From a virus (taxonomy: Duplodnaviria; Heunggongvirae; Uroviricota; Caudoviricetes): a stretch of DNA of 22,134 nucleotides. Both the position numbers and the translations under genes were made by a program. The stretch lies in the IMG/VR virus record IMGVR_UViG_2529292905_000029. One strand, given 5' to 3'. Positions within the stretch are counted from its first letter, which is position 1. Each line of letters begins with the position of its first letter. The notes under the pieces were generated by a model. The model was not told the DNA's origin. It did not search any database and worked only from the letters and a program-made list of their open reading frames with translations. This document shows, piece by piece, positions 1 through 22,134 of this stretch.

Positions 1-1011
1 TTATAACGTCACTCCGCCTTTTAGTGGATTCAGAGCGACGGCATTTTGCAGATAGTCAGGCGCAAGGTGCGCATAGGCCATCGTCTGCTGAATGCTCGCA
101 TGTCCCAGAATCTGTTGCAGTGCGATTATATTGCCCCCATTCATCATGAAATGGCTTGCGAATGTATGCCGCAGGATGTGGGTTGCCTGATTGGGTGGTA
201 TATCAGGTTTCACTCTGCGTAAAATCCCGCAAAATTTCTCATAATCAACTTTGAATAATTTGGCGCTGGCCTCCTCTTTAACTTTTTTCTCCAGTTCCTC
301 AGAAATCGGCACGGCTCGCTTTTTACCGTTTTTGGTTTTCAGGAAGGTAACCCTGCAATTTGTAATCTGTGCTGGTTTTAGCGTGGCAACTTCCGTCCAT
401 CTTCCTCCGGTGCTCAGACATAAAAGCGCGACAAGTAAGTCATCACCAGCCAAAACATTTAACAGTTTTTCGATTTCTGCTTTTTCCAGGAACGTCATTT
501 CAGGGTTGGCCTCCGCCAGTGGCGGCAGTCCGTGAATTGGGTGTTGCCCGGAAAATTCATCCAATTGAATTAATTTTGTGAACATGCCGGATAATCGGTA
601 CATGTCACGGTTTATCGTTGCGGCACTGATACCATCACGTAGTCGCATGGAACGATAATCCATCAAAGCCCTTTTGCTCATCCTGCTCACTGGTATATCA
701 CCTATGCCGCTGATGGTTTTGAGTAGATGATTAAACTCTTTTGTTCCATGCTCGTGGTTTTGCCCGTGATATTTCCACCAGATGTCCAGCAACTCACTCA
801 AAGTCCGGCGGTCTGCTCGCTGGCCTCCCCATTCTTTCTGACTGGCATTGGCGATTGTGTATCGCTCAAATGCTAGTGCTTCAGCTTTTCTTTCGAATTT
901 CCTGCGGATGCGTTTTCCGTCGCGACCGCGAGGTCTAATGTCCACTTCATAGCGACCATCATCGAGCTTCTTAATTGCCATAAGAAAGCCCTCCGGCGCT
1001 GTATTCACCAT
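1..1011 (-). CDS. int: Phage integrase, tyrosine recombinase (P2 Int-like), 336 aa
   Basis: Complete minus-strand ORF whose stop codon is window bases 1-3. C-terminal region has tyrosine-recombinase-like HxLRHT (HILRHTFASH) and a conserved Tyr region (MAYAHLAP). Sits beside the repressor gene at the prophage end, as in P2. Confidence 0.9.
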   Translation of the reverse strand: MVNTAPEGFLMAIKKLDDGRYEVDIRPRGRDGKRIRRKFERKAEALAFERYTIANASQKEWGGQRADRRTLSELLDIWWKYHGQNHEHGTKEFNHLLKTISGIGDIPVSRMSKRALMDYRSMRLRDGISAATINRDMYRLSGMFTKLIQLDEFSGQHPIHGLPPLAEANPEMTFLEKAEIEKLLNVLAGDDLLVALLCLSTGGRWTEVATLKPAQITNCRVTFLKTKNGKKRAVPISEELEKKVKEEASAKLFKVDYEKFCGILRRVKPDIPPNQATHILRHTFASHFMMNGGNIIALQQILGHASIQQTMAYAHLAPDYLQNAVALNPLKGGVTL

Positions 1012-1050
1012 CTTGGTAGCAAATGGTGAAAATGTAATCTTTATATAGAG

Positions 1051-1344
1051 TTAGCCAATCCTTTTCGCGGAGTGGTTGGACTCTGTTGACTCTGGCCCAA
1101 TGTGCGCGAGAGCCGGTGCGATTTGTCCTGCGTCCGGCGCGGTTTTATCTGTCATAAGCCATAGAGCATATTTTTGGAATGTGGGATGCATAGTGATTTT
1201 TAGCAAAGCTGTGCCACCGGGTTCAAAGTTTCCTCCTTCATATTTTTTAAGTGTGCTTAGCGGTAACTCTATGATTTCACAGAATTTTGATTGGCTTAGC
1301 CCTTCAGCCTCACGCAAGGCCTTAATCTTTTCGCTTAATTTCAT
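1051..1344 (-). CDS. C: Immunity repressor, P2 C-like, 97 aa
   Basis: Small minus-strand ORF between int and the divergently transcribed cox-like gene. N-terminal HTH-like segment (EKIKALREAEGLSQSKFCEI) and a C-terminal QIAPALAH segment resembling P2-family C repressors. Size close to P2 C (99 aa). Confidence 0.8.
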   Translation of the reverse strand: MKLSEKIKALREAEGLSQSKFCEIIELPLSTLKKYEGGNFEPGGTALLKITMHPTFQKYALWLMTDKTAPDAGQIAPALAHIGPESTESNHSAKRIG

Positions 1345-1465
1345 TTGACATGGTGCCTATATAGGGACTAAATTCCCTCAAAACTGGAACCTATATAGGT
1401 TCCATTGATTTGAGAATAAACCAGCATCTAAACGGTTTTGAGTGGTTTAGAAAGGGCTGGATCCT
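1345..1465. promoter_or_regulatory. Lysis/lysogeny switch region between C and cox (expected Pc/Pe promoters and operators)
   Basis: 121-bp AT-rich intergenic region between divergent repressor and cox genes. Contains CCTATATAGG at 1356-1365 and the perfect 18-bp palindrome GGAACCTATATAGGTTCC at 1386-1403, both with TATATA cores. Promoter and operator assignment is by analogy to P2/186 switches. Confidence 0.55.
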
Positions 1466-1753
1466 ATGAGGGTACCATATATGGACGCTGAAAATTATGT
1501 GATTCAGTATCCGCTTGATGCGGTTCATGTGGATAAATTTGCTGATTTATTAGGGAAGCCAAAGACAGCCGTCAGTGAAATGGTGAAGGCAAATAAATTA
1601 CCAATTATTGAATTGCGTGATCCTTGCAAACCGAAGGCTCGTGCCGGTGAAAAATGGGTTTTCATTCCTGAGTTTAATCGCGCTGTACGTGAGGCGTTTT
1701 ATAACCGACCGGTTGAACAGCGTGATGCATGGCTTTTGTGGATGGGGTTGTGA
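1466..1753 (+). CDS. cox: Cox-like excisionase / early regulator, ~90-95 aa (start may be Met at 1481)
   Basis: First gene of the rightward early operon. Size close to P2 Cox (91 aa). C-terminal ...RDAWLLWMGL resembles the P2 Cox C-terminus as I recall it. Confidence 0.75.
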   Translation: MRVPYMDAENYVIQYPLDAVHVDKFADLLGKPKTAVSEMVKANKLPIIELRDPCKPKARAGEKWVFIPEFNRAVREAFYNRPVEQRDAWLLWMGL

Positions 1754-1755
1754 TT

Positions 1756-1926
1756 ATGAATGAGCCGCGTTGTATTGCTCAGTTATTGCGTAACGAAAGC
1801 CCCAGGGCGATTGACTTCACCATCACCCACGGTAAGGGGCGTAAGGGAATCATTATCCGCACCAAAAAACAGAGTCCGTTAAAAAAGGCTCTGACCTTTC
1901 TGAAAAGCCGGAGGGTATGGAAATGA
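1756..1926 (+). CDS. Small hypothetical early protein, 56 aa (P2 orf78 position)
   Basis: ORF starting at ATG 1756, three bases after the cox stop. Its TGA (1924-1926) overlaps the ATG of the next gene (ATGA at 1923-1926). Basic composition; no recognised motif. Confidence 0.4.
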   Translation: MNEPRCIAQLLRNESPRAIDFTITHGKGRKGIIIRTKKQSPLKKALTFLKSRRVWK

Positions 1927-2423
1927 CAGTGATGACGCTCAATCTCGTTGAAAAACAGCCAGCAGCTATGCGCCGGATAATTGGCAAGCATCTTGCCGTC
2001 CCTCGCTGGCTGGATACATGTGATTATTATAATCAGATGATGGAGCGCGAACGGCTAACGGTTTGCTTTCATGCACAGTTAAAACAGCGTCACGCAACGA
2101 TGCGTTTTGAAGAAATGAACGACGTCGAACGTGAACGACTCGTTTGTGCAATTGATGAATTGCGTGGCGCATTCTCAAAACGCCGTCAGGTCGGCGCAAG
2201 TGAGTATGCATATATTAGTTTTTTAACAGTCAGTCAGCGTCGTACTTTATTTATGCATGCGGGATTGACAGAAAAAGAATTCAATCAGCCGTACTGGCGA
2301 ATTAATGAAGAATCATGTTACTGGCGTGATGCTTTATTCCGTGCATTACGTGAATTATTCAGTCTGTTTGAGTATGCACCGACAATTCTGACGTCGGTAA
2401 AACCAGAGCAATATCTGCATTAA
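1923..2423 (+). CDS. B: Replication protein B-like (P2 gpB position, helicase-loader function in P2), 166 aa
   Basis: ORF from ATG 1923 with GGAGGG six bases upstream. 166 aa, the same length as P2 B, and in the same position between cox and A. No diagnostic motif seen. Confidence 0.7.
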   Translation: MTVMTLNLVEKQPAAMRRIIGKHLAVPRWLDTCDYYNQMMERERLTVCFHAQLKQRHATMRFEEMNDVERERLVCAIDELRGAFSKRRQVGASEYAYISFLTVSQRRTLFMHAGLTEKEFNQPYWRINEESCYWRDALFRALRELFSLFEYAPTILTSVKPEQYLH

Positions 2424-2486
2424 ATAATTAACCAGAGTTTTTAACGCACTTAATCGTGCGGGGCTTCTTTTTGCCTGGAGAAAGTC

Positions 2487-2711
2487 ATGCATACAGTTTC
2501 TGAAAATCAGTGCGGTAAATACGCATTACTGCTGCAACAGGCCAGAACCGAAGCACAGGCCGACGCTGCGACGCGCTTTTCTTCTCATCTTGACGCCATG
2601 ATTCGCCACATCACAAAGGCGGAGTTATCCCGCGTGGAGATAGTTGAGCTGCTCAGTCAGGAGTCGGAAAAATTTCACAATATCGGATTGTCTCGCGGGG
2701 AGGTGCTTTGA
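2487..2711 (+). CDS. Hypothetical early protein, 74 aa
   Basis: ORF in the B-to-A interval, co-directional, followed by overlapping stop/start with the next gene. Corresponds to the orf80-83 block of P2 by position. Confidence 0.5.
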
Positions 2712-3013
2712 TGTCCTGTTCTCGTTCGGTTGTATTACTGAATAACGCCTTAAAAATCGCCGTTATGAAAAATGGTGATTTGTCTCTTATTCAACTTGGT
2801 ATTGATAAAGAGAAGCGCGAAATAACTGAATCTGTTATCGCGATTTATCAGAGTGAATTAAACCTCCTGTCTGATGTGGTCAATTTACTTGTTAAACGCG
2901 CTGTATTCCACAAGCAAATTTCCTCAGTGGATGAACTGACAAAATTAACGACAGAACTCGCCAGTTATTGCGCTGATGAATTTAAGAAGCTGAACGACAA
3001 AAGGAGCTGGTAA
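2708..3013 (+). CDS. Hypothetical early protein, 101 aa
   Basis: Start overlaps the upstream stop (ATGA at 2708-2711). Its stop overlaps the next start (TAATG at 3010-3015). Confidence 0.5.
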
Positions 3014-3237
3014 TGCCGGACAACGTGGATTTTATTCAGGAACAACAGGCTGAATTACTGGAGCGCCAGATTAACGCGGCAAGGGTAAAACATTGCGGTG
3101 TTTCTGCGCTGGTTTGCGAAGAGTGTGACGCGCCAATACCTGCTGCCCGTCGTGCGGCTTATCCGTCAGCCACGCGTTGTGTTTCCTGTCAGTCAGTCTT
3201 TGAAGCAAAAAACAAACATTACCGGAGAACGGCATGA
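3013..3237 (+). CDS. TraR/DksA-family C4 zinc-finger protein, 74 aa
   Basis: Two CxxC pairs (CEECDAPIP...CVSCQ) with the spacing typical of DksA/TraR-type zinc fingers. Translationally coupled to its neighbours. Confidence 0.7.
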   Translation: MPDNVDFIQEQQAELLERQINAARVKHCGVSALVCEECDAPIPAARRAAYPSATRCVSCQSVFEAKNKHYRRTA

Positions 3238-3509
3238 GTATTCGTATTGAAATTGGCGAACGTTATGTCGTTACCAGTGACAGCTTTCAGTTTATTCTCC
3301 ACGAGAAAAAGAGAGCGGAAAGCGGTAAAAACGCCGGTCAGGAATGGCTGGCGGTGGTTGGTTATTACCCGAAATTAGGCCAGCTCGTTTCCGGCCTGAT
3401 GCATCACGATATTCTGACCGGAAGCGCAAAATCTTTTGCTGATTTAAACGCGCAGGTTGAGCAACTCAGCAAGCGTTGTTCAGAGGCTTTTGGCTCATAT
3501 GGCCGTTAA
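3234..3509 (+). CDS. Hypothetical early protein, 91 aa
   Basis: ORF with overlapping start (ATGA at 3234-3237). Its stop (3507-3509) overlaps the ATG of gene A at 3499. Confidence 0.5.
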   Translation: MSIRIEIGERYVVTSDSFQFILHEKKRAESGKNAGQEWLAVVGYYPKLGQLVSGLMHHDILTGSAKSFADLNAQVEQLSKRCSEAFGSYGR

Positions 3510-5784
3510 AGCCTCCGGGCGTTTTGTCCCTCCGTCAGCATTTACCGCAGGCACCGGTAAGGCGTTTACCGGTGCTTATGCATGGAACGCGCCACGCGAG
3601 GCTGTCGGGCGCGAAAGACCTCTTACACGTGACGAGATGCGTCAGGTGCAAGGTGTTTTATCCACGATTAACCGCCTGCCTTACTTTTTGCGCTCGCTGT
3701 TTACTTCACGCTATGACTACATCCGGCGCAATAAAAGCCCGGTGCACGGGTTTTATTTCCTCACATCTACTTTTCAGCGTCGTTTATGGCCGCGCATTGA
3801 GCGTGTGAATCAGCGCCATGAAATGAACACCGACGCGTCGTTGCTGTTTCTGGCAGAGCGTGACCACTATGCGCGCCTGCCGGGAATGAATGACAAGGAG
3901 CTGAAAAAGTTTGCCGCCCGTATCTCATCGCAGCTTTTCATGATGTATGAGGAACTCTGCGATGCATGGGTTGATGCGCATGGTGAAAAAGAATCGCTGT
4001 TTACGGATGAGGCGCAGGCTCACCTCTATGGTCATGTTGCTGGCGCTGCACGTGCTTTCAATATTTCCCCGCTCTACTGGAAAAAATACCGTAAAGGACA
4101 GATGACCACGAGGCAGGCATATTCTGCCATTGCCCGCCTGTTTAACGATGAGTGGTGGACTCATCAGCTTAAAGGCCAGCGTATGCGCTGGCATGAGGCG
4201 TTACTGATAGCTGTCGGGGAGGTCAATAAAGACCGTTCTCCTTATGCCAGTAAACACGCCATTCGTGATGTGCGTGCGCGCCGCCAGGCAAATCTGGAAT
4301 TTCTTAAATCGTGTGACCTTGAAAACAGGGAAACCGGCGAGCGCATCGACCTTATCAGTAAGGTGATGGGCAGTATTTCTAATCCTGAAATTCGCCGGAT
4401 GGAGCTGATGAACACCATTGCCGGTATTGAGCGTTACGCCGCCGCAGAGGGTGATGTGGGGATGTTTATCACGCTGACCGCGCCGTCAAAGTATCACCCG
4501 ACACGTCAGGTCGGAAAAGGCGAAAGTAAAACCGTTCAGCTTAATCACGGCTGGAACGATGAGGCATTTAATCCAAAGGATGCGCAGCGTTATCTCTGCC
4601 GTATCTGGAGCCTGATGCGCACGGCATTCAAGGATAATGATTTACAGGTCTACGGTTTGCGAGTCGTCGAGCCACACCACGACGGAACGCCGCACTGGCA
4701 TATGATGCTTTTTTGTCATCCACGCCAGCGTAACCAGATTATCGAAATCATGCGTCGCTATGCGCTCAAAGAGGATGGCGACGAAAGAGGAGCCGCGCGA
4801 AACCGTTTTCAGGCAAAACACCTTAACCGGGGCGGTGCTGCGGGATATATCGCGAAATACATTTCAAAAAACATCGACGGCTATGCACTGGATGGTCAGC
4901 TCGATAACGACACCGGCAGGCCGCTGAAAGACACTGCAGCGGCTGTTACCGCATGGGCGTCAACGTGGCGCATTCCGCAATTTAAAACGGTTGGCCTGCC
5001 GACAATGGGGGCTTACCGTGAACTACGCAAATTGCCTCGCGGCGTCAGCATTGCTGATGAGTTTGACGAGCGCGTCGAGGCTGCACGCGCCGCCGCAGAC
5101 AGTGGTGATTTTGCGCTGTATATCAGCGCGCAGGGCGGGGCAAATGTCCCGCGCGATTGTCAGACTGTCAGGGTCGCCCGTAGTCTGTCGGATGACGTTA
5201 ACGAGTACGAGGAAGAAGTCGAGAGAGTGGTCGGCATTTACGCGCCGCATCTCGGCGCGCGTCATATTCATATCACCAGAACGACGGACTGGCGCATTGT
5301 GCCGAAAGTTCCGGTCGTTGAGCCTTTGACTTTAAAAAGCGGCATCGCCGCGCCTCGGAGTCCTGTCAATAACTGTGGAAAGCTCACCGGTGGTGATACT
5401 TCGTTACCGGCTCCCACACCTTCTGAACACGCCGCAGCAGTGCTTAATCTGGTTGATGACGGTGTTATCGAATGGAATGAGCCGGAGGTCTTGAGGGCGC
5501 TCAGGGGTGCATTAAAACACGACCTGAGAACGCCAAACCGTCAGCAAAGAAACGGAAGCCCGTTAAAACCACATGAAATTGCACCATCGGCCAGACTGAC
5601 CCGGTCTGAACGATTGCAAATCACCCGTATCCGCGTTGACCTTGCTCAGAACGGTATCAGGCCGCAGCGATGGGCACTTGAGGCGCTGGCGCGTGGCGCG
5701 ACCGTAAATTATGACGGGAAAAAATTCACGTATCCGGTCGCTGATGAGTGGCCGGGATTCTCAACAGTAATGGAGTGGACATGA
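3499..5784 (+). CDS. A: Rolling-circle replication initiator endonuclease (P2 gpA), 761 aa
   Basis: Start MAVKASGRFVPP at ATG 3499. HUH-type metal-binding motif (PHWHMMLF) and active-site tyrosine motif (GYIAKYISKN) of rolling-circle initiators. Length equals P2 A (761 aa). Confidence 0.92.
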   Translation: MAVKASGRFVPPSAFTAGTGKAFTGAYAWNAPREAVGRERPLTRDEMRQVQGVLSTINRLPYFLRSLFTSRYDYIRRNKSPVHGFYFLTSTFQRRLWPRIERVNQRHEMNTDASLLFLAERDHYARLPGMNDKELKKFAARISSQLFMMYEELCDAWVDAHGEKESLFTDEAQAHLYGHVAGAARAFNISPLYWKKYRKGQMTTRQAYSAIARLFNDEWWTHQLKGQRMRWHEALLIAVGEVNKDRSPYASKHAIRDVRARRQANLEFLKSCDLENRETGERIDLISKVMGSISNPEIRRMELMNTIAGIERYAAAEGDVGMFITLTAPSKYHPTRQVGKGESKTVQLNHGWNDEAFNPKDAQRYLCRIWSLMRTAFKDNDLQVYGLRVVEPHHDGTPHWHMMLFCHPRQRNQIIEIMRRYALKEDGDERGAARNRFQAKHLNRGGAAGYIAKYISKNIDGYALDGQLDNDTGRPLKDTAAAVTAWASTWRIPQFKTVGLPTMGAYRELRKLPRGVSIADEFDERVEAARAAADSGDFALYISAQGGANVPRDCQTVRVARSLSDDVNEYEEEVERVVGIYAPHLGARHIHITRTTDWRIVPKVPVVEPLTLKSGIAAPRSPVNNCGKLTGGDTSLPAPTPSEHAAAVLNLVDDGVIEWNEPEVLRALRGALKHDLRTPNRQQRNGSPLKPHEIAPSARLTRSERLQITRIRVDLAQNGIRPQRWALEALARGATVNYDGKKFTYPVADEWPGFSTVMEWT

Positions 5785-6236
5785 TGGCAAAAATTCACGA
5801 GGTAAAGCTGCACGCAAAATATTTCGACCTTGTGCTGGAAGGAAAGAAACGCGCAGAGTTTCGGAAAAATGACCGTAATTATGAGCGCGGGGACACGTTG
5901 ATTTTGCATGAATGGGCGCAGGGTGTGTATACGGGGAGAAAGGTTGAAGCCAGGATAACAGATGTTACTGACCTGTCAGACTGGCTGGAAGACTATGTCT
6001 TGCTAAGTATTGAGCTGCTTAATACAGGCGCATATGAGATTGTGAACTGGAAAGAACTTAGTGAGCGTGGCCTGGTATTCAGAATTAATCATGAAATTAT
6101 GCATCAGCTCGGCCTTGCTGTTATGTATGAACCAGAGACGGGGATGTCTGGCGGGGCAATGGTCGCCACGGATGGAGCATGGAACTATTCAGATGAACAG
6201 ATGGAGCGTGCACAGCAAAACGGGTGGCTTGGATAA
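5784..6236 (+). CDS. ASCH/DUF3850-like (PUA-fold) protein with C-terminal extension, 150 aa
   Basis: ATG at 5784 overlaps the TGA of A (ATGATG at 5781-5786). N-terminal ~90 aa (MAKIHEVKLHAKYFDLVLEGKKRAEFRKNDRNYERGDTLILHEW...) resembles the ASCH-like DUF3850 fold. P2 has a 91-aa ORF at this position, so the ~60-aa C-terminal extension is unusual. Confidence 0.6.
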   Translation: MAKIHEVKLHAKYFDLVLEGKKRAEFRKNDRNYERGDTLILHEWAQGVYTGRKVEARITDVTDLSDWLEDYVLLSIELLNTGAYEIVNWKELSERGLVFRINHEIMHQLGLAVMYEPETGMSGGAMVATDGAWNYSDEQMERAQQNGWLG

Positions 6237-6442
6237 TGCACAGAATACCAGGCGAGATACCGCACCATAAAACTAAAAATATCAAGCTGATGGCTATTGT
6301 TCAGCGTTTACAGCGGATTATGGTCAACGAAAATCTGACGCCCGATGAGCTGGTCGGGTGTGCCGAAATAGTCCGGGATAATTACGGGCGGCTTAACTAT
6401 ATCGGTCAGTCCAGAGTTGCGCCACCACCACGCAGACGATAG
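6224..6442 (+). CDS. Small hypothetical ORF, 51-72 aa (possible start at 6290)
   Basis: ORF track only. Convergent with the minus-strand cassette. No motif, weak support. Confidence 0.3.
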   Translation: MAWIMHRIPGEIPHHKTKNIKLMAIVQRLQRIMVNENLTPDELVGCAEIVRDNYGRLNYIGQSRVAPPPRRR

Positions 6443-6514
6443 AGAACGCCGCCAGTCGTGAAACTTGTTTTCAGGGCTGGCGGGGTTGAACAATGAGCGT
6501 AGCGAGGCGTTAGC

Positions 6515-6754
6515 CTATTTATTAAAAAATTCTAGAAGTGTAATTCCATTGGCTCCAAGGCTTACAAAGCCTTCAATACTATTAATTGATGTGATTGTCT
6601 TTTTCAGAATGTTCTTTAGCTTTGAGCCTTCTTCGGTCGTAGTTATTACTTCGTTAAATTGCTCAGACATACAAGCATGCCCCATTGTGGCTTCTGTTGC
6701 TGAAATTATTGGCTCAATACCAGTTATTTCATAGTCGTCAAAAGCTCTAATCAT
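6515..6754 (-). CDS. Hypothetical small acidic protein, 79 aa (second gene of accessory cassette)
   Basis: Minus-strand ORF in AT-rich DNA. Its ATG (6754-6752) overlaps the TGA (6753-6751) of the upstream 165-aa ORF. Rich in D/E. No recognisable domain. Confidence 0.5.
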   Translation of the reverse strand: MIRAFDDYEITGIEPIISATEATMGHACMSEQFNEVITTTEEGSKLKNILKKTITSINSIEGFVSLGANGITLLEFFNK

Positions 6755-7248
6755 GTTGTCAATGTAATATAATATTTCTTTTTTAGGTTAATTGGGAAGT
6801 CAGAATTAATTATGGATTCCTTCAGTTCTAATAATTGCCCCTTTATTTCAATTAACTGTTCATCTTTAAGTTTTCCAATCTGACCTTTGGTCTTGAATAG
6901 GACTGATATCATCCCTAATTCATTTATGGCATTATCAGAGATTCTTTGGAGGGAATGGGACAGAGATTCTCCCAGATTTAAGTTTTCGAAAAAATCATTA
7001 ACACTGGGCCTCCAGTGTGGGGCTGTGATTTCATCTTCTGGAAAGTAGTCTTTTAATGTGTTATCTATTTTTTTAGGCAAGCTCATGATTTTGGAAATCT
7101 TATCCCATAAGATGGTTTTATTATCTTCAGAACCCTCTAATTCAAACATTTGTAATAAAGCACGCTTTACCGTAATGTTATATGGTTGTTGTGCTTTTAG
7201 CTTGGTGAAAAACTCTCGTAAGGTCAGTGCTGAATTGTCGATGTACAT
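6751..7248 (-). CDS. Hypothetical protein, 165 aa (first gene of accessory cassette)
   Basis: Minus-strand ORF in the AT-rich block, with AGG about 9 nt upstream of the ATG at 7248 and a promoter-like sequence upstream. C-terminal region looks coiled-coil-like (KLKDEQLIEIKGQLLELKESI). No catalytic motif recognised. Confidence 0.55.
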   Translation of the reverse strand: MYIDNSALTLREFFTKLKAQQPYNITVKRALLQMFELEGSEDNKTILWDKISKIMSLPKKIDNTLKDYFPEDEITAPHWRPSVNDFFENLNLGESLSHSLQRISDNAINELGMISVLFKTKGQIGKLKDEQLIEIKGQLLELKESIINSDFPINLKKKYYITLTT

Positions 7249-7290
7249 GGAAAAACCTAACAGTCAAATTATTAATAATAGAACAACAAG

Positions 7291-7319
7291 ATACTAATAA
7301 AATCTAACGTTAGTATCAA
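7291..7319 (-). promoter_or_regulatory. Candidate sigma70 promoter for the accessory cassette (TTGATA-N17-TAGTAT on minus strand)
   Basis: Reverse complement of 7314-7319 is TTGATA and of 7291-7296 is TAGTAT, separated by 17 bp. The spacer contains the perfect palindrome CTAACGTTAG (7304-7313). About 40 nt upstream of the ATG at 7248. Confidence 0.45.
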
Positions 7320-7450
7320 TAACGAATATATGCGCACACTGCATGAAAATGCATTTTCTTTTAAGGGGGCGATATATCGAGTCGAGTCATGGTTGATGCG
7401 ACATTAGTGTGCTGGTGCAACTGCATTCAAACAGACCCATGAAGCGGGCG

Positions 7451-7469
7451 GGCGAGGCGGGGAAAGCAC
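7451..7469. other. cos site: 19-nt cohesive-end sequence GGCGAGGCGGGGAAAGCAC
   Basis: Exact 19-mer that I recall as the P2 cohesive end, found at the expected map position between the accessory slot and the 3' end of Q. A G/T-rich tract follows at about 7540-7610. Confidence 0.7.
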
Positions 7470-7610
7470 TGCGCGCTGGCGGTGGTGCTGATTTTATTTT
7501 TTCAGCGTCTCAGCGCGTCGTGACGGCGCTTAGTCTGCCCGTTGAGGCGTTGGTGTGTCTGCGGGGTGTTTTGTGCGGTGGTGAGCGTGTGAGGGGGTGA
7601 TGACGGGGTG

Positions 7611-7633
7611 TAAAAAAGCCGCCCGCAGGCGGC
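7611..7633 (-). terminator. Rho-independent terminator downstream of Q
   Basis: On the minus strand: GCCGCC-TGCG-GGCGGC stem-loop followed by TTTTTTA, starting about 5 nt after the Q stop codon. Confidence 0.6.
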
Positions 7634-7638
7634 GATGT

Positions 7639-8673
7639 TCAGTCGTTGTCAGTGTCCAGTGAGTAGTTTTTAAAGCGGATGACCTCCTGACCGAGCCAGC
7701 CGTTTATCTCGCGGATCCTGTCCTGTAACGGGATAAGCTCATTGCGGACAAAGACCTTTGCCACTTTCTCAATATCTCCCAGTGACCCGACGTTCTCCGG
7801 CTTGCCGCCCATCAACTGAAAGGGGATGCGGTGTGCGTCCAGCAGGTCAGCGGCGCTGGCTTTTTTGATATTAAAAAAATCGTCCTTCGTTGCCACTTCA
7901 CTGAGCGGGATAATTTTAATGCCGTCAGCTTTCCCCTGCGGGGCATAGAGAAACAGGTTTTTAAAGTTGTTGCGACCTTTCGACTTAACCATGTTTTCGC
8001 GGAGCATTTCGATATCGTTGCGATCCTGCACGGCATCGGTGACGTACATGATGTATCCGGCATGTGCGCCATTTTCGTAATACTTGCGGCGGAACAACGT
8101 GGCCGACTCATTCAGCCAGGCAGAGTTAAGGGCGCTGAGATATTCCGGCAGGCCGTACAGCTCCTGATTAATATCCGGCTCCAGCAGGTGAAACACGGAG
8201 CCGGGCGCGAAAGGTGTCGGCTCGTTGAAGGACGGCACCCACCAGTAAACATCCTCCTCCACGCCACGGCGGGTATATTTTGCCGGTGAGGTTTCCAGTC
8301 TGATGATCTTACCGGTGGTGCTGTAACGCTTTTCCAGAAACGCATTACCGAACACCAGAAAATCCAGCACAAAGCGGCTGAAATCCTGTTGTGAAAGCCA
8401 CGGATGCGGGATAAATGTCGAGGCCAGAATATTACGTTTGACGTAAATCGGTGAGCTGTGATGCACGGCAGCACGCAGACTTTTTGCCAGACCGGTAAAG
8501 CTGACCGGCGGCTCATACCATCTGCCGTTACTGATGCATTCGACGTAATCCAGAATGTCACGGCGGTCGAGTACCGGCACCGGCTCGCCAAAGGTGAATG
8601 CCTCCATTTTCGGGGCGCTGGCGGTCATTGTTTTTGCCGCAGGTTGCGGTGTTTTCCCTTTTTTCTTGCTCAT
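7639..8673 (-). CDS. Q: Portal protein (P2 gpQ), 344 aa
   Basis: Minus-strand ORF of 344 aa, the same length as P2 Q. Adjacent to and overlapping the terminase large-subunit gene; immediately inside cos, as in P2. Confidence 0.9.
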   Translation of the reverse strand: MSKKKGKTPQPAAKTMTASAPKMEAFTFGEPVPVLDRRDILDYVECISNGRWYEPPVSFTGLAKSLRAAVHHSSPIYVKRNILASTFIPHPWLSQQDFSRFVLDFLVFGNAFLEKRYSTTGKIIRLETSPAKYTRRGVEEDVYWWVPSFNEPTPFAPGSVFHLLEPDINQELYGLPEYLSALNSAWLNESATLFRRKYYENGAHAGYIMYVTDAVQDRNDIEMLRENMVKSKGRNNFKNLFLYAPQGKADGIKIIPLSEVATKDDFFNIKKASAADLLDAHRIPFQLMGGKPENVGSLGDIEKVAKVFVRNELIPLQDRIREINGWLGQEVIRFKNYSLDTDND

Positions 8674-10445
8674 CAGTAAAACTCCAGAATGGTGGATGTC
8701 AGCGGGGTGCTGATACCGGCGGTGAGTGGCTCATTTAACAGGGCGTGCATGGTCGCCCAGGCGAGGTCGGCGTGGCTGGCTTCCTCGCTGCGGCTGGCCT
8801 CATAGGTGGCGCTGCGTCCGCTGCTGGTCATGGTCTTGCGGATAGCCATAAACGAGCTGGTGATGTCGGTGGCGCTGACGTCATATTCCAGACAGCCACG
8901 ACGGATAACGTCTTTTGCCTTGAGCACCATTGCGGTTTTCATTTCCGGTGTGTAGCGGATATCGCGCGCGGCGGGATAGAACGAGCGCACGAGCTGGAAC
9001 ACGCCGACACCGAGGCCGGTGGCATCAATACCGATGTATTCGACGTTGTATTTTTCGGTGAGTTTGCGGATGGATTCAGCCTGAGTGGCAAAGTCCATGC
9101 CTTTCCACTGGTGACGCTCAAGTATCCTGAATTTGCCACCGGCCACCACCGGCGGTGCCAGCACCACGCATCCGGCGCTGTCGCCACGGTGTGACGGGTC
9201 GTAACCAATCCATACCGGGCGGGAGCCGAACGGATTGGCGGCAAAGGGTGCATAGTCTTCCCATTCTTCCAGCGTGTCGATCATGCAGCGTTGCAGCTCC
9301 TCGAACGGGAACACCGATGCCTTGTCGTCAACAAATTCACACATGAACAGGTTTTTAAAATCGTCGGCGCTGTTTTCGCGTTTGAGCTGCTCAATGTCGA
9401 ACAGCGTGCAGCCACCTTTCAGGGCGTCCTCAATGGTGACAATCTGCCGCCACTGGCCGTCTGCACAGAGAAGCCCATCGGCAAGGGCGTTATGACTGAC
9501 GTCGATTTCCACGCGTTCGGCGGCGCTGGCGCGTCCCCGGTTGAACAGTTCACCCGACCAGAACGGGTAGGCGTCGTGCGCCAGCGTGGACGGGGTGGAG
9601 AAATAGGTCGAGCGCAGGTGACTCTGTGAGGCCATACCTGATGCCACCTTACGCAGTACCTGAAAATTCGGTATCCAGAAAATCTCGTCGACGTACAGGT
9701 CGCCGTTATGGCTCTGCGCGGTGTTGGAGTTGGTGCCGAGAAAAATCAGTTTTGCGCCGTTATTGCCCAGGACAATCGGGTCACCGGTCAGGTCAACGTC
9801 AACCAGCCGGGCAAAGGCGATGATGTATTCGCGGAACACATACGCCTGCGTTTTACTGGCCGACAGAAAAATCTGGTTATGACCGGTTTTCAGGGCGCGC
9901 AGCAGCGCCTCGCGGGAAAAATAAAACGTCGCGCCAATCTGGCGGGATTTCAGGATATCGCGGATGCGGTGCTCAAGCCCGGCGCGATACCAGTGCAACT
10001 GATAGTCGAAAGACTGCTCAAAGAAAATCTGCTCCAGCTTTTCGATAGCCTCGTCACTGAAAAAATTCTTTTTCGGTTTGCGACGCCCGCCTTTGTTGCG
10101 GTTAGCGACGTTCGGATTAAGGTCTGCCTCGTTGCCGGTCTGGCTGTAACGGTTGACCCGTGCCAGCCGTTCAATCTGGCGTCCGAGCAGGTCAATTTCC
10201 TTGAAGTCACCGCCGGTTTTCTGCGGTTTGATGATGAGCTGGGTCAGCCGCGCTTCCAGACTCATTTCGACACGGCTGATGGGGGCAACGCTGTCCCAGC
10301 CGTCGCGCTGTTTCCAGCTCTGCACCGTCGGGCGTTTCATCTGCAACATGGCGGCAATCTGCGGCACGGAAAACCCCTGCCAGTACAGCAGCGCCGCCTG
10401 ACGACGCGGGTCGTGTAAAAGAGTGGTGTCTGTGGTGATGGTCAT
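8673..10445 (-). CDS. P: Terminase large (ATPase) subunit (P2 gpP), 590 aa
   Basis: Minus-strand ORF. Start taken at MTITTD (ATG 10445) with GAGG upstream, giving 590 aa as in P2 P. The ORF track's longer 600-aa version begins 30 nt upstream. Divergent from the O-N-M-L operon, as in P2. Confidence 0.9.
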   Translation of the reverse strand: MTITTDTTLLHDPRRQAALLYWQGFSVPQIAAMLQMKRPTVQSWKQRDGWDSVAPISRVEMSLEARLTQLIIKPQKTGGDFKEIDLLGRQIERLARVNRYSQTGNEADLNPNVANRNKGGRRKPKKNFFSDEAIEKLEQIFFEQSFDYQLHWYRAGLEHRIRDILKSRQIGATFYFSREALLRALKTGHNQIFLSASKTQAYVFREYIIAFARLVDVDLTGDPIVLGNNGAKLIFLGTNSNTAQSHNGDLYVDEIFWIPNFQVLRKVASGMASQSHLRSTYFSTPSTLAHDAYPFWSGELFNRGRASAAERVEIDVSHNALADGLLCADGQWRQIVTIEDALKGGCTLFDIEQLKRENSADDFKNLFMCEFVDDKASVFPFEELQRCMIDTLEEWEDYAPFAANPFGSRPVWIGYDPSHRGDSAGCVVLAPPVVAGGKFRILERHQWKGMDFATQAESIRKLTEKYNVEYIGIDATGLGVGVFQLVRSFYPAARDIRYTPEMKTAMVLKAKDVIRRGCLEYDVSATDITSSFMAIRKTMTSSGRSATYEASRSEEASHADLAWATMHALLNEPLTAGISTPLTSTILEFY

Positions 10446-10618
10446 GAATACCTCGCCGTGATGAATACACGGCAAGGCTACTGAGTCGCGCCCCGCGATT
10501 CGCTAAGGTGCTGTTGTGTCAGTGATAAGCCATCCGGGACTGATGGCGGAGGATGCGCATCGTCGGGAAACTGATGCCGACATGTGACTCCTCTAATCAC
10601 TATTCAGGACTCCTGACA
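10446..10618. promoter_or_regulatory. Divergent late-promoter region between P and O
   Basis: 173-bp intergenic region between divergently transcribed P and O. In P2 this interval holds the Ogr-dependent late promoters. Contains the inverted repeat GCCGTG-N7-CACGGC (10455-10473) and an imperfect TGT-N12-CAC element (10583-10600). Confidence 0.45.
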
Positions 10619-11473
10619 ATGGCAAAAAAAGTCTCAAAATTCTTTCGTATCGGCGTTGAGGGTGACACCTGTGACGGGCGTGTCATCAGTGCGCAGGATA
10701 TTCAGGAAATGGCCGAAACCTTTGACCCGCGAGTCTATGGTTGCCGCATTAACCTGGAACATCTGCGCGGCGTCCTGCCTGACGGTATTTTTAAGCGTTA
10801 TGGCGATGTGGTCGAACTGAAGGCCGAAAAGATTGACGATGATTCGGCGCTGAAAGGCAAATGGGCGCTGTTTGCGAAAATCACCCCGACCGATGACCTT
10901 ATCGCGATGAACAAGGCCGCGCAGAAGGTCTATACCTCAATGGAAATTCAGCCGAACTTTGCCAATACAGGCAAATGTTATCTGGTGGGTCTGGCCGTCA
11001 CCGATGACCCGGCAAGCCTCGGCACGGAATACCTGGAATTCTGCCGCACGGCAAAACACAACCCCCTGAACCGCTTCAAATTAAGCCCTGAAAACCTGAT
11101 TTCAGTGGCAACGCCCGTTGAGCTGGAATTTGAAGACCTGCCTGAAACCGTGTTCACCGCCCTGACCGAAAAGGTGAAGTCCATTTTTGGCCGCAAACAG
11201 GCCAGCGATGACGCCCGTCTGAATGACGTGCATGAAGCGGTGACCGCTGTTGCTGAACATGTGCAGGAAAAACTGAGCGCCACTGAGCAGCGCCTCGCTG
11301 AGATGGAAACCGCTTTTTCCGCACTTAAGCAGGAGGTGACTGACAGGGCGGATGAAACCAGCCAGGCATTCACCCGCCTGAAAAACAGTCTCGACCACAC
11401 CGAAAGTCTGACCCAGCAGCGCCGCAGCAAGGCCACCGGTGGTGGCGGTGACGCCCTGATGACGAACTGCTGA
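10619..11473 (+). CDS. O: Capsid scaffolding protein (P2 gpO), 284 aa
   Basis: Start taken at MAKKVSKF (ATG 10619), giving 284 aa as in P2 O. First gene of the head operon. Helical, Ala/Glu-rich C-terminal half typical of scaffold proteins. Confidence 0.88.
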   Translation: MAKKVSKFFRIGVEGDTCDGRVISAQDIQEMAETFDPRVYGCRINLEHLRGVLPDGIFKRYGDVVELKAEKIDDDSALKGKWALFAKITPTDDLIAMNKAAQKVYTSMEIQPNFANTGKCYLVGLAVTDDPASLGTEYLEFCRTAKHNPLNRFKLSPENLISVATPVELEFEDLPETVFTALTEKVKSIFGRKQASDDARLNDVHEAVTAVAEHVQEKLSATEQRLAEMETAFSALKQEVTDRADETSQAFTRLKNSLDHTESLTQQRRSKATGGGGDALMTNC

Positions 11474-11531
11474 CCGGCGTCAGTCAGTCCGGGAAAACCT
11501 TCACGATTAACCCTTAATTTCAGGAAAAACT

Positions 11532-12605
11532 ATGCGCCAGGAAACCCGCTTTAAATTTAATGCCTACCTGTCCCGTGTTGCCGAACTGAACGGCATCGAC
11601 GCCGGTGATGTGTCGAAAAAATTCACCGTTGAACCGTCGGTCACCCAGACCCTGATGAACACCATGCAGGAGTCCTCTGACTTTCTGACCCGCATCAACA
11701 TTGTGCCGGTCAGCGAAATGAAAGGGGAAAAAATTGGTATCGGTGTCACCGGCTCCATCGCCAGCACCACCGACACCGCCGGTGGCACCGAGCGTCAGCC
11801 GAAGGACTTCTCGAAGCTGGCGTCAAACAAGTACGAATGCGACCAGATTAACTTCGATTTTTATATCCGCTACAAAACGCTGGACCTGTGGGCGCGTTAT
11901 CAGGATTTCCAGCTCCGTGTCCGTAACGCCATTATCAAACGCCAGTCCCTTGATTTAATCATGGCCGGTTTTAACGGCGTGATGCGTGCCGAAACCTCTG
12001 ACCGCAGCAGCAATCCGATGCTGCAGGATGTGGCGGTCGGCTGGCTGCAGAAATACCGCAATGAAGCCCCGGCGCGCGTGATGAGCAAGGTTACTGACGA
12101 GGAAGGGCACACCACCTCTGAGGTTATCCGCGTGGGTAAGGGCGGTGATTATGCCAGCCTTGACGCACTGGTGATGGATGCGACCAACAACCTGATTGAG
12201 CCGTGGTATCAGGAAGACCCTGACCTTGTGGTGATTGTGGGACGTCAGCTACTGGCGGACAAGTATTTTCCCATCGTCAACAAGGAGCTGGACAACAGCG
12301 AAATGCTGGCCGCTGACGTCATCATCAGCCAGAAACGCATCGGTAACCTGCCGGCGGTACGCGTCCCGTACTTCCCGGCGGATGCGATGCTCATCACAAA
12401 GCTGGAAAACCTGTCCATCTACTACATGGATGACAGCCATCGCCGCGTGATTGAGGAAAACCCGAAACTCGACCGCGTGGAGAACTACGAGTCAATGAAC
12501 ATTGATTACGTGGTGGAAGACTACGCCGCCGGTTGTCTGGTGGAAAAAATTAAGGTCGGTGATTTCTCCACACTGGCTAAAGCGACCGCAGAGCCGGGAG
12601 CGTAA
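11532..12605 (+). CDS. N: Major capsid protein (P2 gpN), 357 aa
   Basis: 357 aa, the same length as P2 N. Position after the scaffold gene. Confidence 0.92.
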   Translation: MRQETRFKFNAYLSRVAELNGIDAGDVSKKFTVEPSVTQTLMNTMQESSDFLTRINIVPVSEMKGEKIGIGVTGSIASTTDTAGGTERQPKDFSKLASNKYECDQINFDFYIRYKTLDLWARYQDFQLRVRNAIIKRQSLDLIMAGFNGVMRAETSDRSSNPMLQDVAVGWLQKYRNEAPARVMSKVTDEEGHTTSEVIRVGKGGDYASLDALVMDATNNLIEPWYQEDPDLVVIVGRQLLADKYFPIVNKELDNSEMLAADVIISQKRIGNLPAVRVPYFPADAMLITKLENLSIYYMDDSHRRVIEENPKLDRVENYESMNIDYVVEDYAAGCLVEKIKVGDFSTLAKATAEPGA

Positions 12606-12608
12606 CCG

Positions 12609-13352
12609 ATGACGAGTCCCGCACAGCGCCACATGATGCGGGTCTCGGCAGCGATGACCGCGCAGCGGGAAGCCGCCCCGCTGCGACATGCAACTGTCTA
12701 TGAGCAGATGCTGGTTAAGCTCGCCGCAGACCAGCGCACACTGAAAGCGATTTATTCAAAAGAGCTGAAGGCCGCGAAAAAACGCGAACTGCTGCCGTTC
12801 TGGTTGCCGTGGGTGAACGGCGTGCTGGAGCAGGGCAAAGGTGCACAGGATGACATTCTGATGACGGTCATGCTGTGGCGTCTGGATACCGGCGATATTG
12901 CCGGTGCGCTGGAGATTGCCCGTTATGCCCTGAAGTACGGTCTGACCATGCCGGGTAAACACCGCCGCACCCCGCCGTACATGTTCACCGAGGAGGTGGC
13001 GCTCGCGGCCATGCGCGCCCACGCTGCCGGTGAGTCTGTGGATACCCGCCTGCTGACGGAGACCCTTGCACTGACCGCCACGGCAGACATGCCTGATGAA
13101 GTGCGCGCAAAGCTGCACAAAATCACCGGTCTGTTTCTGCGTGACGCTGGTGATGCCGCCGGTGCGCTGGCTCACCTGCAACGTGCGACACAGCTCGACT
13201 GTCAGGCAGGCGTCAAAAAAGAGATTGAACGACTGGAGCGGGAGCTGAAACCGAAGCCGGAGCCGCAGCCCAAAGCGGCCACCCGCGCCCCGCGTAAGAC
13301 CCGGAGCGTGACACCGGCAAAACGTGGACGCCCGAAAAAGAAAGCCAGTTAA
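12609..13352 (+). CDS. M: Terminase small / endonuclease subunit (P2 gpM), 247 aa
   Basis: 247 aa, the same length as P2 M. Basic C-terminal tail (KRGRPKKKAS). Position after N. Confidence 0.88.
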   Translation: MTSPAQRHMMRVSAAMTAQREAAPLRHATVYEQMLVKLAADQRTLKAIYSKELKAAKKRELLPFWLPWVNGVLEQGKGAQDDILMTVMLWRLDTGDIAGALEIARYALKYGLTMPGKHRRTPPYMFTEEVALAAMRAHAAGESVDTRLLTETLALTATADMPDEVRAKLHKITGLFLRDAGDAAGALAHLQRATQLDCQAGVKKEIERLERELKPKPEPQPKAATRAPRKTRSVTPAKRGRPKKKAS

Positions 13353-13451
13353 CAACCGAATGCGCCCCGCGCCAGGGCGGCACGCCGGTCAGTGAGGGTG
13401 AATCACCTGACACTGCACCGGCGTCCACCGCCCGACTTTTCAGAGGTAGTC

Positions 13452-13961
13452 ATGATGACGCTGATTATTCCGCGAAAGGAGGCTCCCGTGTCCGGTGAGG
13501 GTACGGTGGTCATCCCGCAACCGGCAGGCGACGAGCCGGTGATTAAAAACACGTTCTTTTTTCCCGATATCGACCCGAAGCGCGTCCGGGAACGTATGCG
13601 CCTTGAGCAGACCGTCGCCCCTGCCCGTCTGCGTGAGGCCATCAAGTCAGGCATGGCTGAAACGAATGCGGAGCTGTACGAGTACCGCGAACAGAAAATT
13701 GCCGCCGGTTTTACGCGTCTGGCTGACGTCCCGGCGGACGACATCGACGGTGAAAACATCAAAGTTTTTTACTACGAGCGCGCCGTGTGTGCGATGGCGA
13801 CCGCGTCGCTTTATGAGCGTTATCGCGGCGTGGATGCCAGTGCGAAAGGCGACAAGAAGGCCGACAGCATTGACAGCACCATTGATGAGCTGTGGCGGGA
13901 TATGCGCTGGGCGGTGGCGCGCATCCAGGACAAGCCACGCTGCATCGTGAGTCAAATCTGA
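13452..13961 (+). CDS. L: Head completion / stabilisation protein (P2 gpL), 169 aa
   Basis: Start taken at ATG 13452 (MMTLIIPRKE), giving 169 aa as in P2 L. Its stop overlaps the next start at 13959-13963. Confidence 0.85.
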   Translation: MMTLIIPRKEAPVSGEGTVVIPQPAGDEPVIKNTFFFPDIDPKRVRERMRLEQTVAPARLREAIKSGMAETNAELYEYREQKIAAGFTRLADVPADDIDGENIKVFYYERAVCAMATASLYERYRGVDASAKGDKKADSIDSTIDELWRDMRWAVARIQDKPRCIVSQI

Positions 13962-14164
13962 TGAAGACCTTTGCGCTACAGGGCGACACGCTCGACGCCA
14001 TTTGTGTCCGGTATTACGGGCGCACTGAGGGCGTGGTCGAGACTGTGCTCGCCGCAAATCCGGGACTGGCTGAACTGGGTGCGGTGCTGCCGCACGGCAC
14101 CGCCGTCGAACTGCCCGACGTTCAGACCGCGCCCGTGGCTGAAACTGTCAATCTGTGGGAGTAA
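13961..14164 (+). CDS. X: Tail protein X (P2 gpX), 67 aa
   Basis: ATG at 13961 overlapping the L stop. 67 aa, as in P2 X. Immediately precedes the holin gene. Confidence 0.8.
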   Translation: MKTFALQGDTLDAICVRYYGRTEGVVETVLAANPGLAELGAVLPHGTAVELPDVQTAPVAETVNLWE

Positions 14165-14167
14165 CGC

Positions 14168-14449
14168 ATGACAGCAGAAGAAAAAAGCGTCCTGTCGCTT
14201 TTCATGATTGGGGTGCTGATTGTTGTCGGCAAGGTGCTTGCCGGTGGTGAACCCATCACCCCGCGTCTGTTTATCGGGCGCATGTTGCTCGGTGGTTTTG
14301 TCTCGATGGTTGCCGGTGTTGTTCTGGTGCAGTTTCCTGACCTGTCACTGCCTGCGGTGTGCGGCATCGGCTCCATGCTGGGTATCGCCGGTTATCAGGT
14401 GATTGAGATTGCCATTCAGCGCCGCTTTAAGGGCAGGGGGAAACCGTAA
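14168..14449 (+). CDS. Y: Holin (P2 gpY), 93 aa
   Basis: 93 aa with hydrophobic transmembrane stretches (LFMIGVLIVVGKVLAGG, LLGGFVSMVAGVVLV) and a charged C-terminus. Immediately upstream of the endolysin gene. Confidence 0.85.
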   Translation: MTAEEKSVLSLFMIGVLIVVGKVLAGGEPITPRLFIGRMLLGGFVSMVAGVVLVQFPDLSLPAVCGIGSMLGIAGYQVIEIAIQRRFKGRGKP

Positions 14450-14946
14450 TGCCGGTAATTAACACGCATCAGAATATCGCGGCCTTTCTCGACATGCTGG
14501 CCGTGTCCGAAGGGACGGCGAATCATCCGCTGACGAAAAACCGGGGCTATGACGTGATAGTCACCGGACTGGACGGGAAGCCGGAAATTTTCACCGACTA
14601 CAGTGACCACCCGTTCGCGCATGGCCGACCGGCGAAGGTGTTTAACCGTCGCGGTGAAAAGTCCACGGCCTCCGGTCGCTATCAGCAACTTTACCTGTTC
14701 TGGCCGCATTACCGCAAACAGCTTGCCCTGCCGGATTTCAGTCCGTTGTCACAGGACAGACTTGCCATTCAGTTGATCCGCGAACGCGGTGCACTGGATG
14801 ACATCCGGGCGGGACGCATTGAGCGCGCCATTTCACGCTGTCGCAATATCTGGGCGTCCCTGCCGGGTGCCGGTTACGGTCAGCGTGAGCATTCACTGGA
14901 AAAACTGGTCACCGTCTGGCGTACCGCTGGCGGCGTACCGGCTTAA
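14449..14946 (+). CDS. K: Endolysin (P2 gpK, lysozyme-like), 165 aa
   Basis: 165 aa, as in P2 K. Start overlaps the holin stop (TAATG at 14447-14451). Sits in the lysis cassette between holin and lysA/lysB. Confidence 0.88.
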   Translation: MPVINTHQNIAAFLDMLAVSEGTANHPLTKNRGYDVIVTGLDGKPEIFTDYSDHPFAHGRPAKVFNRRGEKSTASGRYQQLYLFWPHYRKQLALPDFSPLSQDRLAIQLIRERGALDDIRAGRIERAISRCRNIWASLPGAGYGQREHSLEKLVTVWRTAGGVPA

Positions 14947-14960
14947 ACGGAGTAAACACC

Positions 14961-15386
14961 ATGAAGAAATTATCCCTTTCACTGATGCTGAACGTGTCGC
15001 TGGCGCTGATGCTGGCACTGTCCCTGATTTATCCGCAGAGCGTGGCCGTCAGTTTTGTCGCTGCCTGGGCGATTCTGGCGACGGTTATCTGTGTGGTTGC
15101 CGGTGGTGTCGGCGTGTATGCCACTGAGTATGTGCTGGAACGCTACGGGCGGGAGCTGCCGCCGGAATCGCTGGCCGTGAAGATTGTCACGGCGCTGTTT
15201 TTGCAGCCGGTGCCGTGGCGCAGACGGGCAGTAGCTCTGGTGGTGATGGTGGCGACATTTATCTCGCTGGTCGCTGCCGGGTGGATTTTTACCGCGCTGA
15301 TTTATCTCGTGGCATCGGTGTTCTTCCGGTTGGTACGTACGGCCTGCCGTCAGCGCTTTGAGGGGCGGGAACCATGTCAAAGCTGA
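14961..15386 (+). CDS. lysA: Lysis timing membrane protein LysA, 141 aa
   Basis: 141 aa, with several hydrophobic transmembrane segments. Position after K, as in P2. Confidence 0.8.
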   Translation: MKKLSLSLMLNVSLALMLALSLIYPQSVAVSFVAAWAILATVICVVAGGVGVYATEYVLERYGRELPPESLAVKIVTALFLQPVPWRRRAVALVVMVATFISLVAAGWIFTALIYLVASVFFRLVRTACRQRFEGREPCQS

Positions 15387-15799
15387 TGACTGTGCTGGTT
15401 GTGTTGTTATCGCTGGCGGTGGCCGGTCTGTTTCTGGTGAAACACAAAAATGCCAGCCTGCGCGCCTCGCTGGACAGGGCGAACAATGTCGCCAGCGGGC
15501 AGCAGGCGACCATCACCATGCTGAAAAATCAGCTTCATGTTGCGCTCACCAGGGCAGACAAAAACGAGCTGGCGCAGGTGGCACTGCGTCAGGAACTGGA
15601 GAACGCGGCGAAGCGTGAAGCACAGCGCGAGAAAACCATCACGAGGTTACTGAATGAAAACGAAGATTTTCGCCGCTGGTACGGTGCTGAGCTGCCTGAT
15701 GCTGTGCGCCGGTTGCACCAGCGCCCCGCCTGCACTGACGCCAGTGATTGTCCCCAACACCTGCCCGAAAGTGAGTCTTTGCCCGATGCCGGGCAGTGA
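15374..15799 (+). CDS. lysB: Rz-like inner-membrane spanin LysB, 141 aa
   Basis: 141 aa. N-terminal transmembrane segment (LMTVLVVLLSLAVAGLFLV) followed by a charged periplasmic helical region. Confidence 0.8.
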   Translation: MSKLMTVLVVLLSLAVAGLFLVKHKNASLRASLDRANNVASGQQATITMLKNQLHVALTRADKNELAQVALRQELENAAKREAQREKTITRLLNENEDFRRWYGAELPDAVRRLHQRPACTDASDCPQHLPESESLPDAGQ

Positions 15800-15944
15800 C
15801 CCGCAGACGAACGGCGATTTAAGTGCCGATATCCGGCAGCTTGAGAACGCGCTGGCACGCTGTGCCAGCCAGGTAAAAATGATTAAACACTGTCAGGACG
15901 AAAACGATGCTCAAACCCGACAGCCTGCGCAGGGCGCTGACTGA
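15654..15944 (+). CDS. lysC: Rz1-like outer-membrane lipoprotein spanin LysC, 96 aa, embedded out of frame in lysB and overlapping R
   Basis: Signal peptide with a lipobox-like LCAGC, Pro-rich mature region. Starts inside lysB in another frame and extends into R, the known P2 lysB/lysC arrangement. Confidence 0.7.
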   Translation: MKTKIFAAGTVLSCLMLCAGCTSAPPALTPVIVPNTCPKVSLCPMPGSDPQTNGDLSADIRQLENALARCASQVKMIKHCQDENDAQTRQPAQGAD

Positions 15945-16374
15945 TGCCGTCACGGTGCTGAAAACCAGTCCAGAGATGCTGCGGATATTCGTGGATAACG
16001 GGAGTATTGCCTCCACGCTGGCGACGTCGCTGTCGTTCGAAAAGCGTTACACGCTCAATGTCATTGTGACCGACTTTACCGGTGATTTTGACCTGCTCAT
16101 CGTGCCGGTGCTGGCGTGGCTGCGGGAAAATCAGCCCGACATCATGACCACCGACGAAGGTCAGAAAAAGGGCTTCACGTTTTATGCAGACATCAACAAT
16201 GACAGCAGCTTTGATATCAGCATCAGCCTGATGCTGACCGAGCGCACGCTGGTCAGTGAGGTGGACGGCGCACTGCATGTGAAGAATATCCCGGAACCTC
16301 CGCCGCCGGAGCCGGTCACCCGCCCGGTGGAGCTTTATATCAATGGCGAACTGGTGAGCAAGTGGGATGAATGA
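15907..16374 (+). CDS. R: Tail completion protein R (P2 gpR), 155 aa
   Basis: 155 aa, as in P2 R. Position after the lysis genes. Confidence 0.85.
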   Translation: MLKPDSLRRALTDAVTVLKTSPEMLRIFVDNGSIASTLATSLSFEKRYTLNVIVTDFTGDFDLLIVPVLAWLRENQPDIMTTDEGQKKGFTFYADINNDSSFDISISLMLTERTLVSEVDGALHVKNIPEPPPPEPVTRPVELYINGELVSKWDE

Positions 16375-16819
16375 GTTTAAGCGTTTTGAAGACCGGCTGA
16401 CCGGACTTATTGAATCGCTGTCACCGTCAGGGCGTCGGCGACTGAGCGCCGAACTGGCGAAACGTCTGCGGCAGAGTCAGCAGCGCCGGGTGATGGCACA
16501 GAAAGCCCCGGACGGCACACCCTACGCACCACGCCAGCAGCAGAGCGCCAGAAAAAAGACCGGTCGCGTTAAGCGAAAAATGTTTGCGAAACTTATCACC
16601 AGTCGCTTTTTGCATATCCGCGCCAGTCCGGAACAGGCATCAATGGAGTTTTACGGCGGGAAGTCACCGAAAATCGCCAGTGTGCATCAGTTCGGTCTGT
16701 CGGAAGAAACCCGGAAAGACGGTAAGAAAATTGATTATCCGGCGCGTCCTCTGCTCGGCTTTACCGGTGAGGATGTGCAGATGATTGAAGAGATTATTCT
16801 GGCTCACCTCGACCGTTAG
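16367..16819 (+). CDS. S: Tail completion protein S (P2 gpS), 150 aa
   Basis: 150 aa, as in P2 S. Start overlaps the end of R. Confidence 0.85.
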   Translation: MNEFKRFEDRLTGLIESLSPSGRRRLSAELAKRLRQSQQRRVMAQKAPDGTPYAPRQQQSARKKTGRVKRKMFAKLITSRFLHIRASPEQASMEFYGGKSPKIASVHQFGLSEETRKDGKKIDYPARPLLGFTGEDVQMIEEIILAHLDR

Positions 16820-16885
16820 TTGTGCCATTCCTGACACCTCATCGTCACATTGCCGCCGGTATGACCCGGCGGCATCCTTCCCGTT

Positions 16886-17521
16886 ATGAACACTCTCGCA
16901 AATATTCAGGAACTCGCGCGCGCACTGCGCAACATGATTCGCACCGGCCTTGTCGTCGAAACCGACCTTAACGCCGGTCGCTGCCGTGTGCAGACCGGCG
17001 GCATGTGCACTGACTGGCTTCAGTGGCTGACCCATCGCGCCGGACGTTCGCGCACATGGTGGGCACCTTCCGTGGGGGAACAGGTGCTGATTCTGGCCGT
17101 GGGGGGTGAACTCGACACGGCGTTCGTTCTGCCGGGGATTTATTCCGGCGATAACCCCTCGCCGTCTGTGTCGGCGGATGCCCTGTACATCCGTTTCCCT
17201 GACGGGGCGGTGATTGAGTATGAACCCGAAACCAGTGCGCTCACGGCAAGCGGAATTAAAACGGCCAGCGTGACGGCTTCTGATTCTGTTACTGCCACGG
17301 TGCCGGTGGTCATGGTGAAAGCGTCAACCCGCATCACTCTGGACACGCCGGAGGTGGTCTGCACCAACAGGCTGATTACCGGCACGCTGGAAGTGCAGAA
17401 GGGCGGGACGATGCGCGGCAACATTGAACACACCGGCGGTGAACTCTCATCAAACGGTAAGGTACTGCATACCCATAAACACCCCGGCGACAGCGGCGGC
17501 ACAACCGGGAGTCCTTTATGA
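16886..17521 (+). CDS. V: Baseplate spike / hub protein (P2 gpV), 211 aa
   Basis: 211 aa, as in P2 V. First gene of the V-W-J-I-H baseplate/fibre operon. Confidence 0.9.
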   Translation: MNTLANIQELARALRNMIRTGLVVETDLNAGRCRVQTGGMCTDWLQWLTHRAGRSRTWWAPSVGEQVLILAVGGELDTAFVLPGIYSGDNPSPSVSADALYIRFPDGAVIEYEPETSALTASGIKTASVTASDSVTATVPVVMVKASTRITLDTPEVVCTNRLITGTLEVQKGGTMRGNIEHTGGELSSNGKVLHTHKHPGDSGGTTGSPL

Positions 17522-17793
17522 CAGCGCGTTATCTCGGAATGAATCGCAGTGATGGCCTGACTGTCACTGACCTTGAGCATATCAGCCAGAGTATCGGCGA
17601 TATCCTGCGCACACCGGTCGGCTCACGGGTGATGCGTCGTGATTACGGCTCGTTGCTGGCGTCAATGATTGACCAGCCGCAGACCCCGGCGCTTGAGTTG
17701 CAGATTAAGGTCGCCTGTTACATGGCGGTGCTGAAATGGGAACCCCGCGTCACCCTGTCATCCGTCACCACGGCGCGCAGTTTTGACGGGCGA
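17518..17793 (+). pseudogene. W: Baseplate wedge protein W (P2 gpW), 5' fragment of 92 codons, interrupted by IS
   Basis: ATG at 17518 overlaps the V stop. The reading frame runs into the IS end sequence after codon 92 (...SFDGR). The ORF-track 124-aa product is read-through into the IS. Confidence 0.8.
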
Positions 17794-17797
17794 ATAA
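17794..17797. repeat. Target-site duplication (left copy), ATA(A)
   Basis: ATAA directly abuts the IS left end and is repeated at 19410-19413 at the right end. Confidence 0.7.
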
Positions 17798-19409
17798 GGG
17801 GGTGCGGACGATTTCTTGGACGGTTTATACGGACATCAATCCGACCGCATGACGATACTCGATGGGACTACGCCCGCCAAGCGACACTTTGATGCGGCGC
17901 TCGTTGTACCAGTGGATATAGGCATCGATTCGCGTCATGAGGTCTTTCAGCGTCACGTGCTGCCAATTCCTCGGGTAGATTAGTTCGGTCTTCAATCGTC
18001 CGAAAAAGCCCTCGCATGCAGCATTGTCTGGCGAGCAGCCCTTTTTGGACATCGACCGCGTTAATTGGGCATTTTCAGTGCGGCGGATCCACGCAGGCCA
18101 GCGATAATGCGAGCCCCTGTCCGAATGGATAACCGGATGCTCACCGGGTCGCAGTGTCCGTACCGCGTGATCCAGCATGGTATTGACCAGGTTCGCATCC
18201 GGGCTGGTGCCGATATTCCAGGCCACCACCAGCCCATCGAAGCAATCGACGATCGGCGAGACGTAGACCTTCCCTGCCGGAATGTGTATTTCCGTCAGAT
18301 CGGTCAACCATTTCGTATTCGGCGCCGACGCGTGAAAGTCGCGATTCAGCAGATTCGGGACCGCTGGTGTCGGGTCGCCAGCATACGCCGAGAAGCGCCG
18401 GCGGCGCGGTGTTCTCACGACCAGACGCTCTTGCGCCATCAAGCGACGCACGACCTTCTCGGACACACGCATGCCACCAAGGCGCAAGGCACTATCAATG
18501 CGTCGATAGCCATAGCAGCGGTAGTTGTCCTCGAAGATAGTCCGAATGACCTCACGCACCTGCGTGTACTTGTCGGGCCGCGTCTGCCGCAGGCGTTGAT
18601 AGAAGTATGTGCTGCGCGCCAGCTTCAGGCCGCACAACAGATTGGCTAATGGAAACGTGACTCTGAGGGCATCAACCACCTTCGTTTTTTCTCGGCTTGT
18701 CAGTTCGAGGGGGTTGATGCCCATGTCTTTTTTTATCAATTCACTCGCCTTCTCCAGAATTGCATTCTCCATGCGAAGCCGCTGGTTCTGGCTCTCCAGT
18801 TCGGCCAGTTCCCTGAGTAGTGCCTCATGCCGCTGCTCGAGCGAGGTGTCACCTTTCTTCTTTGTCATGGGTTTTAGGGGCACTTTGCCAAGTAATCGAT
18901 GCTGCCAGTTATACAACGTTGGTCGCGATACACCGACAGTGTCGGCCACATCCTTTGCCGAACCTACGCGCAGGTTCAGTGCAATGACGGCTTGCTGCTT
19001 CTCGAGGCGAGAGCGGGCGACTGTGGGAGCGCTGCTGCCGACGACCGTCCTAGCGAATTCAGGGCGTAAATCACGGATCCAGGCACGCAAGGCCTCGCGG
19101 CTTGGGTAGCCCAGGCTTCGGATTGTGTGACTCAGGCAGTAGCCTTGTTCGATATAGTGATCTACTGCCCGTTGCTTTTGCTCATCGGTGTACTGCCGTT
19201 TTATCCGTTGATAGCCTCGGCGAAGATCCTGATTCCGTTCGAATTCTGCCAACCAGGCCTTCAGCGAGTTCTTGGTGGGGTATCCCAGCTGCCGTAGTGT
19301 GGCGCTCATCCGGCGCCCAAGCTTCAGGTACAACCTCACGGCTCGAAGGCGATCTTCATACGAATACATGAACTACTCCTAAAGTAGTCCAAGATTTTGT
19401 CCGCACCCC
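17798..19409 (-). mobile_element. Insertion sequence (~1.61 kb), IS3-family-like, inserted in gene W
   Basis: Imperfect terminal inverted repeats: left GGGGGTGCGGACGATTTCTTGGAC, right (reverse complement) GGGGTGCGGACAAAATCTTGGAC. Flanked by an ATA(A) direct repeat. Carries one long transposase ORF. Removing it restores a 115-codon W reading frame. Confidence 0.85.
17825..19369 (-). CDS. Transposase, IS3-family-like DDE (rve) type, single fused 514-aa ORF
   Basis: N-terminal HTH region resembling IS150-type InsA (MYSYEDRLRAVRLYL...), leucine-zipper-like segment (LLRELAELESQNQRLRMENAILEKA), and C-terminal rve-type catalytic motifs (HSDRGSHY; SPDNAACEGFFGRLKTE). AGGAG lies 7 nt upstream of the ATG. 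Confidence 0.85.
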   Translation of the reverse strand: MYSYEDRLRAVRLYLKLGRRMSATLRQLGYPTKNSLKAWLAEFERNQDLRRGYQRIKRQYTDEQKQRAVDHYIEQGYCLSHTIRSLGYPSREALRAWIRDLRPEFARTVVGSSAPTVARSRLEKQQAVIALNLRVGSAKDVADTVGVSRPTLYNWQHRLLGKVPLKPMTKKKGDTSLEQRHEALLRELAELESQNQRLRMENAILEKASELIKKDMGINPLELTSREKTKVVDALRVTFPLANLLCGLKLARSTYFYQRLRQTRPDKYTQVREVIRTIFEDNYRCYGYRRIDSALRLGGMRVSEKVVRRLMAQERLVVRTPRRRRFSAYAGDPTPAVPNLLNRDFHASAPNTKWLTDLTEIHIPAGKVYVSPIVDCFDGLVVAWNIGTSPDANLVNTMLDHAVRTLRPGEHPVIHSDRGSHYRWPAWIRRTENAQLTRSMSKKGCSPDNAACEGFFGRLKTELIYPRNWQHVTLKDLMTRIDAYIHWYNERRIKVSLGGRSPIEYRHAVGLMSV

Positions 19410-19413
19410 ATAA
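19410..19413. repeat. Target-site duplication (right copy), ATA(A)
   Basis: Direct repeat of 17794-17797, immediately after the IS right end. Confidence 0.7.
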
Positions 19414-19481
19414 CGGTCACGTTAACCGGTCAGCACAACGACACCGGCCAGCCACTTTCGTTAACCATCCCTGTGAGTTGA
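19410..19481 (+). pseudogene. W: Baseplate wedge protein W, 3' fragment (23 codons), downstream of IS
   Basis: In-frame continuation (I)TVTLTGQHNDTGQPLSLTIPVS ending at TGA 19479-19481, five bases before the J start. 92 + 23 = 115 codons, the length of P2 W. Confidence 0.75.
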
Positions 19482-19485
19482 AACC

Positions 19486-20394
19486 ATGCCGATTATCGAC
19501 CTGAACCAGCTACCCGCACCGGATGTGGTCGAGGAGCTGGACTTTGAAACCATTCTTGCCGAACGCAAGGCGACACTGATTTCCCTTTACCCGGAAGACC
19601 AGCAGGAGGCGGTCGCCCGTACCCTGATGCTGGAATCTGAGCCTCTCGTCAAACTGCTGGAGGAAAATGCTTATCGTGAGCTTATCTGGCGTCAGCGTGT
19701 GAATGAGGCCGCACGGGCGGTAATGCTGGCCTGTGCCGCCGGTAATGACCTTGATGTGATTGGTGCCAATTACAACACCACGCGCCTGATTATCACCCCG
19801 GCAGATGATTCGACTATCCCGCCGACACCGGCAGTGATGGAATCTGACACCGATTATCGTCTGCGTATTCAGCAGGCGTTTGAAGGTTTAAGCGTCGCCG
19901 GGTCAGTGGGAGCCTATCAGTATCATGGTCGCAGTGCCGACGGGCGTGTCGCGGATATCTCTGTCACCAGTCCGTCTCCGGCCTGTGTCACTATCTCTGT
20001 GCTGTCTCGCGAAAATAACGGTATCGCATCCGAAGACCTGCTGGCGGTGGTGCGCAACGCCCTTAATGGTGAGGACGTCAGGCCGGTGGCCGACCGCGTG
20101 ACCGTGCAGTCTGCCGCCATCGTTGAATACCAGATAAACGCCACGCTTTACCTTTACCCTGGTCCTGAAAGCGAACCCATCCGCGCTGCTGCCGTGAAAA
20201 AACTGGAAGCGTACATCACGGCACAGCACCGGCTGGGGCGCGACATCCGTCTGTCTGCCATTTATGCCGCTTTGCATGTGGAAGGCGTGCAGCGTGTCGA
20301 GCTGGCCGCACCACTGGCCGACATTGTGCTCAACAGTACGCAGGCGTCTTTCTGCACCGAATACAGCGTCGTGACCGGAGGCTCGGATGAGTGA
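19486..20394 (+). CDS. J: Baseplate assembly protein J (P2 gpJ), 302 aa
   Basis: 302 aa, as in P2 J. Position after W. Confidence 0.9.
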   Translation: MPIIDLNQLPAPDVVEELDFETILAERKATLISLYPEDQQEAVARTLMLESEPLVKLLEENAYRELIWRQRVNEAARAVMLACAAGNDLDVIGANYNTTRLIITPADDSTIPPTPAVMESDTDYRLRIQQAFEGLSVAGSVGAYQYHGRSADGRVADISVTSPSPACVTISVLSRENNGIASEDLLAVVRNALNGEDVRPVADRVTVQSAAIVEYQINATLYLYPGPESEPIRAAAVKKLEAYITAQHRLGRDIRLSAIYAALHVEGVQRVELAAPLADIVLNSTQASFCTEYSVVTGGSDE

Positions 20395-20998
20395 TTCGCG
20401 CCTGCTGCCGACCGGCTCATCACCGCTTGAAGTTGCCGCCGCAAAAGCCTGTGCGGAAATTGAAAAAACGCCGGTCAGTATTCGTGAGCTGTGGAACCCG
20501 GACACCTGCCCGGCAAATCTGCTGCCGTGGCTGGCGTGGTCATTTTCGGTTGACCGCTGGGATGATAAGTGGCCGGAAGCGACAAAACGCGCTGTTATCC
20601 GCGATGCGTATTTCATTCACTGCCATAAGGGCACTATAGGCGCAATCCGGCGTGTGGTGGAGCCGCTCGGCTATCTGATTGAGGTGAGGGAGTGGTGGCA
20701 ACTCAATGAGGAGCCGGGGACGTTCCGTATCGTTGTTGGCGTGCTTGAGCAGGGTATTACCGAGGAAATGTATCAGGAGCTGGAGCGCCTCGTTGCTGAT
20801 GCAAAACCGGCAAGCCGCCATCTGACGGGACTGGCTATCAGTTTAAGCACAACCGGCAACATTTTTGCCGGTGCGGGATGCTATCACGGCGACGCCCTGA
20901 CGGTTTATCCCTACACCCCGGAGGCCATTATTGTCGGAGGGGATTATTTCCCGGCCTCGGCCATTCATTTAATTGATAACCTGAGAGTAAACGCATGA
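20387..20998 (+). CDS. I: Baseplate / tail protein I (P2 gpI), 203 aa
   Basis: ATG 20387 preceded by GGAGG and overlapping the J 3' end. Stop overlaps the H start. Position between J and H. The ORF is longer than the 176 aa I recall for P2 I. Confidence 0.8.
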   Translation: MSDSRLLPTGSSPLEVAAAKACAEIEKTPVSIRELWNPDTCPANLLPWLAWSFSVDRWDDKWPEATKRAVIRDAYFIHCHKGTIGAIRRVVEPLGYLIEVREWWQLNEEPGTFRIVVGVLEQGITEEMYQELERLVADAKPASRHLTGLAISLSTTGNIFAGAGCYHGDALTVYPYTPEAIIVGGDYFPASAIHLIDNLRVNA

Positions 20999-22134
20999 CA
21001 GTGAAATACTACGCCATTCTGACTAATCAGGGCGCGGCACGGCTGGCTAACGCGACGATGCTCGGCAGTAAGCTGAATCTGACGCAAATGGCCGTTGGTG
21101 ATGCGAATGGTGTCTTGCCGACACCAGACCCGGCACAGACAAAACTGATTAACCAGAAACGCATCGCGCCGCTGAATCTTCTGAGTGTTGACCCGAACAA
21201 CCAGAGCCAGATTATTGCGGAGCAAATCATCCCTGAGAACGAGGGCGGATTCTGGATCCGTGAGATTGGGCTTTATGATGATGAAGGCGTACTCATTGCG
21301 GTGGCGAACTGCCCGGAAACGTACAAACCGCAGTTGCAGGAAGGCAGTGGTCGTACCCAGACTATCCGCATGATTCTGGTTGTCACGAATACCGAAGCTA
21401 TTACGCTGAAAATCGACCCGTCGGTGGTACTGGCGACCCGTAAATACGTGGATGATGAAGTCCTGGAATTAAGGCTGTATGTGGATGACCAGATGAGAAA
21501 CCACATTGCCGCACAGGATCCTCATACCCAGTATGCACAGAAACATAATCCGACATTTACCGGAGAACCAAAAGCGCCGACGCCTGCCGCAGGAAATAAC
21601 ACCACGCGGATTGCGACCACTGAGTTTGTTCAGGCCGCTATTACCGCTCTGATTAACGGTGCGCCAGCCACGCTGGACACACTGAAAGAAATTGCCGCAG
21701 CCATTAACAATGACCCGAAATTCAGTACCACCATTAACAATGCGCTGTCAGGTAAGCAGCCACTGGATGAGACGCTGACTCATTTGAGTGGAAAGGATGT
21801 AGCTGGTCTTCTCACATACCTTGGTTTGGGAGAAGCGGCGAAAAGGGATGTGGGTACAGGAGAAAATCAGATACCGGATATGTCAGCCTGGAAAAGAAAT
21901 CCGAGTTCTAATCGCTGGAGAAAATTGCCTGATGGAACCATCATTCAAATGGGAATATCAGCATCAGGGCCATTAGGCTCACCTGTAAATATCACCCTGC
22001 CGATATCTTTCAGCAATACCAATTATTGTGTTGTTGCATCGTACGATAATGCACGGTCAGGTGTGTCAACAATGGTTAGTTTTGCAGCGTTACCTGTTTC
22101 ACCATCGCAATTTTCCCTGATGTCATCTGTGACT
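20995..22134 (+). CDS. H: Tail fibre protein H (P2 gpH-like), N-terminal 380 codons; truncated by window end
   Basis: Open frame from ATG 20995 to the window end with no stop, so it is absent from the ORF track. N-terminus (MTVKYYAILTNQGAARLA...MAVGDANGVLP...) has the conserved P2-family fibre N-terminal pattern. Position after I. Confidence 0.85.
   Translation, partial: MTVKYYAILTNQGAARLANATMLGSKLNLTQMAVGDANGVLPTPDPAQTKLINQKRIAPLNLLSVDPNNQSQIIAEQIIPENEGGFWIREIGLYDDEGVLIAVANCPETYKPQLQEGSGRTQTIRMILVVTNTEAITLKIDPSVVLATRKYVDDEVLELRLYVDDQMRNHIAAQDPHTQYAQKHNPTFTGEPKAPTPAAGNNTTRIATTEFVQAAITALINGAPATLDTLKEIAAAINNDPKFSTTINNALSGKQPLDETLTHLSGKDVAGLLTYLGLGEAAKRDVGTGENQIPDMSAWKRNPSSNRWRKLPDGTIIQMGISASGPLGSPVNITLPISFSNTNYCVVASYDNARSGVSTMVSFAALPVSPSQFSLMSSVT

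Follow-up and report, generated by a model that had tools for sequence, protein, structure and literature searches.

A pair of palindromic direct repeats as the probable C operator in the lysis–lysogeny switch of a P2-like prophage of the L-413C immunity type

Two palindromes with TATATA cores lie between the repressor gene C and cox in the window (the whole 22,134-nt stretch of DNA analysed here), and the question they raise is what reads them. The P2 repressor is described as binding short direct repeats, and an earlier note, made from the sequence, took palindromic operators as a sign of a different immunity type. The surrounding genes are those of a P2-type switch. C, transcribed leftward and followed by int according to the ORF list, encodes a full-length homologue of P2 C (PDB 2XCJ/2L49, E = 1.9e-21 over residues 3–97 by phmmer), while the product of the opposing gene matches Pfam family PF10743, Phage_Cox (E = 1e-23), and P2 Cox (PDB 4LHF, E = 3.8e-20). 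cox heads the rightward early operon, in which orf78, B and A come next and are 97% identical to P2, and the gene order int–C/cox–orf78–B–A is the same as in P2. Two gene starts differ among the available records and reading frames. In related records int starts at MAIKKLDD, about position 981 here, and an alternative cox start at 1466 would give a protein of 95 aa. The cox ATG equivalent to 1481 is the start in most annotated records and in WPhi, and the intergenic region probably runs to 1480. We consider it highly likely that this region is the switch between lysis and lysogeny in a Peduovirus (P2-like) prophage with L-413C-type immunity, and that the two copies of CCTATATAGG within it constitute the C operator, O1 and O2 (Table 1).

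Table 1 Positions of genes, predicted signals and repeats at the left end of the window
Feature	Position	Strand	Basis
int, tyrosine integrase	1..1011	-	ORF as listed, 336 aa
C, immunity repressor, 97 aa, single HTH domain	1051..1344	-	Pfam HTH_3
Predicted -35 of Pe, TTGACA, abutting the C start codon	1345..1350	+	Promoter scan
O1, candidate half-site CCTATATAGG in the -35/-10 spacer	1356..1365	.	WPhi O1 position
Predicted -10 of Pe, TAAATT, between O1 and O2	1369..1374	+	Promoter scan; aligns with WPhi -10 TATATT
Long imperfect dyad/hairpin centred on O2	1372..1417	.	Inverted-repeat search, RNA fold
O2, candidate operator within the 20-bp TGGAACCTATATAGGTTCCA	1385..1404	.	WPhi O2 position
Pc (weak lysogenic promoter) and Cox-binding sites, expected region (inferred)	1405..1480	-	Resemblance to WPhi
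cox, Cox excisionase and Pc repressor, 90 aa	1481..1753	+	Pfam Phage_Cox
Right-hand breakpoint of the exchanged int–C–cox module	1755	.	blastn vs AF063097

The immunity module and the rest of the window have different affinities. C, Cox and Int are 42%, 36% and 48% identical to their P2 counterparts, 56%, 79% and 96% identical to those of WPhi, and 100%, 99% and 96% identical to those of L-413C. To the right of the switch, positions 1755–6004 correspond to P2 26290–30539 at 97.3% identity (blastn, AF063097), and positions 7451–16821 are 97.8% identical to canonical P2 (AF063097). The int–C–cox DNA of P2 is unrelated to that of the window at the nucleotide level, and blastn against AF063097 finds weak, patchy similarity within int only to the left of position 1755. 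The breakpoint itself is sharp and falls at the cox/orf78 junction, one base before orf78. A diverged int–C–cox segment in a genome that is otherwise about 97–98% P2 fits modular exchange of that segment, as had been suspected from the sequence, and the companion proposal of a non-P2 immunity module is borne out both by the protein identities and by the absence of the P2 half-site operator. The region does not have high identity to canonical P2 (AF063097); the one 'P2' that does carry the same module, at 99.9%, is KC618326, a record named 'Escherichia phage P2' (Peduovirus magyaro; prophage of E. coli T22).

The novelty that the earlier note implied is contradicted by the distribution of the module. 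Positions 1012–1800 recur at 99% identity or more in 18 phage records, including L-413C, R18C, HQ103, vB_YpM_50, FSL SP-004 and P2_4B2; 415 of 5,426 complete E. coli genomes (7.6%) carry C and the switch at 99% identity or more, and the exact C protein sequence is found on at least 1000 contigs. Over 121 bases the switch agrees with that of L-413C at 117 (four differences), and it is identical to that of HQ103. By the criterion of PMC3448106, a C protein at least 95% identical and an alignable C–cox spacer place the window in the L-413C immunity group, and most other members have the same spacer or one with a single base changed. Nilsson et al. 2011 list L-413C as a reference phage (PMC3448106), and within the P2-like coliphages seven immunity classes and further candidates have been recognised, with C at least 95% identical inside a class (PMC3448106, PMC1904263). 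As such, the observation rediscovers a known phenomenon, in which P2-like coliphages are about 97% identical in their structural and replication genes while the int–C–cox modules that define their immunity classes, at least seven to ten in number, are swapped (PMC3448106, PMC1904263). The module has already been sequenced in the Yersinia phage L-413C and is common in E. coli, and the finding, real as it is, is largely ordinary. Immunity classes I–VII were reportedly defined by Karlsson et al. 2006, and Liu & Haggard-Ljungquist 1999 are said to have mapped the WPhi switch. What the window adds is of modest follow-up value and lies in three features: the operator substitutions of L-413C and R18C, the dyad symmetry of the half-sites, and a conserved dyad centred on O2.

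The decamer CCTATATAGG occurs at 1356–1365 and again at 1390–1399, with centres at 1360.5 and 1394.5 as located by a sequence script. The position first given for the left copy and the 34-bp separation of the centres are thereby confirmed. The left copy widens to an imperfect 16-bp palindrome (1353–1368; 14 of 16 positions symmetric). The right copy is enclosed by the perfect palindrome TGGAACCTATATAGGTTCCA, which had been described as 18 bp long (1386–1403) and is indeed perfect, though it extends over 20 bp (1385–1404), and it stands at the centre of a 46-bp imperfect dyad. With up to one mismatch allowed, CCTATATAGG has exactly these two matches in the 22,134 bases against an expectation of 0.23, with no further site anywhere in the 22 kb, and two such matches are reached in 3 of 100 shuffles. 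When the 136-nt intergenic region is shuffled 20,000 times, an exact direct repeat of 10 nt or more arises in 131 cases and a palindrome of 20 bp or more in 4. Palindromes of at least 18 bp appear somewhere in the window in 33 of 300 dinucleotide shuffles.

The position of the two repeats relative to the early promoter points to their role. The sole sigma-70-like match of the promoter scan is TTGACA–18 nt–TAAATT (10 of 12 matches), and the only sigma-70-like -10 thus sits between the two copies of CCTATATAGG, which bracket it and do not form it. The final T of this proposed -10 is altered in one prophage variant (1374 T>C). The same arrangement is found in WPhi, where TTGACA-6-TATTGGTGAC-24-TATTGGTGAC corresponds to TTGACA-5-CCTATATAGG-24-CCTATATAGG in the window, so that in both switches 10-bp half-sites placed 34 bp centre to centre flank the -10 (PMC1904263, PMC1904268). 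The Pe construct of WPhi carries the same TTGACA hexamer in the same place, abutting the C start (PMC1904263). The -10 and discriminator are homologous in the window and WPhi (TAAATTCCCTCAAAA and TATATTCCCGTCAAAA, respectively), with a shared discriminator/leader motif TTCCC..TCAAAA, and the gene order is shared as well. Where the two differ is in the half-site, which is palindromic in the window and asymmetric in WPhi. The WPhi half-site TATTGGTGAC is absent from the window, and a C protein 56% identical to that of WPhi lies below the 95% required for immunity class III; given this identity and the different half-site, the two phages are expected to be heteroimmune. Read from the sequence, such a layout is to be expected of a WPhi sibling with a different immunity. 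The palindromes repeat the same 10-mer directly and in the WPhi register, and the supposed contrast between a palindromic operator and the direct-repeat operators of the P2 family is therefore false. It is very probable that the C repressor uses the palindromes as its operator at the early promoter, in keeping with the first half of an earlier suggestion; the second half, that the operators overlap -10 elements, does not hold, since the TATATA cores flank the -10.

Less can be said of the opposing promoter. A consensus scan of the minus strand and inspection by eye yield no convincing -35/-10 pair and no sigma-70 consensus match for Pc. Positions 1456–1478 look, by eye, like the surroundings of the WPhi Pc start, which published work places 60 nt from O2 (PMC1904263). 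The exact -10 and the transcription start are predictions, and the placing of Pc is provisional.

Other switches of the family share parts of this layout. In P2 (class I; PDB 2XCJ) the repressor has a homologous fold and length and two half-sites span the Pe -10; in P2, Pe faces a convergent Pc with Cox as counter-repressor (PMC2995052). The P2 half-sites are 8-bp, non-palindromic copies of GTTTAGAT that lie 22 bp apart, unlike those of the window. The window contains a single inverted GTTTAGAT at 1426–1433, outside Pe, whose first base is polymorphic in relatives, and together with a C protein 42% identical to that of P2 this sets it outside class I. Two exact copies of CCTATATAGG, 34 bp apart and flanking the predicted Pe -10, fit the P2-type pattern of a repeated half-site spanning an element of Pe. 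In P2 Hy dis, 8-bp half-sites 26 bp apart are arranged around the -35 (PMC1904268), compared with 10 bp, 34 bp and the -10 in the window; judged by the criteria of PMC1904268, among them a C with about 63% identity to that of P2, as against 42% here, the window lies outside the Hy dis class. As of 2007, P2, P2 Hy dis and WPhi were the only phages of this kind with located operators (PMC1904268).

An unrecognised specificity class, with a palindromic operator mechanism closer to that of 186 or lambda, would account for half-sites that are perfect palindromes, unlike the half-sites of P2, P2 Hy dis and WPhi (PMC2995052), and the CI/Apl switch of 186 does combine convergent promoters with inverted-repeat operators (PMC1904263, PMC1904268). 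However, 186 CI is a two-domain protein of about 190 aa, about twice the size of the C protein here, and works with several operators, distal ones among them, and with an establishment promoter that requires cII; the window has none of these. The window's C is a 97-aa, single-domain HTH homologue of P2 C, in contrast to two-domain CI (PMC1904263), it has two sites only, in the WPhi layout, and the genes that follow cox are P2 orf78 and B. A module identical to that of L-413C (PMC3448106) and carried by 7.6% of the complete E. coli genomes further contradicts novelty, and we regard such a class as highly improbable.

A different reading takes the TATATA cores as promoter -10 elements, for example of a leftward promoter at O2, or as nucleation sites for H-NS. 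TATATA resembles a -10, TTTATT-17-TATATA can be read on the minus strand at O2, and the switch is AT-rich, with a GC content of 40% against 53% for the window. In HQ103, whose switch is identical, H-NS attaches to fragments carrying Pe and Pc and keeps Pe silent at 21 °C (PMC10321612), so at least one further protein binds the AT-rich cores. Against this reading, the promoter scan yields only TTGACA-18-TAAATT, which lies between the cores, and TATATA lacks the conserved final T of the -10 hexamer. Likewise, the Pc start of WPhi is located 60 nt from O2 and not at O2 (PMC1904263). Neither a promoter nor an H-NS site requires two identical GC-flanked 10-mers at the exact WPhi operator positions, or predicts the class-specific sequence change at both positions in heteroimmune relatives. 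Cores that serve as -10 elements or H-NS sites are, on this evidence, improbable, and the C operator remains the reading that we follow.

Variation within the class bears on the operator directly. We compared the 136-nt switch across 46 records, comprising 36 IMG/VR contigs with C 99–100% identical and 10 phage records, and found it nearly invariant. Position 1426 is a common A/G polymorphism, and three single prophage variants fall outside the repeat consensus. Among the 46 records, L-413C and R18C alone have substitutions within or next to the repeats, and in both the C gene is intact. L-413C carries 1356 C>A in O1 and 1402 C>A in the O2 arm, along with 1373 T>C, while in R18C the changes are 1364 G>T (O1) and 1390 C>T (O2). 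Four of the five private substitutions of these two phages fall within the 24 symmetric consensus positions (GnnCCTATATAGGnnC per site) out of 136 (P about 0.004). L-413C is a lytic, clear-plaque mutant of the temperate phage L-413 (PMC2893161, PMC3448106), and R18C is described as virulent in a report that offers no cause (PMC6823313). Published operator mutants have established that repression survives single half-site mutations and is relieved by double mutations (PMC1904268); the alteration of L-413C and R18C at or beside both sites parallels this rule that both half-sites must be damaged. The substitutions thus offer a sequence-level explanation for lytic growth despite an intact C, both for the plague-diagnostic L-413C and for the 'virulent' R18C, and they would assign the operator of the widespread L-413C class to specific bases. 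The window lacks these changes and has the wild-type form of the operator found in prophages. In HQ103 the switch is identical to that of the window and C is frameshifted; supplied in trans, an intact C of the L-413C class blocks plaque formation by HQ103 (PMC10321612). Taken together, these observations are a strong case for assigning the repeats to the operator.

A mechanism can be proposed on this basis. The 97-aa C protein, encoded immediately to the left, would recognise both O1, in the -35/-10 spacer, and O2, just downstream of the predicted Pe start. C dimers, presumably acting cooperatively at two sites separated by three turns of the helix, would switch Pe off. With Pe off, cox and the replication genes would stay silent and lysogeny would be maintained, and repression of Pe would confer immunity solely to phages of the same class.

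How a half-site can be at once a direct repeat and a palindrome is clarified by relatives of the class. Relatives with a C of 60–86% identity, in which the recognition helix (STLxKYE) is unchanged or similar, carry CCCATATAGG, CCTATTTAGG, CCTAATTAGG or TCCTATATAGGA at both positions, and sites of the type CCYAWWTRGG occupy the same two positions in relatives with the same or a near-identical recognition helix. In one relative (C 86% identical; L040), O2 reads as the exact reverse complement of O1 for 12 nt or more (GGAACCCATATAGG, by eye), and in another (C 82% identical; L079) the two sites form a 17-nt direct repeat. Of 31 class representatives, 9 have their best match between O1 and O2 in direct orientation and 16 in inverted orientation, while 6, being self-palindromic, match equally well in both. 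The dyad symmetry of the half-sites is a property of the sub-clade and not an accident of one phage. Two-fold symmetry allows a single C dimer to read each half-site symmetrically and makes the pair both a direct and an inverted repeat; judged from the sequences, the pattern of orientations agrees with the binding of one symmetric C dimer to each site. This arrangement bears on the puzzle raised by the crystal structure of P2 C, in which a symmetric dimer has to read asymmetric repeats (PMC2995052). By analogy, the window suggests the arrangement of C.Esp1396I, which places one dimer on each of two directly repeated palindromic sites (PMC2995052), with a site spacing of 15 bp as against 34 bp here. 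C.Esp1396I and the repressors P22 c2 and 434, all small HTH dimers on dyad-symmetric sites, are cited as structural neighbours of P2 C; the window's C has no detectable sequence kinship to C.Esp1396I or the lambdoid repressors, and the likeness is one drawn from the literature.

The palindrome at O2 is longer than that at O1, and a second conserved element can account for the difference. In nearly every WPhi- or L-413C-like class, O2 lies inside a longer inverted repeat that begins 1–3 nt past the -10. The arms of this dyad vary between classes while their complementarity is kept, as in CCCTCATTGG/CCAATGAGGG, CAAAAGG/CCTTTTG and CCCGAAAAGG/CCTTTTCGGG. In WPhi the arms CAAAAGG and CCTTTTG flank an O2 that is not palindromic, and deletion of the left arm leaves repression intact (PMC1904263), a result by which we rejected the arms as part of the WPhi C site. 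A left arm that is dispensable for repression by C makes the dyad separable from C binding, and it follows that the 20 bp of the window need not all be operator. The perfect 20-mer would then reflect the coincidence, in the window's class, of a palindromic half-site with the conserved dyad, and O2 would exceed O1 in length because a dyad or hairpin conserved in its own right surrounds it.

The pairing of the arms was quantified with a 13-pair helix, which was drawn by hand and scored on a MAFFT alignment of the 31 class representatives that had not been fitted to structure; since the helix was taken from these very sequences, it carries less weight as evidence. Across these heteroimmune classes 72% of helix cells are paired, compared with 52% when the register is slid by ±1, and Watson–Crick pairs fill 260 of the 398 cells. 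Changes on both sides of the pair are seen at 12 of 13 positions, and the covariation score of 0.40 exceeds the 0.18 of shuffled alignments, with none of 500 shuffles reaching 0.40. The dyad of the window folds with a z of about -5 on either strand. RNAalifold, run on the same MAFFT alignment of 31 representatives, returns no consensus structure, probably as a result of register shifts of 1–2 nt. G-U and A-C mismatches number 27 and 42 and show none of the asymmetry that would identify an RNA, and the two strands do not differ in stability (18 vs 13, p = 0.17); RNA and DNA, and the strand concerned, are thus not discriminated by these measures. An Rfam search of positions 1000–2000 gives no family match. 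A search of the papers available turned up no stem-loop described in the P2 switch, which is no proof of absence. An intrinsic terminator at O2 was considered and rejected, there being no T-run after the stem in most other classes.

These data raise the alternative that the O2 palindrome is primarily a nucleic-acid hairpin, at the 5′ end of the Pe RNA, in the Pc/C mRNA leader, or in both, and that its likeness to O1 is secondary. The stable fold on either strand, a stem maintained at the same position through differing sequences in 31 heteroimmune classes, and the separability of the dyad in WPhi (PMC1904263) are all in its favour. Replacement of the WPhi flanks, including the right arm and Pc, by vector led to an unexplained rise of about 100-fold in the Pe reporter (PMC1904263), which could be related. 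A hairpin leaves unexplained, however, the identical 10-mer at O1, the WPhi-like 34-bp spacing and the paired substitutions of the lytic variants. Furthermore, RNAalifold finds no consensus structure and the helix that was counted is a hand-drawn one, the mismatch and strand comparisons do not distinguish RNA from DNA, Rfam has no match, and the outer stem lies between the -10 and +1 and so would be absent from the Pe RNA. A hairpin is also compatible with the operator explanation and not exclusive of it. We regard a primarily structural O2 as possible and lean against it.

A combination of the two, in which the half-sites of the sub-clade are true dyads (GnnCCTATATAGGnnC) that bind one C dimer each and the O2 palindrome is in addition an RNA-level hairpin selected separately, is a tentative and rather doubtful proposal. 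Were it true, recognition of non-palindromic direct repeats would be a peculiarity of P2, WPhi and P2 Hy dis and not the rule of the family. Candidate roles for the O2-centred dyad include a structure in the C mRNA leader, a structure at the 5′ end of the early RNA, and pairing between the overlapping convergent transcripts. A hairpin at O2 would in that case act on the Pe and Pc transcripts through their stability, through sense–antisense pairing or through control of C translation, and would be a layer of the P2-type switch for which we found no description in the literature searched. The conserved dyad centred on O2 might also explain the roughly 100-fold effect of the flanks on Pe of WPhi (PMC1904263).

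A long inverted repeat centred on the operator half-site O2 begins 1–3 nt past the −10 element of the predicted early promoter Pe and recurs at the equivalent position in WPhi and other relatives (see table). Its sequence varies between heteroimmune classes while the pairing is kept: 72% of cells pair, compared with 52% when the register is slid by ±1, and the covariation score is 0.40, against 0.18 for shuffles. The z value is about −5, with both strands alike. A limited literature search found no description of this repeat. In WPhi, Pe reporter activity rose about 100-fold in one construct, an effect left unexplained (PMC1904263). Comparison of that report with the WPhi switch places the end of the construct directly after O2, so that the leftward repressor promoter Pc and the right-hand arm of the conserved dyad are both missing. 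This makes the dyad a candidate for the "interfering phage sequence" behind the WPhi Pe reporter effect.

The orientation of the operator units differs even among close relatives. Upstream of the repressor gene C, the units of loci L040 and L041 are inverted, each matching the reverse complement of the other for 12 nt or more, whereas those of locus L079 form a direct 17-nt repeat, all while the C recognition helix stays the same. Across the 31 heteroimmune class representatives, the units are direct in 9, inverted in 16 and self-palindromic in 6. As such, judged from these counts, "direct repeats" is not a family-wide rule for these operators. The P2 operator half-site GTTTAGAT is present as a single inverted copy (1426–1433), in the half of the switch on the Pc side. 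The match is probably fortuitous, since its first base, position 1426, is a common A/G polymorphism among relatives.

The two lytic phages of this immunity class that have an intact C gene, L-413C and R18C, both show a substitution within O1 together with a second one within or next to O2, at the window equivalents of 1356 and 1402 for L-413C and of 1364 and 1390 for R18C. No such paired O1 and O2 substitutions occur among the prophage copies of the L-413C-type class compared. From sequence, the pairs look like an operator-virulence genotype and could account for the clear-plaque or virulent phenotype of these phages.

The record KC618326 / NC_041848 (species Peduovirus magyaro), which bears the name "Escherichia phage P2", has the L-413C-type immunity module at 99.9% identity, a module that differs from the canonical P2 type; its name is thus a trap when P2 identity is judged from the top BLAST hit. 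The start of cox is ambiguous between 1466, which gives a 95-aa ORF, and the ATG at 1481, which is preceded by GAGG at a distance of six bases. WPhi Cox, the 90-aa protein clusters at NCBI and 7 of the 10 phage records begin at the counterpart of 1481, and the sequence near 1466 resembles non-coding WPhi DNA around Pc.

Elsewhere, the window also departs from P2. Unrelated DNA (6005–7421) replaces the P2 orf91/tin/old region between gene A and cos, where P2-like phages typically carry morons or defence cargo. Baseplate gene W is interrupted by an insertion, which probably leaves this prophage copy defective. In the tail-fibre gene H region, similarity to P2 is 93% through 20823 and falls abruptly beyond, with only one 171-bp patch (67%) in 20824–22134, in keeping with the mosaic tail fibres known from P2-like phages.

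Features of the switch and of regions differing from P2 (window coordinates)
Feature	Position	Strand	Remarks
Long inverted repeat centred on O2	1372–1417		equivalent position in L003 (WPhi), L040–L066 and L079–L101
DUF3850/ASCH-domain protein	5748–6236	+	encoded at the orf91/tin/old replacement
165-aa ORF	6751–7248	−	without Pfam match; in the orf91/tin/old replacement
1.6-kb insertion relative to P2	17796–19409		P2 coordinate 11216/7, within gene W
514-aa IS3-family-like transposase	17825–19369	−	HTH_Tnp_1 and rve; inside the 1.6-kb insertion

What the first reader, a model, noticed from the sequence alone, without database searches (positions are those of the whole stretch)
6443..7450. Compositional island replaces tin/old between the replication module and cos
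Flanking genes follow the P2 map at matching protein lengths (A 761 aa, Q 344 aa, P 590 aa), but the interval between them has no tin-like or old-like ORF. P2 Tin is about 250 aa and Old about 590 aa, and the largest ORF here is 165 aa. The interval is markedly lower in GC, which points to horizontal acquisition by cassette exchange at a phage cargo hotspot. The boundaries are roughly 6500 on the left and about 7330 on the right, shortly before cos.
Basis: partly seen in the sequence, partly recalled or inferred. Interest (0 to 1): 0.6.

Follow-up and report, generated by a model that had tools for sequence, protein, structure and literature searches.

The report
Frameshifted unknown cargo gene, P2 hotspot
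The low-GC stretch is the well-known swappable cargo slot next to the packaging site of P2-like phages; here it holds one uncharacterised 244-codon gene, probably a phage-exclusion gene, that a one-base deletion has broken in this genome.

Summary
A 901-bp segment (window 6515-7415) has 34% GC against 54% elsewhere. It sits between the gpA replication module and cos (7451-7469), where P2 carries tin and old. Related peduoviruses align up to base 6514 and again from 7416 but carry different genes in between. This is the published gpA-gpQ diversity and defence hotspot (Rousset 2022; Moura de Sousa 2026).

The "165-aa largest ORF" is misleading. The 165-aa and 79-aa minus-strand ORFs are two halves of one 244-aa gene (phrog_15904). 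An A7-to-A6 deletion (plus-strand T6 at 6779-6784) splits it. Phage GMS190 and E. coli prophages keep the gene intact.

The protein is soluble, all-helical, and under purifying selection (dN/dS 0.1-0.25). It matches no Pfam, NCBIfam, PADLOC or PDB entry and is unrelated to Tin.

Relatives occupy the same slot in P2-type and 186-type prophages, a P4-like satellite hotspot, and a decayed Enterobacter prophage that kept only this gene. Distant relatives sit on IncF plasmids beside vapBC, pifCA, SIR2 or TIR genes.

Most likely it is a single-gene lysogenic-conversion or phage-exclusion cargo that is inactive here. No assay or homology shows its function. The phenomenon is known and the cargo family is new.

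The parts
5748..6236 (+). Conserved left-flank gene: orf91-like ASCH/DUF3850 protein with a DUF7415 C-terminal extension
   Evidence: Pfam DUF3850 3.5e-18, DUF7415 2.3e-14, ASCH 5.2e-11. P2 homology stops at 6004, inside this gene.
6224..6442 (+). Conserved left-flank small ORF (68-72 aa, phrog_11386, unknown function), last gene of the rightward early operon
   Evidence: PHROG hit 4.1e-39. Present at 100% identity next to the cargo gene in the E. coli prophages and as a 59%-identical relic in the Enterobacter remnant.
6445..6487 (.). Strong hairpin in the conserved left flank, a candidate convergent terminator between the early operon and the cargo gene
   Evidence: 19-nt arms, 84% complementary. 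RNA dG -28.8 kcal/mol, z -4.1 on the + strand and -25.5, z -2.4 on the - strand. It lies inside the stretch shared with phages that carry other cargo.
6515..7415 (.). Cargo segment as defined by loss of DNA homology with peduoviruses that carry other cargo (901 bp, 34.4% GC)
   Evidence: blastn junctions 6513/6514 and 7416. GC z = -4.4.
6515..7248 (-). Gene X (phrog_15904), 244 codons when intact; here split by a -1 nt frameshift into ORFs 7248-6751 (165 aa) and 6754-6515 (79 aa) that overlap in ATGA
   Evidence: The halves hit phrog_15904 positions 1-163 and 166-244. Intact 244-aa ORF in GMS190 and in E. coli prophages. dN/dS 0.09-0.25. AF2 all-helical model, pLDDT 86.9.
6779..6784 (-). Frameshift site: coding-strand A6 where five relatives have A7 (tract 2, codons 153-155)
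   Evidence: Alignment with GMS190. Tract counts in the window against L001 and L005-L008.
7068..7074 (-). Second A7 tract of gene X (tract 1, codons 58-60), intact here but A8 in three other assemblies
   Evidence: L042-L044 carry a +1 A here, giving 62-aa and 132-aa ORFs.
7291..7319 (-). Candidate sigma-70 promoter of gene X: -35 TTGATA (7319-7314), 17-nt spacer, -10 TAGTAT (7296-7291)
   Evidence: Consensus scan. The same elements (ATTGAC/T, then TAGCAT/TAGTAT) are kept upstream of X in four of the seven carriers aligned (window, L030, L002, L024). Function is inferred, not shown.
7340..7354 (-). ATGCA-N5-ATGCA cluster at offsets 115 and 125 from the cohesive end (third copy degenerate here), conserved whatever the cargo
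   Evidence: Same offsets in P2 and vB_YpM_50, the only non-X carriers with readable sequence, and in the Klebsiella 186-like prophages and five further X carriers (window, L030, L024, L025, L002). A 67-nt spacer of constant length but variable sequence separates it from the copy at offset 43. L028 lacks the first copy of the cluster, L029 is offset by about one base, and the 720R8 record is masked by N.
7422..7426 (-). cos-proximal ATGCA motif (offset 43)
7451..7469 (.). P2-type 19-nt cohesive end (cos)
   Evidence: Exact match to GGCGAGGCGGGGAAAGCAC. Identical to the cosR annotated in NC_001895.
7639..8673 (-). gpQ portal gene, the right anchor of the hotspot; its terminator-like hairpin is at 7618-7633
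   Evidence: 344 aa, PF04860 in the identical contig. Terminator scan.

Best explanation
The interval is the cargo slot of the cos-proximal gpA-gpQ hotspot of a P2-like prophage. The window is identical in all nine proteins compared to a P2-like prophage of E. coli DEC5E next to cpxP/cpxRA.

Instead of tin and old, the slot holds a single 735-bp gene, X (phrog_15904). X is read leftward, away from cos, as old and tin are in P2.

Shown:
- The flanks are conserved and the insert is swapped among relatives.
- X is one gene, intact elsewhere and under purifying selection.
- It encodes a soluble, acidic, all-helical 27.8-kDa protein with no recognisable catalytic or membrane domain.
- In this genome a 1-nt deletion in an A7 tract splits it. 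Residues 156-165 are lost, including the invariant Y162.

Inferred:
- X is transcribed in the lysogen from its own sigma-70 promoter (7319-7291), just inside a conserved cos-side platform.
- Transcription ends at the conserved hairpin at 6445-6487.
- The intact protein is a single-component lysogenic-conversion factor that excludes competing phages. It most likely acts by binding a phage or host protein rather than by catalysis, a Tin-like logic without Tin homology.
- The copy in this window is most likely non-functional.
For: Hotspot and exchange. Literature.

One broken gene.

Real gene: dN/dS 0.09-0.25 across homologues of 43-77% identity. Profile search found 776 representatives, nearly all 235-275 aa and matched full length.

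Protein properties: AF2 pLDDT 86.9 with 14 helices. No transmembrane segment, pI 5.0.

Context pointing to defence:
- The same slot in P2-type and 186-type prophages of E. coli, Klebsiella, Scandinavium and Enterobacter, and in seven IMG/VR contigs.
- The cos-adjacent hotspot of a Serratia P4-like satellite.
- Kept intact in a decayed Enterobacter cloacae-complex prophage remnant seen on more than 55 contigs, close to a pAgo-associated REase-type gene.
- Distant relatives on 30 Enterobacterales plasmids. Seven plasmid loci were inspected. Five have the homologue directly after vapBC. Neighbours include PifC-PifA (two loci), a PDC-S06 ATPase with SIR2 (one locus), and a TIR/CBASS-phospholipase cluster (one locus without vapBC directly upstream).

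Base rate: 6 of 8 randomly chosen unknown P4 hotspot loci gave phage protection (PMC13586616).

Promoter. Hairpin.

Against: Not all cargo at this hotspot is defensive; partition systems and toxins also occur there. For P2, machine learning flagged only 15-32% of unknown proteins as antiviral.

The tight vapBC linkage on plasmids could instead mean a maintenance or regulatory role. Some distant members lie in plain chromosomal islets.

The frameshift could be a homopolymer sequencing error, in which case the gene would be intact in the real strain.
Confidence: 0.6

Rival explanations
1. X is a non-defence accessory gene, for example a counter-defence factor or a maintenance or regulatory partner of mobile elements (such as a third component working with VapBC on plasmids). 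It rides in the hotspot because the slot tolerates any cargo.
For: On 5 of 7 inspected plasmids the homologue starts 15-32 nt (193 nt in one, L041) after vapC, compatible with one operon. Another relative lies next to a VapB/MazE-type antitoxin. The P2 hotspot also carries non-defence cargo. Few invariant residues and no catalytic motif.
Against: In phages and satellites X is always solitary, with no vapBC nearby. On plasmids it is not in the leading region, where anti-defence genes cluster, but between ccdAB and RepFIA beside PifA, SIR2 or TIR genes. Retention in a dead prophage remnant argues for benefit to the host rather than to the phage.
Confidence: 0.3
2. The frameshift is a sequencing or assembly error at a homopolymer, and the strain really carries an intact, working X.
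For: The only lesion is one base in an A7 run. The rest of the gene differs from intact alleles by a few substitutions only. The source looks like an older draft assembly (AIFU01000023.1).
Against: The identical 165-aa product was read on two contigs. A different allele background (P0179: S22, A97, T145) carries the same tract-2 frameshift. Three further assemblies carry A8 at the other A7 tract. Real slippage at these tracts therefore occurs. The prophage also has an IS element in baseplate gene W, which fits decay.
Confidence: 0.3
3. The two overlapping minus-strand ORFs (165 aa and 79 aa, ATGA overlap) are a genuine two-gene operon such as a toxin-antitoxin pair.
For: ATGA stop-start overlap, as in translationally coupled pairs.
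Against: Both map collinearly onto one 244-position PHROG profile. All 17 clusters of close homologues, and the intact allele in five close relatives, are single ORFs of 243-251 aa. The break is a 1-nt deletion inside a predicted helix.
Confidence: 0.02
4. The A7 tracts act as a contingency (phase-variable) switch that turns a costly gene on and off.
For: Three apparently independent length changes (A6 and A8) at the two A7 tracts in a small set of E. coli sequences. Tract 2 is kept in several divergent homologues.
Against: A7 is short for efficient switching. Two A7 runs in a 34%-GC gene are close to the chance expectation (my estimate, about 0.4 expected). Tract positions are not conserved family-wide and follow from KK(E/D) codons. 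Most copies are intact: about 120 contigs against fewer than 10.
Confidence: 0.1

Closest known systems
P2 tin-old 'TO region', the gpA-gpQ cos-proximal diversity and defence hotspot of P2-like phages (Odegrip 2006; Rousset et al. 2022; Moura de Sousa et al. 2026)
   Same: Same position between the gpA module and cos/gpQ. Same leftward orientation as old and tin. Same low GC (0.34). Conserved flanks with a variable insert. A small locus. The cargo promoter sits beside the same cos-side ATGCA motifs as the P2 old-tin promoter.
   Different: The cargo is a single gene with no similarity to Tin, Old or any catalogued system. At 0.9 kb it is at the small end of the reported range, against a mean of 3.2 kb. 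Here it is a pseudogene, which the 2026 study reports as uncommon for recognised defence genes.
P2 Tin (253 aa; blocks T-even phages)
   Same: Similar size (244 against 253 aa). Same slot and orientation. A single protein with no recognisable enzymatic domain in X, so a comparable binding-based exclusion logic is the working model. The Tin mechanism is from my own knowledge, not tested here.
   Different: No detectable sequence or profile similarity. The target and phenotype of X are unknown.
P4-like satellite psu-int hotspot cargo
   Same: A 43%-identical homologue lies next to a cos-like site and the delta genes of a Serratia P4-like element.
   Different: Opposite orientation relative to cos. 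The published analysis finds that P2 and P4 almost never share defence genes, so this family is one of the exceptions, although at deep divergence rather than through recent exchange.
IncF plasmid defence/maintenance region (ccdAB - vapBC - pifCA - RepFIA)
   Same: Relatives of 23-29% identity, about 247 aa and full length, sit there beside PifA, a PDC-S06 ATPase, and SIR2 or TIR genes.
   Different: There the gene follows vapBC closely and may be co-transcribed with it. In phages it stands alone with its own promoter.

Membership tests
gpA-gpQ cos-proximal hotspot cargo of P2-like phages | Lies between the replication gene A module and portal gene Q, adjacent to cos | tested here: met
   A at 3499-5784, cos at 7451-7469, Q at 7639-8673.
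gpA-gpQ cos-proximal hotspot cargo of P2-like phages | Flanks conserved among related phages while the intervening genes differ | tested here: met
   Junctions 6514|6515 and 7415|7416 against Wphi, vB_YpM_46, vB_YpM_50, 720R8 and P2, each with different cargo.
gpA-gpQ cos-proximal hotspot cargo of P2-like phages | Cargo confers anti-phage activity | not testable with these tools
   Only contextual evidence is available. A plaque assay is needed.
P2 Tin | Sequence or profile homology to Tin (NP_046797) | tested here: not met
   BLASTP E = 7; hhalign probability 0.2%.
OLD-family nuclease (P2 Old) | An ATPase plus Toprim protein of about 590 aa | tested here: not met
   No ORF above 165 aa (244 aa when repaired) in the interval. 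No Pfam or PADLOC ATPase or Toprim hit.
Catalogued defence systems (PADLOC-DB v2.0.0) | A significant HMM hit to a system component | tested here: not met
   No hit for the halves or the intact protein. Only scattered single-member hits with E > 1e-4 across 54 family members.
phrog_15904 (phage protein family of unknown function) | Full-length match to the 244-position profile | tested here: met
   Intact protein 3.7e-168. Window halves 8.2e-109 (positions 1-163) and 4.5e-50 (positions 166-244). All 54 sampled distant relatives also match.
Type II toxin-antitoxin pair | Two independent small genes kept as a pair in homologous loci | tested here: not met
   Intact homologous loci have one ORF of 243-251 aa; the only split copies are other frameshifted alleles (L042-L044).
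Homopolymer-driven phase-variable (contingency) gene | Reversible tract-length variation within populations that switches expression | tested here: inconclusive
   A6, A7 and A8 variants exist among isolates. Within-population switching cannot be examined, and the tracts are short and not family-wide.

The most novel reading that the evidence does not exclude
phrog_15904 is an unrecognised, widespread family: 776 clusters at 50% identity, about 240 aa, all-helical, with no known fold match. It would be a single-protein, non-enzymatic anti-phage factor shared by P2-type and 186-type phages, P4-like satellites, decayed prophages and IncF plasmids, where it follows vapBC next to pifCA. It would be a rare defence cargo found in both helper phage and satellite hotspots, and it would be recurrently switched off by slippage at A7 tracts.
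Probability: 0.35. Interest if true: 0.55.

Novelty: new member of a known kind. Interest (0 to 1): 0.3.

Why it matters
The island itself adds nothing new. It is one more instance of the documented P2 hotspot.

Its value is as a lead. The slot is filled by one short gene with its own promoter, from a sizeable protein family that no database annotates. That family keeps turning up where anti-phage genes sit, in phages, satellites, plasmids and prophage relics. This makes it a cheap and well-defined candidate for a plaque-assay test.

The copy in this window is broken, so the intact allele (phage GMS190 or E. coli, P0001/P0168) should be used.

The fixed-offset ATGCA motifs suggest that the conserved cos-side platform reaches about 140 bp inward from the cohesive end and overlaps the cargo promoter. 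This matters for where hotspot boundaries are drawn.

Tried and rejected
- Tin homology (similar size and the same slot): rejected.
- Two-gene or TA reading of the 165-aa and 79-aa ORFs: rejected.
- Known domains or defence models for X: Pfam, NCBIfam, PADLOC and PDB sequence searches with single sequences, the close-family alignment and 54 distant members gave nothing significant.
- HEPN-type Rx4-6H or other catalytic motifs: I saw none among the conserved columns.
- Membrane protein: no transmembrane segment.
- ncRNA in the interval: no Rfam match.
- Anti-defence "leading region" context on plasmids: not the location found.
- Programmed slippage at the A-tracts: the tract positions are not conserved family-wide.
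- Literature and supplement searches for the accessions and the PHROG id found nothing.
- The search for related loci with the broad alignment failed for lack of conserved stretches.

Full report
**1. What the window is**

The window is a P2-like prophage. It runs from integrase (1-1011, minus strand) through C/cox, B and A, then cos, Q, P, O, N and the late genes. All nine proteins I compared are 100% identical to contig AIFU01000023.1 of E. coli DEC5E, where the prophage lies next to cpxP/cpxRA. The 19-nt P2 cohesive end GGCGAGGCGGGGAAAGCAC is at 7451-7469. It is identical to the cosR annotated in NC_001895.

**2. The observation**

- GC in 300-bp windows falls to 0.31-0.40 between about 6450 and 7350, against 0.50-0.60 on either side.
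- The homology-defined insert 6515-7415 is 34.4% GC against 54.1% for the rest. That is z = -4.4 against all other 901-bp windows, and no other part of the window comes close (minimum 0.426).
- GC3 of the coding sequence is 0.29-0.36, against 0.55 for A and 0.65-0.71 for Q, P and N.
- No Tin-like or Old-like ORF is present.

**3. Junctions**

- Megablast of 6400-7450 against 50,697 phage records found the whole interval in one record only, Yersinia phage GMS190 (99.4% identity).
- Twenty-one other peduoviruses matched only up to query base 114/115, which is window 6513/6514.
- 297 of 5,426 complete E. coli genomes also matched only that left flank. None holds the cargo.
- On the right, other phages resume at window 7398-7416.
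- Direct blastn against fetched loci gave the following:

| Phage | Cargo after the left junction | Homology to window stops at | Resumes at |
|---|---|---|---|
| Wphi | mth, orf96, orf98 | 6513 | record ends at cos, not seen |
| vB_YpM_46 | 313-aa minus-strand ORF | 6514 | record ends at cos, not seen |
| 720R8 | 313-aa minus-strand ORF | 6514 | 7436 |
| vB_YpM_50 | 197-aa plus-strand ORF | 6513 | 7416 |
| Klebsiella 186-like prophage | X homologue | (aligns 6515-6924) | 7416 |

- Against P2 itself, homology stops earlier, at 6004. That point is inside the orf91/ASCH gene, which here carries an extra DUF7415 domain. It resumes at 7422.
- P2's tin-old segment is 0.34 GC, the same as this insert.

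This is the published gpA-gpQ hotspot, with 1,650 gene arrangements in 18,150 E. coli loci (PMC9122126; PMC13586616).

**4. What the cargo is**

- The two minus-strand ORFs, 7248-6751 (165 aa) and 6754-6515 (79 aa), overlap in ATGA and lie in different frames.
- They match positions 1-163 and 166-244 of a single PHROG, phrog_15904 (E 8e-109 and 4.5e-50).
- GMS190 has one 244-aa ORF at this place.
- The alignment shows a single-base difference in a homopolymer. The window has T6 at 6779-6784 on the plus strand (A6 on the coding strand). GMS190 and four E. coli prophages have A7.
- The shifted frame replaces residues 156-165 and ends in TGA. The downstream ORF restarts at Met166.
- The lost stretch includes Y162, which is invariant in the close family, and lies inside a predicted helix.

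The "largest ORF of 165 aa" is therefore a broken 244-codon gene, which I call X.

**5. Is the frameshift real?**

- The exact 165-aa product is on record as ECDEC5E_4863 (WP_000275056) and was read on two contigs.
- A second 165-aa sequence (P0179) has the same tract-2 frameshift on a different allele background (S22, A97, T145).
- Three other assemblies (L042-L044) share that background but carry A8 at the gene's other A7 tract (window 7068-7074). That gives 62-aa and 132-aa ORFs.
- At least three separate tract-length changes therefore exist in a small sample, which argues that slippage at these tracts really happens.
- A sequencing error in this particular assembly cannot be excluded without the reads.
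- Intact copies dominate, with about 120 contigs against fewer than 10.
- The tracts follow from Lys-Lys codons in an AT-rich gene and are not conserved across the family. I do not favour programmed slippage or a dedicated phase switch.
- The prophage carries another lesion. An IS3-family element (inverted repeats 17799-17821 and 19387-19409; 514-aa transposase ORF) sits inside baseplate gene W.

**6. X is a real gene from a larger family**

- Close homologues form 17 clusters at 90% identity. All are 243-251 aa and all come from Enterobacterales.
- Pairwise dN/dS is 0.09-0.25.
- A profile search of 1.84 billion representatives found 776 proteins at E <= 1e-3 and 218 at E <= 1e-10. Nearly all are 235-275 aa and match full length. 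Fifty-four sampled members all hit phrog_15904.
- Only a few columns are invariant or nearly so family-wide: N5, A7, L10, L57, Y173, G177 and G190.
- The AlphaFold model is confident (pLDDT 86.9, pTM 0.77) and consists of 14 helices.
- The protein is 27.8 kDa with pI 5.0 and no transmembrane segment.
- There are no significant Pfam, NCBIfam, PADLOC or PDB sequence hits.
- X is not related to Tin.

**7. Where the family lives**

- The same Q-cos-X slot and orientation occur in E. coli P2-type prophages (L005-L008, L026).
- The slot is also used in 186-type prophages whose gpA is only about 36% identical. These come from Klebsiella, Scandinavium and Enterobacter and from several IMG/VR contigs. 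X has therefore spread across divergent peduovirus backbones.
- In the Enterobacter cloacae complex, a 76%-identical intact copy survives in a prophage relic: ogr, gpD fragments, X, a relic of the 72-aa ORF, and an integrase fragment. The relic still has a cos-like site, lies close to a pAgo-associated REase-type gene, and is seen on more than 55 contigs.
- In Serratia, a 43%-identical copy lies beside a cos-like site and the delta genes of a P4-like satellite.
- tblastn found full-length relatives of 23-29% identity on 30 Enterobacterales plasmids, 21 of them conjugative and mostly IncF.
- Seven plasmid loci were inspected. In five the gene starts 15-32 nt (193 nt in one, L041) after vapBC. 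Neighbours are pifC-pifA (PifA confirmed at 5.9e-262), a PDC-S06 ATPase with a SIR2 protein, or a TIR/CBASS-phospholipase cluster. The region lies between ccdAB and RepFIA, not in the leading region.
- Other distant members sit in an integrase island near AbiTii, next to DUF6680, in a chromosomal islet, and on a plasmid-like contig beside a VapB/MazE-type antitoxin.

**8. Expression signals and the cos-side platform**

- A promoter-like site on the minus strand has -35 TTGATA at 7319-7314, a 17-nt spacer, and -10 TAGTAT at 7296-7291. It is kept upstream of X in four of the seven carriers aligned (window, L030, L002, L024).
- Reading inward from the cohesive end, ATGCA occurs at offset 43. A cluster ATGCA-N5-ATGCA-N4..8-ATGCA occurs at offsets 115, 125 and about 137. 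The 67-nt spacer between them is constant in length but variable in sequence.
- The same offsets occur in P2 (old/tin) and vB_YpM_50, the only non-X carriers with readable sequence. They also occur in the Klebsiella 186-like prophages and five further X carriers (window, L030, L024, L025, L002). L028 lacks the first copy of the cluster, L029 is offset by about one base, and the 720R8 record is masked by N.
- In P2, the annotated old-tin mRNA starts fit a -35 TTGAAT that overlaps the third ATGCA.
DNA identity, however, only resumes at 7416.
- I take these motifs to be part of the extended packaging signal. This is inference, and I could not read Ziermann and Calendar 1990.
- On the left, the conserved flank holds a strong hairpin at 6445-6487 (dG -28.8 kcal/mol, z -4.1). 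It lies between the convergent early operon and X and is a plausible terminator for both.

**9. Interpretation**

The structural part is settled. This is a known hotspot with a swapped cassette, holding one gene that is broken here.

Function is inferred from position and neighbours only. X is most likely a lysogenic-conversion gene that excludes other phages. It is probably non-enzymatic and works by binding, as Tin does, though without homology to Tin. I give this about 0.5.

The main rival is a non-defence accessory or maintenance role, suggested by the vapBC linkage on plasmids (about 0.3).

The published base rates cut both ways. Six of eight random unknown P4 hotspot loci protected against phages, but only 15-32% of unknown P2 proteins were flagged as antiviral by machine learning.

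**10. Verdict**

The finding is correct but describes a documented phenomenon. The new content is an unannotated cargo family worth testing, together with the recognition that this copy is a frameshifted pseudogene. Interest is modest.

Noticed in passing
window 17799-19409 (transposase ORF 17825-19369, minus strand): An IS3-family insertion sequence (rve, HTH_Tnp_1 and HTH_21 domains; 23-nt terminal inverted repeats at 17799-17821 and 19387-19409) lies inside the 3' part of baseplate gene W (ORF 17518-17892), just before J (19486). The prophage is probably defective. The transposase is one fused 514-aa ORF, longer than a typical IS3 OrfAB.
   Followed up: partly
window 7340-7354 and 7422-7426; same offsets in L034 (P2), L022, L010, L031, L030, L024, L025, L002: ATGCA motifs lie at fixed offsets (43, 115, 125, about 137) from the cohesive end. 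They are separated by a 67-nt spacer of constant length but variable sequence and are conserved whatever the cargo. In P2 the third copy overlaps the -35 of the old-tin promoter. This is probably an extended terminase recognition site; I found no description of it in the papers I could read.
   Followed up: partly
window 5748-6236: The orf91 homologue here is 151-162 aa, an ASCH/DUF3850 domain plus a DUF7415 C-terminal domain. P2's orf91 is 109 aa with DUF3850 only, and P2 homology stops at 6004. The variable zone relative to P2 therefore starts inside this gene. An ASCH gene also neighbours X in the Serratia P4-like locus (L009 4810-5214).
   Followed up: no
L035-L036, L039-L041 (IncF plasmids), gene at locus about 6992-7735: A 247-aa distant relative of X follows vapB-vapC by 15-32 nt (193 nt in L041) on several IncF plasmids and may form a three-gene operon. 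It lies next to pifC-pifA or other defence genes.
   Followed up: partly
L002/L003 (Enterobacter cloacae complex) 4906-9451: A decayed P2-like prophage (ogr, gpD fragments, integrase fragment, cos relic) keeps an intact X. It lies close to a SMEK_N protein whose N-terminus matches the pAgo-associated REase-PNTD model (E 5.9e-29). It looks like a domesticated mini defence islet between the MarR-type/acetyltransferase gene (downstream of tonB and the YCII gene) and the LysE/yciY genes.
   Followed up: partly
L005, L006, L008 (E. coli prophages with intact X), about 9754-10761: Some otherwise near-identical prophages carry an extra PAPS-reductase-family gene (335 aa) between orf83 and A. It is absent from the window and from L007, and marks another variable spot in the early operon.
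   Followed up: no

What the first reader, a model, noticed from the sequence alone, without database searches (positions are those of the whole stretch)
6515..7248. Uncharacterised two-gene cassette in the P2 tin/old accessory slot: candidate novel anti-phage or toxin-antitoxin-like module
Two minus-strand ORFs (165 aa, then 79 aa) are translationally coupled through an ATGA overlap at 6751-6754. They sit in a block that is conspicuously AT-rich by eye compared with the GC-richer phage genes on either side. The block lies between replication gene A and cos, which is where P2 carries tin and old and is a recognised variable cargo/defence hotspot in P2-like prophages. Neither protein shows a motif I can recognise: no Walker A, HNH, PD-(D/E)xK or HEPN-like Rx4-6H motif, and no transmembrane segment. 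The larger protein looks helical with a coiled-coil-like C-terminus, and the smaller is strongly acidic. The cassette is antisense to the flanking phage operons and has its own promoter-like sequence. A small protein pair carried as lysogenic-conversion cargo fits an abortive-infection or toxin-antitoxin-like module, but function is inferred from context only.
Basis: partly seen in the sequence, partly recalled or inferred. Interest (0 to 1): 0.85.

Follow-up and report, generated by a model that had tools for sequence, protein, structure and literature searches.

The report
Frameshift-split phage hotspot gene
The supposed two-gene cassette is one 244-residue prophage accessory gene of unknown function, cut in two by the loss of a single A in a run of seven, so it is not a toxin-antitoxin pair, although the intact gene remains an untested candidate anti-phage gene.

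Summary
The two ORFs, the ATGA overlap, the low G+C and the position between gene A and cos are all real. The two-gene reading is wrong. Both ORFs match one 244-position phage family (PHROG 15904), at positions 1-163 and 166-244. All 17 close homologues, and 148 of the 150 best distant ones, are single proteins of about 240 aa that span the junction. Eight near-identical loci carry CTA AAA AAA GAA where the window has CTA AAA AAG AA, so one A is missing at 6779-6784. The window is identical to an E. coli DEC5E contig. It differs from an intact allele (L026) by that deletion and two substitutions across 1.5 kb. The same deletion occurs in an independent assembly on another allelic background, so it is probably real and recurrent. 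The deletion creates an in-register dnaX-type A_AAA_AAG heptamer. A -1 ribosomal shift there would restore the wild-type protein, but no stimulators are present. The intact gene is a lone, all-helical protein with no Pfam, PADLOC, NCBIfam or PDB relative. It always sits in the gpQ-gpA defence hotspot of P2/186-like prophages and stays intact in decayed remnants. It is a plausible single-protein defence gene, untested. An IS3-family element also disrupts baseplate gene W.

The parts
6515..7248 (-). One gene of the PHROG 15904 / 244-aa family, 734 nt, disrupted by a 1-nt deletion
   Evidence: The 165-aa ORF matches PHROG 15904 at 1-163 (E 8e-109) and the 79-aa ORF at 166-244 (E 4.5e-50). Phage GMS190 and loci L002-L007 and L026 have one extra A and a single 244-aa ORF. 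All 17 close homologues are 243-251 aa with 100% coverage.
6751..7248 (-). N-terminal fragment ORF: native residues 1-157 plus 8 out-of-frame residues (KYYITLTT), then TGA
   Evidence: The exact protein is WP_000275056.1 / EHV43423.1 of E. coli DEC5E.
6515..6754 (-). C-terminal fragment ORF, equal to residues 166-244 of the intact protein. It starts at an internal Met codon and has no Shine-Dalgarno-like sequence.
   Evidence: It holds the most conserved motif of the family (A-[FIL]-D-[DE]-Y-x-I-T-G...E-A-T-M-G-H). The exact protein is WP_000617213.1.
6778..6784 (-). Site of the lesion. The A7 run of intact alleles is A6 here (6779-6784), which gives an in-register A_AAA_AAG heptamer (codons CTA 6786-6784, AAA, AAG 6780-6778).
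   Evidence: A -1 shift here reads ...INLKK|EILYYIDNMIRAF, which is the wild-type sequence (read directly). There is no downstream RNA structure.
7291..7319 (-). Promoter-like site upstream of the gene (TTGATA, 17 nt, TAGTAT)
   Evidence: This is a consensus match only and is not enriched over shuffled sequence.
7451..7469 (+). cos: the exact 19-nt P2 cohesive-end sequence GGCGAGGCGGGGAAAGCAC
   Evidence: 0 matches in 100 shuffles.
5748..6442 (+). The flank on the A side: a DUF3850/ASCH + DUF7415 gene (5748..6236) and a small PHROG 11386 ORF (6224..6442). They are conserved next to the cargo gene in E. coli loci.
7639..8673 (-). Portal gene Q, the other border of the hotspot
   Evidence: Phage_portal.

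Best explanation
Shown: window 6515-7248 (minus strand) is a single gene that encodes a 244-residue all-helical protein. In this copy (E. coli DEC5E) one A has been lost from an A7 run. The reading frame therefore ends 8 codons later at a TGA that overlaps an internal ATG, and this mimics a translationally coupled gene pair.

Shown: the deletion is recent and derived. The same deletion occurs on a second allelic background.

Inferred: the intact gene is stand-alone cargo of the gpQ-gpA hotspot of P2/186-like prophages. It is transcribed from its own promoter in the lysogen, antisense to the replication operon, as tin and old are in P2. It most likely protects the lysogen against other phages as a single non-enzymatic protein. 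I see two possible modes of action. It could bind and poison a phage component, as Tin does. Alternatively, it could release a C-terminal hydrophobic helical hairpin into the membrane after sensing infection. That hairpin is pronounced in distant family members and weak in the E. coli subfamily.

Inferred: in this window the gene is inactive, or at best leaky through unstimulated -1 frameshifting on the A_AAA_AAG heptamer that the deletion created.
For: Single gene:
- The two ORFs match one PHROG colinearly.
- All 17 close homologues are 243-251 aa at 100% coverage, with a conserved continuous junction LKKEILHYINNMIRAF.
- The profile search finds 776 cluster representatives. 148 of the best 150 span the junction in one chain.
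- Eight near-identical loci have A7 where the window has A6.

Derived and recent:
- The intact allele P0168/L026 carries the window's own Y68 and G137. It differs across 5953-7510 only at 7337, at 7021 and by the deletion.
- The split forms sit on about 2 contigs, against about 121 for intact forms.

Real and probably recurrent:
- The same deletion is present in Logan assembly ERR14005119 on a different background. There are 8 other differences within the gene, and intact counterparts P0179 and P0182 exist.

The break is structurally disruptive:
- It falls inside helix 153-171, where pLDDT is about 95. It is not at the 121-130 linker.

Hotspot cargo:
- The gene lies between portal and gpA, antisense to A, in every P2/186-like prophage or phage contig examined. 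gpA identity in these ranges from 36% to 99%.
- Distant members lie at the edge of a P4-like satellite, in a lambdoid nin region, at a prophage end, and next to an MNT/HepT pair.
- The gene is intact inside decayed prophage remnants in Enterobacter (P0004, on 55 contigs) and Cronobacter (14 contigs read).

Prior from the literature:
- The gpA-gpQ locus is a defence hotspot (PMC9122126).
- 6 of 8 randomly chosen P4 hotspot loci of unknown function protected against phages (PMC13586616).

Hairpin:
- 40 of 92 family members have a 19-residue Kyte-Doolittle mean of at least 1.6. In 36 of these the segment lies in the last ~50 residues.
Against: - No experiment and no homology ties the family to defence.
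- PADLOC, Pfam and NCBIfam are negative for 92 members.
- There is no relative by sequence in the PDB.
- In lambdoid prophages the gene is co-oriented with the early lytic operon. That would also fit a counter-defence or host-takeover role.
- The hydrophobic hairpin is weak in the E. coli subfamily (Kyte-Doolittle mean 1.09).
- Tin shows no sequence similarity.
- The promoter is only a consensus match.
Confidence: 0.55

Rival explanations
1. This is a genuine two-protein module. The 165-aa and 79-aa products are made by termination-reinitiation at ATGA and act together, as toxin-antitoxin or as sensor-effector.
For: - The ATGA overlap exists.
- The same split allele is seen in two assemblies.
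- The C-terminal fragment is 100% conserved in both.
- One metagenomic protein (P0019, 112 aa) carries an unrelated N-terminus fused exactly at Met166.
Against: - No relative has the split as a conserved architecture.
- The split removes 8 residues from the middle of a high-confidence helix.
- There is no Shine-Dalgarno sequence before the second ATG.
- The allele is 1 nt away from an intact allele that sits on 81 contigs.
- No toxin or antitoxin domain is present.
Confidence: 0.04
2. This is a leaky or switchable allele. The deletion turns the A7 run into the dnaX/IS911-type -1 heptamer A_AAA_AAG in the correct register. A few ribosomes would then restore the exact wild-type 244-aa protein. 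Recurrent A7/A6 slippage would work as a dosage or on/off switch for a costly gene.
For: - The heptamer is in register, and the -1 product equals the wild-type protein (read).
- A_AAA_AAG is described as much more shift-prone in E. coli than the other -1 heptamers compared. 'Savior indel plus low compensatory frameshifting' is a recognised class (PMC5009743).
- The same deletion occurs on two allelic backgrounds.
Against: - There is no downstream structure (z -0.05) and no upstream Shine-Dalgarno-like stimulator. dnaX needs both for about 50% efficiency (PMC1851650).
- The run is not conserved. Enterobacter has CTT AAA AAA GAA in frame, and Serratia has no run.
- Any loss of one A from this run creates the heptamer automatically.
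- A7 is short for a contingency tract.
- Only 2 of about 123 contigs carry the deletion.
Confidence: 0.12
3. The missing A in the DEC5E draft assembly is a homopolymer sequencing or assembly error, and the gene is intact in the real strain.
For: - The lesion is a 1-nt length change in a homopolymer.
- The window is 100% identical to a draft contig of GCA_000249575.2.
- The exact 165-aa protein is known from that contig only.
Against: - The identical deletion is present in an unrelated sequencing run (ERR14005119) on a diverged background: 34 substitutions in 1.9 kb and no other gap.
- No other indel separates the window from the intact alleles across this region.
Confidence: 0.1
4. The intact family is not an anti-phage defence. 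It is another kind of accessory function, such as counter-defence, host takeover or a lysogenic-conversion regulator, that happens to travel in the same variable slots.
For: - In lambdoid prophages it lies in the nin region, co-oriented with lytic early genes.
- Some P2 hotspots carry anti-defence genes (PMC13586616).
- No defence model matches.
- Only 15-32% of P2 genes of unknown function scored as antiviral with machine-learning predictors (PMC13586616).
Against: - In P2/186-like phages it is antisense to the lytic operons, as tin and old are.
- It is retained intact in decayed, non-inducible remnants. That argues for benefit to the host rather than to a replicating phage.
Confidence: 0.3

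Closest known systems
PHROG 15904 (phage orthologous group, function unknown)
   Same: The window's two ORFs together cover profile positions 1-163 and 166-244 with E-values of 8e-109 and 4.5e-50. This is the family the gene belongs to.
   Different: Family members are single proteins of 244 positions. The window copy is frameshifted. The family has no assigned function.
P2 Tin (NP_046797.1), the lysogenic-conversion protein that blocks T-even phages
   Same: - It occupies the same slot, immediately after the DUF3850 gene that follows A.
- It has the same antisense orientation.
- It is of similar size (253 aa against 244 aa).
- It is a single protein without an enzymatic motif.
   Different: - No sequence relationship is detectable: hhalign probability 0.08%, BLASTP E = 7.
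- Tin is co-transcribed with old, whereas this gene stands alone.
Type II toxin-antitoxin pairs
   Same: Two small ORFs with a 4-nt ATGA overlap, on AT-rich mobile DNA.
   Different: - The two ORFs are halves of one protein in all relatives.
- There is no toxin or antitoxin domain.
- The 'pair' arose by a 1-nt deletion.
dnaX / IS911-type -1 frameshift sites (A_AAA_AAG)
   Same: The heptamer is identical and in the correct register. The -1 product would be the full-length wild-type protein (PMC1851650, PMC5009743).
   Different: - There is no upstream Shine-Dalgarno-like element and no downstream stem-loop.
- The site is not conserved in relatives.
- It is created by a mutation rather than maintained.
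Pseudogenised hotspot cargo in P2-like prophages
   Same: A disrupted accessory gene at the main defence locus of a P2-like prophage that also has an IS in a core gene. Pseudogenes are frequent in these loci (PMC13586616).
   Different: That survey found that most such pseudogenes are tiny intergenic remnants. Here the whole gene is preserved with one lesion.
[not shown]
   Same: - The wider family has a C-terminal hydrophobic helical hairpin.
   Different: - The matches cover about 100-117 residues at 7-13% identity, with rmsd of 3-5 A.
- Foldseek finds nothing significant.

Membership tests
PHROG 15904 / 244-aa enterobacterial family | Colinear full-length sequence match to the family profile | tested here: met
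   (positions 1-163 and 166-244). (81-100% identity for the closest members). (alignment A1).
PHROG 15904 / 244-aa enterobacterial family | One uninterrupted ORF of about 240-250 codons | tested here: not met
   The window has A6 instead of A7 at 6779-6784, and the frame ends at 6751. The copy is a frameshifted member.
Type II toxin-antitoxin module | Two genes conserved as separate, adjacent ORFs in relatives | tested here: not met
   17 of 17 close relatives and 148 of the 150 best distant relatives encode one chain across the junction.
Type II toxin-antitoxin module | A recognisable toxin fold and an antitoxin DNA-binding or neutralising domain | tested here: not met
   No Pfam, NCBIfam or PADLOC hit above threshold for either ORF.
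P2 Tin | Sequence homology to Tin | tested here: not met
   hhalign probability 0.08%. BLASTP E = 7.
P2 Tin | Position after the DUF3850 gene downstream of A, antisense, before cos | tested here: met
P2 Tin | Exclusion of T-even phages through gp32 | not testable with these tools
   This needs plaque assays and escape mutants.
Known anti-phage defence systems (PADLOC-DB v2.0.0) | HMM match to a component of a described or candidate system | tested here: not met
   No hit for the window ORFs. Only scattered single-member noise among 92 family members.
gpA-gpQ hotspot cargo of P2-like phages (Rousset et al. 2022) | Variable gene content between gpA and portal gpQ, next to cos | tested here: met
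   -.
- The cassette is absent from all 5,426 complete E. coli genomes, while the 65-nt flank is present in 273.
- The hotspot definition comes from PMC9122126.
gpA-gpQ hotspot cargo of P2-like phages (Rousset et al. 2022) | Demonstrated anti-phage activity | not testable with these tools
   The accessions of this family were not found in the supplementary tables of PMC9122126.
Programmed -1 ribosomal frameshift site (dnaX type) | An X_XXY_YYZ slippery heptamer in the zero frame | tested here: met
   CT-A AAA AAG at 6784..6778.
Programmed -1 ribosomal frameshift site (dnaX type) | Stimulators: an upstream Shine-Dalgarno-like element and/or a downstream stem-loop or pseudoknot | tested here: not met
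   - The downstream 77 nt fold no better than shuffles (-7 kcal/mol, z -0.05), and nothing pairs within 45 nt of the site.
- No GGAG, AGGA or GAGG occurs in the 30 nt upstream.
Programmed -1 ribosomal frameshift site (dnaX type) | Conservation of the shift site and the two-frame arrangement in relatives | tested here: not met
   Relatives read straight through in one frame.
Phase-variable (contingency) homopolymer locus | Recurrent length changes of the tract among close strains | tested here: inconclusive
   The same A7-to-A6 change occurs on two allelic backgrounds. It is present on only about 2 of about 123 contigs, and the tract is short.

The most novel reading that the evidence does not exclude
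The 244-aa family is a new kind of single-protein anti-phage defence. It would be a soluble helical bundle that hides a C-terminal membrane-inserting hairpin. Its A7 tract would be a recurrent mutational switch: loss of one A creates an A_AAA_AAG site, so a small fraction of ribosomes still make the full-length protein. The result would be an attenuated allele rather than a dead one, for a gene that is costly to carry.
Probability: 0.08. Interest if true: 0.65.

Novelty: new member of a known kind. Interest (0 to 1): 0.33.

Why it matters
For the scan, this corrects a high-scoring lead. A 4-nt ATGA overlap between two small ORFs of unknown function in a defence hotspot looked like a toxin-antitoxin or two-component module. 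It is the scar of a homopolymer deletion. Anyone cloning 6515-7330 from this strain would test a broken gene.

The useful residue is the intact gene. It belongs to a family of at least 776 cluster representatives at 50% identity, and no Pfam or PADLOC model, solved relative or assigned function could be found for it. Its close members always sit in the P2/186 gpQ-gpA hotspot, and it survives intact in decayed prophage remnants. That makes it a reasonable, cheap candidate for a plaque-assay screen.

It is, however, one of many such unknowns. [quoted passage not shown]

Tried and rejected
- **Profile libraries.** Pfam, NCBIfam and PADLOC gave nothing for either ORF. Pfam and PADLOC also gave nothing for 92 family members.
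- **Sequence search of the PDB.** Close and broad profiles returned only designed helical proteins at E of at least 0.006.
- **Homology to P2 Tin.** Rejected.
- **GiPD474, the Gifsy single-gene defence.** Rejected, because it has an ATPase domain.
- **Supplementary tables of Rousset et al.** The family's accessions were not found there.
- **Pattern scans with broad alignments.** The search for related loci with A2 or A3 failed, because no stretch was conserved enough.
- **Second word-indexed protein search.** The search with the broad profile hit the candidate cap and added little.
- **Look-up of the intact allele P0168.** L026 from IMG/VR supplied the same allele instead.
- **GenBank phages.** Only GMS190 among 50,697 records carries a member.
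- **Downstream frameshift stimulator.** None found.
- **dN/dS on the split lineages.** There were too few changes to interpret: 5 nonsynonymous and 3 synonymous.

Full report
**1. What is in the sequence**

The two minus-strand ORFs exist as described. One runs 6751..7248 (165 aa) and the other 6515..6754 (79 aa). The stop of the first overlaps the start of the second in ATGA at 6751-6754. G+C falls to 0.34 across 6600-7200, against 0.47-0.58 on both sides.

The window is a P2-like prophage. In order it carries integrase, C, cox, B, gene A (3457..5784), a DUF3850/ASCH gene, a small ORF and the block in question. These are followed by the exact 19-nt P2 cohesive-end sequence at 7451-7469, then portal Q and terminase P. 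The block therefore sits in the tin/old slot, antisense to the A operon. The upstream promoter-like site (7319..7291) is only a 9/12 consensus match, and such sites are not enriched here over shuffled sequence.

**2. The two ORFs are one gene**

- Against PHROGs, both ORFs hit the same 244-position family, phrog_15904. The 165-aa ORF matches at 1-163 (E 8e-109) and the 79-aa ORF at 166-244 (E 4.5e-50).
- Yersinia phage GMS190 is 99.5% identical over 6450-7400 but one base longer. On the coding strand it reads CTA AAA AAA GAA where the window reads CTA AAA AAG AA. It encodes a single 244-aa protein.
- Seven further near-identical loci (L002-L007, L026) all have A7 and a 244-codon ORF.
- A search of 5.8 billion proteins returned 17 homologues from Escherichia, Enterobacter, Klebsiella, Cronobacter, Kosakonia and Serratia. 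All are 243-251 aa and cover 100% of the query. The junction LKKEILHYINNMIRAF is continuous and conserved.
- An exhaustive profile search found 776 cluster representatives at E <= 1e-3. Of the best 150, 148 span the junction within one chain.

The window's N-terminal ORF therefore carries native residues 1-157 plus eight out-of-frame residues. The C-terminal ORF begins at internal Met166. Residues 158-165 are lost from both. In the AlphaFold model (pLDDT 86.9, pTM 0.77, 14 helices) the break lies inside helix 153-171, where pLDDT is about 95. It does not lie at the only dip that looks like a linker, at 121-130. Nothing supports a two-protein architecture.

**3. Origin and age of the lesion**

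The window is 100% identical over 16,754 nt to contig AIFU01000023.1 of E. coli DEC5E. The exact 165-aa and 79-aa proteins are WP_000275056.1 and WP_000617213.1 from that strain.

An intact allele, P0168, is recorded on 81 contigs and is encoded by L026. It carries the window's own variant residues Y68 and G137. Across 5953-7510 the window differs from L026 only at 7337, at 7021 and by the missing A. The frameshift is therefore recent and derived.

The same deletion appears in an independent assembly, ERR14005119 (L025). That copy differs from the window at 34 positions in 1.9 kb with no other gap. Within the gene it has its own substitutions (S22, A97, T145), and intact counterparts of that background exist (P0179, P0182). 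This argues against a pure sequencing artefact. It also suggests that the A7 run has lost an A at least twice, which is an inference. Recombination could also have moved the lesion.

In the 90% cluster, split forms sit on about 2 contigs and intact forms on about 121. This low frequency resembles the rarity of defence-gene pseudogenes reported for P2-like prophages (PMC13586616).

The prophage has a second lesion. A 1.6-kb IS3-family element at about 17798-19409 interrupts baseplate gene W.

**4. A nuance: the allele may be leaky**

Deleting one A from CTA AAA AAA GAA necessarily yields CT-A AAA AAG-AA. This is the dnaX/IS911-type -1 slippery heptamer in the correct register (6784..6778). A tandem -1 slip there reads ...INLKK|EILYYIDNMIRAF, which is exactly the wild-type protein (read).

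A_AAA_AAG is described as much more shift-prone in E. coli than the other -1 heptamers it was compared with. Low-level compensatory frameshifting over 'savior' indels is a recognised phenomenon (PMC5009743).

Against a programmed role:
- The 77 nt downstream fold no better than shuffled sequence (z -0.05), and nothing pairs within 45 nt of the site.
- No Shine-Dalgarno-like element lies upstream. dnaX needs both stimulators for its 50% efficiency (PMC1851650).
- The run is not conserved in relatives.

I therefore treat this as a possible low-level leak and not as a designed feature.

**5. What the intact gene is**

The conserved features are:
- an N-terminal M-x-x-D-N-P-A-x-R-L motif;
- a central A-I-D-E-Y-x-I-T-G...P-I...E...G-H motif, which begins just after the break;
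- a C-terminal pair of short hydrophobic helices separated by G-[LV]-P, seen in the wider family. In 40 of 92 members the 19-residue Kyte-Doolittle mean is at least 1.6, and in 36 of these the segment lies in the last ~50 residues. The hairpin is weak in the E. coli subfamily, with a maximum of 1.09.

**6. Genomic context**

- Close members sit between portal Q and gpA, antisense to A and usually alone. This holds in every P2-like or 186-like prophage or phage contig examined, although gpA identity ranges from 36% to 99%.
- In Enterobacter and Cronobacter the gene is intact inside decayed remnants, next to fragments of gpD, integrase, portal or gpA. This is seen on many contigs.
- A 43%-identical Serratia member lies at the edge of a P4-like satellite.
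- Distant members lie in a lambdoid nin region, at a prophage end, as chromosomal orphans, and next to an MNT/HepT pair.
- The cassette is absent from 5,426 complete E. coli genomes, and only GMS190 among 50,697 GenBank phage records carries a member.
- The gpA-gpQ interval is an established defence hotspot (PMC9122126). Six of eight randomly chosen P4 hotspot loci of unknown function protected against phages (PMC13586616).

**7. Most likely mechanism**

Shown: this is one gene, frameshifted, and it is hotspot cargo.

Inferred: the intact protein is expressed from the prophage and protects the lysogen as a stand-alone, non-enzymatic helical protein. It could act as a stoichiometric binder of a phage component, which is functionally like Tin. 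It could instead act by infection-triggered exposure of its C-terminal hydrophobic hairpin to the membrane, which would be abortive infection. My estimates:
- single-gene reading: about 0.95;
- defence role: about 0.5;
- the membrane version of the mechanism: about 0.2.

The main rival for function is a counter-defence or other accessory role. This is suggested by the gene's co-orientation with lytic early genes in lambdoid prophages.

**8. Novelty and verdict**

The feature as reported, a two-gene module, is not real. What exists is a recently broken copy of an uncharacterised but already catalogued family (PHROG 15904) in a known hotspot. This makes it a new member of a known kind. The intact family is a fair candidate for experimental screening, but it is one of many such unknowns, and the copy in this window is the wrong one to clone. 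Interest: 0.33.

Noticed in passing
window 17798-19409 (transposase ORF 17825..19369, minus strand): A 1.6-kb IS3-family insertion sequence with 23-nt terminal inverted repeats sits in baseplate gene W, at about codon 94. It is flanked by a 4-bp ATAA repeat, and removing it restores a 115-aa gpW. Other P2-like phages have W and J contiguous here. Identical IS copies occur in about 60 of 5,426 complete E. coli genomes. The prophage is probably defective.
   Followed up: partly
window 5748-6442 (+): The gene after A combines DUF3850/ASCH with DUF7415 (162 aa from the first GTG, 151 aa as called elsewhere), whereas P2 Orf91 is 109 aa. It is followed by a small PHROG 11386 ORF. Both travel with the cargo gene in E. 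coli loci.
   Followed up: no
L009-L011 (Enterobacter cloacae complex) and L037/L038 (Cronobacter): Intact copies of the 244-aa gene persist in decayed P2/186-like remnants. In Enterobacter these lie between tonB and cls, with ogr, gpD and integrase fragments and a SMEK_N gene. In Cronobacter they have a truncated portal and a truncated gpA. This pattern suggests the gene is kept for the host's benefit.
   Followed up: partly
L008 (Serratia marcescens) 6001-6735: A 43%-identical homologue lies beside three Ogr/Delta genes and a P4 alpha-type primase. This places it at the edge of a P4-like satellite, although P2 and P4 are reported to almost never share defence genes (PMC13586616).
   Followed up: no
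alignment A2 (92 family members), C-terminal ~45 residues: The wider family ends in a hydrophobic helix - G-[LV]-P - helix hairpin (for example ANVVTVAVGLPQLA...LL). It is strong in 40 of 92 members and weak in the E. coli subfamily. It may be a latent membrane-inserting element.
   Followed up: partly
P0019 (ENA metagenome contig, 1,069 nt): This 112-aa protein has residues 33-112 equal to the Enterobacter-type C-terminal part, starting exactly at Met166. Its first 32 residues are unrelated. It could be a rearranged or chimeric copy, and it remains unexplained.
   Followed up: no
L002, L003, L005 (E. coli relatives of the window), upstream of gpA: A 335-aa PAPS-reductase-like gene is inserted between the DUF5405 gene and gpA in some otherwise very similar prophages. 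It is absent from the window and from L004. This is a second variable slot.
   Followed up: no
L024 (DEC5E contig), beyond window position 1: The prophage is integrated next to cpxP-cpxR-cpxA.
   Followed up: no
L015/L016 and L033/L034 (distant family members): One distant member is preceded by a DUF6680 gene in two metagenomic contigs. Another is followed by an MNT/HepT (nucleotidyltransferase + HEPN) toxin-antitoxin pair downstream of htpG.
   Followed up: no

Follow-up and report, generated by a model that had tools for sequence, protein, structure and literature searches.

The lambdoid-phage literature describes morons, autonomous units of promoter, gene and terminator that are carried in prophages. 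In P2-like phages, the gpA-gpQ interval beside the cos site is a published hotspot of anti-phage cargo (PMC9122126; PMC13586616), and hotspot systems function from their native promoters (Rousset et al. 2022, PMC9122126). In P2 lysogens, old is expressed constitutively (PMC12445682). The P2 record (NC_001895) annotates the starts of the old-tin mRNA at 33424/33426 on the minus strand, ~150 nt inside cosR. These starts lie 6-8 nt past the -10 hexamer of TTGAAT-N17-TAAAAA, a promoter that stands directly after an array of ATGCA repeats, ~133 nt from cosR.

We analysed a stretch of 22,134 nt (IMG/VR record IMGVR_UViG_2529292905_000029), here called the window in its whole length, which is a P2-type (Peduovirus) prophage. 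The features around its hotspot and along its backbone are as follows.

1-1011, minus strand: integrase
1051-1344, minus strand: C-type repressor
1466-1753, plus strand: Cox-type ORF
3457-5784, plus strand: gpA
5748-6236, plus strand: ASCH/DUF3850 protein
6224-6442, plus strand: small ORF
6481-6513, minus strand: conserved element CTAACGCCTCGC...TTGTTCAACCCCG of the left junction, which bounds the cargo on this side
6515-7248, minus strand: one cargo gene (phrog_15904; 244 aa in its intact form), made up of a 165-aa ORF (6751-7248) and a 79-aa ORF (6515-6754)
7354-7350, 7344-7340 and 7334-7330, minus strand: ATGCA array, with the degenerate third repeat GCGCA at 7334-7330; the right border of the cargo
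7451-7469, minus strand: cos cohesive end GTGCTTTCCCCGCCTCGCC, the same sequence as the 19-nt cosR of NC_001895
7618-7633, minus strand: strong intrinsic terminator past portal gene Q, GCCGCCTGCGGGCGGC followed by TTTTTT
7639-8673, minus strand: portal gpQ
8673-10475, minus strand: terminase gpP

The cargo lies between gpA and gpQ and adjoins cos, with conserved backbone on both sides. It shares with the described gpA-gpQ hotspot cargo (PMC9122126; PMC13586616) the place beside cos, the low GC content, the sharp borders and a site that is occupied by different cargo in other phages; a low-GC island spans ~6500-7400 (30-37% GC vs 50-60% in the flanks). The strong terminator past gpQ blocks P-Q read-through, so the cargo gene needs a promoter of its own. 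Within the hotspot, the -35 hexamer of a candidate promoter is found ~150 nt inside cos. The window backbone was matched by 74 P2-type phage records, only from ~7416 towards gpQ, and since these matches begin only there, the promoter lies inside the variable cargo. Yersinia phage GMS190 alone among the 74 matching records has the same cargo. At locus L102 the hotspot is almost empty, with the left-junction element only ~40 nt past the ATGCA array, which sets the limits of the cargo at ~6514 and ~7330. These limits and the position of the array indicate that the promoter is the first feature of a module at a fixed insertion point, as in P2.

The array itself was followed across the cos flanks of related elements. 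A further 120 cohesive-end loci were fetched and, together with the loci in hand, were reduced to 79 distinct flank clusters. Results showed that ATGCA stood at about +40 from cos in 79/79 clusters and at +110 to +140 in 78/79, with at least two copies in 69 clusters (background 0.067 per 55 nt). The array is therefore common to P2-type and P4-type elements. A literature search on ATGCA repeats in cos flanks, run without Ziermann and Calendar (1990), found no description of them. We consider this array more intriguing than the promoter finding. In P2, three ATGCA repeats are ~11 nt apart and the third overlaps the -35 hexamer, whereas in the window the -35 hexamer begins 10 nt beyond the degenerate third repeat.

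A sequence-only reading of the window had placed a minus-strand promoter, TTGATA-N17-TAGTAT, about 40 nt upstream of the 165-aa ORF, with a perfect 10-bp palindrome inside the spacer. Both observations were confirmed. The elements of this promoter and its leader are listed below.

7319-7314, minus strand: -35 hexamer TTGATA (sequence reading and promoter scan)
7313-7297, minus strand: 17-nt spacer CTAACGTTAGATTTTAT (sequence reading)
7304-7313, within the spacer: perfect 10-bp palindrome CTAACGTTAG (sequence reading)
7296-7291, minus strand: -10 hexamer TAGTAT (sequence reading and promoter scan)
7282-7286 (~7284), minus strand: predicted transcription start, from hexamer geometry, ~5-9 nt past the -10
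7261-7281, minus strand: lineage-specific 21-nt leader insertion between the -10 and the ribosome-binding site (MAFFT alignment)
7256-7258, minus strand: Shine-Dalgarno-like AGG, 8-10 nt before the ATG (AGGG or AGGA in orthologues)

The ATG of the 165-aa ORF is at 7248, and the distance from the -10 hexamer to the ATG is 42 nt. The promoter scan chose the same site, which agrees with the consensus at 9/12 positions and has both A2 and T6 of the -10, so that the hexamers are decent rather than near-consensus as first described. The exact TTGATA-N17-TAGTAT pattern occurs only once in the window. Sites of 9/12 quality are as frequent as chance predicts (7 observed in 5700-7700 vs 4.2 +/- 1.8 in shuffles), and a 9/12 match alone is not significant in the AT-rich DNA here. 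This frequency would suit a chance consensus match, with the gene transcribed from elsewhere or not at all, and so would the frameshift that the gene carries in this genome.

Comparison with orthologous loci speaks to this question. The loci, with 52-99% protein identity, came from viral contigs, genomes and assemblies of Enterobacter, Klebsiella, Scandinavium and metagenomes, and all of those collected directly adjoin a P2-type cos site. When the comparison was anchored on the -35 hexamer, eight loci of seven lineages read as follows.

Window: -35 TTGATA, spacer 17 nt, -10 TAGTAT
L008 and L138: -35 TTGACC, spacer 17 nt, -10 TAGCAT
L146: -35 TTGACC, spacer 17 nt, -10 TAAAAT
L002: -35 TTGATC, spacer 17 nt, -10 TAATAT
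L140: -35 TTGCTC, spacer 17 nt, -10 TAAAAT
L006: -35 TTGAAC, spacer 17 nt, -10 TAGGGT
L003: -35 TTAGAC, spacer 17 nt, -10 TAATGG

The spacer length was 17 nt in 8/8 loci, giving the family pattern TTGAyn-N17-TAnnAT with a -35 consensus of TTGAyC. Mean pairwise identity was 0.67 in the hexamers vs 0.41 in the spacer, and the invariant columns in a MAFFT alignment of six lineages were ATTG at the -35 and TA..AT at the -10. Hexamers and spacing are thus kept while the spacer drifts, as would be expected if a functional sigma-70 promoter stood here. Two further lineages (L007/L141 and L009/L010) showed no convincing promoter at the homologous place. Besides the conservation of hexamers and spacing in seven lineages, a chance match has against it the terminator upstream, the P2 precedent at the same position, and the finding that the minus strand between the ATGCA array and the ATG holds no other candidate except a weaker site in the leader insertion. 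We regard a chance match as very unlikely. A generic promoter scan of the 79 cos flanks, in which orientation calls were noisy, gave overlapping best-match distributions (mostly 7-9/12) for cargo reading away from cos vs towards cos. In that scan, the window's own cluster was given the opposite orientation through a spurious antisense ORF (7058-7297).

The leader of the window differs from that of its orthologues, in which the distance from the -10 to the ATG is 21-22 nt vs 42 nt in the window. The palindrome TTATTAATAA (7269-7278) lies within the leader insertion, as does AATAAT, a second hexamer resembling a -10. The insertion creates a weaker alternative promoter, TTAGTA-N18-AATAAT (8/12), which ends 19 nt from the ATG and could be the real start in the window lineage. 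No known RNA families were found in 6000-7800 (Rfam), and the structure of the leader RNA showed nothing beyond chance (z = +0.95). A promoter of another class was also considered. P2 late (Ogr-type) promoters have a consensus dyad, TGT-N12-ACA, near -55, and inspection by eye found no such dyad near -55 here.

The spacer palindrome had been proposed as a site where a bound protein would repress directly. We found that it is accompanied by an 8-bp perfect inverted repeat, GATACTAA (7317-7310) and TTAGTATC (7297-7290), which has 12 nt between its arms, covers both hexamers and had been overlooked in the first reading. Together, the inverted repeat (7290-7317) and the palindrome form three TTAG(T/A)AT half-sites from the -35 to the -10. 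Such an arrangement could serve as an operator, at which a dimeric protein acting in trans, from the host or the prophage, would block RNA polymerase in the E. coli lineage only. In tests that were all picked after the data had been seen, simulation put the chance of a 10-bp palindrome in a 17-nt spacer of the same composition at ~0.014 and that of 8-bp arms in a 42-nt segment of local composition at ~0.007, and the 172-nt leader (7249-7420) held four perfect 10-bp palindromes vs 0.29 expected (P ~0.0006). Across the whole window, perfect 10-bp palindromes were common without being enriched (17 vs 24.8 expected).

Conservation of the dyad was confined to close relatives. The promoter and dyad were identical throughout the E. 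coli lineage, in 13/13 copies (the window plus 12 fetched loci), and the 12 fetched loci are uninformative on the dyad because they are at least 98% identical overall. Complementary pairs in the spacer 10-mer numbered 5/5 in the window lineage only and 0-2/5 in seven other lineages; in L146, the counterpart of the palindrome is CTAATGACCA, which is non-palindromic. The palindrome is thus restricted to the near-identical E. coli/Yersinia-phage lineage, and the spacer of the P2 old-tin promoter, unlike that of the window, has no dyad. Neither the palindrome nor the repeat arms had a second copy elsewhere in the window, and both were absent from the C/Cox immunity switch, whose repeats CCTATATAGG are unrelated, and from 1.29 Mb of other P2/P4 loci. 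The dyad was therefore neither conserved with the promoter nor repeated at other regulated promoters, and no candidate binding protein was found. These results leave an operator acting in trans unlikely, and they do not bear out the repressor site first proposed. The palindrome and the flanking 8-bp repeat are most likely lineage-specific changes without a demonstrated role. As the symmetry is statistically unusual (P ~0.007-0.014; leader P ~0.0006, all post hoc), it may nevertheless have some function.

The two ORFs downstream of the promoter had been taken for a cassette that is expressed autonomously in the lysogen and possibly autoregulated, as toxin-antitoxin operons are. They proved to be the halves of one 244-aa gene. 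On PHROG 15904 (244 positions), the 165-aa ORF covers positions 1-163 and the 79-aa ORF positions 166-244. Thirteen homologues were 243-245 aa each, and a profile search returned 442 cluster representatives (E <= 0.001), of which nearly all of the best 150 were single ~240-aa proteins. Alignment of the window with GMS190 placed a 1-nt gap in the poly-A run, at about 6785.

6778-6784, minus strand: poly-A tract, A6 in the window and A7 in intact alleles

The cargo is thus one gene, split into 165 and 79 aa because of a 1-nt loss in the poly-A run. For E. coli DEC5E, a record of the truncated 165-aa product exists. Many draft E. coli contigs encode the intact protein, in each case in the order portal - cos - gene - small ORF - ASCH - gpA, and among complete RefSeq E. 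coli genomes a megablast search with the cargo gave no match. The short A6 allele is also present in the independent run ERR14005119, in which nine other positions differ from the window. Two accounts fit its presence there: a real mutation that recurs or was inherited, and a miscall of the homopolymer made more than once. The short allele contains an in-frame A_AAA_AAG heptamer, and slippage by -1 on it would bring back the complete 244-aa protein; judged from this motif, the slippery site could still give some full-length protein. No stimulatory structure was found downstream of the heptamer. This slippery-site frameshift, together with the large uncharacterised family of hotspot proteins to which the gene belongs, appears to us more intriguing than the promoter finding.

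The protein itself gave few clues. No Pfam, NCBIfam or PADLOC family was above threshold and no named defence system was matched; in this, and in the frameshift of the window copy, the gene differs from the defence cargo described for the gpA-gpQ hotspot. An AlphaFold model (pLDDT 80.5) was all-helical and matched generic helical bundles only. Autoregulation would require the product of the downstream ORFs to bind the palindrome in the manner of an antitoxin that controls its own operon. A tri-helical HTH_CHD6-9 match at residues 34-69 was seen in 8/13 family members, and this together with ArsR-type repressors at E ~0.3 could hint at such binding, both being below threshold (best E of the former 0.0099-0.016, at 16 bits vs a cutoff of 27). 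Profile searches and comparison of the AlphaFold model recognised no DNA-binding domain, and orthologues keep the protein but lack the palindrome. The cargo contains no second gene and no antitoxin-like regulator. The only likeness to autoregulated type II toxin-antitoxin operons is the dyad overlapping the core promoter; the locus differs from them in that it has one gene where they have two, its product has no antitoxin domain for DNA binding, and its dyad is missing from orthologues. With a single-gene cargo and no evident DNA-binding product there is no toxin-antitoxin pair, and we consider autoregulation extremely unlikely. What stands of the earlier proposal is autonomous expression: the gene very probably has a real promoter of its own, as indicated by its conservation in orthologues, its old-tin-like position and the upstream terminator, and the cassette is to be replaced by one gene.

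A bolder reading joins the leader and the poly-A tract. The palindrome-rich leader would then be a lineage-specific regulatory innovation, in which a dimeric factor switches the hotspot gene and the A7/A6 tract tunes its output further. We hold this to be quite unlikely.

The base composition of the cargo (30-37% GC vs a background of 50-60%) brings in another kind of control. The promoter would be real, and the main control would be silencing by H-NS, which would nucleate on the AT-rich cargo and leader and leave the gene mostly off until it is counter-silenced, with the dyads as by-products of flexible, AT-rich DNA. The sequence TCGATATATC (7380-7371) agrees at 9/10 positions with the high-affinity H-NS site of proV, TCGATATATT (PMC2094087), and TCGTTAAATT is found at 6651-6660. 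A 2026 preprint abstract reports that AT-rich immunity loci are silenced by H-NS. Motif matches in the window were not significantly enriched (5 vs 2.1 expected; 7/100 shuffles reached 5), and P2 old, at the same place, is constitutively expressed. Judged from the sequence, H-NS silencing as the main control is possible, if on the unlikely side; it would complement a sigma-70 promoter of the cargo gene and does not exclude it.

The closest counterpart of this probable sigma-70 promoter is that of P2 old-tin. Both occupy the same genome position as the first cargo feature past the ATGCA array, both read away from cos towards gpA, and their elements are alike (TTGAAT-N17-TAAAAA in P2, TTGATA-N17-TAGTAT in the window). 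The P2 promoter drives non-essential accessory genes, and that of the window would likewise serve accessory cargo. The two differ in that their sequences are unalignable beyond the ATGCA array, that the start is mapped in P2 and predicted in the window, and that the P2 cargo consists of the OLD nuclease and Tin, that of the window of a 244-aa helical protein. The module also resembles a moron as a compact unit with its own promoter and deviant base composition, set between functional modules. As a point of difference, the scan of the minus strand picked out no clear intrinsic terminator for the module past the stop at 6515, which directly borders the conserved junction element; an imperfect 19-bp inverted repeat at 6445-6487 lacks a T-run.

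We conclude that the element is probably the sigma-70 promoter of a single hotspot cargo gene, with a start at ~7284, and that its dyad is a lineage-specific feature to which no role has been demonstrated. It would belong to a promoter-plus-gene cargo module at ~6514-7330. Transcription by RNA polymerase would begin at ~7284 on the minus strand and cover one gene, which encodes a 244-aa, all-helical protein and carries a frameshift in this assembly. In position and function the promoter would correspond to that of P2 old-tin, which makes expression in the prophage, independent of the lytic programme, the likely behaviour. From this we infer that the promoter is active and that the gene is expressed in the lysogen.

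A promoter of an accessory gene in the cos-proximal hotspot of P2 is of an already known kind and breaks no new ground. For annotation, the gene very probably has its own promoter as the first element of the cargo module, and the "two-gene cassette" is a single gene, frameshifted in this strain, to which the label of a toxin-antitoxin pair should not be given. For P2 and P4 elements more widely, the hotspot side of cos has a fixed layout, from the cos box to the ATGCA array to the cargo, in which the cargo's own promoter comes first when the cargo reads away from cos. This layout is of use in setting the limits of cargo and in selecting native-promoter fragments when hotspot genes are cloned for defence assays.

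We examined the 172-nt leader of the cargo gene (7249-7420) for perfect 10-bp palindromes and found four, against 0.29 expected. Only the ATGCA-centred one was conserved in other phages. In the list below, "+n" denotes nucleotides from cos, and L011-L131 are the fetched loci with a P2- or P4-type cos.

Leader elements and a neighbouring gene in the window
7269-7278, leader palindrome TTATTAATAA
7304-7313, leader palindrome CTAACGTTAG
7347-7356, leader palindrome AAATGCATTT, within the 14-bp GAAAATGCATTTTC
7370-7379, leader palindrome CGATATATCG
7330-7354, ATGCA array of 2-3 repeats ~10-11 nt apart; at ~+110 to +140 in L011-L131
7261-7281, insertion of 21 nt separating the -10 from the ribosome-binding site
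5748-6236, plus strand, Orf91-equivalent of 162 aa, longer in the window

The ATGCA array was present in 78 of the 79 distinct P2-type and P4-type cos flanks, and its distance from the cohesive end was fixed. The background rate of ATGCA is 0.067 per 55 nt, compared with the array at +110 to +140, and a further, invariant ATGCA was located at ~+40 from cos. The array is probably part of a packaging signal common to P2 and its satellite P4; no earlier description of it at cos was found in the literature searched. By eye, many loci (e.g., L130, L095, and L022) also showed a GC-rich GCGCCAG-N2-5-CTGGCGC-type inverted repeat at ~+55 to +95, in the stretch that separates the array from the conserved cos box. 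In the window lineage, other sequence, CGATATATCG included, was seen by eye in its place.

In some P2-type phages (L102 and L129) the hotspot was almost empty, at ~+145 to +220 from cos. A conserved left-junction element, CTAACGCCTCGC...TTGTTCAACCCCG, lay ~40 nt past the ATGCA array in these near-empty hotspots, and its counterpart in the window is at 6481-6513, so that the borders of the cargo insertion are exact. The 3' end of gpA was overlapped by the start of the Orf91-equivalent, which consists of an ASCH/DUF3850 domain followed by a C-terminal DUF7415.

Within the leader, the 21-nt insertion was restricted to the window lineage and doubled the leader length from ~14 to ~35 nt. Its resemblance to the -10 region (TATTAGTATCTTG versus TATTAATAATTTG) suggests a duplication that has since diverged. 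The published high-affinity H-NS motif had two 9/10 matches, TCGATATATC (7371-7380) and TCGTTAAATT (6651-6660), both inside the low-GC cargo, and the motif count over the whole window showed no significant excess. Elsewhere in the window, in the C/Cox switch region (1350-1405), CCTATATAGG occurred twice, in an inverted repeat whose 16-nt arms (1350-1365 and 1390-1405) were 88% complementary. These repeats, which presumably serve as immunity operators, were unrelated to the dyad at 7290-7317 in the probable cargo promoter.

The frameshift in the cargo gene was traced to a change from A7 to A6 (6778-6784, minus strand), and the A6 allele was also present in an independent sample with 9 other differences. 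The A6 allele reads CTA AAA AAG, which places the heptamer A_AAA_AAG in the zero frame, where its sequence matches a dnaX-type -1 slippery heptamer. The predicted product of a -1 slip at this site is 244 aa long and co-linear with the intact protein; a search for a stimulatory structure downstream of the heptamer found none.

The cargo protein (6515-7248, minus strand) belongs to a large unannotated family of 442 cluster representatives, with no model in Pfam, NCBIfam, or PADLOC. Nearly all of the best 150 of these 442 relatives were ~240 aa long, and the fold is predicted to be all-helical. Megablast searches of all complete RefSeq E. coli genomes with the cargo (6480-7420) as query found 0 matches, whereas many draft E. 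coli contigs carried the intact gene. Because it is located in a known defence hotspot, the cargo protein is a candidate for a single-gene defence or accessory function.

What the first reader, a model, noticed from the sequence alone, without database searches (positions are those of the whole stretch)
7451..7610. cos cohesive-end sequence followed by a G/T-rich repetitive tract
GGCGAGGCGGGGAAAGCAC (7451-7469) matches the 19-nt P2 cohesive end as I recall it and lies at the expected map position. Between it and the Q terminator, about 7540-7610 is a G/T-rich low-complexity tract (GTGTGTCTGCGGGGTGTTTTGTGCGGTGGTGAGCGTGTGAGGGGGTGATGACGGGGTG) that encodes nothing plausible. It could be part of the terminase recognition and packaging signal, or a structured DNA element.
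Basis: partly seen in the sequence, partly recalled or inferred. Interest (0 to 1): 0.45.

Follow-up and report, generated by a model that had tools for sequence, protein, structure and literature searches.

The report
P2 phage cos site and spacer
This is the well-known DNA-cutting (cos) site of a P2-type prophage, followed by the usual non-coding G/T-rich spacer before the portal gene; the spacer is real and oddly conserved in composition, but related elements do without it, so it is not the core packaging signal.

Summary
Both observations hold. The sequence at 7451-7469 is an exact, unique copy of the 19-nt P2 cohesive end. P2 base 1 aligns to window 7451, and 7451-7660 is about 97.6% identical to P2 1-208. 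The stretch 7540-7610 is the most G+T-rich (83-85%) and most GC-skewed part of the 22-kb window. It is non-coding.

The packaging-signal reading is only partly supported. Across 184 unique relatives, universal conservation runs from -36 to +26 around cos (the published 55-bp core), plus right-arm blocks. P4, phiCTX, pro147 and 71 of 184 relatives replace everything beyond +26.

Where the tract is present it belongs to a conserved left-arm module:
- an A/T block;
- a conserved block with GCGTCTGAG at +55;
- a sequence-saturated spacer that stays G/T-rich;
- a second GCGTCTGAG-like copy at about +134 (spacing 79-80 bp);
- the terminator tQ.

My best reading is a dispensable accessory protein-DNA architecture flanking cos. 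The main rival is that the C-rich, G-poor read-through transcript acts as a rut-like backup terminator shielding cos. I found no conserved secondary structure, G-quadruplex, Chi site, IHF site or Rfam family.

The cos site is already known. The module's function is an open, modest question.

The parts
7339..7356 (+). Distal right-arm block CTGCATGAAAATGCATT, two TGCAT motifs. Family consensus gTGCATgaatTTGCATg at -112..-94 from cos.
   Evidence: Conserved in the ungapped profile of 74 relatives. Also conserved in the 71 P4-like or cargo-type relatives that lack the G/T tract. Present in the right arms of P2, 186 and P4.
7415..7450 (+). Right-arm half of the conserved cos core: GTGCAACTGCATTCAAACAGACCCATGAAGCGGGCG (positions -36..-1).
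   Evidence: Near-invariant across 74 and then 184 unique relatives, P4 included. Homology to 2,152 E. coli genomes begins at about 7396-7411. This corresponds to the published 55-bp core (PMC5694545 and PMC3931495, citing Ziermann & Calendar 1990).
7451..7469 (+). The 19-nt cohesive-end sequence (the cos cleavage region), identical to P2 cosL/cosR.
   Evidence: Exact and unique in the window. Annotated as cosL and cosR in AF063097. Mean pairwise identity 0.92 among 42 relatives.
7470..7476 (+). TGCGCGC, the left-arm end of the conserved core (+20..+26).
   Evidence: Pairwise identity 0.99. It is the last conserved position in P4 and in cargo-bearing relatives.
7477..7503 (+). A variable GGTGGTG-type segment (7477-7490) followed by an A/T block, ATTTTATTTTTT (7491-7502).
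   Evidence: Composition of the A/T block across the family is T 0.61, A 0.28. Relatives without the tract still show an A/T peak at +40..+49 (0.73 against about 0.55 background). No IHF consensus within 2 mismatches. A weak + strand terminator-like hairpin lies at 7473-7488.
7504..7530 (+). Block 1: AGCGTCTCAGCGCGTCGTGACGGCGCT, with the 9-mer GCGTCTCAG at 7505-7513 (family consensus GCGTCTGAG at +55).
   Evidence: Pairwise identity 0.72, against 0.54 at portal 4-fold degenerate sites. The 9-mer starts at +54..+56 in 34 of 74 sequences and at +54/55 in 48 of 110. Some cargo-bearing relatives that lost the tract still keep block 1.
7531..7583 (+). It reads C/A-rich on the Q-sense (-) strand.
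   Evidence: For +81..+120 the pairwise identity is 0.37, which is saturated, yet composition stays at G 0.41, T 0.33, C 0.15, A 0.10 and GC skew is positive in 40 of 42 relatives. This is the most skewed region of the window.
7584..7606 (+). Block 2: AGCGTGTGAGGGGGTGATGACGG, a second same-orientation copy of block 1, with the 9-mer GCGTGTGAG at 7585-7593.
   Evidence: the repeat finder family D1: 74% identity to 7504-7526, 80 nt apart. The consensus 9-mer (<=1 mismatch) starts at +131..+135 in 26 of 74 and 35 of 110 relatives and almost nowhere else. The window's own copy has 2 mismatches. Spacing from block 1 is 79-80 bp in 42 of 51 sequences.
7611..7633 (-). Intrinsic terminator tQ of the P-Q late operon: stem GCCGCC-TGCG-GGCGGC followed by TTTTTT.
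   Evidence: Found by the terminator scan. It is homologous to the terminator annotated in P2 at 160-181 and to 186 tW. Q ends at 7639.

Best explanation
The window is a P2-type prophage. 7451-7469 is its cos cleavage sequence, where the gpM/gpP terminase makes staggered nicks that leave 19-nt 5' cohesive ends.

The recognition signal shared by every element that uses this packaging system runs from about 7415 to 7476. It probably also includes the TGCAT blocks further left, at 7339-7356. So the shared signal lies mostly on the side of cos opposite the G/T tract.

The G/T tract (about 7531-7610) is the middle of a conserved but dispensable left-arm module. P2/186-type phages have this module when no cargo sits between cos and the portal gene. 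Its order is:
- an A/T block;
- block 1 (GCGTCTGAG at +55);
- a freely diverging but always G/T-rich spacer;
- block 2 (the same motif, same orientation, about 79-80 bp further on);
- the terminator tQ.

Inferred mechanism. The two equally oriented repeats, held at fixed distances from the nick site, are binding sites for a protein, most plausibly the small terminase subunit or a partner. This protein organises the portal-proximal arm of cos into a higher-order complex. That would tune the efficiency or timing of cleavage or end handling without being required for recognition.

Shown here: the identity of cos, the extent of conservation, the fixed positions of the repeats, the constraint on composition, and dispensability in relatives.

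Inferred only: that the repeats bind protein, and that they act in packaging.
For: Identity of cos: an exact, unique 19-mer, identical to the annotated P2 cosL/cosR, with 97.6% identity to P2 1-208 starting exactly at 7451. The small terminase and portal lie in P2 order.

Extent of the core: universal conservation from -36 to +26, plus the block at -112..-94, in 74 and then 184 unique relatives.

Module architecture:
- Block 1 pairwise identity is 0.72, against 0.54 at portal 4-fold sites.
- GCGTCTGAG with at most 1 mismatch occurs almost only at +54..+56 and +131..+135, always on the + strand, in two independent samples (34 and 26 of 74 sequences; 48 and 35 of 110).
- Motif 1 starts at +55 in 45 of 51 sequences, and the inter-motif spacing is 79-80 bp in 42 of 51.
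- The two clean length changes are both about 10 bp, in L011 and L165.
- In L056 both motifs shift by 6 bp relative to cos while keeping a 78-bp spacing.

The module travels with cos. When cargo is inserted between Q and the terminator, the terminator, tract and blocks stay next to cos (L038, L042, L047, L069, L071).
Against: Nothing here shows protein binding.

P4, which P2 terminase packages (PMC9122126), has no homology beyond +26. The same holds for phiCTX, pro147 and 71 of 184 relatives. Any packaging role must therefore be accessory.

The helical-phasing argument rests on only two clean 10-bp deletions. The '+10' lineage (L018, L032, L180) is a shifted motif, not an insertion. Distances from cos to the terminator also take intermediate values of 158-164.

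No 10-11 bp A/T periodicity was found in the spacer, and no IHF consensus.

Many of the sampled relatives are not independent lineages, so fixed spacing may partly reflect shared descent.

A DNA-binding model does not by itself explain why the spacer is strand-asymmetric (G/T on one strand in 40 of 42 relatives). Within this single window the motif is no more frequent than chance: 8 matches against 8.4 expected.
Confidence: 0.45

Rival explanations
1. Backup Rho-dependent terminator, acting as an insulator. Late transcripts that read through tQ carry the tract as a C/A-rich, G/U-poor, unstructured RNA. This is a rut-like Rho loading site. Rho would then release RNA polymerase before it crosses cos and enters the cargo genes beyond it, keeping the terminase substrate free of transcription. 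Under this reading the conserved blocks would be separate, DNA-level features.
For: On the Q-sense strand, 7533-7610 has 40 C, 10 G, 23 A and 5 U out of 78, with 19 YC dimers. It is the most GC-skewed stretch of the window.

The tract starts immediately after the intrinsic terminator and stays unpaired in the centroid fold.

Composition is conserved while sequence is saturated: identity 0.37, with skew positive in 40 of 42 relatives. All 45 short-interval loci are C-rich on this strand, with mean C 0.45 and G 0.17. That pattern suggests selection on composition of one strand. From my own knowledge, it is typical of rut sites.
Against: There is no experimental link to Rho, and read-through past a 6-bp GC stem with a U6 tail may be small.

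Rho loading does not predict the fixed +55/+134 positions or the 79-80 bp spacing.

When cargo replaces the tract, the terminator stays with Q but no C-rich tract is kept downstream of it (L035, L043, L053).

No other terminator region in the 22-kb window has such a tract.
Confidence: 0.28
2. Essentially neutral spacer. The interval between cos and tQ has no function of its own. Its blocks are conserved only through shared descent and hitch-hiking with cos, and the G/T bias is a local mutational bias.
For: The interval is replaceable. Cargo, including retrons, occupies it in many relatives (Dodd & Egan 1996 as cited in PMC5694545).

The central 40 nt evolve at or above the synonymous rate: identity 0.37 against 0.54.

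The interval carries no annotation in the P2, 186 or PSP3 records.
Against: Block 1 is more conserved than synonymous sites, 0.72 against 0.54.

A sequence-saturated region would not keep a GC skew of about 0.46 in 40 of 42 lineages without some constraint.

Indels are almost absent despite that saturation.
Confidence: 0.17
3. Essential cosB-like terminase recognition site. On this view the G/T tract and its repeats are required for terminase to recognise and package the DNA, as lambda cosB is.
For: The layout looks superficially like lambda cosB: repeats plus an A/T block within about 160 bp of the nick site and before the first gene. This comparison with lambda rests on my own knowledge.

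One study found that longer flanks around the (P4-derived) cos region raise cosmid transduction by orders of magnitude (PMC9594776).
Against: P4 and 71 of 184 relatives lack the tract entirely yet keep the right arm and core. The published functional core is 55 bp (PMC5694545, PMC3931495, PMC9594776). No IHF site was found.
Confidence: 0.06
4. Structured DNA or recombination element: a G-quadruplex, a cruciform, or a Chi-like hotspot at the genome end.
For: The top strand is G-rich and carries GGTGG-type motifs, with one Chi-like octamer, GCTGGCGG, at 7475. There is an inverted repeat, 7467-7478 with 7511-7522.
Against: A canonical G4 motif is present in 0 of 42 relatives, and the window has no exact Chi on the + strand.

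The G/T-rich strand faces the wrong way for RecBCD entering at the nearby left end. This follows from the known polarity of Chi recognition and is my inference.

There is no consensus structure or covariation and no Rfam family.
Confidence: 0.04

Closest known systems
Bacteriophage P2 cos region (AF063097 / NC_001895, bases 1-186 plus the right end)
   Same: The 19-nt cohesive end is identical. The window is 97.6% identical to P2 1-208 from cosL through tQ into Q. It has the same gene order and the same G/T tract, which lies at about P2 bases 80-160.
   Different: There are a few substitutions and one 1-nt indel in the tract. The DNA to the left of about -40 (the cargo hotspot that holds old/tin in P2) is unrelated.
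The cos-to-tW interval of phages 186 and PSP3 (Eganvirus)
   Same: The architecture is the same: cos, TGCGCGC, an A/T block, CGTCTGAG at +55/56, a G/T-rich spacer, GCGTCTGAG at +134, then the terminator.
   Different: The cohesive end differs at 2 positions (GGCGTGGCGGGGAAAGCAT). The spacer is only about 72% identical to the window, or cannot be aligned.
Satellite phage P4 cos
   Same: P4 shares the right-arm core, the 19-nt end and the following CGCGCGC. It is packaged by the P2 terminase (PMC9122126).
   Different: P4 has no G/T tract, no blocks 1 and 2 and no portal-gene terminator. Its left arm is unrelated A/T-rich DNA leading to gop.
Lambda cos (cosQ-cosN-cosB)
   Same: In both, a nicking site is flanked by accessory elements within about 200 bp. 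Both have repeated elements and an A/T-rich segment between the nick site and the first gene. The lambda side of this comparison rests on my own knowledge.
   Different: There is no sequence similarity and no IHF consensus. In the P2 family the universally conserved flank lies on the other side of the nick site, and the repeat-bearing arm is dispensable in relatives. From my own knowledge, P2 packages circular monomers rather than concatemers.
Rho-utilisation (rut) regions of Rho-dependent terminators, for example lambda tR1
   Same: The candidate transcript segment is about 80 nt, C-rich, G-poor and unstructured.
   Different: It lies after a strong intrinsic terminator. It contains positionally fixed sequence repeats that rut sites do not need. 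No Rho dependence has been shown.

Membership tests
P2-family cos site | A 19-nt cohesive-end sequence matching the verified P2 or 186 ends. | tested here: met
   19 of 19 identical to the cosL/cosR annotated in P2. PMC3931495 quotes the same sequence.
P2-family cos site | The conserved ~55-bp core around the cleavage site that P2-like phages share with P4. | tested here: met
   Window 7415-7476 matches the family consensus from -36 to +26. PMC5694545 and PMC9594776 describe the 55-bp core.
P2-family cos site | Location between the replication/cargo region and the portal-terminase (Q-P) operon, with cognate terminase genes present. | tested here: met
   The ORF order follows P2. The small terminase matches PF05944 with E = 4.7e-48. 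The portal protein retrieves P2-like loci.
P2-family cos site | Cleavage by terminase yields 19-nt 5' overhangs, and the site directs packaging. | not testable with these tools
   This needs end-mapping of virion DNA or a cosmid transduction assay.
Lambda-type cosB (terminase-binding accessory site) | Repeated sequence elements next to the nicking site. | tested here: met
   There are two same-orientation copies of a GCGTCTGAG-type block, at +55 and about +134, positionally conserved across relatives.
Lambda-type cosB (terminase-binding accessory site) | Required for recognition and packaging by the cognate terminase. | tested here: not met
   The elements are absent from P4, phiCTX, pro147 and 71 of 184 relatives, all of which keep the core. 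This is a test by natural variation only, not by experiment.
Lambda-type cosB (terminase-binding accessory site) | An IHF-binding site between the repeats. | tested here: not met
   There is no WATCAANNNNTTR match within 2 mismatches in 7441-7620. Only an A/T block is present.
Lambda-type cosB (terminase-binding accessory site) | The small terminase subunit binds the repeats. | not testable with these tools
   This needs EMSA or footprinting with gpM.
Rho-dependent terminator (rut site) | About 70-80 nt of C-rich, G-poor transcript. | tested here: met
   The - strand of 7533-7610 has C 40/78 and G 10/78, with 19 YC dimers. It has the top GC skew in the window.
Rho-dependent terminator (rut site) | Little secondary structure in the loading region. 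| tested here: inconclusive
   The tract is unpaired in the centroid structure, but the whole 171-nt RNA gives z = -1.08, which is unremarkable.
Rho-dependent terminator (rut site) | Termination depends on Rho (sensitive to bicyclomycin, rho mutants or Psu). | not testable with these tools
   This needs transcript 3'-end mapping.
Intrinsic terminator (tQ) | A GC-rich hairpin followed by a U-run at the end of the operon. | tested here: met
   On the - strand, stem 7633-7618 (6 GC pairs, loop of 4) followed by TTTTTT. Homologous to the annotated P2 tQ.
Known RNA families (Rfam 15) | A covariance-model match. | tested here: not met
   No match at E <= 1 in 7200-7700 on either strand.
G-quadruplex / Chi hotspot | Four G3+ runs with short loops, or the octamer GCTGGTGG in the active orientation. 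| tested here: not met
   The G4 motif is present in 0 of 42 relatives. The region has no exact Chi, only GCTGGCGG at 7475.

The most novel reading that the evidence does not exclude
The left arm of cos in P2/186-type phages may carry an undescribed accessory module. It would consist of two equally oriented GCGTCTGAG-type repeats held about 79-80 bp apart and at fixed distances from the nick site. Between them lies a spacer that diverges freely in sequence but must stay G/T-rich on one strand.

The module could do two jobs at once: assemble a higher-order terminase (or host-factor) complex on the DNA, and load Rho on read-through RNA to keep cos free of transcription.

Satellite P4 and cargo-bearing relatives would then be natural 'minimal cos' variants. 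P4 Psu, an anti-Rho factor, could interfere with the insulating function.
Probability: 0.3. Interest if true: 0.45.

Novelty: already known. Interest (0 to 1): 0.25.

Why it matters
The cos assignment fixes the virion genome ends of this prophage. It also marks the boundary of the cargo (defence-gene) hotspots that flank cos in P2-like phages (PMC9122126).

The comparative result is of practical use for P2/P4-based cosmids and phage-like delivery particles. The universally conserved signal is 7415-7476, plus right-arm blocks, and not the G/T tract. The left-arm blocks are candidates for elements that tune efficiency, and one study reported that flank length around cos changes transduction by 10^3-10^4-fold (PMC9594776).

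The tract is also a clean natural case of constraint on composition without constraint on sequence, lying next to a packaging site. If it proves to be a Rho loading site, it would tie P4 Psu to the helper's cos region. If it proves to be a protein-wrapping spacer, it would give a first picture of cos architecture in the P2 family beyond the 55-bp core.

Tried and rejected
1. **Protein coding.** The + strand ORF 7409-7600 (63 aa), labelled 'hypothetical protein' in several phage records, is broken by stops or frameshifts in P2, 186, L007, L008, L015 and L022. Stop-free frames are a by-product of the base composition.
2. **Known RNA.** No Rfam match at E <= 1.
3. **Conserved hairpin or cruciform around the A/T block** (inverted repeat 7467-7478 with 7511-7522). 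RNAalifold on 38 relatives gives no consensus structure and no covariation.
4. **G-quadruplex.** The canonical motif is present in 0 of 42 relatives.
5. **Chi or RecBCD protection.** There is no exact Chi, and the orientation is wrong for entry at the nearby end (plus inference).
6. **IHF site.** No match within 2 mismatches.
7. **Tandem-repeat array.** Only one 11-nt unit x1.9.
8. **A 10-11 bp A/T periodicity in the spacer, as a signature of DNA wrapping.** Not significant against shuffles. There is only a faint S-S autocorrelation at lags 10-11.
9. **Scan with a 22-nt PWM built from block 1.** The matrix is too strict. A second copy is significant in only 16 of 42 sequences, although the window's copy at +135 exceeds the 99th percentile of the null.
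10. **Clustering of spacers into independent lineages.** This failed because low-complexity composition inflates identity.
11. **Motif enrichment elsewhere in the window, as a clue to the binding protein.** None: 8 matches against 8.4 expected.
12. **Literature.** Ziermann & Calendar 1990, Dodd & Egan 1996 and Christie & Calendar 2016 are not held. I could not establish the direction of P2 packaging from the held papers. One literature search was wasted on the ambiguous terms 'gpM' and 'cos'.

Full report
**Observation.** The window is a P2-type prophage. Integrase is at 1-1011 (- strand), replication gene A at 3457-5784, and cargo ORFs run up to 7248. The portal Q (7639-8673) and large terminase P follow on the - strand. 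Capsid and tail genes follow on the + strand, including a small terminase (PF05944, E = 4.7e-48).

The 19-mer GGCGAGGCGGGGAAAGCAC sits at 7451-7469. It is the only match in the window even with three mismatches allowed (0.02 expected). The P2 reference record annotates exactly this sequence as cosL (1-19) and cosR. It places the terminator tQ at 160-181 and Q at 187-1221. BLAST aligns P2 base 1 to window 7451, with 97.6% identity over 208 nt. PMC3931495 quotes the same sequence as the P2 cohesive end. The cos observation is therefore correct.

The G/T tract is also real. 7540-7610 is 53.5% G, 29.6% T, 9.9% C and 7.0% A. The 71-nt window starting at 7541 has the highest G+T (0.845; window mean 0.513, sd 0.07) and the highest GC skew (0.73) in the 22 kb. 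It is low-complexity by composition rather than a tandem array. TRF finds only an 11-nt unit x1.9. The repeat finder finds one imperfect 23-nt direct repeat, 7504-7526 vs 7584-7606.

**The region is common.** 2,152 of 5,426 complete E. coli genomes hold the cos-tract-Q end at 80-99% identity. In those matches, homology to the window starts only at about 7396-7411, so the cargo to the left is different. 112 phage records match, and most cover the whole left arm.

**Where the packaging signal lies.** I collected two samples of relatives:
- 80 loci encoding a portal 67-99% identical to the window's, one per bacterial species;
- 120 IMG/VR loci carrying the cos core.

Anchoring 74, and then 184, unique sequences on cos gives a clear profile. 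Universal conservation runs from -36 to +26: ATGCAaCTGCATTAAAAcCGaCCCATaAAGCGGGCA, then GGCGtGGCGGGGAaAGCAt, then TGCGCGC. A further right-arm block, gTGCATgaatTTGCATg, lies at -112..-94. This matches the 55-bp core attributed to Ziermann & Calendar 1990 (PMC5694545, PMC3931495, PMC9594776).

Satellite P4 uses the P2 terminase (PMC9122126). It shares the right arm, the cohesive end and CGCGCGC, then diverges completely. phiCTX does the same, with ctx as cargo.

In 26 of the 80 loci, cargo lies between the portal gene and cos. They fall into three groups:
- Some keep the terminator, tract and blocks next to cos (L038, L042, L047, L069, L071).
- Some keep only block 1 (L035, L043, L077, L078).
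- Many replace everything up to +26 (L012, L013, L051, L053, L058, L059, L063, L066, L067, L072, L079).

Overall, 71 of 184 unique left arms show no conservation beyond +26. They still keep the right-arm blocks and an A/T peak at +40..+49. Among deposited phages, pro147 carries an Ec48-type retron in place of the tract. vB_EcoM-613R3 keeps homology only through block 1. This agrees with the title of Dodd & Egan 1996 (as cited in PMC5694545): retrons replace the DNA between cos and a terminator in a 186-related prophage. The tract is therefore not part of the essential recognition signal.

**Anatomy of the left arm when present.** A gapped alignment of 42 relatives gives the mean pairwise identities below.

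| Segment (position from cos base 1) | Mean pairwise identity |
|---|---|
| cos (+1..+19) | 0.92 |
| TGCGCGC (+20..+26) | 0.99 |
| +27..+41 | 0.50 |
| A/T block (+42..+53) | 0.47 |
| block 1 (+54..+80) | 0.72 |
| +81..+120 | 0.37 |
| block 2 (+134..+156) | 0.51 |
| terminator (+157..+182) | 0.66 |

For the same genomes, 4-fold degenerate sites of the portal gene give 0.54. Block 1 is therefore under purifying selection, whereas the middle of the tract is saturated.

That saturated stretch still keeps G 0.41, T 0.33, C 0.15 and A 0.10, with positive GC skew in 40 of 42 sequences. All 45 short-interval loci are C-rich on the Q-sense strand, with mean C 0.45 and G 0.17. Composition is constrained on one strand without any constraint on sequence.

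**Fixed repeats.** The 9-mer GCGTCTGAG with at most 1 mismatch occurs almost exclusively at +54..+56 and +131..+135. It is always on the + strand and never in the right arm. This holds in both samples: 34 and 26 of 74 sequences, and 48 and 35 of 110. In the window the copies are GCGTCTCAG (7505-7513) and GCGTGTGAG (7585-7593).

Among 51 sequences in which all landmarks could be called:
- motif 1 starts at +55 in 45;
- the inter-motif spacing is 79-80 bp in 42, 78 in 3 and 76 in 1;
- it is 69-70 in 2 (L011, and L165, which is a clean 10-bp deletion of the P2 type);
- it is 89 in 3, all one lineage.

In the '89' lineage the total length from cos to the terminator is unchanged, so this is a shifted motif rather than an insertion. 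L056 shifts both motifs by 6 bp relative to cos but keeps a 78-bp spacing.

Helical phasing is therefore suggested but not established. Distances from cos to the terminator also take values of 158-164. I found no significant 10-11 bp A/T periodicity. Within this one window the motif is not over-represented. Its significance comes only from comparison across relatives.

**Other readings tested.**
- The + strand ORF across cos is not conserved.
- There is no Rfam family.
- There is no consensus structure or covariation around the A/T block.
- There is no canonical G4 in any relative and no Chi.
- There is no IHF consensus.
- The read-through RNA (- strand, 7470-7640) folds no better than shuffles (z = -1.08). 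The tQ hairpin is present and the tract is unpaired.

**Interpretation.** Two features need explaining. One is the pair of positionally fixed, equally oriented repeats. The other is the strand-specific composition of the DNA between them.

Fixed distances to the nick site and between the repeats point to a function of the DNA duplex linked to cos. That is why I rank an accessory protein-DNA architecture first. The binding protein would most plausibly be the small terminase or a partner, organising the portal-proximal arm.

Strand asymmetry immediately after an intrinsic terminator points to RNA. The Q-sense transcript of 7533-7610 has 40 C, 23 A, 10 G and 5 U, with 19 YC dimers. From my own knowledge, that is how a Rho loading site looks. 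I therefore rank second a backup terminator that keeps late transcription off cos.

The two readings are not exclusive. A neutral-spacer reading is weakened by block 1 conservation, by the persistent skew and by the near-absence of indels. An essential cosB-like role is contradicted by P4 and by the many relatives that lack the arm.

I could not determine from the held literature which end of P2 DNA is packaged first. The analogy to lambda cosB as opposed to cosQ therefore stays open.

**Comparison and novelty.** The cos site is a textbook P2 cos, and the tract is the same sequence present, unannotated, in the P2 reference. The finding as submitted is already known.

The phased-repeat and skewed-spacer architecture of the left arm may not have been described. 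The phiCTX record does annotate 'R4, R5, R6 repeats' across its own cos. Interest is low to moderate.

Noticed in passing
window 7339-7356 and 7415-7431: There are four TGCA(T) motifs on the right arm of cos: CTGCATGAAAATGCATT, and GTGCAACTGCATT. [quoted passage not shown] They are better candidates for the terminase recognition site than the G/T tract.
   Followed up: partly
window 6515-7248 (- strand): The overlapping ORFs 6751-7248 (165 aa) and 6515-6754 (79 aa) match the N-terminal (1-163) and C-terminal (166-244) parts of a single PHROG family, phrog_15904, of unknown function. This cargo gene next to cos therefore appears split by a frameshift or nonsense change. It has no PADLOC hit.
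   Followed up: partly
window 5748-6236 (+ strand): A 162-aa protein with ASCH/DUF3850 and DUF7415 domains (PHROG 1812) lies just after, and slightly overlaps, the end of replication gene A. It sits in the cargo hotspot between A and cos.
   Followed up: no
window 7250-7400: The DNA between the cargo gene and about -50 of cos has a sigma-70-like promoter on the - strand (7319-7291). It has no match of roughly 85% identity or better (megablast) in 5,426 complete E. coli genomes, although the adjacent cos-Q segment is present in 2,152 of them.
   Followed up: no
window 7473-7502 (+ strand): A weak terminator-like hairpin, GCGCTGGCGGTGGTGC, is followed by TGATTTTATTTTTT immediately after cos. It could stop rightward transcription coming from the cargo side. 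The hairpin is not conserved as a structure across relatives.
   Followed up: partly
L210 (phage pro147, NC_028896) 2500-4800: pro147 carries an Ec48-family retron (reverse transcriptase plus effector membrane protein) between cos and the portal gene. It has a second reverse transcriptase on the other side of cos. Both flanks of cos therefore act as cargo hotspots.
   Followed up: no
L019, downstream of the portal gene: Directly after the portal terminator there is a shortened tract and a degenerate cos-like sequence (GTGCTTGCCCCCTCACC). A complete terminator-tract-cos copy lies 2.5 kb further on. This looks like a remnant of recombination between two P2-like elements.
   Followed up: no
L007, L012, L063 (genome contigs): Assemblies labelled Bacillota MAG, Vagococcus sp. 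and Chryseobacterium sp. carry enterobacterial P2-like portal genes at 99%, 84% and 73% identity, and all three carry P2-type or 186-type cos sites. This probably reflects contamination or mis-binning of those assemblies.
   Followed up: no
L088 (phiCTX, NC_003278) 1-220 and the right end: The phiCTX record annotates a 'region 3 containing R4, R5, R6 repeats' spanning its cos. This shows that repeats around cos have been noted in at least one P2-family phage. They share no sequence with the enterobacterial left-arm blocks.
   Followed up: no

Follow-up and report, generated by a model that had tools for sequence, protein, structure and literature searches.

In a P2-like prophage of Escherichia coli, the reading frame for the baseplate protein gpW breaks off and resumes about 1.6 kb downstream. 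What separates the two parts of the gene, and can a prophage in this state still build a tail? We analyzed the locus within a stretch of 22,134 nucleotides (the window). Positions 1-17248 are 100% identical to contig AIFU01000023.1 (GCA_000249575.2) of E. coli DEC5E, and by coordinates the window is the final 22,134 bp of this contig, such that its right end, within gene H, is the contig end. We consider it highly probable that IS1353 inserted into codon 94 of W, that W was lost, that expression of J, I, H and G was probably lowered, and that tails consequently fail.

IS1353 in the baseplate gene W

The inserted DNA is a copy of IS1353 on the minus strand, located at positions 17798-19410. It is 1613 bp long and identical at 1613 of 1613 positions to the R100 copy. 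An alignment of 17798-19409 with positions 7399-9010 of R100 (NC_002134) contains the same base at all 1612 positions, the match reaches base 1613 at 19410, and the flanks of the two copies diverge directly outside the common 1613 bp. On the plus strand, the ends of the element read GGGGGTGCGGAC...GTCCGCACCCCA. The name IS1353 is taken from the UniRef title of the identical protein, 'transposase for insertion sequence element IS1353'. With the copy in In2/Tn21 (R100/NR1), the prophage element shares the 1613-bp sequence, the 514-amino-acid protein WP_000287615.1, the termini and a 3-bp duplication of the target. However, the R100 copy lies in the Tn21 integron, where NC_002134 positions 7399-9010 fall within IS1326 between tniB and istA and the target is ACT, whereas the prophage copy is chromosomal, resides in a prophage gene and has the target TAA.

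A repeat search reveals terminal inverted repeats of 23 nt. The copy farther from the transposase start (17799-17821) is 87% complementary to the nearer one (19387-19409), and the pair, at the extreme ends of IS1353, fits the pattern of imperfect inverted repeats of about 20-40 bp. Compared with IS3-family termini of the form 5′-TG...CA-3′, the element, read in the orientation of the transposase, starts with TGGGGTGCGGAC, in which TG is present, and ends with ...GTCCGCACCCCC, in which CA is absent. Relatives have the termini GGGGG...CCCCC.

The transposase is encoded at 17825-19369 on the minus strand as a single open reading frame of 514 amino acids, annotated by PGAP as the IS3 family transposase WP_000287615.1. 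It matches the DDE family profile NF033516 (transpos_IS3) of NCBIfam with 408 bits (E 4e-122, cutoff 160), and its residues 124-506 span the complete profile (3-369). Pfam domains HTH_Tnp_1, HTH_21, rve and rve_2 are also detected. These findings bear out the original prediction that an IS3-family element with an intact transposase gene splits gpW, as the frame is uninterrupted over its 514 codons and the element is identical to R100 IS1353. The programmed -1 frameshift between two overlapping reading frames that characterizes the IS3 family is absent, and PGAP gives a single coding sequence in all copies inspected. A frameshift-free transposase gene is a trait of IS1353 itself and is not peculiar to the prophage copy. 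The N-terminal ∼120 residues of the protein form an extra region with two more helix-turn-helix modules, which is atypical for the IS3 family.

The element is flanked by TAA on the left (17795-17797) and TAA on the right (19411-19413), and the same IS ends give ACT/ACT in R100. Uninterrupted W alleles have ATAA once only, and IS1326 without IS1353 has ACT once. A perfect 3-bp repeat flanks 11 of the 17 complete elements with these termini, and a 4-bp repeat flanks none of them. Both TAA/TAA in the prophage and ACT/ACT in R100 agree with the duplications of 3-4 bp made by IS3-family elements. A short direct repeat on the two sides of the element had been predicted and is present, but its sequence, previously read as ATA(A), is TAA, with a length of 3 bp. 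The terminal A of IS1353 matches the target by chance, which accounts for the appearance of ATAA. A 1612-bp element with a 4-bp ATAA duplication was rejected as an alternative, since R100 would then show CACT and AACT, whereas 1613 bp gives perfect 3-bp repeats at both sites. The limits of the element are corrected to 17798-19410. As a second independent insertion site, the prophage locus fixes the exact 1613-bp extent of IS1353 and the 3-bp length of the duplication.

The 5′ part of W (17518-17797, plus strand) comprises codons 1-93 and the first base of codon 94, and in tblastn it matches residues 1-93 of P2 W with 98.9% identity at 17518-17796. At present this frame continues into the element to yield a fusion of 124 amino acids (17518-17892), with 93 codons from W and 31 from the IS. 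The 3′ remnant (19414-19481, plus strand) supplies the remainder of codon 94, codons 95-115 and the stop codon (19479-19481), and has no start codon of its own. Residues 93-115 of P2 W match with 95.7% identity at 19410-19478, and the stop codon of the remnant ends 4 bases ahead of the ATG of J (19486). Removal of 17798-19413, which is the IS plus one TAA, rebuilds a gpW of 115 amino acids, exactly the P2-sized gene that had been expected from joining the two parts.

The rebuilt protein scores 53.5 bits (E 2e-14) against Pfam GPW_gp25 (PF04965) over residues 18-104, with a gathering cutoff of 27.2, and matches PHROG 43, 'baseplate wedge subunit', with an E value of 3.5e-52. Among solved structures, its best match is the R-pyocin sheath initiator PA0617 (6u5b; E 3e-19). 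The position of the gene also fits, as W lies between the spike gene V and the baseplate gene J in the tblastn-derived order S, V, W, J, I, H. Thus rebuilt, the gene resembles P2 W, a member of the T4 gp25 / pyocin PA0617 family, in its 115 codons, its 96-99% identity, its V-W-J-I-H neighborhood and its 4-nt spacing to J. In contrast to P2 W, the DEC5E gene has 1616 additional bases following codon 93, and consists of the 124-codon fusion and a start-less remnant of 22 codons. W in this prophage should be labeled a pseudogene, and the 514-codon frame should be labeled IS1353 and not phage cargo.

Uninterrupted versions of the locus are abundant. When the V-W-J DNA with the insertion excised (1185 nt) is used as a query, 1534 of 5426 complete E. 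coli genomes yield one ungapped alignment with 95-99% identity. The same DNA aligns to 78 phage records, including P2, L-413C and pro483 with 97-98% identity. All ten loci that carry an identical J have an intact W of 115 amino acids directly upstream, and the alignment of these loci with the window stops at 17797 and restarts at 19410, the two aligned blocks sharing four bases (ATAA) of the intact allele.

Searches for the same event elsewhere were negative. No W/IS1353 junction was found in the 5426 complete E. coli genomes, a set to which the closed DEC5E genome does not belong, and a 26-mer across the left junction has no match in viral and metagenome contigs. The 124-amino-acid W′-IS fusion is not on record, and IS1353 has no match among phage records. 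Likewise, no interruption at the W site was found in intact prophage or phage records. A single draft assembly, that of DEC5E, contains the insertion, which is therefore an infrequent move of IS1353 to a new position, specific to this strain.

The remainder of the prophage and the timing of the insertion

The prophage adjoins cpxP-cpxR-cpxA and is P2-like (Peduovirus), with 31 P2 proteins mapping by tblastn in the order of P2, mostly with 92-100% identity. Divergent proteins are int (52%), C (43%), cox (43%), I (82%) and H (about 42%), with int, C and cox representing a different immunity type. The genes int, C, cox, orf78, B, orf80-83, A, Q, P, O, N, M, L, X, Y, K, lysA, lysB, lysC, R, S and V are full length. 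These statements on intactness apply to the window; the right third of the prophage, with G, FI-D, ogr and attR, is beyond the contig end. A tblastn search of the window with all P2 proteins gives no match for orf30, tin and old. Between S and V (16819-16886) there is no orf30, and the different immunity and integration module occupies 1-1753.

The genes on either side of W are intact. The baseplate spike gpV (16886-17521, plus strand), encoded upstream of W in the same operon, aligns over 211 of 211 amino acids with 97.2% identity to P2 V and carries the Pfam domains Phage_base_V and Phage_spike. Directly upstream of the V start is a GC-rich hairpin (16853-16874). Downstream of IS1353, the coding sequence for the baseplate protein gpJ (19486-20394, plus strand; Pfam Baseplate_J) is intact over 302 of 302 amino acids, with 98.3% identity to P2 J. 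It is followed by that for gpI (20387-20998, plus strand; Pfam Tail_P2_I), which is likewise intact and has the same 203-amino-acid form in related prophages.

At the site of P2 tin/old is a cargo gene (6515-7248, minus strand) with 34% GC. Its relatives have 244 amino acids and belong to PHROG 15904 (function unknown). In the window the gene is split into frames of 165 and 79 amino acids by the loss of one base in an A-run near 6775-6785, which has six A residues where the relatives imply seven. The frame at 6751-7248 corresponds to protein ECDEC5E_4863, which is rare. The expectation that the cargo was intact thus fails, as the 244-codon gene is frameshifted. The frameshift could be a real pseudogene mutation or a homopolymer sequencing error.

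Could the prophage have been defective before IS1353 arrived, so that its insertion merely reflects the decay of a gene that was already neutral? The frameshifted cargo gene is in keeping with such a history, and an earlier lesion could lie in the right third of the prophage, beyond the window. However, the cargo gene is non-essential and its lost base could be a sequencing error, while the 30 other P2 homologs in the window are full length, contain no stop codons and are 92-100% identical to P2 outside the immunity and tail-fiber regions (I 82%, H about 42%). The complete identity of the element to the R100 copy and its perfect target duplication also indicate a recent event. We therefore regard a prior defect as unlikely, and favor the insertion in W as the cause of the defect. 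The same identity (1613/1613) and perfect duplication suggest that the insertion itself is recent, in line with the earlier claim of a relatively recent event, which indeed looks to be so.

Loss of a prophage gene to an IS is an ordinary, known kind of prophage decay. In the E. coli O157:H7/O55:H7 lineage, IS-disrupted defective prophages are known, an example being the insertion of IS629 in lambdoid prophages. As in those cases, an IS3-family element appears to inactivate a morphogenetic gene in an otherwise well preserved prophage of the same lineage. The DEC5E case differs in that the element is IS1353, a passenger of a resistance transposon, instead of IS629, which is resident in the lineage, and in that the target is P2-like and not lambdoid. 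IS3-family insertions have also been described in genes of other O55:H7 strains (PMC9413875). The identity of the element, IS1353 at a new site, is the only unusual aspect, and a mildly unusual one. Beyond annotation, in which the P2-like prophage of DEC5E is to be labeled defective, the finding matters little; for the evolution of the O55:H7/O157:H7 lineage it adds one further case of IS-driven prophage decay.

At the right end of the window, positions 21821-21882 within H (20995-22134) match related prophages in inverted orientation. These relatives have alternative fiber tips, tail-fiber assembly genes and a resolvase/invertase, and thus an invertible tail-fiber segment, which probably caused the assembly to break at the window end. 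In one relative (GCA_049544835.1; CP186699.1), a sopE-type effector gene (SopE_GEF) is located in the tail-fiber region at 12789-13511, and J is identical to that in the window. The prophage of this genome shows that the same baseplate module is shared with SopE-phi-like phages.

Predicted consequences for tail assembly and downstream genes

According to a cryo-EM preprint on P2, gpW lies at the wedge core and serves as the sheath initiator; its strands Val78-Ala86 and Arg92-His101 pair with two sheath subunits to build a four-stranded 'handshake' sheet (bioRxiv 10.64898/2026.09.14.750843). Strand 92-101 joins gpW to the first sheath ring. The residue numbering given there for P2 gpW fits the rebuilt protein exactly. 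In the prophage, the frame exits W after Ile93, and an uninterrupted frame through the handshake strand 92-101 is therefore lacking. The break is inside this second strand, such that most of the strand and the C-terminus are replaced by 31 unrelated residues. The record annotation lists W as an essential tail gene in P2, and W amber mutations are lethal to this phage. Because the break falls in handshake strand 92-101, a defect in tail assembly is predicted from the sequence to be very likely. The prophage would be left with the 124-residue W′-IS fusion alone, minus residues 94-115 and, with them, most of strand 92-101.

The insertion might also affect the genes beyond it. IS insertions are strongly polar. 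Between the stop codon of the fusion and J lie 1594 nt of RNA that is not translated and is antisense to the transposase. A scan of 16700-19600 detected no sigma-70-like promoter, and thus none in IS1353 facing J. On the sense strand within IS1353, no strong intrinsic terminator was found, there being a weak 5-bp hairpin only, which is no more than expected by chance. For this reason, polarity on J-I-H-G would rest on presumed termination by Rho, which is plausible. An insert of 1.6 kb whose sense strand is not translated probably lowers the expression of J, I, H and G, and its location upstream of these genes strengthens the prediction of a tail defect.

We also considered whether the insertion might be harmless, with a functional W′-IS fusion, expression of J, I, H and G by read-through, and a viable prophage. 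Residues 1-93 do include the helices of the core (20-74) as well as the first of the handshake strands (78-86), and the lack of a strong intrinsic terminator on the IS sense strand would permit some read-through. Nonetheless, the GPW_gp25 domain, which reaches residue 104, and the alignment with PA0617, which reaches residue 101, both pass beyond the break, strand 92-101 belongs to the four-stranded sheath handshake, and the last 23 residues show 96% conservation relative to P2. The absence of any interruption at the W site in intact prophage or phage records, the lethality of W amber mutations and the strong polarity of IS insertions also count against a harmless event, which we hold to be somewhat less probable even than a prior defect.

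If, as we favor, the insertion inactivates W, the likely phenotype of the prophage is one in which immunity, excision, replication, head formation and lysis are kept, and functional tails and infectious particles are lost, as far as can be predicted from its gene content. Further defects might lie beyond the window, and a second P2-like prophage in the strain might complement the loss of W. In this state, the prophage likely could not supply tails to a P4-type satellite. P2 is not SOS-inducible, and mitomycin C is hence a poor induction test for such a prophage.

Probable donor, habitual site and relatives of IS1353

IS1353 is abundant: in the assembly collection, 8579 blocks list the identical transposase. 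Its position hardly varies, however, as almost every copy occupies the same site within IS1326. The canonical junction is present in 62 of 62 E. coli records, in 223 of 227 plasmids and in all 10 of the contexts sampled. DEC5E, an O55:H7 strain, has two plasmids, each with aadA1-qacEdelta1-sul1 and a mercury operon (PMC9413875). This combination is the usual Tn21/In2 setting of IS1353, so that a resident plasmid copy is the likely source of the element, and we infer that the donor was probably the Tn21-like region on one of these plasmids. From there, IS1353 would have transposed into codon 94 of W. Elements of the IS3 family transpose by a copy-out/paste-in route that leaves the donor in place and duplicates 3 bp of target, and the event in DEC5E would accordingly have generated the TAA duplication while the donor copy stayed behind.

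Misplacement of a plasmid copy of IS1353 into the prophage contig, with W truly intact, might be suspected from a draft assembly of a strain with Tn21-like regions reported on two plasmids (PMC9413875), but is very unlikely given the target duplication and the exact reconstitution of W, as both junctions are exact at the IS tips, TAA is present on both sides where a misjoin makes no duplication, removal of the IS and one TAA restores the frame exactly, and the contig crosses the whole IS with unique sequence on either side.

Accepting the insertion as genuine, we lean toward the view that IS1353 may still be active in Enterobacteria and not be a frozen passenger of In2/Tn21, in which case the prophage would record a rare, possibly the first, documented move to a site outside IS1326, from a resistance plasmid into the chromosome, with the disabling of a prophage as its result. 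The locus is small evidence that IS1353 can still leave Tn21. If this view is correct, active IS1353 would tie the carriage of a resistance transposon to prophage inactivation.

The terminal 20-mer of IS1353, CAAGATTTTGTCCGCACCCC (19390-19409), is found without mismatch in at least 120 loci of very different bacteria, among them Burkholderiales, Gammaproteobacteria and many metagenome-assembled genomes of Firmicutes and Synergistota. The elements that carry it measure about 1457-1460 bp or 1610 bp and have GGGGG...CCCCC ends. Of the full-length relatives of IS1353, those most similar to it come from Castellaniella sp. S9 (84%, multicopy) and Pusillimonas noertemannii (75%), and these similarities suggest that IS1353 may be of betaproteobacterial origin.

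Follow-up and report, generated by a model that had tools for sequence, protein, structure and literature searches.

Results

An IS1353 copy in a prophage baseplate gene

The window is a 22,134-nt stretch of viral DNA (Caudoviricetes; IMG/VR record IMGVR_UViG_2529292905_000029) in which a complete insertion sequence, IS1353, sits in the baseplate gene W of a P2-like prophage (Table 1). Removal of the element and one TAA gives an unbroken V-W-J sequence that is present whole in 1505 E. coli genomes, where it is annotated as V, a GPW/gp25 family protein and baseplate. None of 5426 complete E. coli genomes contains the junction between the element and W. Over 1612 nt, the element matches 62 E. 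coli records and 227 plasmids with 100% identity. One of the identical copies lies in R100 (NC_002134.1, positions 7399-9010) with istA (IS1326) and tniB as its neighbours. Because published accounts place IS1353 inside IS1326 beside tniB, in In2/Tn21 of R100/NR1, and the R100 copy occupies this same place, the element is IS1353; the name is thus taken from that placement together with sequence identity to the R100 copy. The initial annotation had regarded the element as out of the ordinary. It is instead a known object, a 100% match to an insertion sequence long known from resistance regions of the Tn21 type and having the same fused transposase gene, and as a new object it is unremarkable.

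Table 1. Coordinates of the features at the IS1353 insertion in the window.
Feature	Position	Strand	Basis
Gene W, 5' part (P2-like baseplate gene)	17518..17797	+	ORF list and restored site
Target-site duplication, left copy TAA	17795..17797	+ strand reading	restored empty site
IS1353, complete 1613-bp copy	17798..19410	-	identity and window/R100 flank comparison
IRR, distal inverted repeat, + strand reading GGGGGTGCGGACGATTTCTTGGACG	17798..17822	-	sequence and relatives
Transposase, single 514-aa ORF (OrfAB equivalent), ATG start, unbroken	17825..19369	-	ORF and profiles
E453 (DDE residue)	18011-18013	-	invariant in alignment A1
D417 (DDE residue)	18119-18121	-	invariant in alignment A1
D357 (DDE residue)	18299-18301	-	invariant in alignment A1
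56-nt hairpin, predicted frameshift stimulator	18667..18722	-	pairing, covariation, fold energy
Hairpin 3' arm GGTGGTTGATGCCC	18667-18680	-	within 56-nt hairpin
-1-frame TGA, 18 codons past heptamer, end of predicted 232-aa product	18672..18674	-	conservation
+1-frame TGA, 8 codons past heptamer, 222-aa product if one A is missing	18700..18702	-	computed
Hairpin 5' arm GGGCATCAACCCCC	18709-18722	-	within 56-nt hairpin
5-nt spacer GACAT, heptamer to hairpin	18723..18727	-	alignment A2 columns 14-18
In-phase heptamer A_AAA_AAA, codons ATA AAA AAA (I212 K213 K214)	18728..18734	-	conservation
Leucine zipper, aa 184-212	18734..18820	-	invariant heptad leucines
N-terminal DNA-binding region, three tandem HTH motifs, aa 1-164	18878..19369	-	Pfam
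IRL, transposase-proximal inverted repeat TGGGGTGCGGACAAAATCTTGGACT	19386..19410	-	read from sequence
Gene W, displaced 3' end	19411..19481	+	sequence and restored-site match
Target-site duplication, right copy TAA	19411..19413	+ strand reading	restored empty site

We set the boundaries of the element by comparing the flanks of two independent insertions, that in the window and that in R100. The two agree only with an element of 1613 bp, which extends by one base the end at 19409 that had been given initially. In transposase orientation the element reads 5'-TGGGGTGCGGAC...GTCCGCACCCCC-3'. The termini reported earlier (GGGGGTGCGGAC...GTCCGCACCCC) are present, but the accompanying remark that they lack the TG...CA of IS3 ends needs a correction: since the 1613-bp boundaries fit both flanks, the transposase-proximal end begins with TG, and it is the distal end that departs from the canonical TG...CA, being CC rather than CA. 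Both ends of 73 relatives keep the motif GGGG(G/A)TGCGG..CTTGGACT, also given as GGGGG(T/A)GCGG, and the relatives terminate in GGGGG...CCCCC. In comparison with the canonical TG...CA, the clade therefore has GG...CC and IS1353 itself TG...CC, and these non-TG/CA termini are a trait of the fused-ORF subgroup. The target-site duplication is 3 bp, within the 3-5 bp of the IS3 family: TAA in the window, AGT in R100, and ACT and TAG in relatives. A 4-bp duplication, ATAA, was considered for the window and ruled out, as the R100 flanks fit 3 bp only.

The copies of IS1353 that we inspected on E. coli chromosomes (6 places in 5 genomes) are all in In2 context, as are both inspected plasmid copies (pUMNK88 and R100), and no further independent insertion site was found among the inspected chromosomal copies. 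That this copy lies away from the usual In2 home shows the mobility of IS1353 and its fused transposase gene; in this case the insertion has disrupted the baseplate gene of a prophage. The new site shows solely that the element has moved; copy-out/paste-in transposition via a circular intermediate is a hallmark of the IS3 family.

A single-ORF transposase of the IS3 family

The uninterrupted 514-aa reading frame that had been described is present on the minus strand, and its product is RefSeq WP_000287615.1. Both catalytic motifs quoted for it, VIHSDRGSHY and SPDNAACEGFFG, are found, and Pfam, NCBIfam and alignment agree on the N-terminal HTH, leucine zipper and rve-type DDE domain that had been recognized from the sequence. 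The Pfam matches are HTH_28 (aa 7-45), HTH_Tnp_1 (57-123), HTH_23 (124-159), HTH_21, rve (63.9 bits) and rve_2. With the NCBIfam model transpos_IS3, aa 124-506 reach 408 bits (cut-off 160), so that aa 1-123 form an extension beyond this model. The protein has three HTH motifs in place of one or two. In an alignment of 22 diverse relatives (alignment A1), the zipper leucines L184, L191, L198 and L205 are spaced seven residues apart and do not vary, and K460, seven residues past E453, is as invariant as the three acidic residues, giving a D-60-D-36-E spacing plus K. On the DDE core, the HTH and zipper and the profile score, we place the transposase in the IS3 family.

The one-piece gene is the norm for the clade

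In canonical IS3 elements, orfB lies in the -1 frame relative to orfA; frameshifting gives the transposase and standard decoding gives OrfA. This two-ORF layout is not seen among the relatives of IS1353. The best 120 protein relatives (clusters of 100-54% identity) are all single ORFs, of 494-517 aa except for two of 446-447 aa. At the genome level, 80 of 80 loci align without a break to query residues 1-506 or more, at identities down to 53%, and none is split. ISKpn38, with a 511-aa single ORF that is about 51% identical over its full length, has the same organization. From these sequence comparisons, we conclude that a fused orfA/orfB is the normal state of the whole clade (IS1353, ISKpn38 and relatives). 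This agrees with the suggestion in the initial annotation of a less common IS3 subgroup with a fused transposase.

A continuous ORF could arise as an artefact, in which an orfA/orfB pair is hidden by an error of sequencing or assembly or by the recent gain of one base in this copy. Errors are common in homopolymers, A6 and A8 variants do occur, if rarely, and the databases contain “OrfA-only” proteins of 220-231 aa. However, the identical A7 sequence recurs in hundreds of independent records, and 117 of the 123 distinct cassettes, which come from many genera, have A7. We also scanned metagenomes in a manner neutral to the length of the A run; about 92 of 100 clade matches had A7 or A6G in phase, 2 were one base shorter and 1 was one base longer. 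The records, loci and cassettes together refute the artefact reading, including the hidden sequencing frameshift raised initially, and we give it practically no weight: neither misread bases nor a mutation confined to this copy accounts for the fusion.

We searched the relatives for a sister group with the canonical split layout and found none. Three kinds of candidate were rejected. Two-piece matches in Klebsiella are really 5'-truncated, deleted ISKpn38 remnants. A match in Enterococcus faecium is a decayed copy that still has A7 in phase through the junction. Lastly, a 221-aa “OrfA” protein (P0137) traces to a decayed A6 copy that has another frameshift as well as a stop, and this A6 example likewise argues against the artefact reading.

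A conserved, predicted frameshift cassette at the zipper/catalytic junction

Inspection for slippery heptamers, as had been recommended, uncovered an in-phase A_AAA_AAA at the junction between the zipper and the catalytic domain, followed by a conserved hairpin. The loss of frameshifting that was implied by the continuous ORF is therefore probably not what has happened. The heptamer is A7 in 71 of 74 genome loci and A_AAA_AAG in the other 3; among distinct cassettes the counts are 117/123 and 6/123. This conservation is not explained by codon preference. Lysine is encoded at the heptamer by AAA in 137 cases versus AAG in 5, whereas elsewhere in the same genes the numbers are 560 and 1438. Similarly, the third base of codon 212 is A in 75 of 75, and such codons make up 3-7% of Ile, Leu and Val codons elsewhere. 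The run is broken in a few clade members (L030, L034 and L035).

The hairpin spans 56 nt in 123 of 123 cassettes, and its cells are paired at 91%, versus 30-49% in slid controls. One pair, 23-70, covaries, being AU in 22 and GC in 16 sequences of alignment A2 and, across the 123 cassettes, AU in 57, GC in 55 and GU in 10. The IS1353 hairpin folds at -27.4 kcal/mol (z = -4.7), and in 35 of 41 relatives no other 60-nt window of the ORF folds as stably as the one with the hairpin. It also coincides with the lone large peak of synonymous-site conservation, at codons 213-235. No Rfam family matches it. Read on the plus strand, the order of hairpin, 5 nt and TTTTTTT resembles an intrinsic terminator, which might block antisense transcription into the element and would also demand conservation of both run and hairpin. 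We regard this as very unlikely: the T run begins 5 nt past the stem, the loop is large, a promoter and terminator scan returned nothing relevant and does not flag the hairpin and T run, and the constraint on the -1-frame TGA would be left unexplained.

That TGA, located 18 codons past the heptamer in 73 of 73 loci, falls within the hairpin's 3' arm. Its T is supplied by the third base of codon 232, which is T in 73 of 73 loci although the encoded amino acid varies (V, I or A). Among the cassettes, T is present in 122 of 123 and C in none, even opposite G; C would pair better with the opposing G in 84 cassettes, and GTC is the commoner Val codon. Since this T lies in the stem, the structure accounts for part of its conservation. 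Across the clade, all parts of the cassette, the 5-nt spacer included, are conserved at synonymous sites, and selection at the nucleotide level acts on the heptamer, on the hairpin and on the -1 stop. The tail that the -1 frame would add to the predicted 232-aa product is RHGHQPPRTDKPRKNEGG, ending ...KKRHGHQPPRTDKPRKNEGG.

The +1 frame also closes soon after the run, and this bears on whether the polymerase rather than the ribosome slips. In such transcriptional slippage, an A would be added to or dropped from A7, with stops after 18 (added) or 8 (lost) codons. Both stops are largely conserved, at these distances in most loci, and database proteins of 220-221 aa carry the +1-frame tail. For IS1353, the peptide expected after loss of an A is TWASTPSN. 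Moreover, seven A's are reported to be sufficient in the IS3 member IS1447 (PMC6211511), and dnaX of Thermus thermophilus provides a precedent with nearby stops in both frames (PMC5009743). Against this, the reported sites mostly have at least 9 A's (PMC1088944), and the 6 A_AAA_AAG cassettes have a shorter homopolymer yet a good ribosomal motif. In addition, polymerase slippage leaves unexplained a covarying hairpin 5 nt past the run, a position typical of ribosomal stimulators. We consider this explanation unlikely.

Upstream of the heptamer there is a weak AAGAAGG about 15 nt away, in a region without excess synonymous conservation, and no conserved Shine-Dalgarno-like element was seen there. 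Synonymous conservation also increases slightly near codons 164-169, where the alignment is variable and has many gaps.

Proposed working of the cassette

We propose, with a probability of about two in three, that the IS1353 copy in gene W makes its transposase from one ORF and that the in-phase cassette within this ORF gives a short protein by -1 slippage. Ordinary translation of the 514-aa ORF would yield the transposase. A ribosome that slips by -1 at A_AAA_AAA would read 18 more codons and stop at the conserved TGA, releasing a 232-aa OrfA-like protein with the DNA-binding and zipper domains and no catalytic domain. The OrfA proteins of IS911, IS3 and IS2 are an established regulatory model for such a short protein. 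By analogy with them, it may bind the element ends or heterodimerize with the transposase and in this way tune transposition, making it a putative regulator. The occurrence of the frameshift, its efficiency and the role of the 232-aa protein are all inferred from the sequence data. In E. coli, -1 frameshifting at A_AAA_AAA is 0.4% for the heptamer alone and reaches 24.8% when the IS3 pseudoknot is added (PMC4066793 Table S3); with the weaker IS911 stimulators, it gives 0.8% versus 4.3% for A_AAA_AAG (PMC4066793).

The cassette might also work without a second protein, either as a pause site at which the nascent N-terminal domain could bind the ends of its own element (cis preference) or as a slowly decaying relic of an orfA/orfB ancestor that gained one A. 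The clade indeed sits exactly one A from the canonical layout, A_AAA_AAG with the orfA stop 8 codons on, and frameshift pausing is tied to the cis-preference of IS transposases in work cited within PMC3711429. Co-translational cis-action, instead of a second product, may be what maintains the hairpin and the pause. However, a relic would not keep three synonymous heptamer positions, a hairpin and a -1 stop at 53-58% protein identity, and a pause accounts for the hairpin and not for the A7 run or the lack of C at the T of the stop. We judge these possibilities quite improbable and favor -1 slippage to a short protein.

We hold it at even odds that this extends to a large IS3 clade, comprising IS1353, ISKpn38 and hundreds of elements in Proteobacteria and beyond, in which the transposase is the default product, an OrfA-like regulator is made by a -1 slip and insertion prefers the inner edge of IS21-family terminal repeats. 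The comparative data suggest that this whole IS3 branch uses the frameshift signal in reverse. If true, the transposase would predominate and the inhibitor would be made in lesser amount, raising the question of how activity is kept in check. Such elements would also offer recoding research a natural mobile-element counterpart to dnaX, and they would bear on the annotation of “IS3 family transposase” genes that have no frameshift. The element itself is known and ordinary, and the reversed recoding logic is of moderate interest. The supplement of Sharma et al. 2014 contains no IS cluster of the IS1353 type. In the full-text literature, ISfinder, Brown et al. 1996 and the Fayet and Prere chapter aside, we found nothing on the gene organization of IS1353, nor did the full-text literature yield anything on gene organization for single-ORF IS3 elements, ISBmu11, ISKpn38 or ISPpy1.

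Comparison with known systems

The IS1353 of In2 (Tn21, R100/NR1) is the same element, identical over its full length, and differs in location alone. The proposed recoding logic is that of E. coli dnaX (tau/gamma). As in IS1353, one ORF encodes the long product and contains an in-phase A_AAA_AAR with a downstream stem-loop (PMC5009743, PMC4066793). IS1353 has the marks of a dnaX-type site, namely a synonymously conserved in-phase heptamer, a covarying structure within the expected 5-9 nt downstream and a near -1 stop. In dnaX, ribosomes diverted to the nearby -1 stop release a protein that lacks the C-terminal part and has a role of its own, for which the IS1353 counterpart is predicted. The two systems differ in that the dnaX protein is unrelated to the transposase, dnaX uses an upstream Shine-Dalgarno-like stimulator, for which the weak AAGAAGG is the one candidate in IS1353, and the dnaX stop is almost immediate whereas the -1 tail of IS1353 is 18 codons.

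Among the insertion sequences, ISKpn38 of Klebsiella plasmids belongs to the same clade and shares the in-phase A7 and a GGGCATCA...TTGATGCCC hairpin with IS1353, although it is a distinct element at the identity given above. In the IS481 family, too, one ORF encodes a DDE transposase that contains an rve domain. IS1353 differs from that family in its zipper and frameshift window, which are typical of IS3, and its transpos_IS481 score (73.2 bits) is below the cut-off of 224. IS911, IS3, IS2 and IS150 have in common with IS1353 the HTH-zipper-DDE order, the 3-bp duplication and an A-rich heptamer with downstream structure at the zipper/catalytic junction. Relative to canonical IS3 elements, IS1353 has two additional HTH motifs at the N-terminus of its transposase (aa 1-123), and its frames are fused, so the roles of the products would be reversed. 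The OrfB of IS150 is 39.6% identical to the IS1353 transposase over aa 224-507.

Identity, boundaries and insertion site

The 1612 nt originally delimited as the element are 100% identical to 62 E. coli records and to 227 plasmids from many genera. One of these plasmids is R100 (NC_002134.1); there the element is flanked by istA of IS1326 and by tniB, in the Tn21 order sul1 - orf5 - IS1326 - tniB - tniA - urf2 - mer region. Because the literature places IS1353 within IS1326 at exactly this position in NR1/Tn21 and In2, and because identity to the R100 copy is 100%, the element is IS1353. By the criterion set in the initial annotation, a match to a known IS with the same organisation, it is unremarkable as a new element; in RefSeq its 514-aa product (WP_000287615.1) is already an IS3 family transposase.

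The sequences flanking the window copy and the R100 copy were compared to fix the boundaries. Only a length of 1613 bp (17798-19410) fits both, with a 3-bp target duplication (TAA at 17795-17797 and 19411-19413 in the window, AGT in R100) and with the termini 5'-TGGGGTGCGGAC...GTCCGCACCCCC-3' in the orientation of the transposase. Relatives carry GGGGG(T/A)GCGG...CTTGGACT at both ends and 3-bp duplications. The ends had been described as departing from TG...CA, which is true of the clade (IS1353, ISKpn38 and their relatives); for IS1353 itself it is true of one end and not of the other. Catalytic core, order of domains, profile score and length of the duplication all make IS1353 a member of the IS3 family, although it departs from the textbook features of overlapping orfA and orfB and TG...CA ends.

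The gene layout of the whole window is that of a P2-like prophage: genes V, W, J and I occupy 16886-20998, downstream of portal, terminase, capsid and replication-sized ORFs. When the flanks are rejoined with one TAA, the sequence is continuous in 1505 E. coli genomes, where the restored site is annotated as baseplate V, GPW/gp25 and baseplate assembly protein. The insertion takes the place of the final ~25 codons of baseplate gene W, and therefore tail assembly of this prophage is probably defective. The junction of IS1353 with W is found in 0 of 5426 complete E. coli genomes, and every chromosomal E. coli copy inspected lies in an In2 context. The window copy is therefore the record of an independent IS1353 transposition.

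A single transposase ORF across the clade

Reading of the sequence bears out a single, uninterrupted, ATG-started ORF of 514 aa (17825-19369, minus strand), which contains both motifs quoted initially, HSDRGSHY and DNAACEGFF. The proposed N-terminal HTH, leucine zipper and rve-type DDE domain are likewise supported by Pfam matches and, in an alignment of 22 relatives, by an invariant heptad zipper (L184, L191, L198, L205) and DDE-K signature (D357, D417, E453, K460). The NCBIfam equivalog transpos_IS3 scores 408 bits (cut-off 160) over aa 124-506, and the NCBIfam IS481 model scores 73 bits, below its cut-off of 224. Residues 1-164 (18878-19369) comprise three HTH repeats in tandem, in which LGYP(T/S)...L..W motifs recur. 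Because the NCBIfam IS3 model does not cover repeats one and two (aa 1-123), the DNA-binding region of the clade is extended relative to typical IS3 OrfA proteins.

The fused ORF is real and typical of the clade. The best 120 protein clusters (100% to 54% identity) are 494-517 aa long, except two of 446-447 aa, and the best 80 loci, on contigs from one genome per species, align unbroken over at least residues 1-506; they come from beta-, gamma- and alpha-proteobacteria and a few further phyla. The named element ISKpn38 (about 51% identity) is also a single ORF, of 511 aa. Single ORFs across relatives exclude a sequencing error or private mutation as the source of the fusion, and with it the possibility that a sequencing frameshift masks a canonical orfA/orfB pair.

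Features of the IS1353 transposase gene and its product
Feature	Position	Strand	Description
A_AAA_AAA heptamer	18728-18734	-	ATA AAA AAA, codons of I212-K213-K214
Hairpin	18667-18722	-	starts 5 nt past heptamer
-1-frame TGA	18672-18674	-	18 codons past heptamer, within hairpin 3' arm
HTH_28	aa 7-45		N-terminal HTH-type match (Pfam)
HTH_Tnp_1	aa 57-123		N-terminal HTH-type match (Pfam)
HTH_23	aa 124-159		N-terminal HTH-type match (Pfam)
HTH_21	aa 271-324		Pfam match
rve	aa 348-444		Pfam match; rve_2 also matched

A conserved putative recoding cassette

Inspection for a slippery heptamer, as initially suggested, revealed an A_AAA_AAA at the junction, in the X_XXY_YYZ phase relative to the transposase frame. 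It is followed by a spacer, a hairpin and a -1-frame stop, and every element of this cassette is conserved. At related genome loci the run is A7 in 71/74 and A_AAA_AAG in 3/74. Its lysine codons are AAA in 137 cases and AAG in 5, as against 560 AAA and 1438 AAG elsewhere in the same genes. The preceding codon is A-ending (ATA, TTA, CTA or GTA) in 75/75, and elsewhere such codons account for just 3-7% of those for I, L and V. Synonymous conservation, scanned as codon identity among same-residue pairs in 73 ORFs, has a single large peak at codons 213-235 (1.4-1.7 times expectation).

Run length was assessed with a metagenome pattern scan permitting 6-8 bases at the run, which gave about 100 clade sequences: the run was in-phase A7 in 89, in-phase A6G in 3, shortened by one base in 2 (plus 3 degenerate), lengthened by one base in 1 and broken in 2. 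The single A6 example examined has decayed, carrying both a stop codon and another frameshift. The functional form of the run is A7. Databases also contain 220-221-aa proteins with a +1-frame tail and 229-231-aa proteins with a -1-frame tail. Among such "OrfA-only" entries, P0163 and P0228 (230 aa) and P0133, P0137, P0139 and P0146 (220-221 aa) have tails that are exact -1-frame or +1-frame readings past the run (…KKRPGRRPATPDEPGEDLAG and …KKKWASTRSS); these match A8 and A6 variants of elements in the clade.

Pairing in the hairpin holds in 91% of cells, versus 30-49% with partners slid, among 41 sequences of <90% mutual identity. Three pairs covary in this set: 23-70 (AU 22, GC 16), 28-65 (CG 31, UG 6, UA 3) and 31-62 (GC 32, CG 3, GU 3; alignment columns). 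In 123 distinct cassettes, drawn from genomes and metagenomes, the span is always exactly 56 nt, and pair 23-70 is AU in 57, GC in 55 and GU in 10. The segment of IS1353 has a folding energy of -27.4 kcal/mol (z = -4.7 vs shuffles), and the 60-nt stretch at this position is the gene's most stable in 35/41 members. Rfam has no family matching the hairpin. An antisense terminator here is very improbable; a terminator scan did not flag the site.

Codon 232, whose third base is the T of the -1 TGA, is GTT, ATT or GCT in 73/73 although the amino acid varies. This T is kept in 122/123 cassettes and is C in none, even though in 84 of them C would pair better with the opposite G and valine is more commonly encoded by GTC. 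This pattern suggests a constraint in addition to base pairing, which would be expected if ribosomes terminate there. That the cassette acts only as a pause, or is a relic, we regard as quite unlikely beside this conserved stop; transcriptional slippage on the A7 run is also an unlikely explanation. In most members the +1 frame reaches a stop after 8 codons. In the canonical IS3 layout A_AAA_AAG is followed by the orfA stop 8 codons later, so the clade is exactly one A longer than that layout.

We favor a dnaX-like arrangement as the best-supported reading, with a probability of roughly two in three; we infer that frameshifting takes place, how efficient it is and what its product does. Standard decoding would yield the 514-aa transposase, and -1 frameshifting at the heptamer would yield an OrfA-like protein that retains the HTH and zipper domains but lacks the catalytic one, computed as 232 aa (residues 1-214, then RHGHQPPRTDKPRKNEGG). 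As in E. coli dnaX, normal decoding is predicted to give the long product and frameshifting the shortened one. OrfA of IS911, IS3 and IS2 modulates transposition, and by analogy the short protein may do so here. In E. coli, A_AAA_AAA is experimentally competent for -1 frameshifting, at 0.4% alone, 0.8% with IS911 stimulators and 24.8% with the IS3 pseudoknot (PMC4066793 Table S3). Methods based on disrupted ORFs miss product-shortening cases such as dnaX, and the E. coli survey in the same study has no IS cluster of the IS1353 type (PMC4066793). The literature within reach of our search contained no description of this reversed recoding logic, which may already be on record.

A decayed relative on an Enterococcus faecium plasmid (NZ_LR135352.1, about 860-2330) shares the GGGGGTGCGGAC terminus and has both a matching hairpin and an in-phase CTA AAA AAA run, so that the arrangement reaches beyond Proteobacteria, into a Firmicute.

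A possible target preference

In R100 the inner edge of the ~30-bp terminal repeat of IS1326, an IS21 family element, is precisely where IS1353 sits (5613-5641 of the R100 locus). In about half of 73 related loci (L003-L082) one or both element ends adjoin a similar TGTTGA...TGACCCAnn motif, TGTTGAnnnnCnnnnGAAAAnTGACCCAnn, and at 11 loci istA or istB genes of the IS21 family are no more than 1.5 kb away. The window target (19411-19445) has TGACCG 4-5 nt from the joint. The recurrence of these motifs suggests a clade-wide target preference for IS21-type terminal repeats. At six loci (L033, L079, L063, L019, L041 and L035) the IS21-like 30-bp motif stands on both sides, inverted, against the element ends, and no target duplication is visible; an IS21-derived miniature element as the insertion target, or an extended inverted repeat, could explain this.

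Follow-up and report, generated by a model that had tools for sequence, protein, structure and literature searches.

A compositional step in tail-fibre gene H of a P2-like prophage as the probable junction of an invertase-switched receptor-binding tip

What does the drop in GC content within tail-fibre gene H of this locus represent? The stretch of DNA that was analysed (22,134 nt, called the window below) was found to be a P2-like prophage over its whole length, about 87% of which matched prophages from hundreds of E. coli genomes at 97-98% identity. The gene order W-J-I-H in the window was that of P2-like prophages, with a Phage_tail_fib-type H directly 3' of gene I in the V operon. The invertase-driven swap of receptor tips is a well-known host-range switch, as in phage Mu, P1, and e14. 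Our analysis indicated, with a probability of roughly 0.85, that the compositional step marks where the constant part (Hc) of a phase-variable, invertase-switched tail-fibre gene in a P2-like prophage meets its variable part (Hv). Invertible fibre modules are a long-known system, with examples on record from P2-like prophages of E. coli, and biologically the locus would be a further instance of a well-understood bet-hedging switch that raises no new question. The following parts of H were distinguished.

20995..22134, + strand: tail-fibre gene H, one reading frame, 380 of 395 codons inside the window, cut by the window end
20995..21444, + strand: N-terminal baseplate-attachment domain, Pfam Phage_tail_fib (PF12571), aa 1-150, E=1.1e-60 on the orthologue of locus L001
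20995..21808, + strand: constant part of H (Hc), up to the predicted crossover site, delimited by the homology pattern among related loci
21809..21834, + strand: predicted 26-bp Din-family (cix/pix-like) crossover site, TTCTCACATACC TT GGTTTGGGAGAA, core dinucleotide at 21821-21822
21835..21882, + strand: short linker common to the alternative tips, aa 281-296, AAKRDVGTGENQIPDM, opening the variable segment
21883..22134, + strand: allele-specific receptor-binding tip (Hv), Gp53-like_C from about 21923 (aa 310), last 15 codons past the window

Extent and base composition of gene H

An H that was 97-98% identical to the window H, gap-free and over the full length present in the window, was found in E. 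coli O103 RM8385 (locus L001), NC22 (L002), and strain 12867 (L004), and its length was 395 aa in all three. Since the gene of the relatives has this length and is colinear without gaps, the window H is short by 15 codons and the stop only, and its 3' end past 22134 is expected to consist of 48 further bases that read ...EQGINPFAYWIAFGD and include the stop. The first-pass annotation had considered the receptor-binding tip not visible, but just these codons were absent and the Gp53-like_C domain spanned aa 310-394. The chaperone gene, which it also reported as not visible, indeed lies past the window end. The N-terminus had been called a conserved P2-family one. It belonged to the Phage_tail_fib family (E=1e-60), and P2 gpH has the same N-terminal Phage_tail_fib domain and the same V-operon position after gene I; the conservation, however, amounted to only 42% identity to P2 gpH, over the N-terminal ~250 aa (aa 26-258) and a repeat.

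The GC content of H was 0.518 at 20995-21808 and 0.441 at 21836-22134, and GC3 decreased from 0.565 (153/271 codons) before the site to 0.36 (36/100) after it. Fisher tests of the two sides of the site gave p=6.5e-4 for GC3 and p=0.03 for all-position GC. The gene had been noted as AT-richer from about 21780, and a cut at that position gave GC values of 0.521 and 0.442, in agreement with this observation; the composition check proposed at the same time likewise showed that GC and GC3 were non-uniform along H. In 299-nt windows across the late region (7600-21500), the GC content had a minimum of 0.485, a mean of 0.567, and a standard deviation of 0.032, and none of these windows was as GC-poor as 0.441, which corresponds to z = -4. 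The compositional shift in H is real and modest. An explanation without any real feature, in which the GC dip comes from chance or from amino-acid composition in a uniform gene, could draw on the p value for all positions and on a change-point that was poorly localised (maximum log-likelihood ratio 3.5), but it was contradicted by the GC3 difference and by the depth of the dip relative to the late region. Independently of composition, homology breaks off sharply at the site (described below), and this refutes the chance reading, to which we give practically no credence.

The part of H before the site was itself the AT-richest of the late genes checked, and its GC content was below the window mean of 0.533, whereas the other late genes checked showed GC of 0.54-0.62 and GC3 of 0.58-0.73. 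The description of the first ~260 codons of H as GC-rich was accordingly mistaken, as the first 270 codons stood at 0.518. The Hv stretch showed the lowest GC and GC3 within H. In the protein, the share of Ser, Asn, and Gly together increased from 16% to 31% across the site (p=0.003). The Ser/Asn/Gly-rich peptide quoted in the first-pass annotation was found in the H translation, but nearly all of the increase was due to serine (17% after the site), whereas Asn and Gly stayed at about 7% each, so only the serine part of that description was borne out. A change-point analysis based on GC only was rejected for locating the joint, because its likelihood was flat over a plateau at ~21680-21863 and the precision was ~100 nt at best. 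The joint was located exactly by the ends of homology, whereas composition places it loosely.

The predicted crossover site and the ends of homology

By its sequence, 21809-21834 is a Hin/Gin/Cin/Pin-type crossover site that divides Hc from Hv. Two imperfect 12-bp inverted half-sites surrounded the 2-bp core, and the site was read in frame as LLTYLGLGE (H codons 272-280). A degenerate site pattern gave one match in the whole window, with 0 expected on the basis of 100 shuffles. Alignment with the annotated cixL and cixR of P1, the boundaries of the Mu G segment (gix), and the two e14 sites revealed the same architecture. The TT core was common to the window site, cix, and the e14 sites, unlike the Mu core, which was TC/GA, and the inner half-site GGTTTGGGAGAA was identical in the window and in the site inside stfP of e14. 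In the outer half-site TTCTCACATACC, the window had an A where 17 of 17 relatives had G (TTCTCGCATACC). This private substitution could be taken to favour a static mosaic, in which the tip was horizontally acquired and is now fixed, with the invertase or second site lost or the site inactive, and in which the GC step is a scar. However, the changed position varied among functional gix, cix, and pix sites, so the private A is probably harmless, and an element fixed in this way was considered unlikely on the evidence as a whole.

When H was compared by megablast with phages and E. coli genomes, the matches ended at a few discrete positions. Among 60 records drawn evenly from 1631 matching records, about 22 matches ended at 21833-21837 and 11 at 21882-21885, smaller groups ended at 21747-21765 and 21455-21462, and five matches began at 21808-21821. 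Seven of 18 related loci showed 97-99% identity to the window exactly through 21835-21837 and diverged thereafter, and four loci, together with phage pro483, lost homology to the window at 21882. In silent copies of the window cassette, homology started within 21809-21821. The linker showed 76-92% nucleotide identity to the silent cassettes of other loci. The predicted Din crossover site and its flanks are where homology between the fibre genes of different prophages most often ends. This would explain why the pattern is mosaic and why the cassette has a foreign base composition, and assemblies and comparisons will appear to break there. Some relatives lost homology at 21455-21462, and other breakpoints lay at 21747-65 and 21882-92. 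These breakpoints away from the site, which are also in line with a static mosaic, indicate that ordinary recombination contributes as well. The region had been proposed to be a horizontally exchanged host-range module; the exchangeable tip and the discrete ends of homology fit this proposal, but the programmed, reversible inversion that probably acts alongside evolutionary exchange had been missed.

An alignment of H with the P2, Mu, and P1 fibres had been suggested as a way to find the breakpoint and the donor lineage. It gave a breakpoint with P2, as identity ended at aa 286, but no donor in Mu, as no similarity was found between Mu S and the window H. Colinear identity to P2 H along the gene, which had been named as a refutation of the mosaic reading, was not found either. 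No similarity to P2 gpH was detected after aa 286, and the colinear distal part of the Mu/P1 type, which is present in P2 H (669 aa, without crossover site or invertase), was absent from the window H. Only a shaft repeat was shared with P1 S, at 73% identity over aa 184-257 of a repeat that spans aa 184-266. Compared with the Sv-type tips of Mu, P1, and P2, the tips here were much shorter and of the Gp53-like or Collar type.

The downstream module and its two orientations

In L001, L002, and L004, the genes were arranged in the order H, tfa, tfa', Hv', recombinase, and FI, with tfa' and Hv' on the opposite strand. The module was located between gene I and FI, the slot of G and fun(Z) in P2. 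The first chaperone was 139 aa long, and the opposite strand encoded a 200-aa chaperone and a fibre C-terminus of 177-182 aa with a Collar domain. By Pfam, the recombinase carried Resolvase and HTH_7 domains, both chaperones belonged to Caudo_TAP, and the alternative tip Hv', which was promoterless in the relatives, had a Collar domain. The L001 recombinase was a serine invertase of 197 aa; its alignment with Mu Gin covered 184 aa at 79% identity (E=3e-112). The partner site, TTCTCCCAAACC AA CGTTTATGAAAA, was found in inverted orientation about 1.85 kb downstream in the relatives with a 97-98% identical H; just outside this second site sat the invertase, with the sheath gene FI after it. Exactly two sites, in inverted orientation, were found in each of the 17 related loci that had an invertase, the partner being 1.8-3.2 kb downstream with the core AA on the + strand. 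The outer half-sites were invariant among these 17 loci (TTCTCGCATACC beside H and TTTTCATAAACG beside the invertase). The complete invertible segment of L001 had a GC content of 0.458, compared with 0.54-0.57 for the flanking genes, and this low GC of the entire segment accounts for the AT-richness that was first observed in H.

The window itself contains one site and no invertase, as would be the case for a static mosaic, and from the relatives we infer that the second site and the invertase of the window element lie past 22134. Both sites and the invertase were present in all three loci that have the window H allele in the expressed orientation. Ten further loci were sampled that encode an identical gpI protein, which was listed in 23,277 blocks. 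The invertase was found in nine of the ten, behind an H of 381-602 aa with differing tips, and wherever H was intact in the ten loci its tip was unlike that of the window. The remaining locus (L021) was without the invertase and had only a degenerate site left, which shows the state expected for a fixed tip; the nine other loci and the three with the same H allele argue against such a state in the window.

The gene order of the relatives' module was the same as that of the e14 P segment of E. coli K-12 (stfP/ycfK, tfaP, tfaE, stfE, and pinE), which reads Hc-site-Hv, tfa, tfa' and Hv' on the opposite strand, second site, and invertase. The invertase-side site of e14 was identical to that of L001. 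StfP was 31% identical to the Gp53-like tip, of which it is a diverged allele, and the two had a ...W.A.G C-terminus in common. The backbones differed: e14 is annotated as a cryptic prophage, whereas the window is a P2-like (Peduovirus-type) prophage, and unlike in e14 the constant part in the window had the P2-type Phage_tail_fib N-terminus. e14 has been described as lambdoid (PMC331406, as cited in PMC4272514). The Mu G segment with Gin and the P1 C segment with Cin were also similar to the module here in having a Din-family serine invertase, 26-bp dyad sites at the Sc/Sv junction, and two facing cassettes of a fibre tip and a chaperone.

If it works like its homologues Gin, Cin, and Pin, the invertase of an invertible module in the window would pair the two sites and cut at the central TT/AA, after which the strands would be rotated and rejoined and the segment would flip. 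Hc would keep its place in either orientation. The late V-operon transcript would then read either Hc-Hv with tfa or Hc-Hv' with tfa', and a lysogen population could thereby release virions with two receptor specificities, a form of host-range bet-hedging. Because the 3' third of H would be one of two alternative C-termini, a host range derived from one assembly orientation would cover half of the possibilities. A Fis-dependent recombinational enhancer is expected in the 5' end of the invertase gene. The interval of the gene homologous to the P1 cin enhancer was 72-76% identical to P1 and Mu, an identity that is inseparable from coding constraint, and third-codon positions in this interval were conserved no more than elsewhere in the gene.

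The expressed junction Hc-site-Hv was found in 19-20 complete E. coli genomes. For the opposite orientation, a flipped junction of 654 nt was constructed by joining the invertase-side flank of L001 to the window sequence from the core onward. At least 21 complete E. coli genomes contained this junction in one piece over the full 654 nt (96.6-99.1% identity), and at least 80% of it was covered in 84 genomes. In strain PEC209 (L007), a cassette 98.5% identical to that of the window was silent and adjoined the invertase, while H was fused to a Collar tip; the similarity to the window began at the core TT, and none was found upstream of the core. A G/A polymorphism in the inner half-site, which distinguishes L004 from L007, stayed with the cassette, and the outer half-sites stayed with Hc and with the invertase, as predicted for exchange at the core. 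These comparisons supported the occurrence of the predicted segment in both orientations across genomes, with exchange at the core. The silent Gp53-like cassettes of L003 and L005 were also considered as flipped copies of the window tip, and were rejected as different alleles that were alike only through 21882.

Comparable modules have been reported in the same phage family. Inversion-based phase variation was seen by sequencing in two P2-like prophages of EPEC E2348/69; at least one locus was stated to be phase variation, and four coexisting variants were described for the other (PMC4272514). The orientation of the Fels-2 tail fibre differs between two Salmonella strains, likely via the adjacent pin homologue fin (PMC7953296). 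The EPEC P2-like prophages, Fels-2 with fin, and pro483 shared the phage family and the module position with the window, although one EPEC locus had three sites and four variants whereas the loci examined here had two sites. Phage pro483 was 96.7% identical to the window through 21882, with a divergent tip thereafter and a DNA invertase annotated at the same position.

The receptor-binding tip and the interrupted baseplate gene

The Hv part comprised about 115 aa, and the window held the Gp53-like tip in the expressed orientation. Pfam Gp53-like_C (PF21882) was matched at aa 310-394 of the L001 orthologue with E=2.6e-12 and 47.5 bits against a cut-off of 24.9. A single-sequence search of the tip against PDB sequences gave no meaningful match, whereas a four-allele profile of the tip matched the foot of the R1-pyocin fibre (6cxb, 6cl5) with E=1e-4 and gp53 of AP22 (4mtm) with E=4e-3, so the tip was similar to both by profile, and sequence similarity was low. 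The R-pyocin foot is a lectin-like jellyroll proposed to bind sugars of the LPS core and to set strain specificity (PMC6363177). Together with this proposal, the weak profile matches suggest that the window tip may bind a surface carbohydrate such as LPS.

Dozens of sequenced genomes contained the window tip cassette at 98-99% identity. In strain ECONIH2, the cassette was found at 98% identity in silent form beside pinE, accompanied by the very chaperone protein that L004 encodes. The baseplate genes of this ECONIH2 prophage (J/gp47, DUF2612) were unlike those of the P2-like loci. The position of the cassette beside pinE under different baseplate genes indicates a cassette pool common to several phage lineages, and the comparative data show a single tip cassette circulating between prophages that differ in their baseplate genes, one of them P2-like. 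The putative donor of the tip is the e14 P-segment or Pin-type cassette pool (StfP/TfaP-like), not Mu S.

PADLOC gave no matches on the low-GC cargo ORFs. An IS3-family element of 1612 bp with a 4-bp target duplication interrupted the baseplate gene W at about codon 93 of 115. The insertion in W may keep this prophage from assembling tails and infectious particles, whichever way its switch is set, and inversion may have no phenotypic effect in it. The interruption also allows an explanation in which the switch of a disabled prophage has been retained for the host, for example through a chimeric fibre that blocks the adsorption of other phages. Flipping of the e14 P segment is reported to give rise to StfE2, a protein that keeps T2 from adsorbing (PMC12529663), and the occurrence of the window cassette type beside pinE is in keeping with such a role. 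A host-retained surface or adsorption-blocking switch like that of e14 StfE2 with PinQ, or a switch in which the A-for-G change locks the Gp53-like tip ON, was nevertheless judged very improbable, and the same held for the wider proposal of a module exapted from a disabled prophage. No evidence of selection or expression was found here. The insertion looks recent, since its target duplication was intact, its copies elsewhere were 100% identical, and W was uninterrupted and without the IS in all ten of the sampled loci with an identical gpI protein. The remaining genes of the late operon were intact and 97-98% identical to those of functional-looking prophages.

The tip cassette and its crossover site in other prophages

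The tip cassette of the window, the variable receptor-binding end of the tail-fibre gene H, was found at 98% identity in another prophage locus, L011 (4719-7483), near yfhH in E. coli ECONIH2. The chaperone protein of this copy was identical to that of L004, a locus carrying the H allele of the window, and the copy was silent, adjoining the invertase gene pinE. The baseplate genes (J/gp47, DUF2612) of the L011 prophage were unlike those of the P2-like loci. The cassette, lying beside pinE in a prophage with different baseplate genes, therefore circulates between different phage backbones.

Two features are related to the crossover site, the 26-bp Din-family invertase site in H:
window 21739-21835: pre-site block, ~97 nt, with the crossover site at its 3' end and homology to other tail genes
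L021 9639-9664: degenerate single crossover site in H, TTCTTGATTATC TT GGTTTGGGAGAA

The block showed 87-90% identity to "phage tail protein" genes of E. coli that are not otherwise related, with the matches beginning at 21739, and this sequence sharing suggests a conserved pre-site module common to several fibre gene families with Din sites. The outer half-site, on the constant side, read TTCTCACATACC in the window at 21814, whereas all of the related loci examined (17/17) had TTCTCGCATACC. The variant changed an H residue from Ala to Thr, and its half-site position was not constant across the gix, cix, and pix sites of Mu, P1, and e14 type.

The gpI protein of the relative L021 was identical to that of the window and its H had 507 aa, but neither the invertase nor the second cassette was present in this locus, which seems to preserve the invertible switch as a fixed relic. 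In a further relative, L018, an IS21-family element (IstA and IstB; 8828-11130) was located within H and split the gene at approximately window position 21125.

Interruption of the baseplate gene W

window 17798-19409: IS3-family insertion sequence, 1612 bp, inside W, with the transposase ORF on the minus strand

Gene W (gp25-like, start 17518) was broken at approximately codon 93 of 115 by this element, which had 23-nt terminal inverted repeats, a transposase of 514 aa, and a flanking 4-bp target duplication (ATAA, 17794-17797 and 19410-19413). The prophage is probably tail-defective. The element was absent from L001, which shares the H allele, and from 10 of 10 sampled loci with an identical gpI protein. 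Copies with 100% identity occurred in 58 E. coli genomes, more frequently on plasmids than on chromosomes.

ORFs around the end of gene A

window 5748-6236: ORF, 162 aa, overlapping the end of gene A
window 6515-6754, minus strand: ORF, 79 aa, overlapping the 165-aa ORF
window 6751-7248, minus strand: ORF, 165 aa, overlapping the 79-aa ORF

The GC minimum of the whole window was the 6300-7600 stretch (0.30 around 7033), flanked by the replication gene A and the portal gene Q, the slot of tin and old in P2. Pfam and PADLOC scans of the 165-aa ORF gave nothing significant; this ORF and the 79-aa ORF are candidate cargo or defence genes, so far uncharacterised. The 162-aa ORF contained ASCH/DUF3850 and DUF7415 domains.
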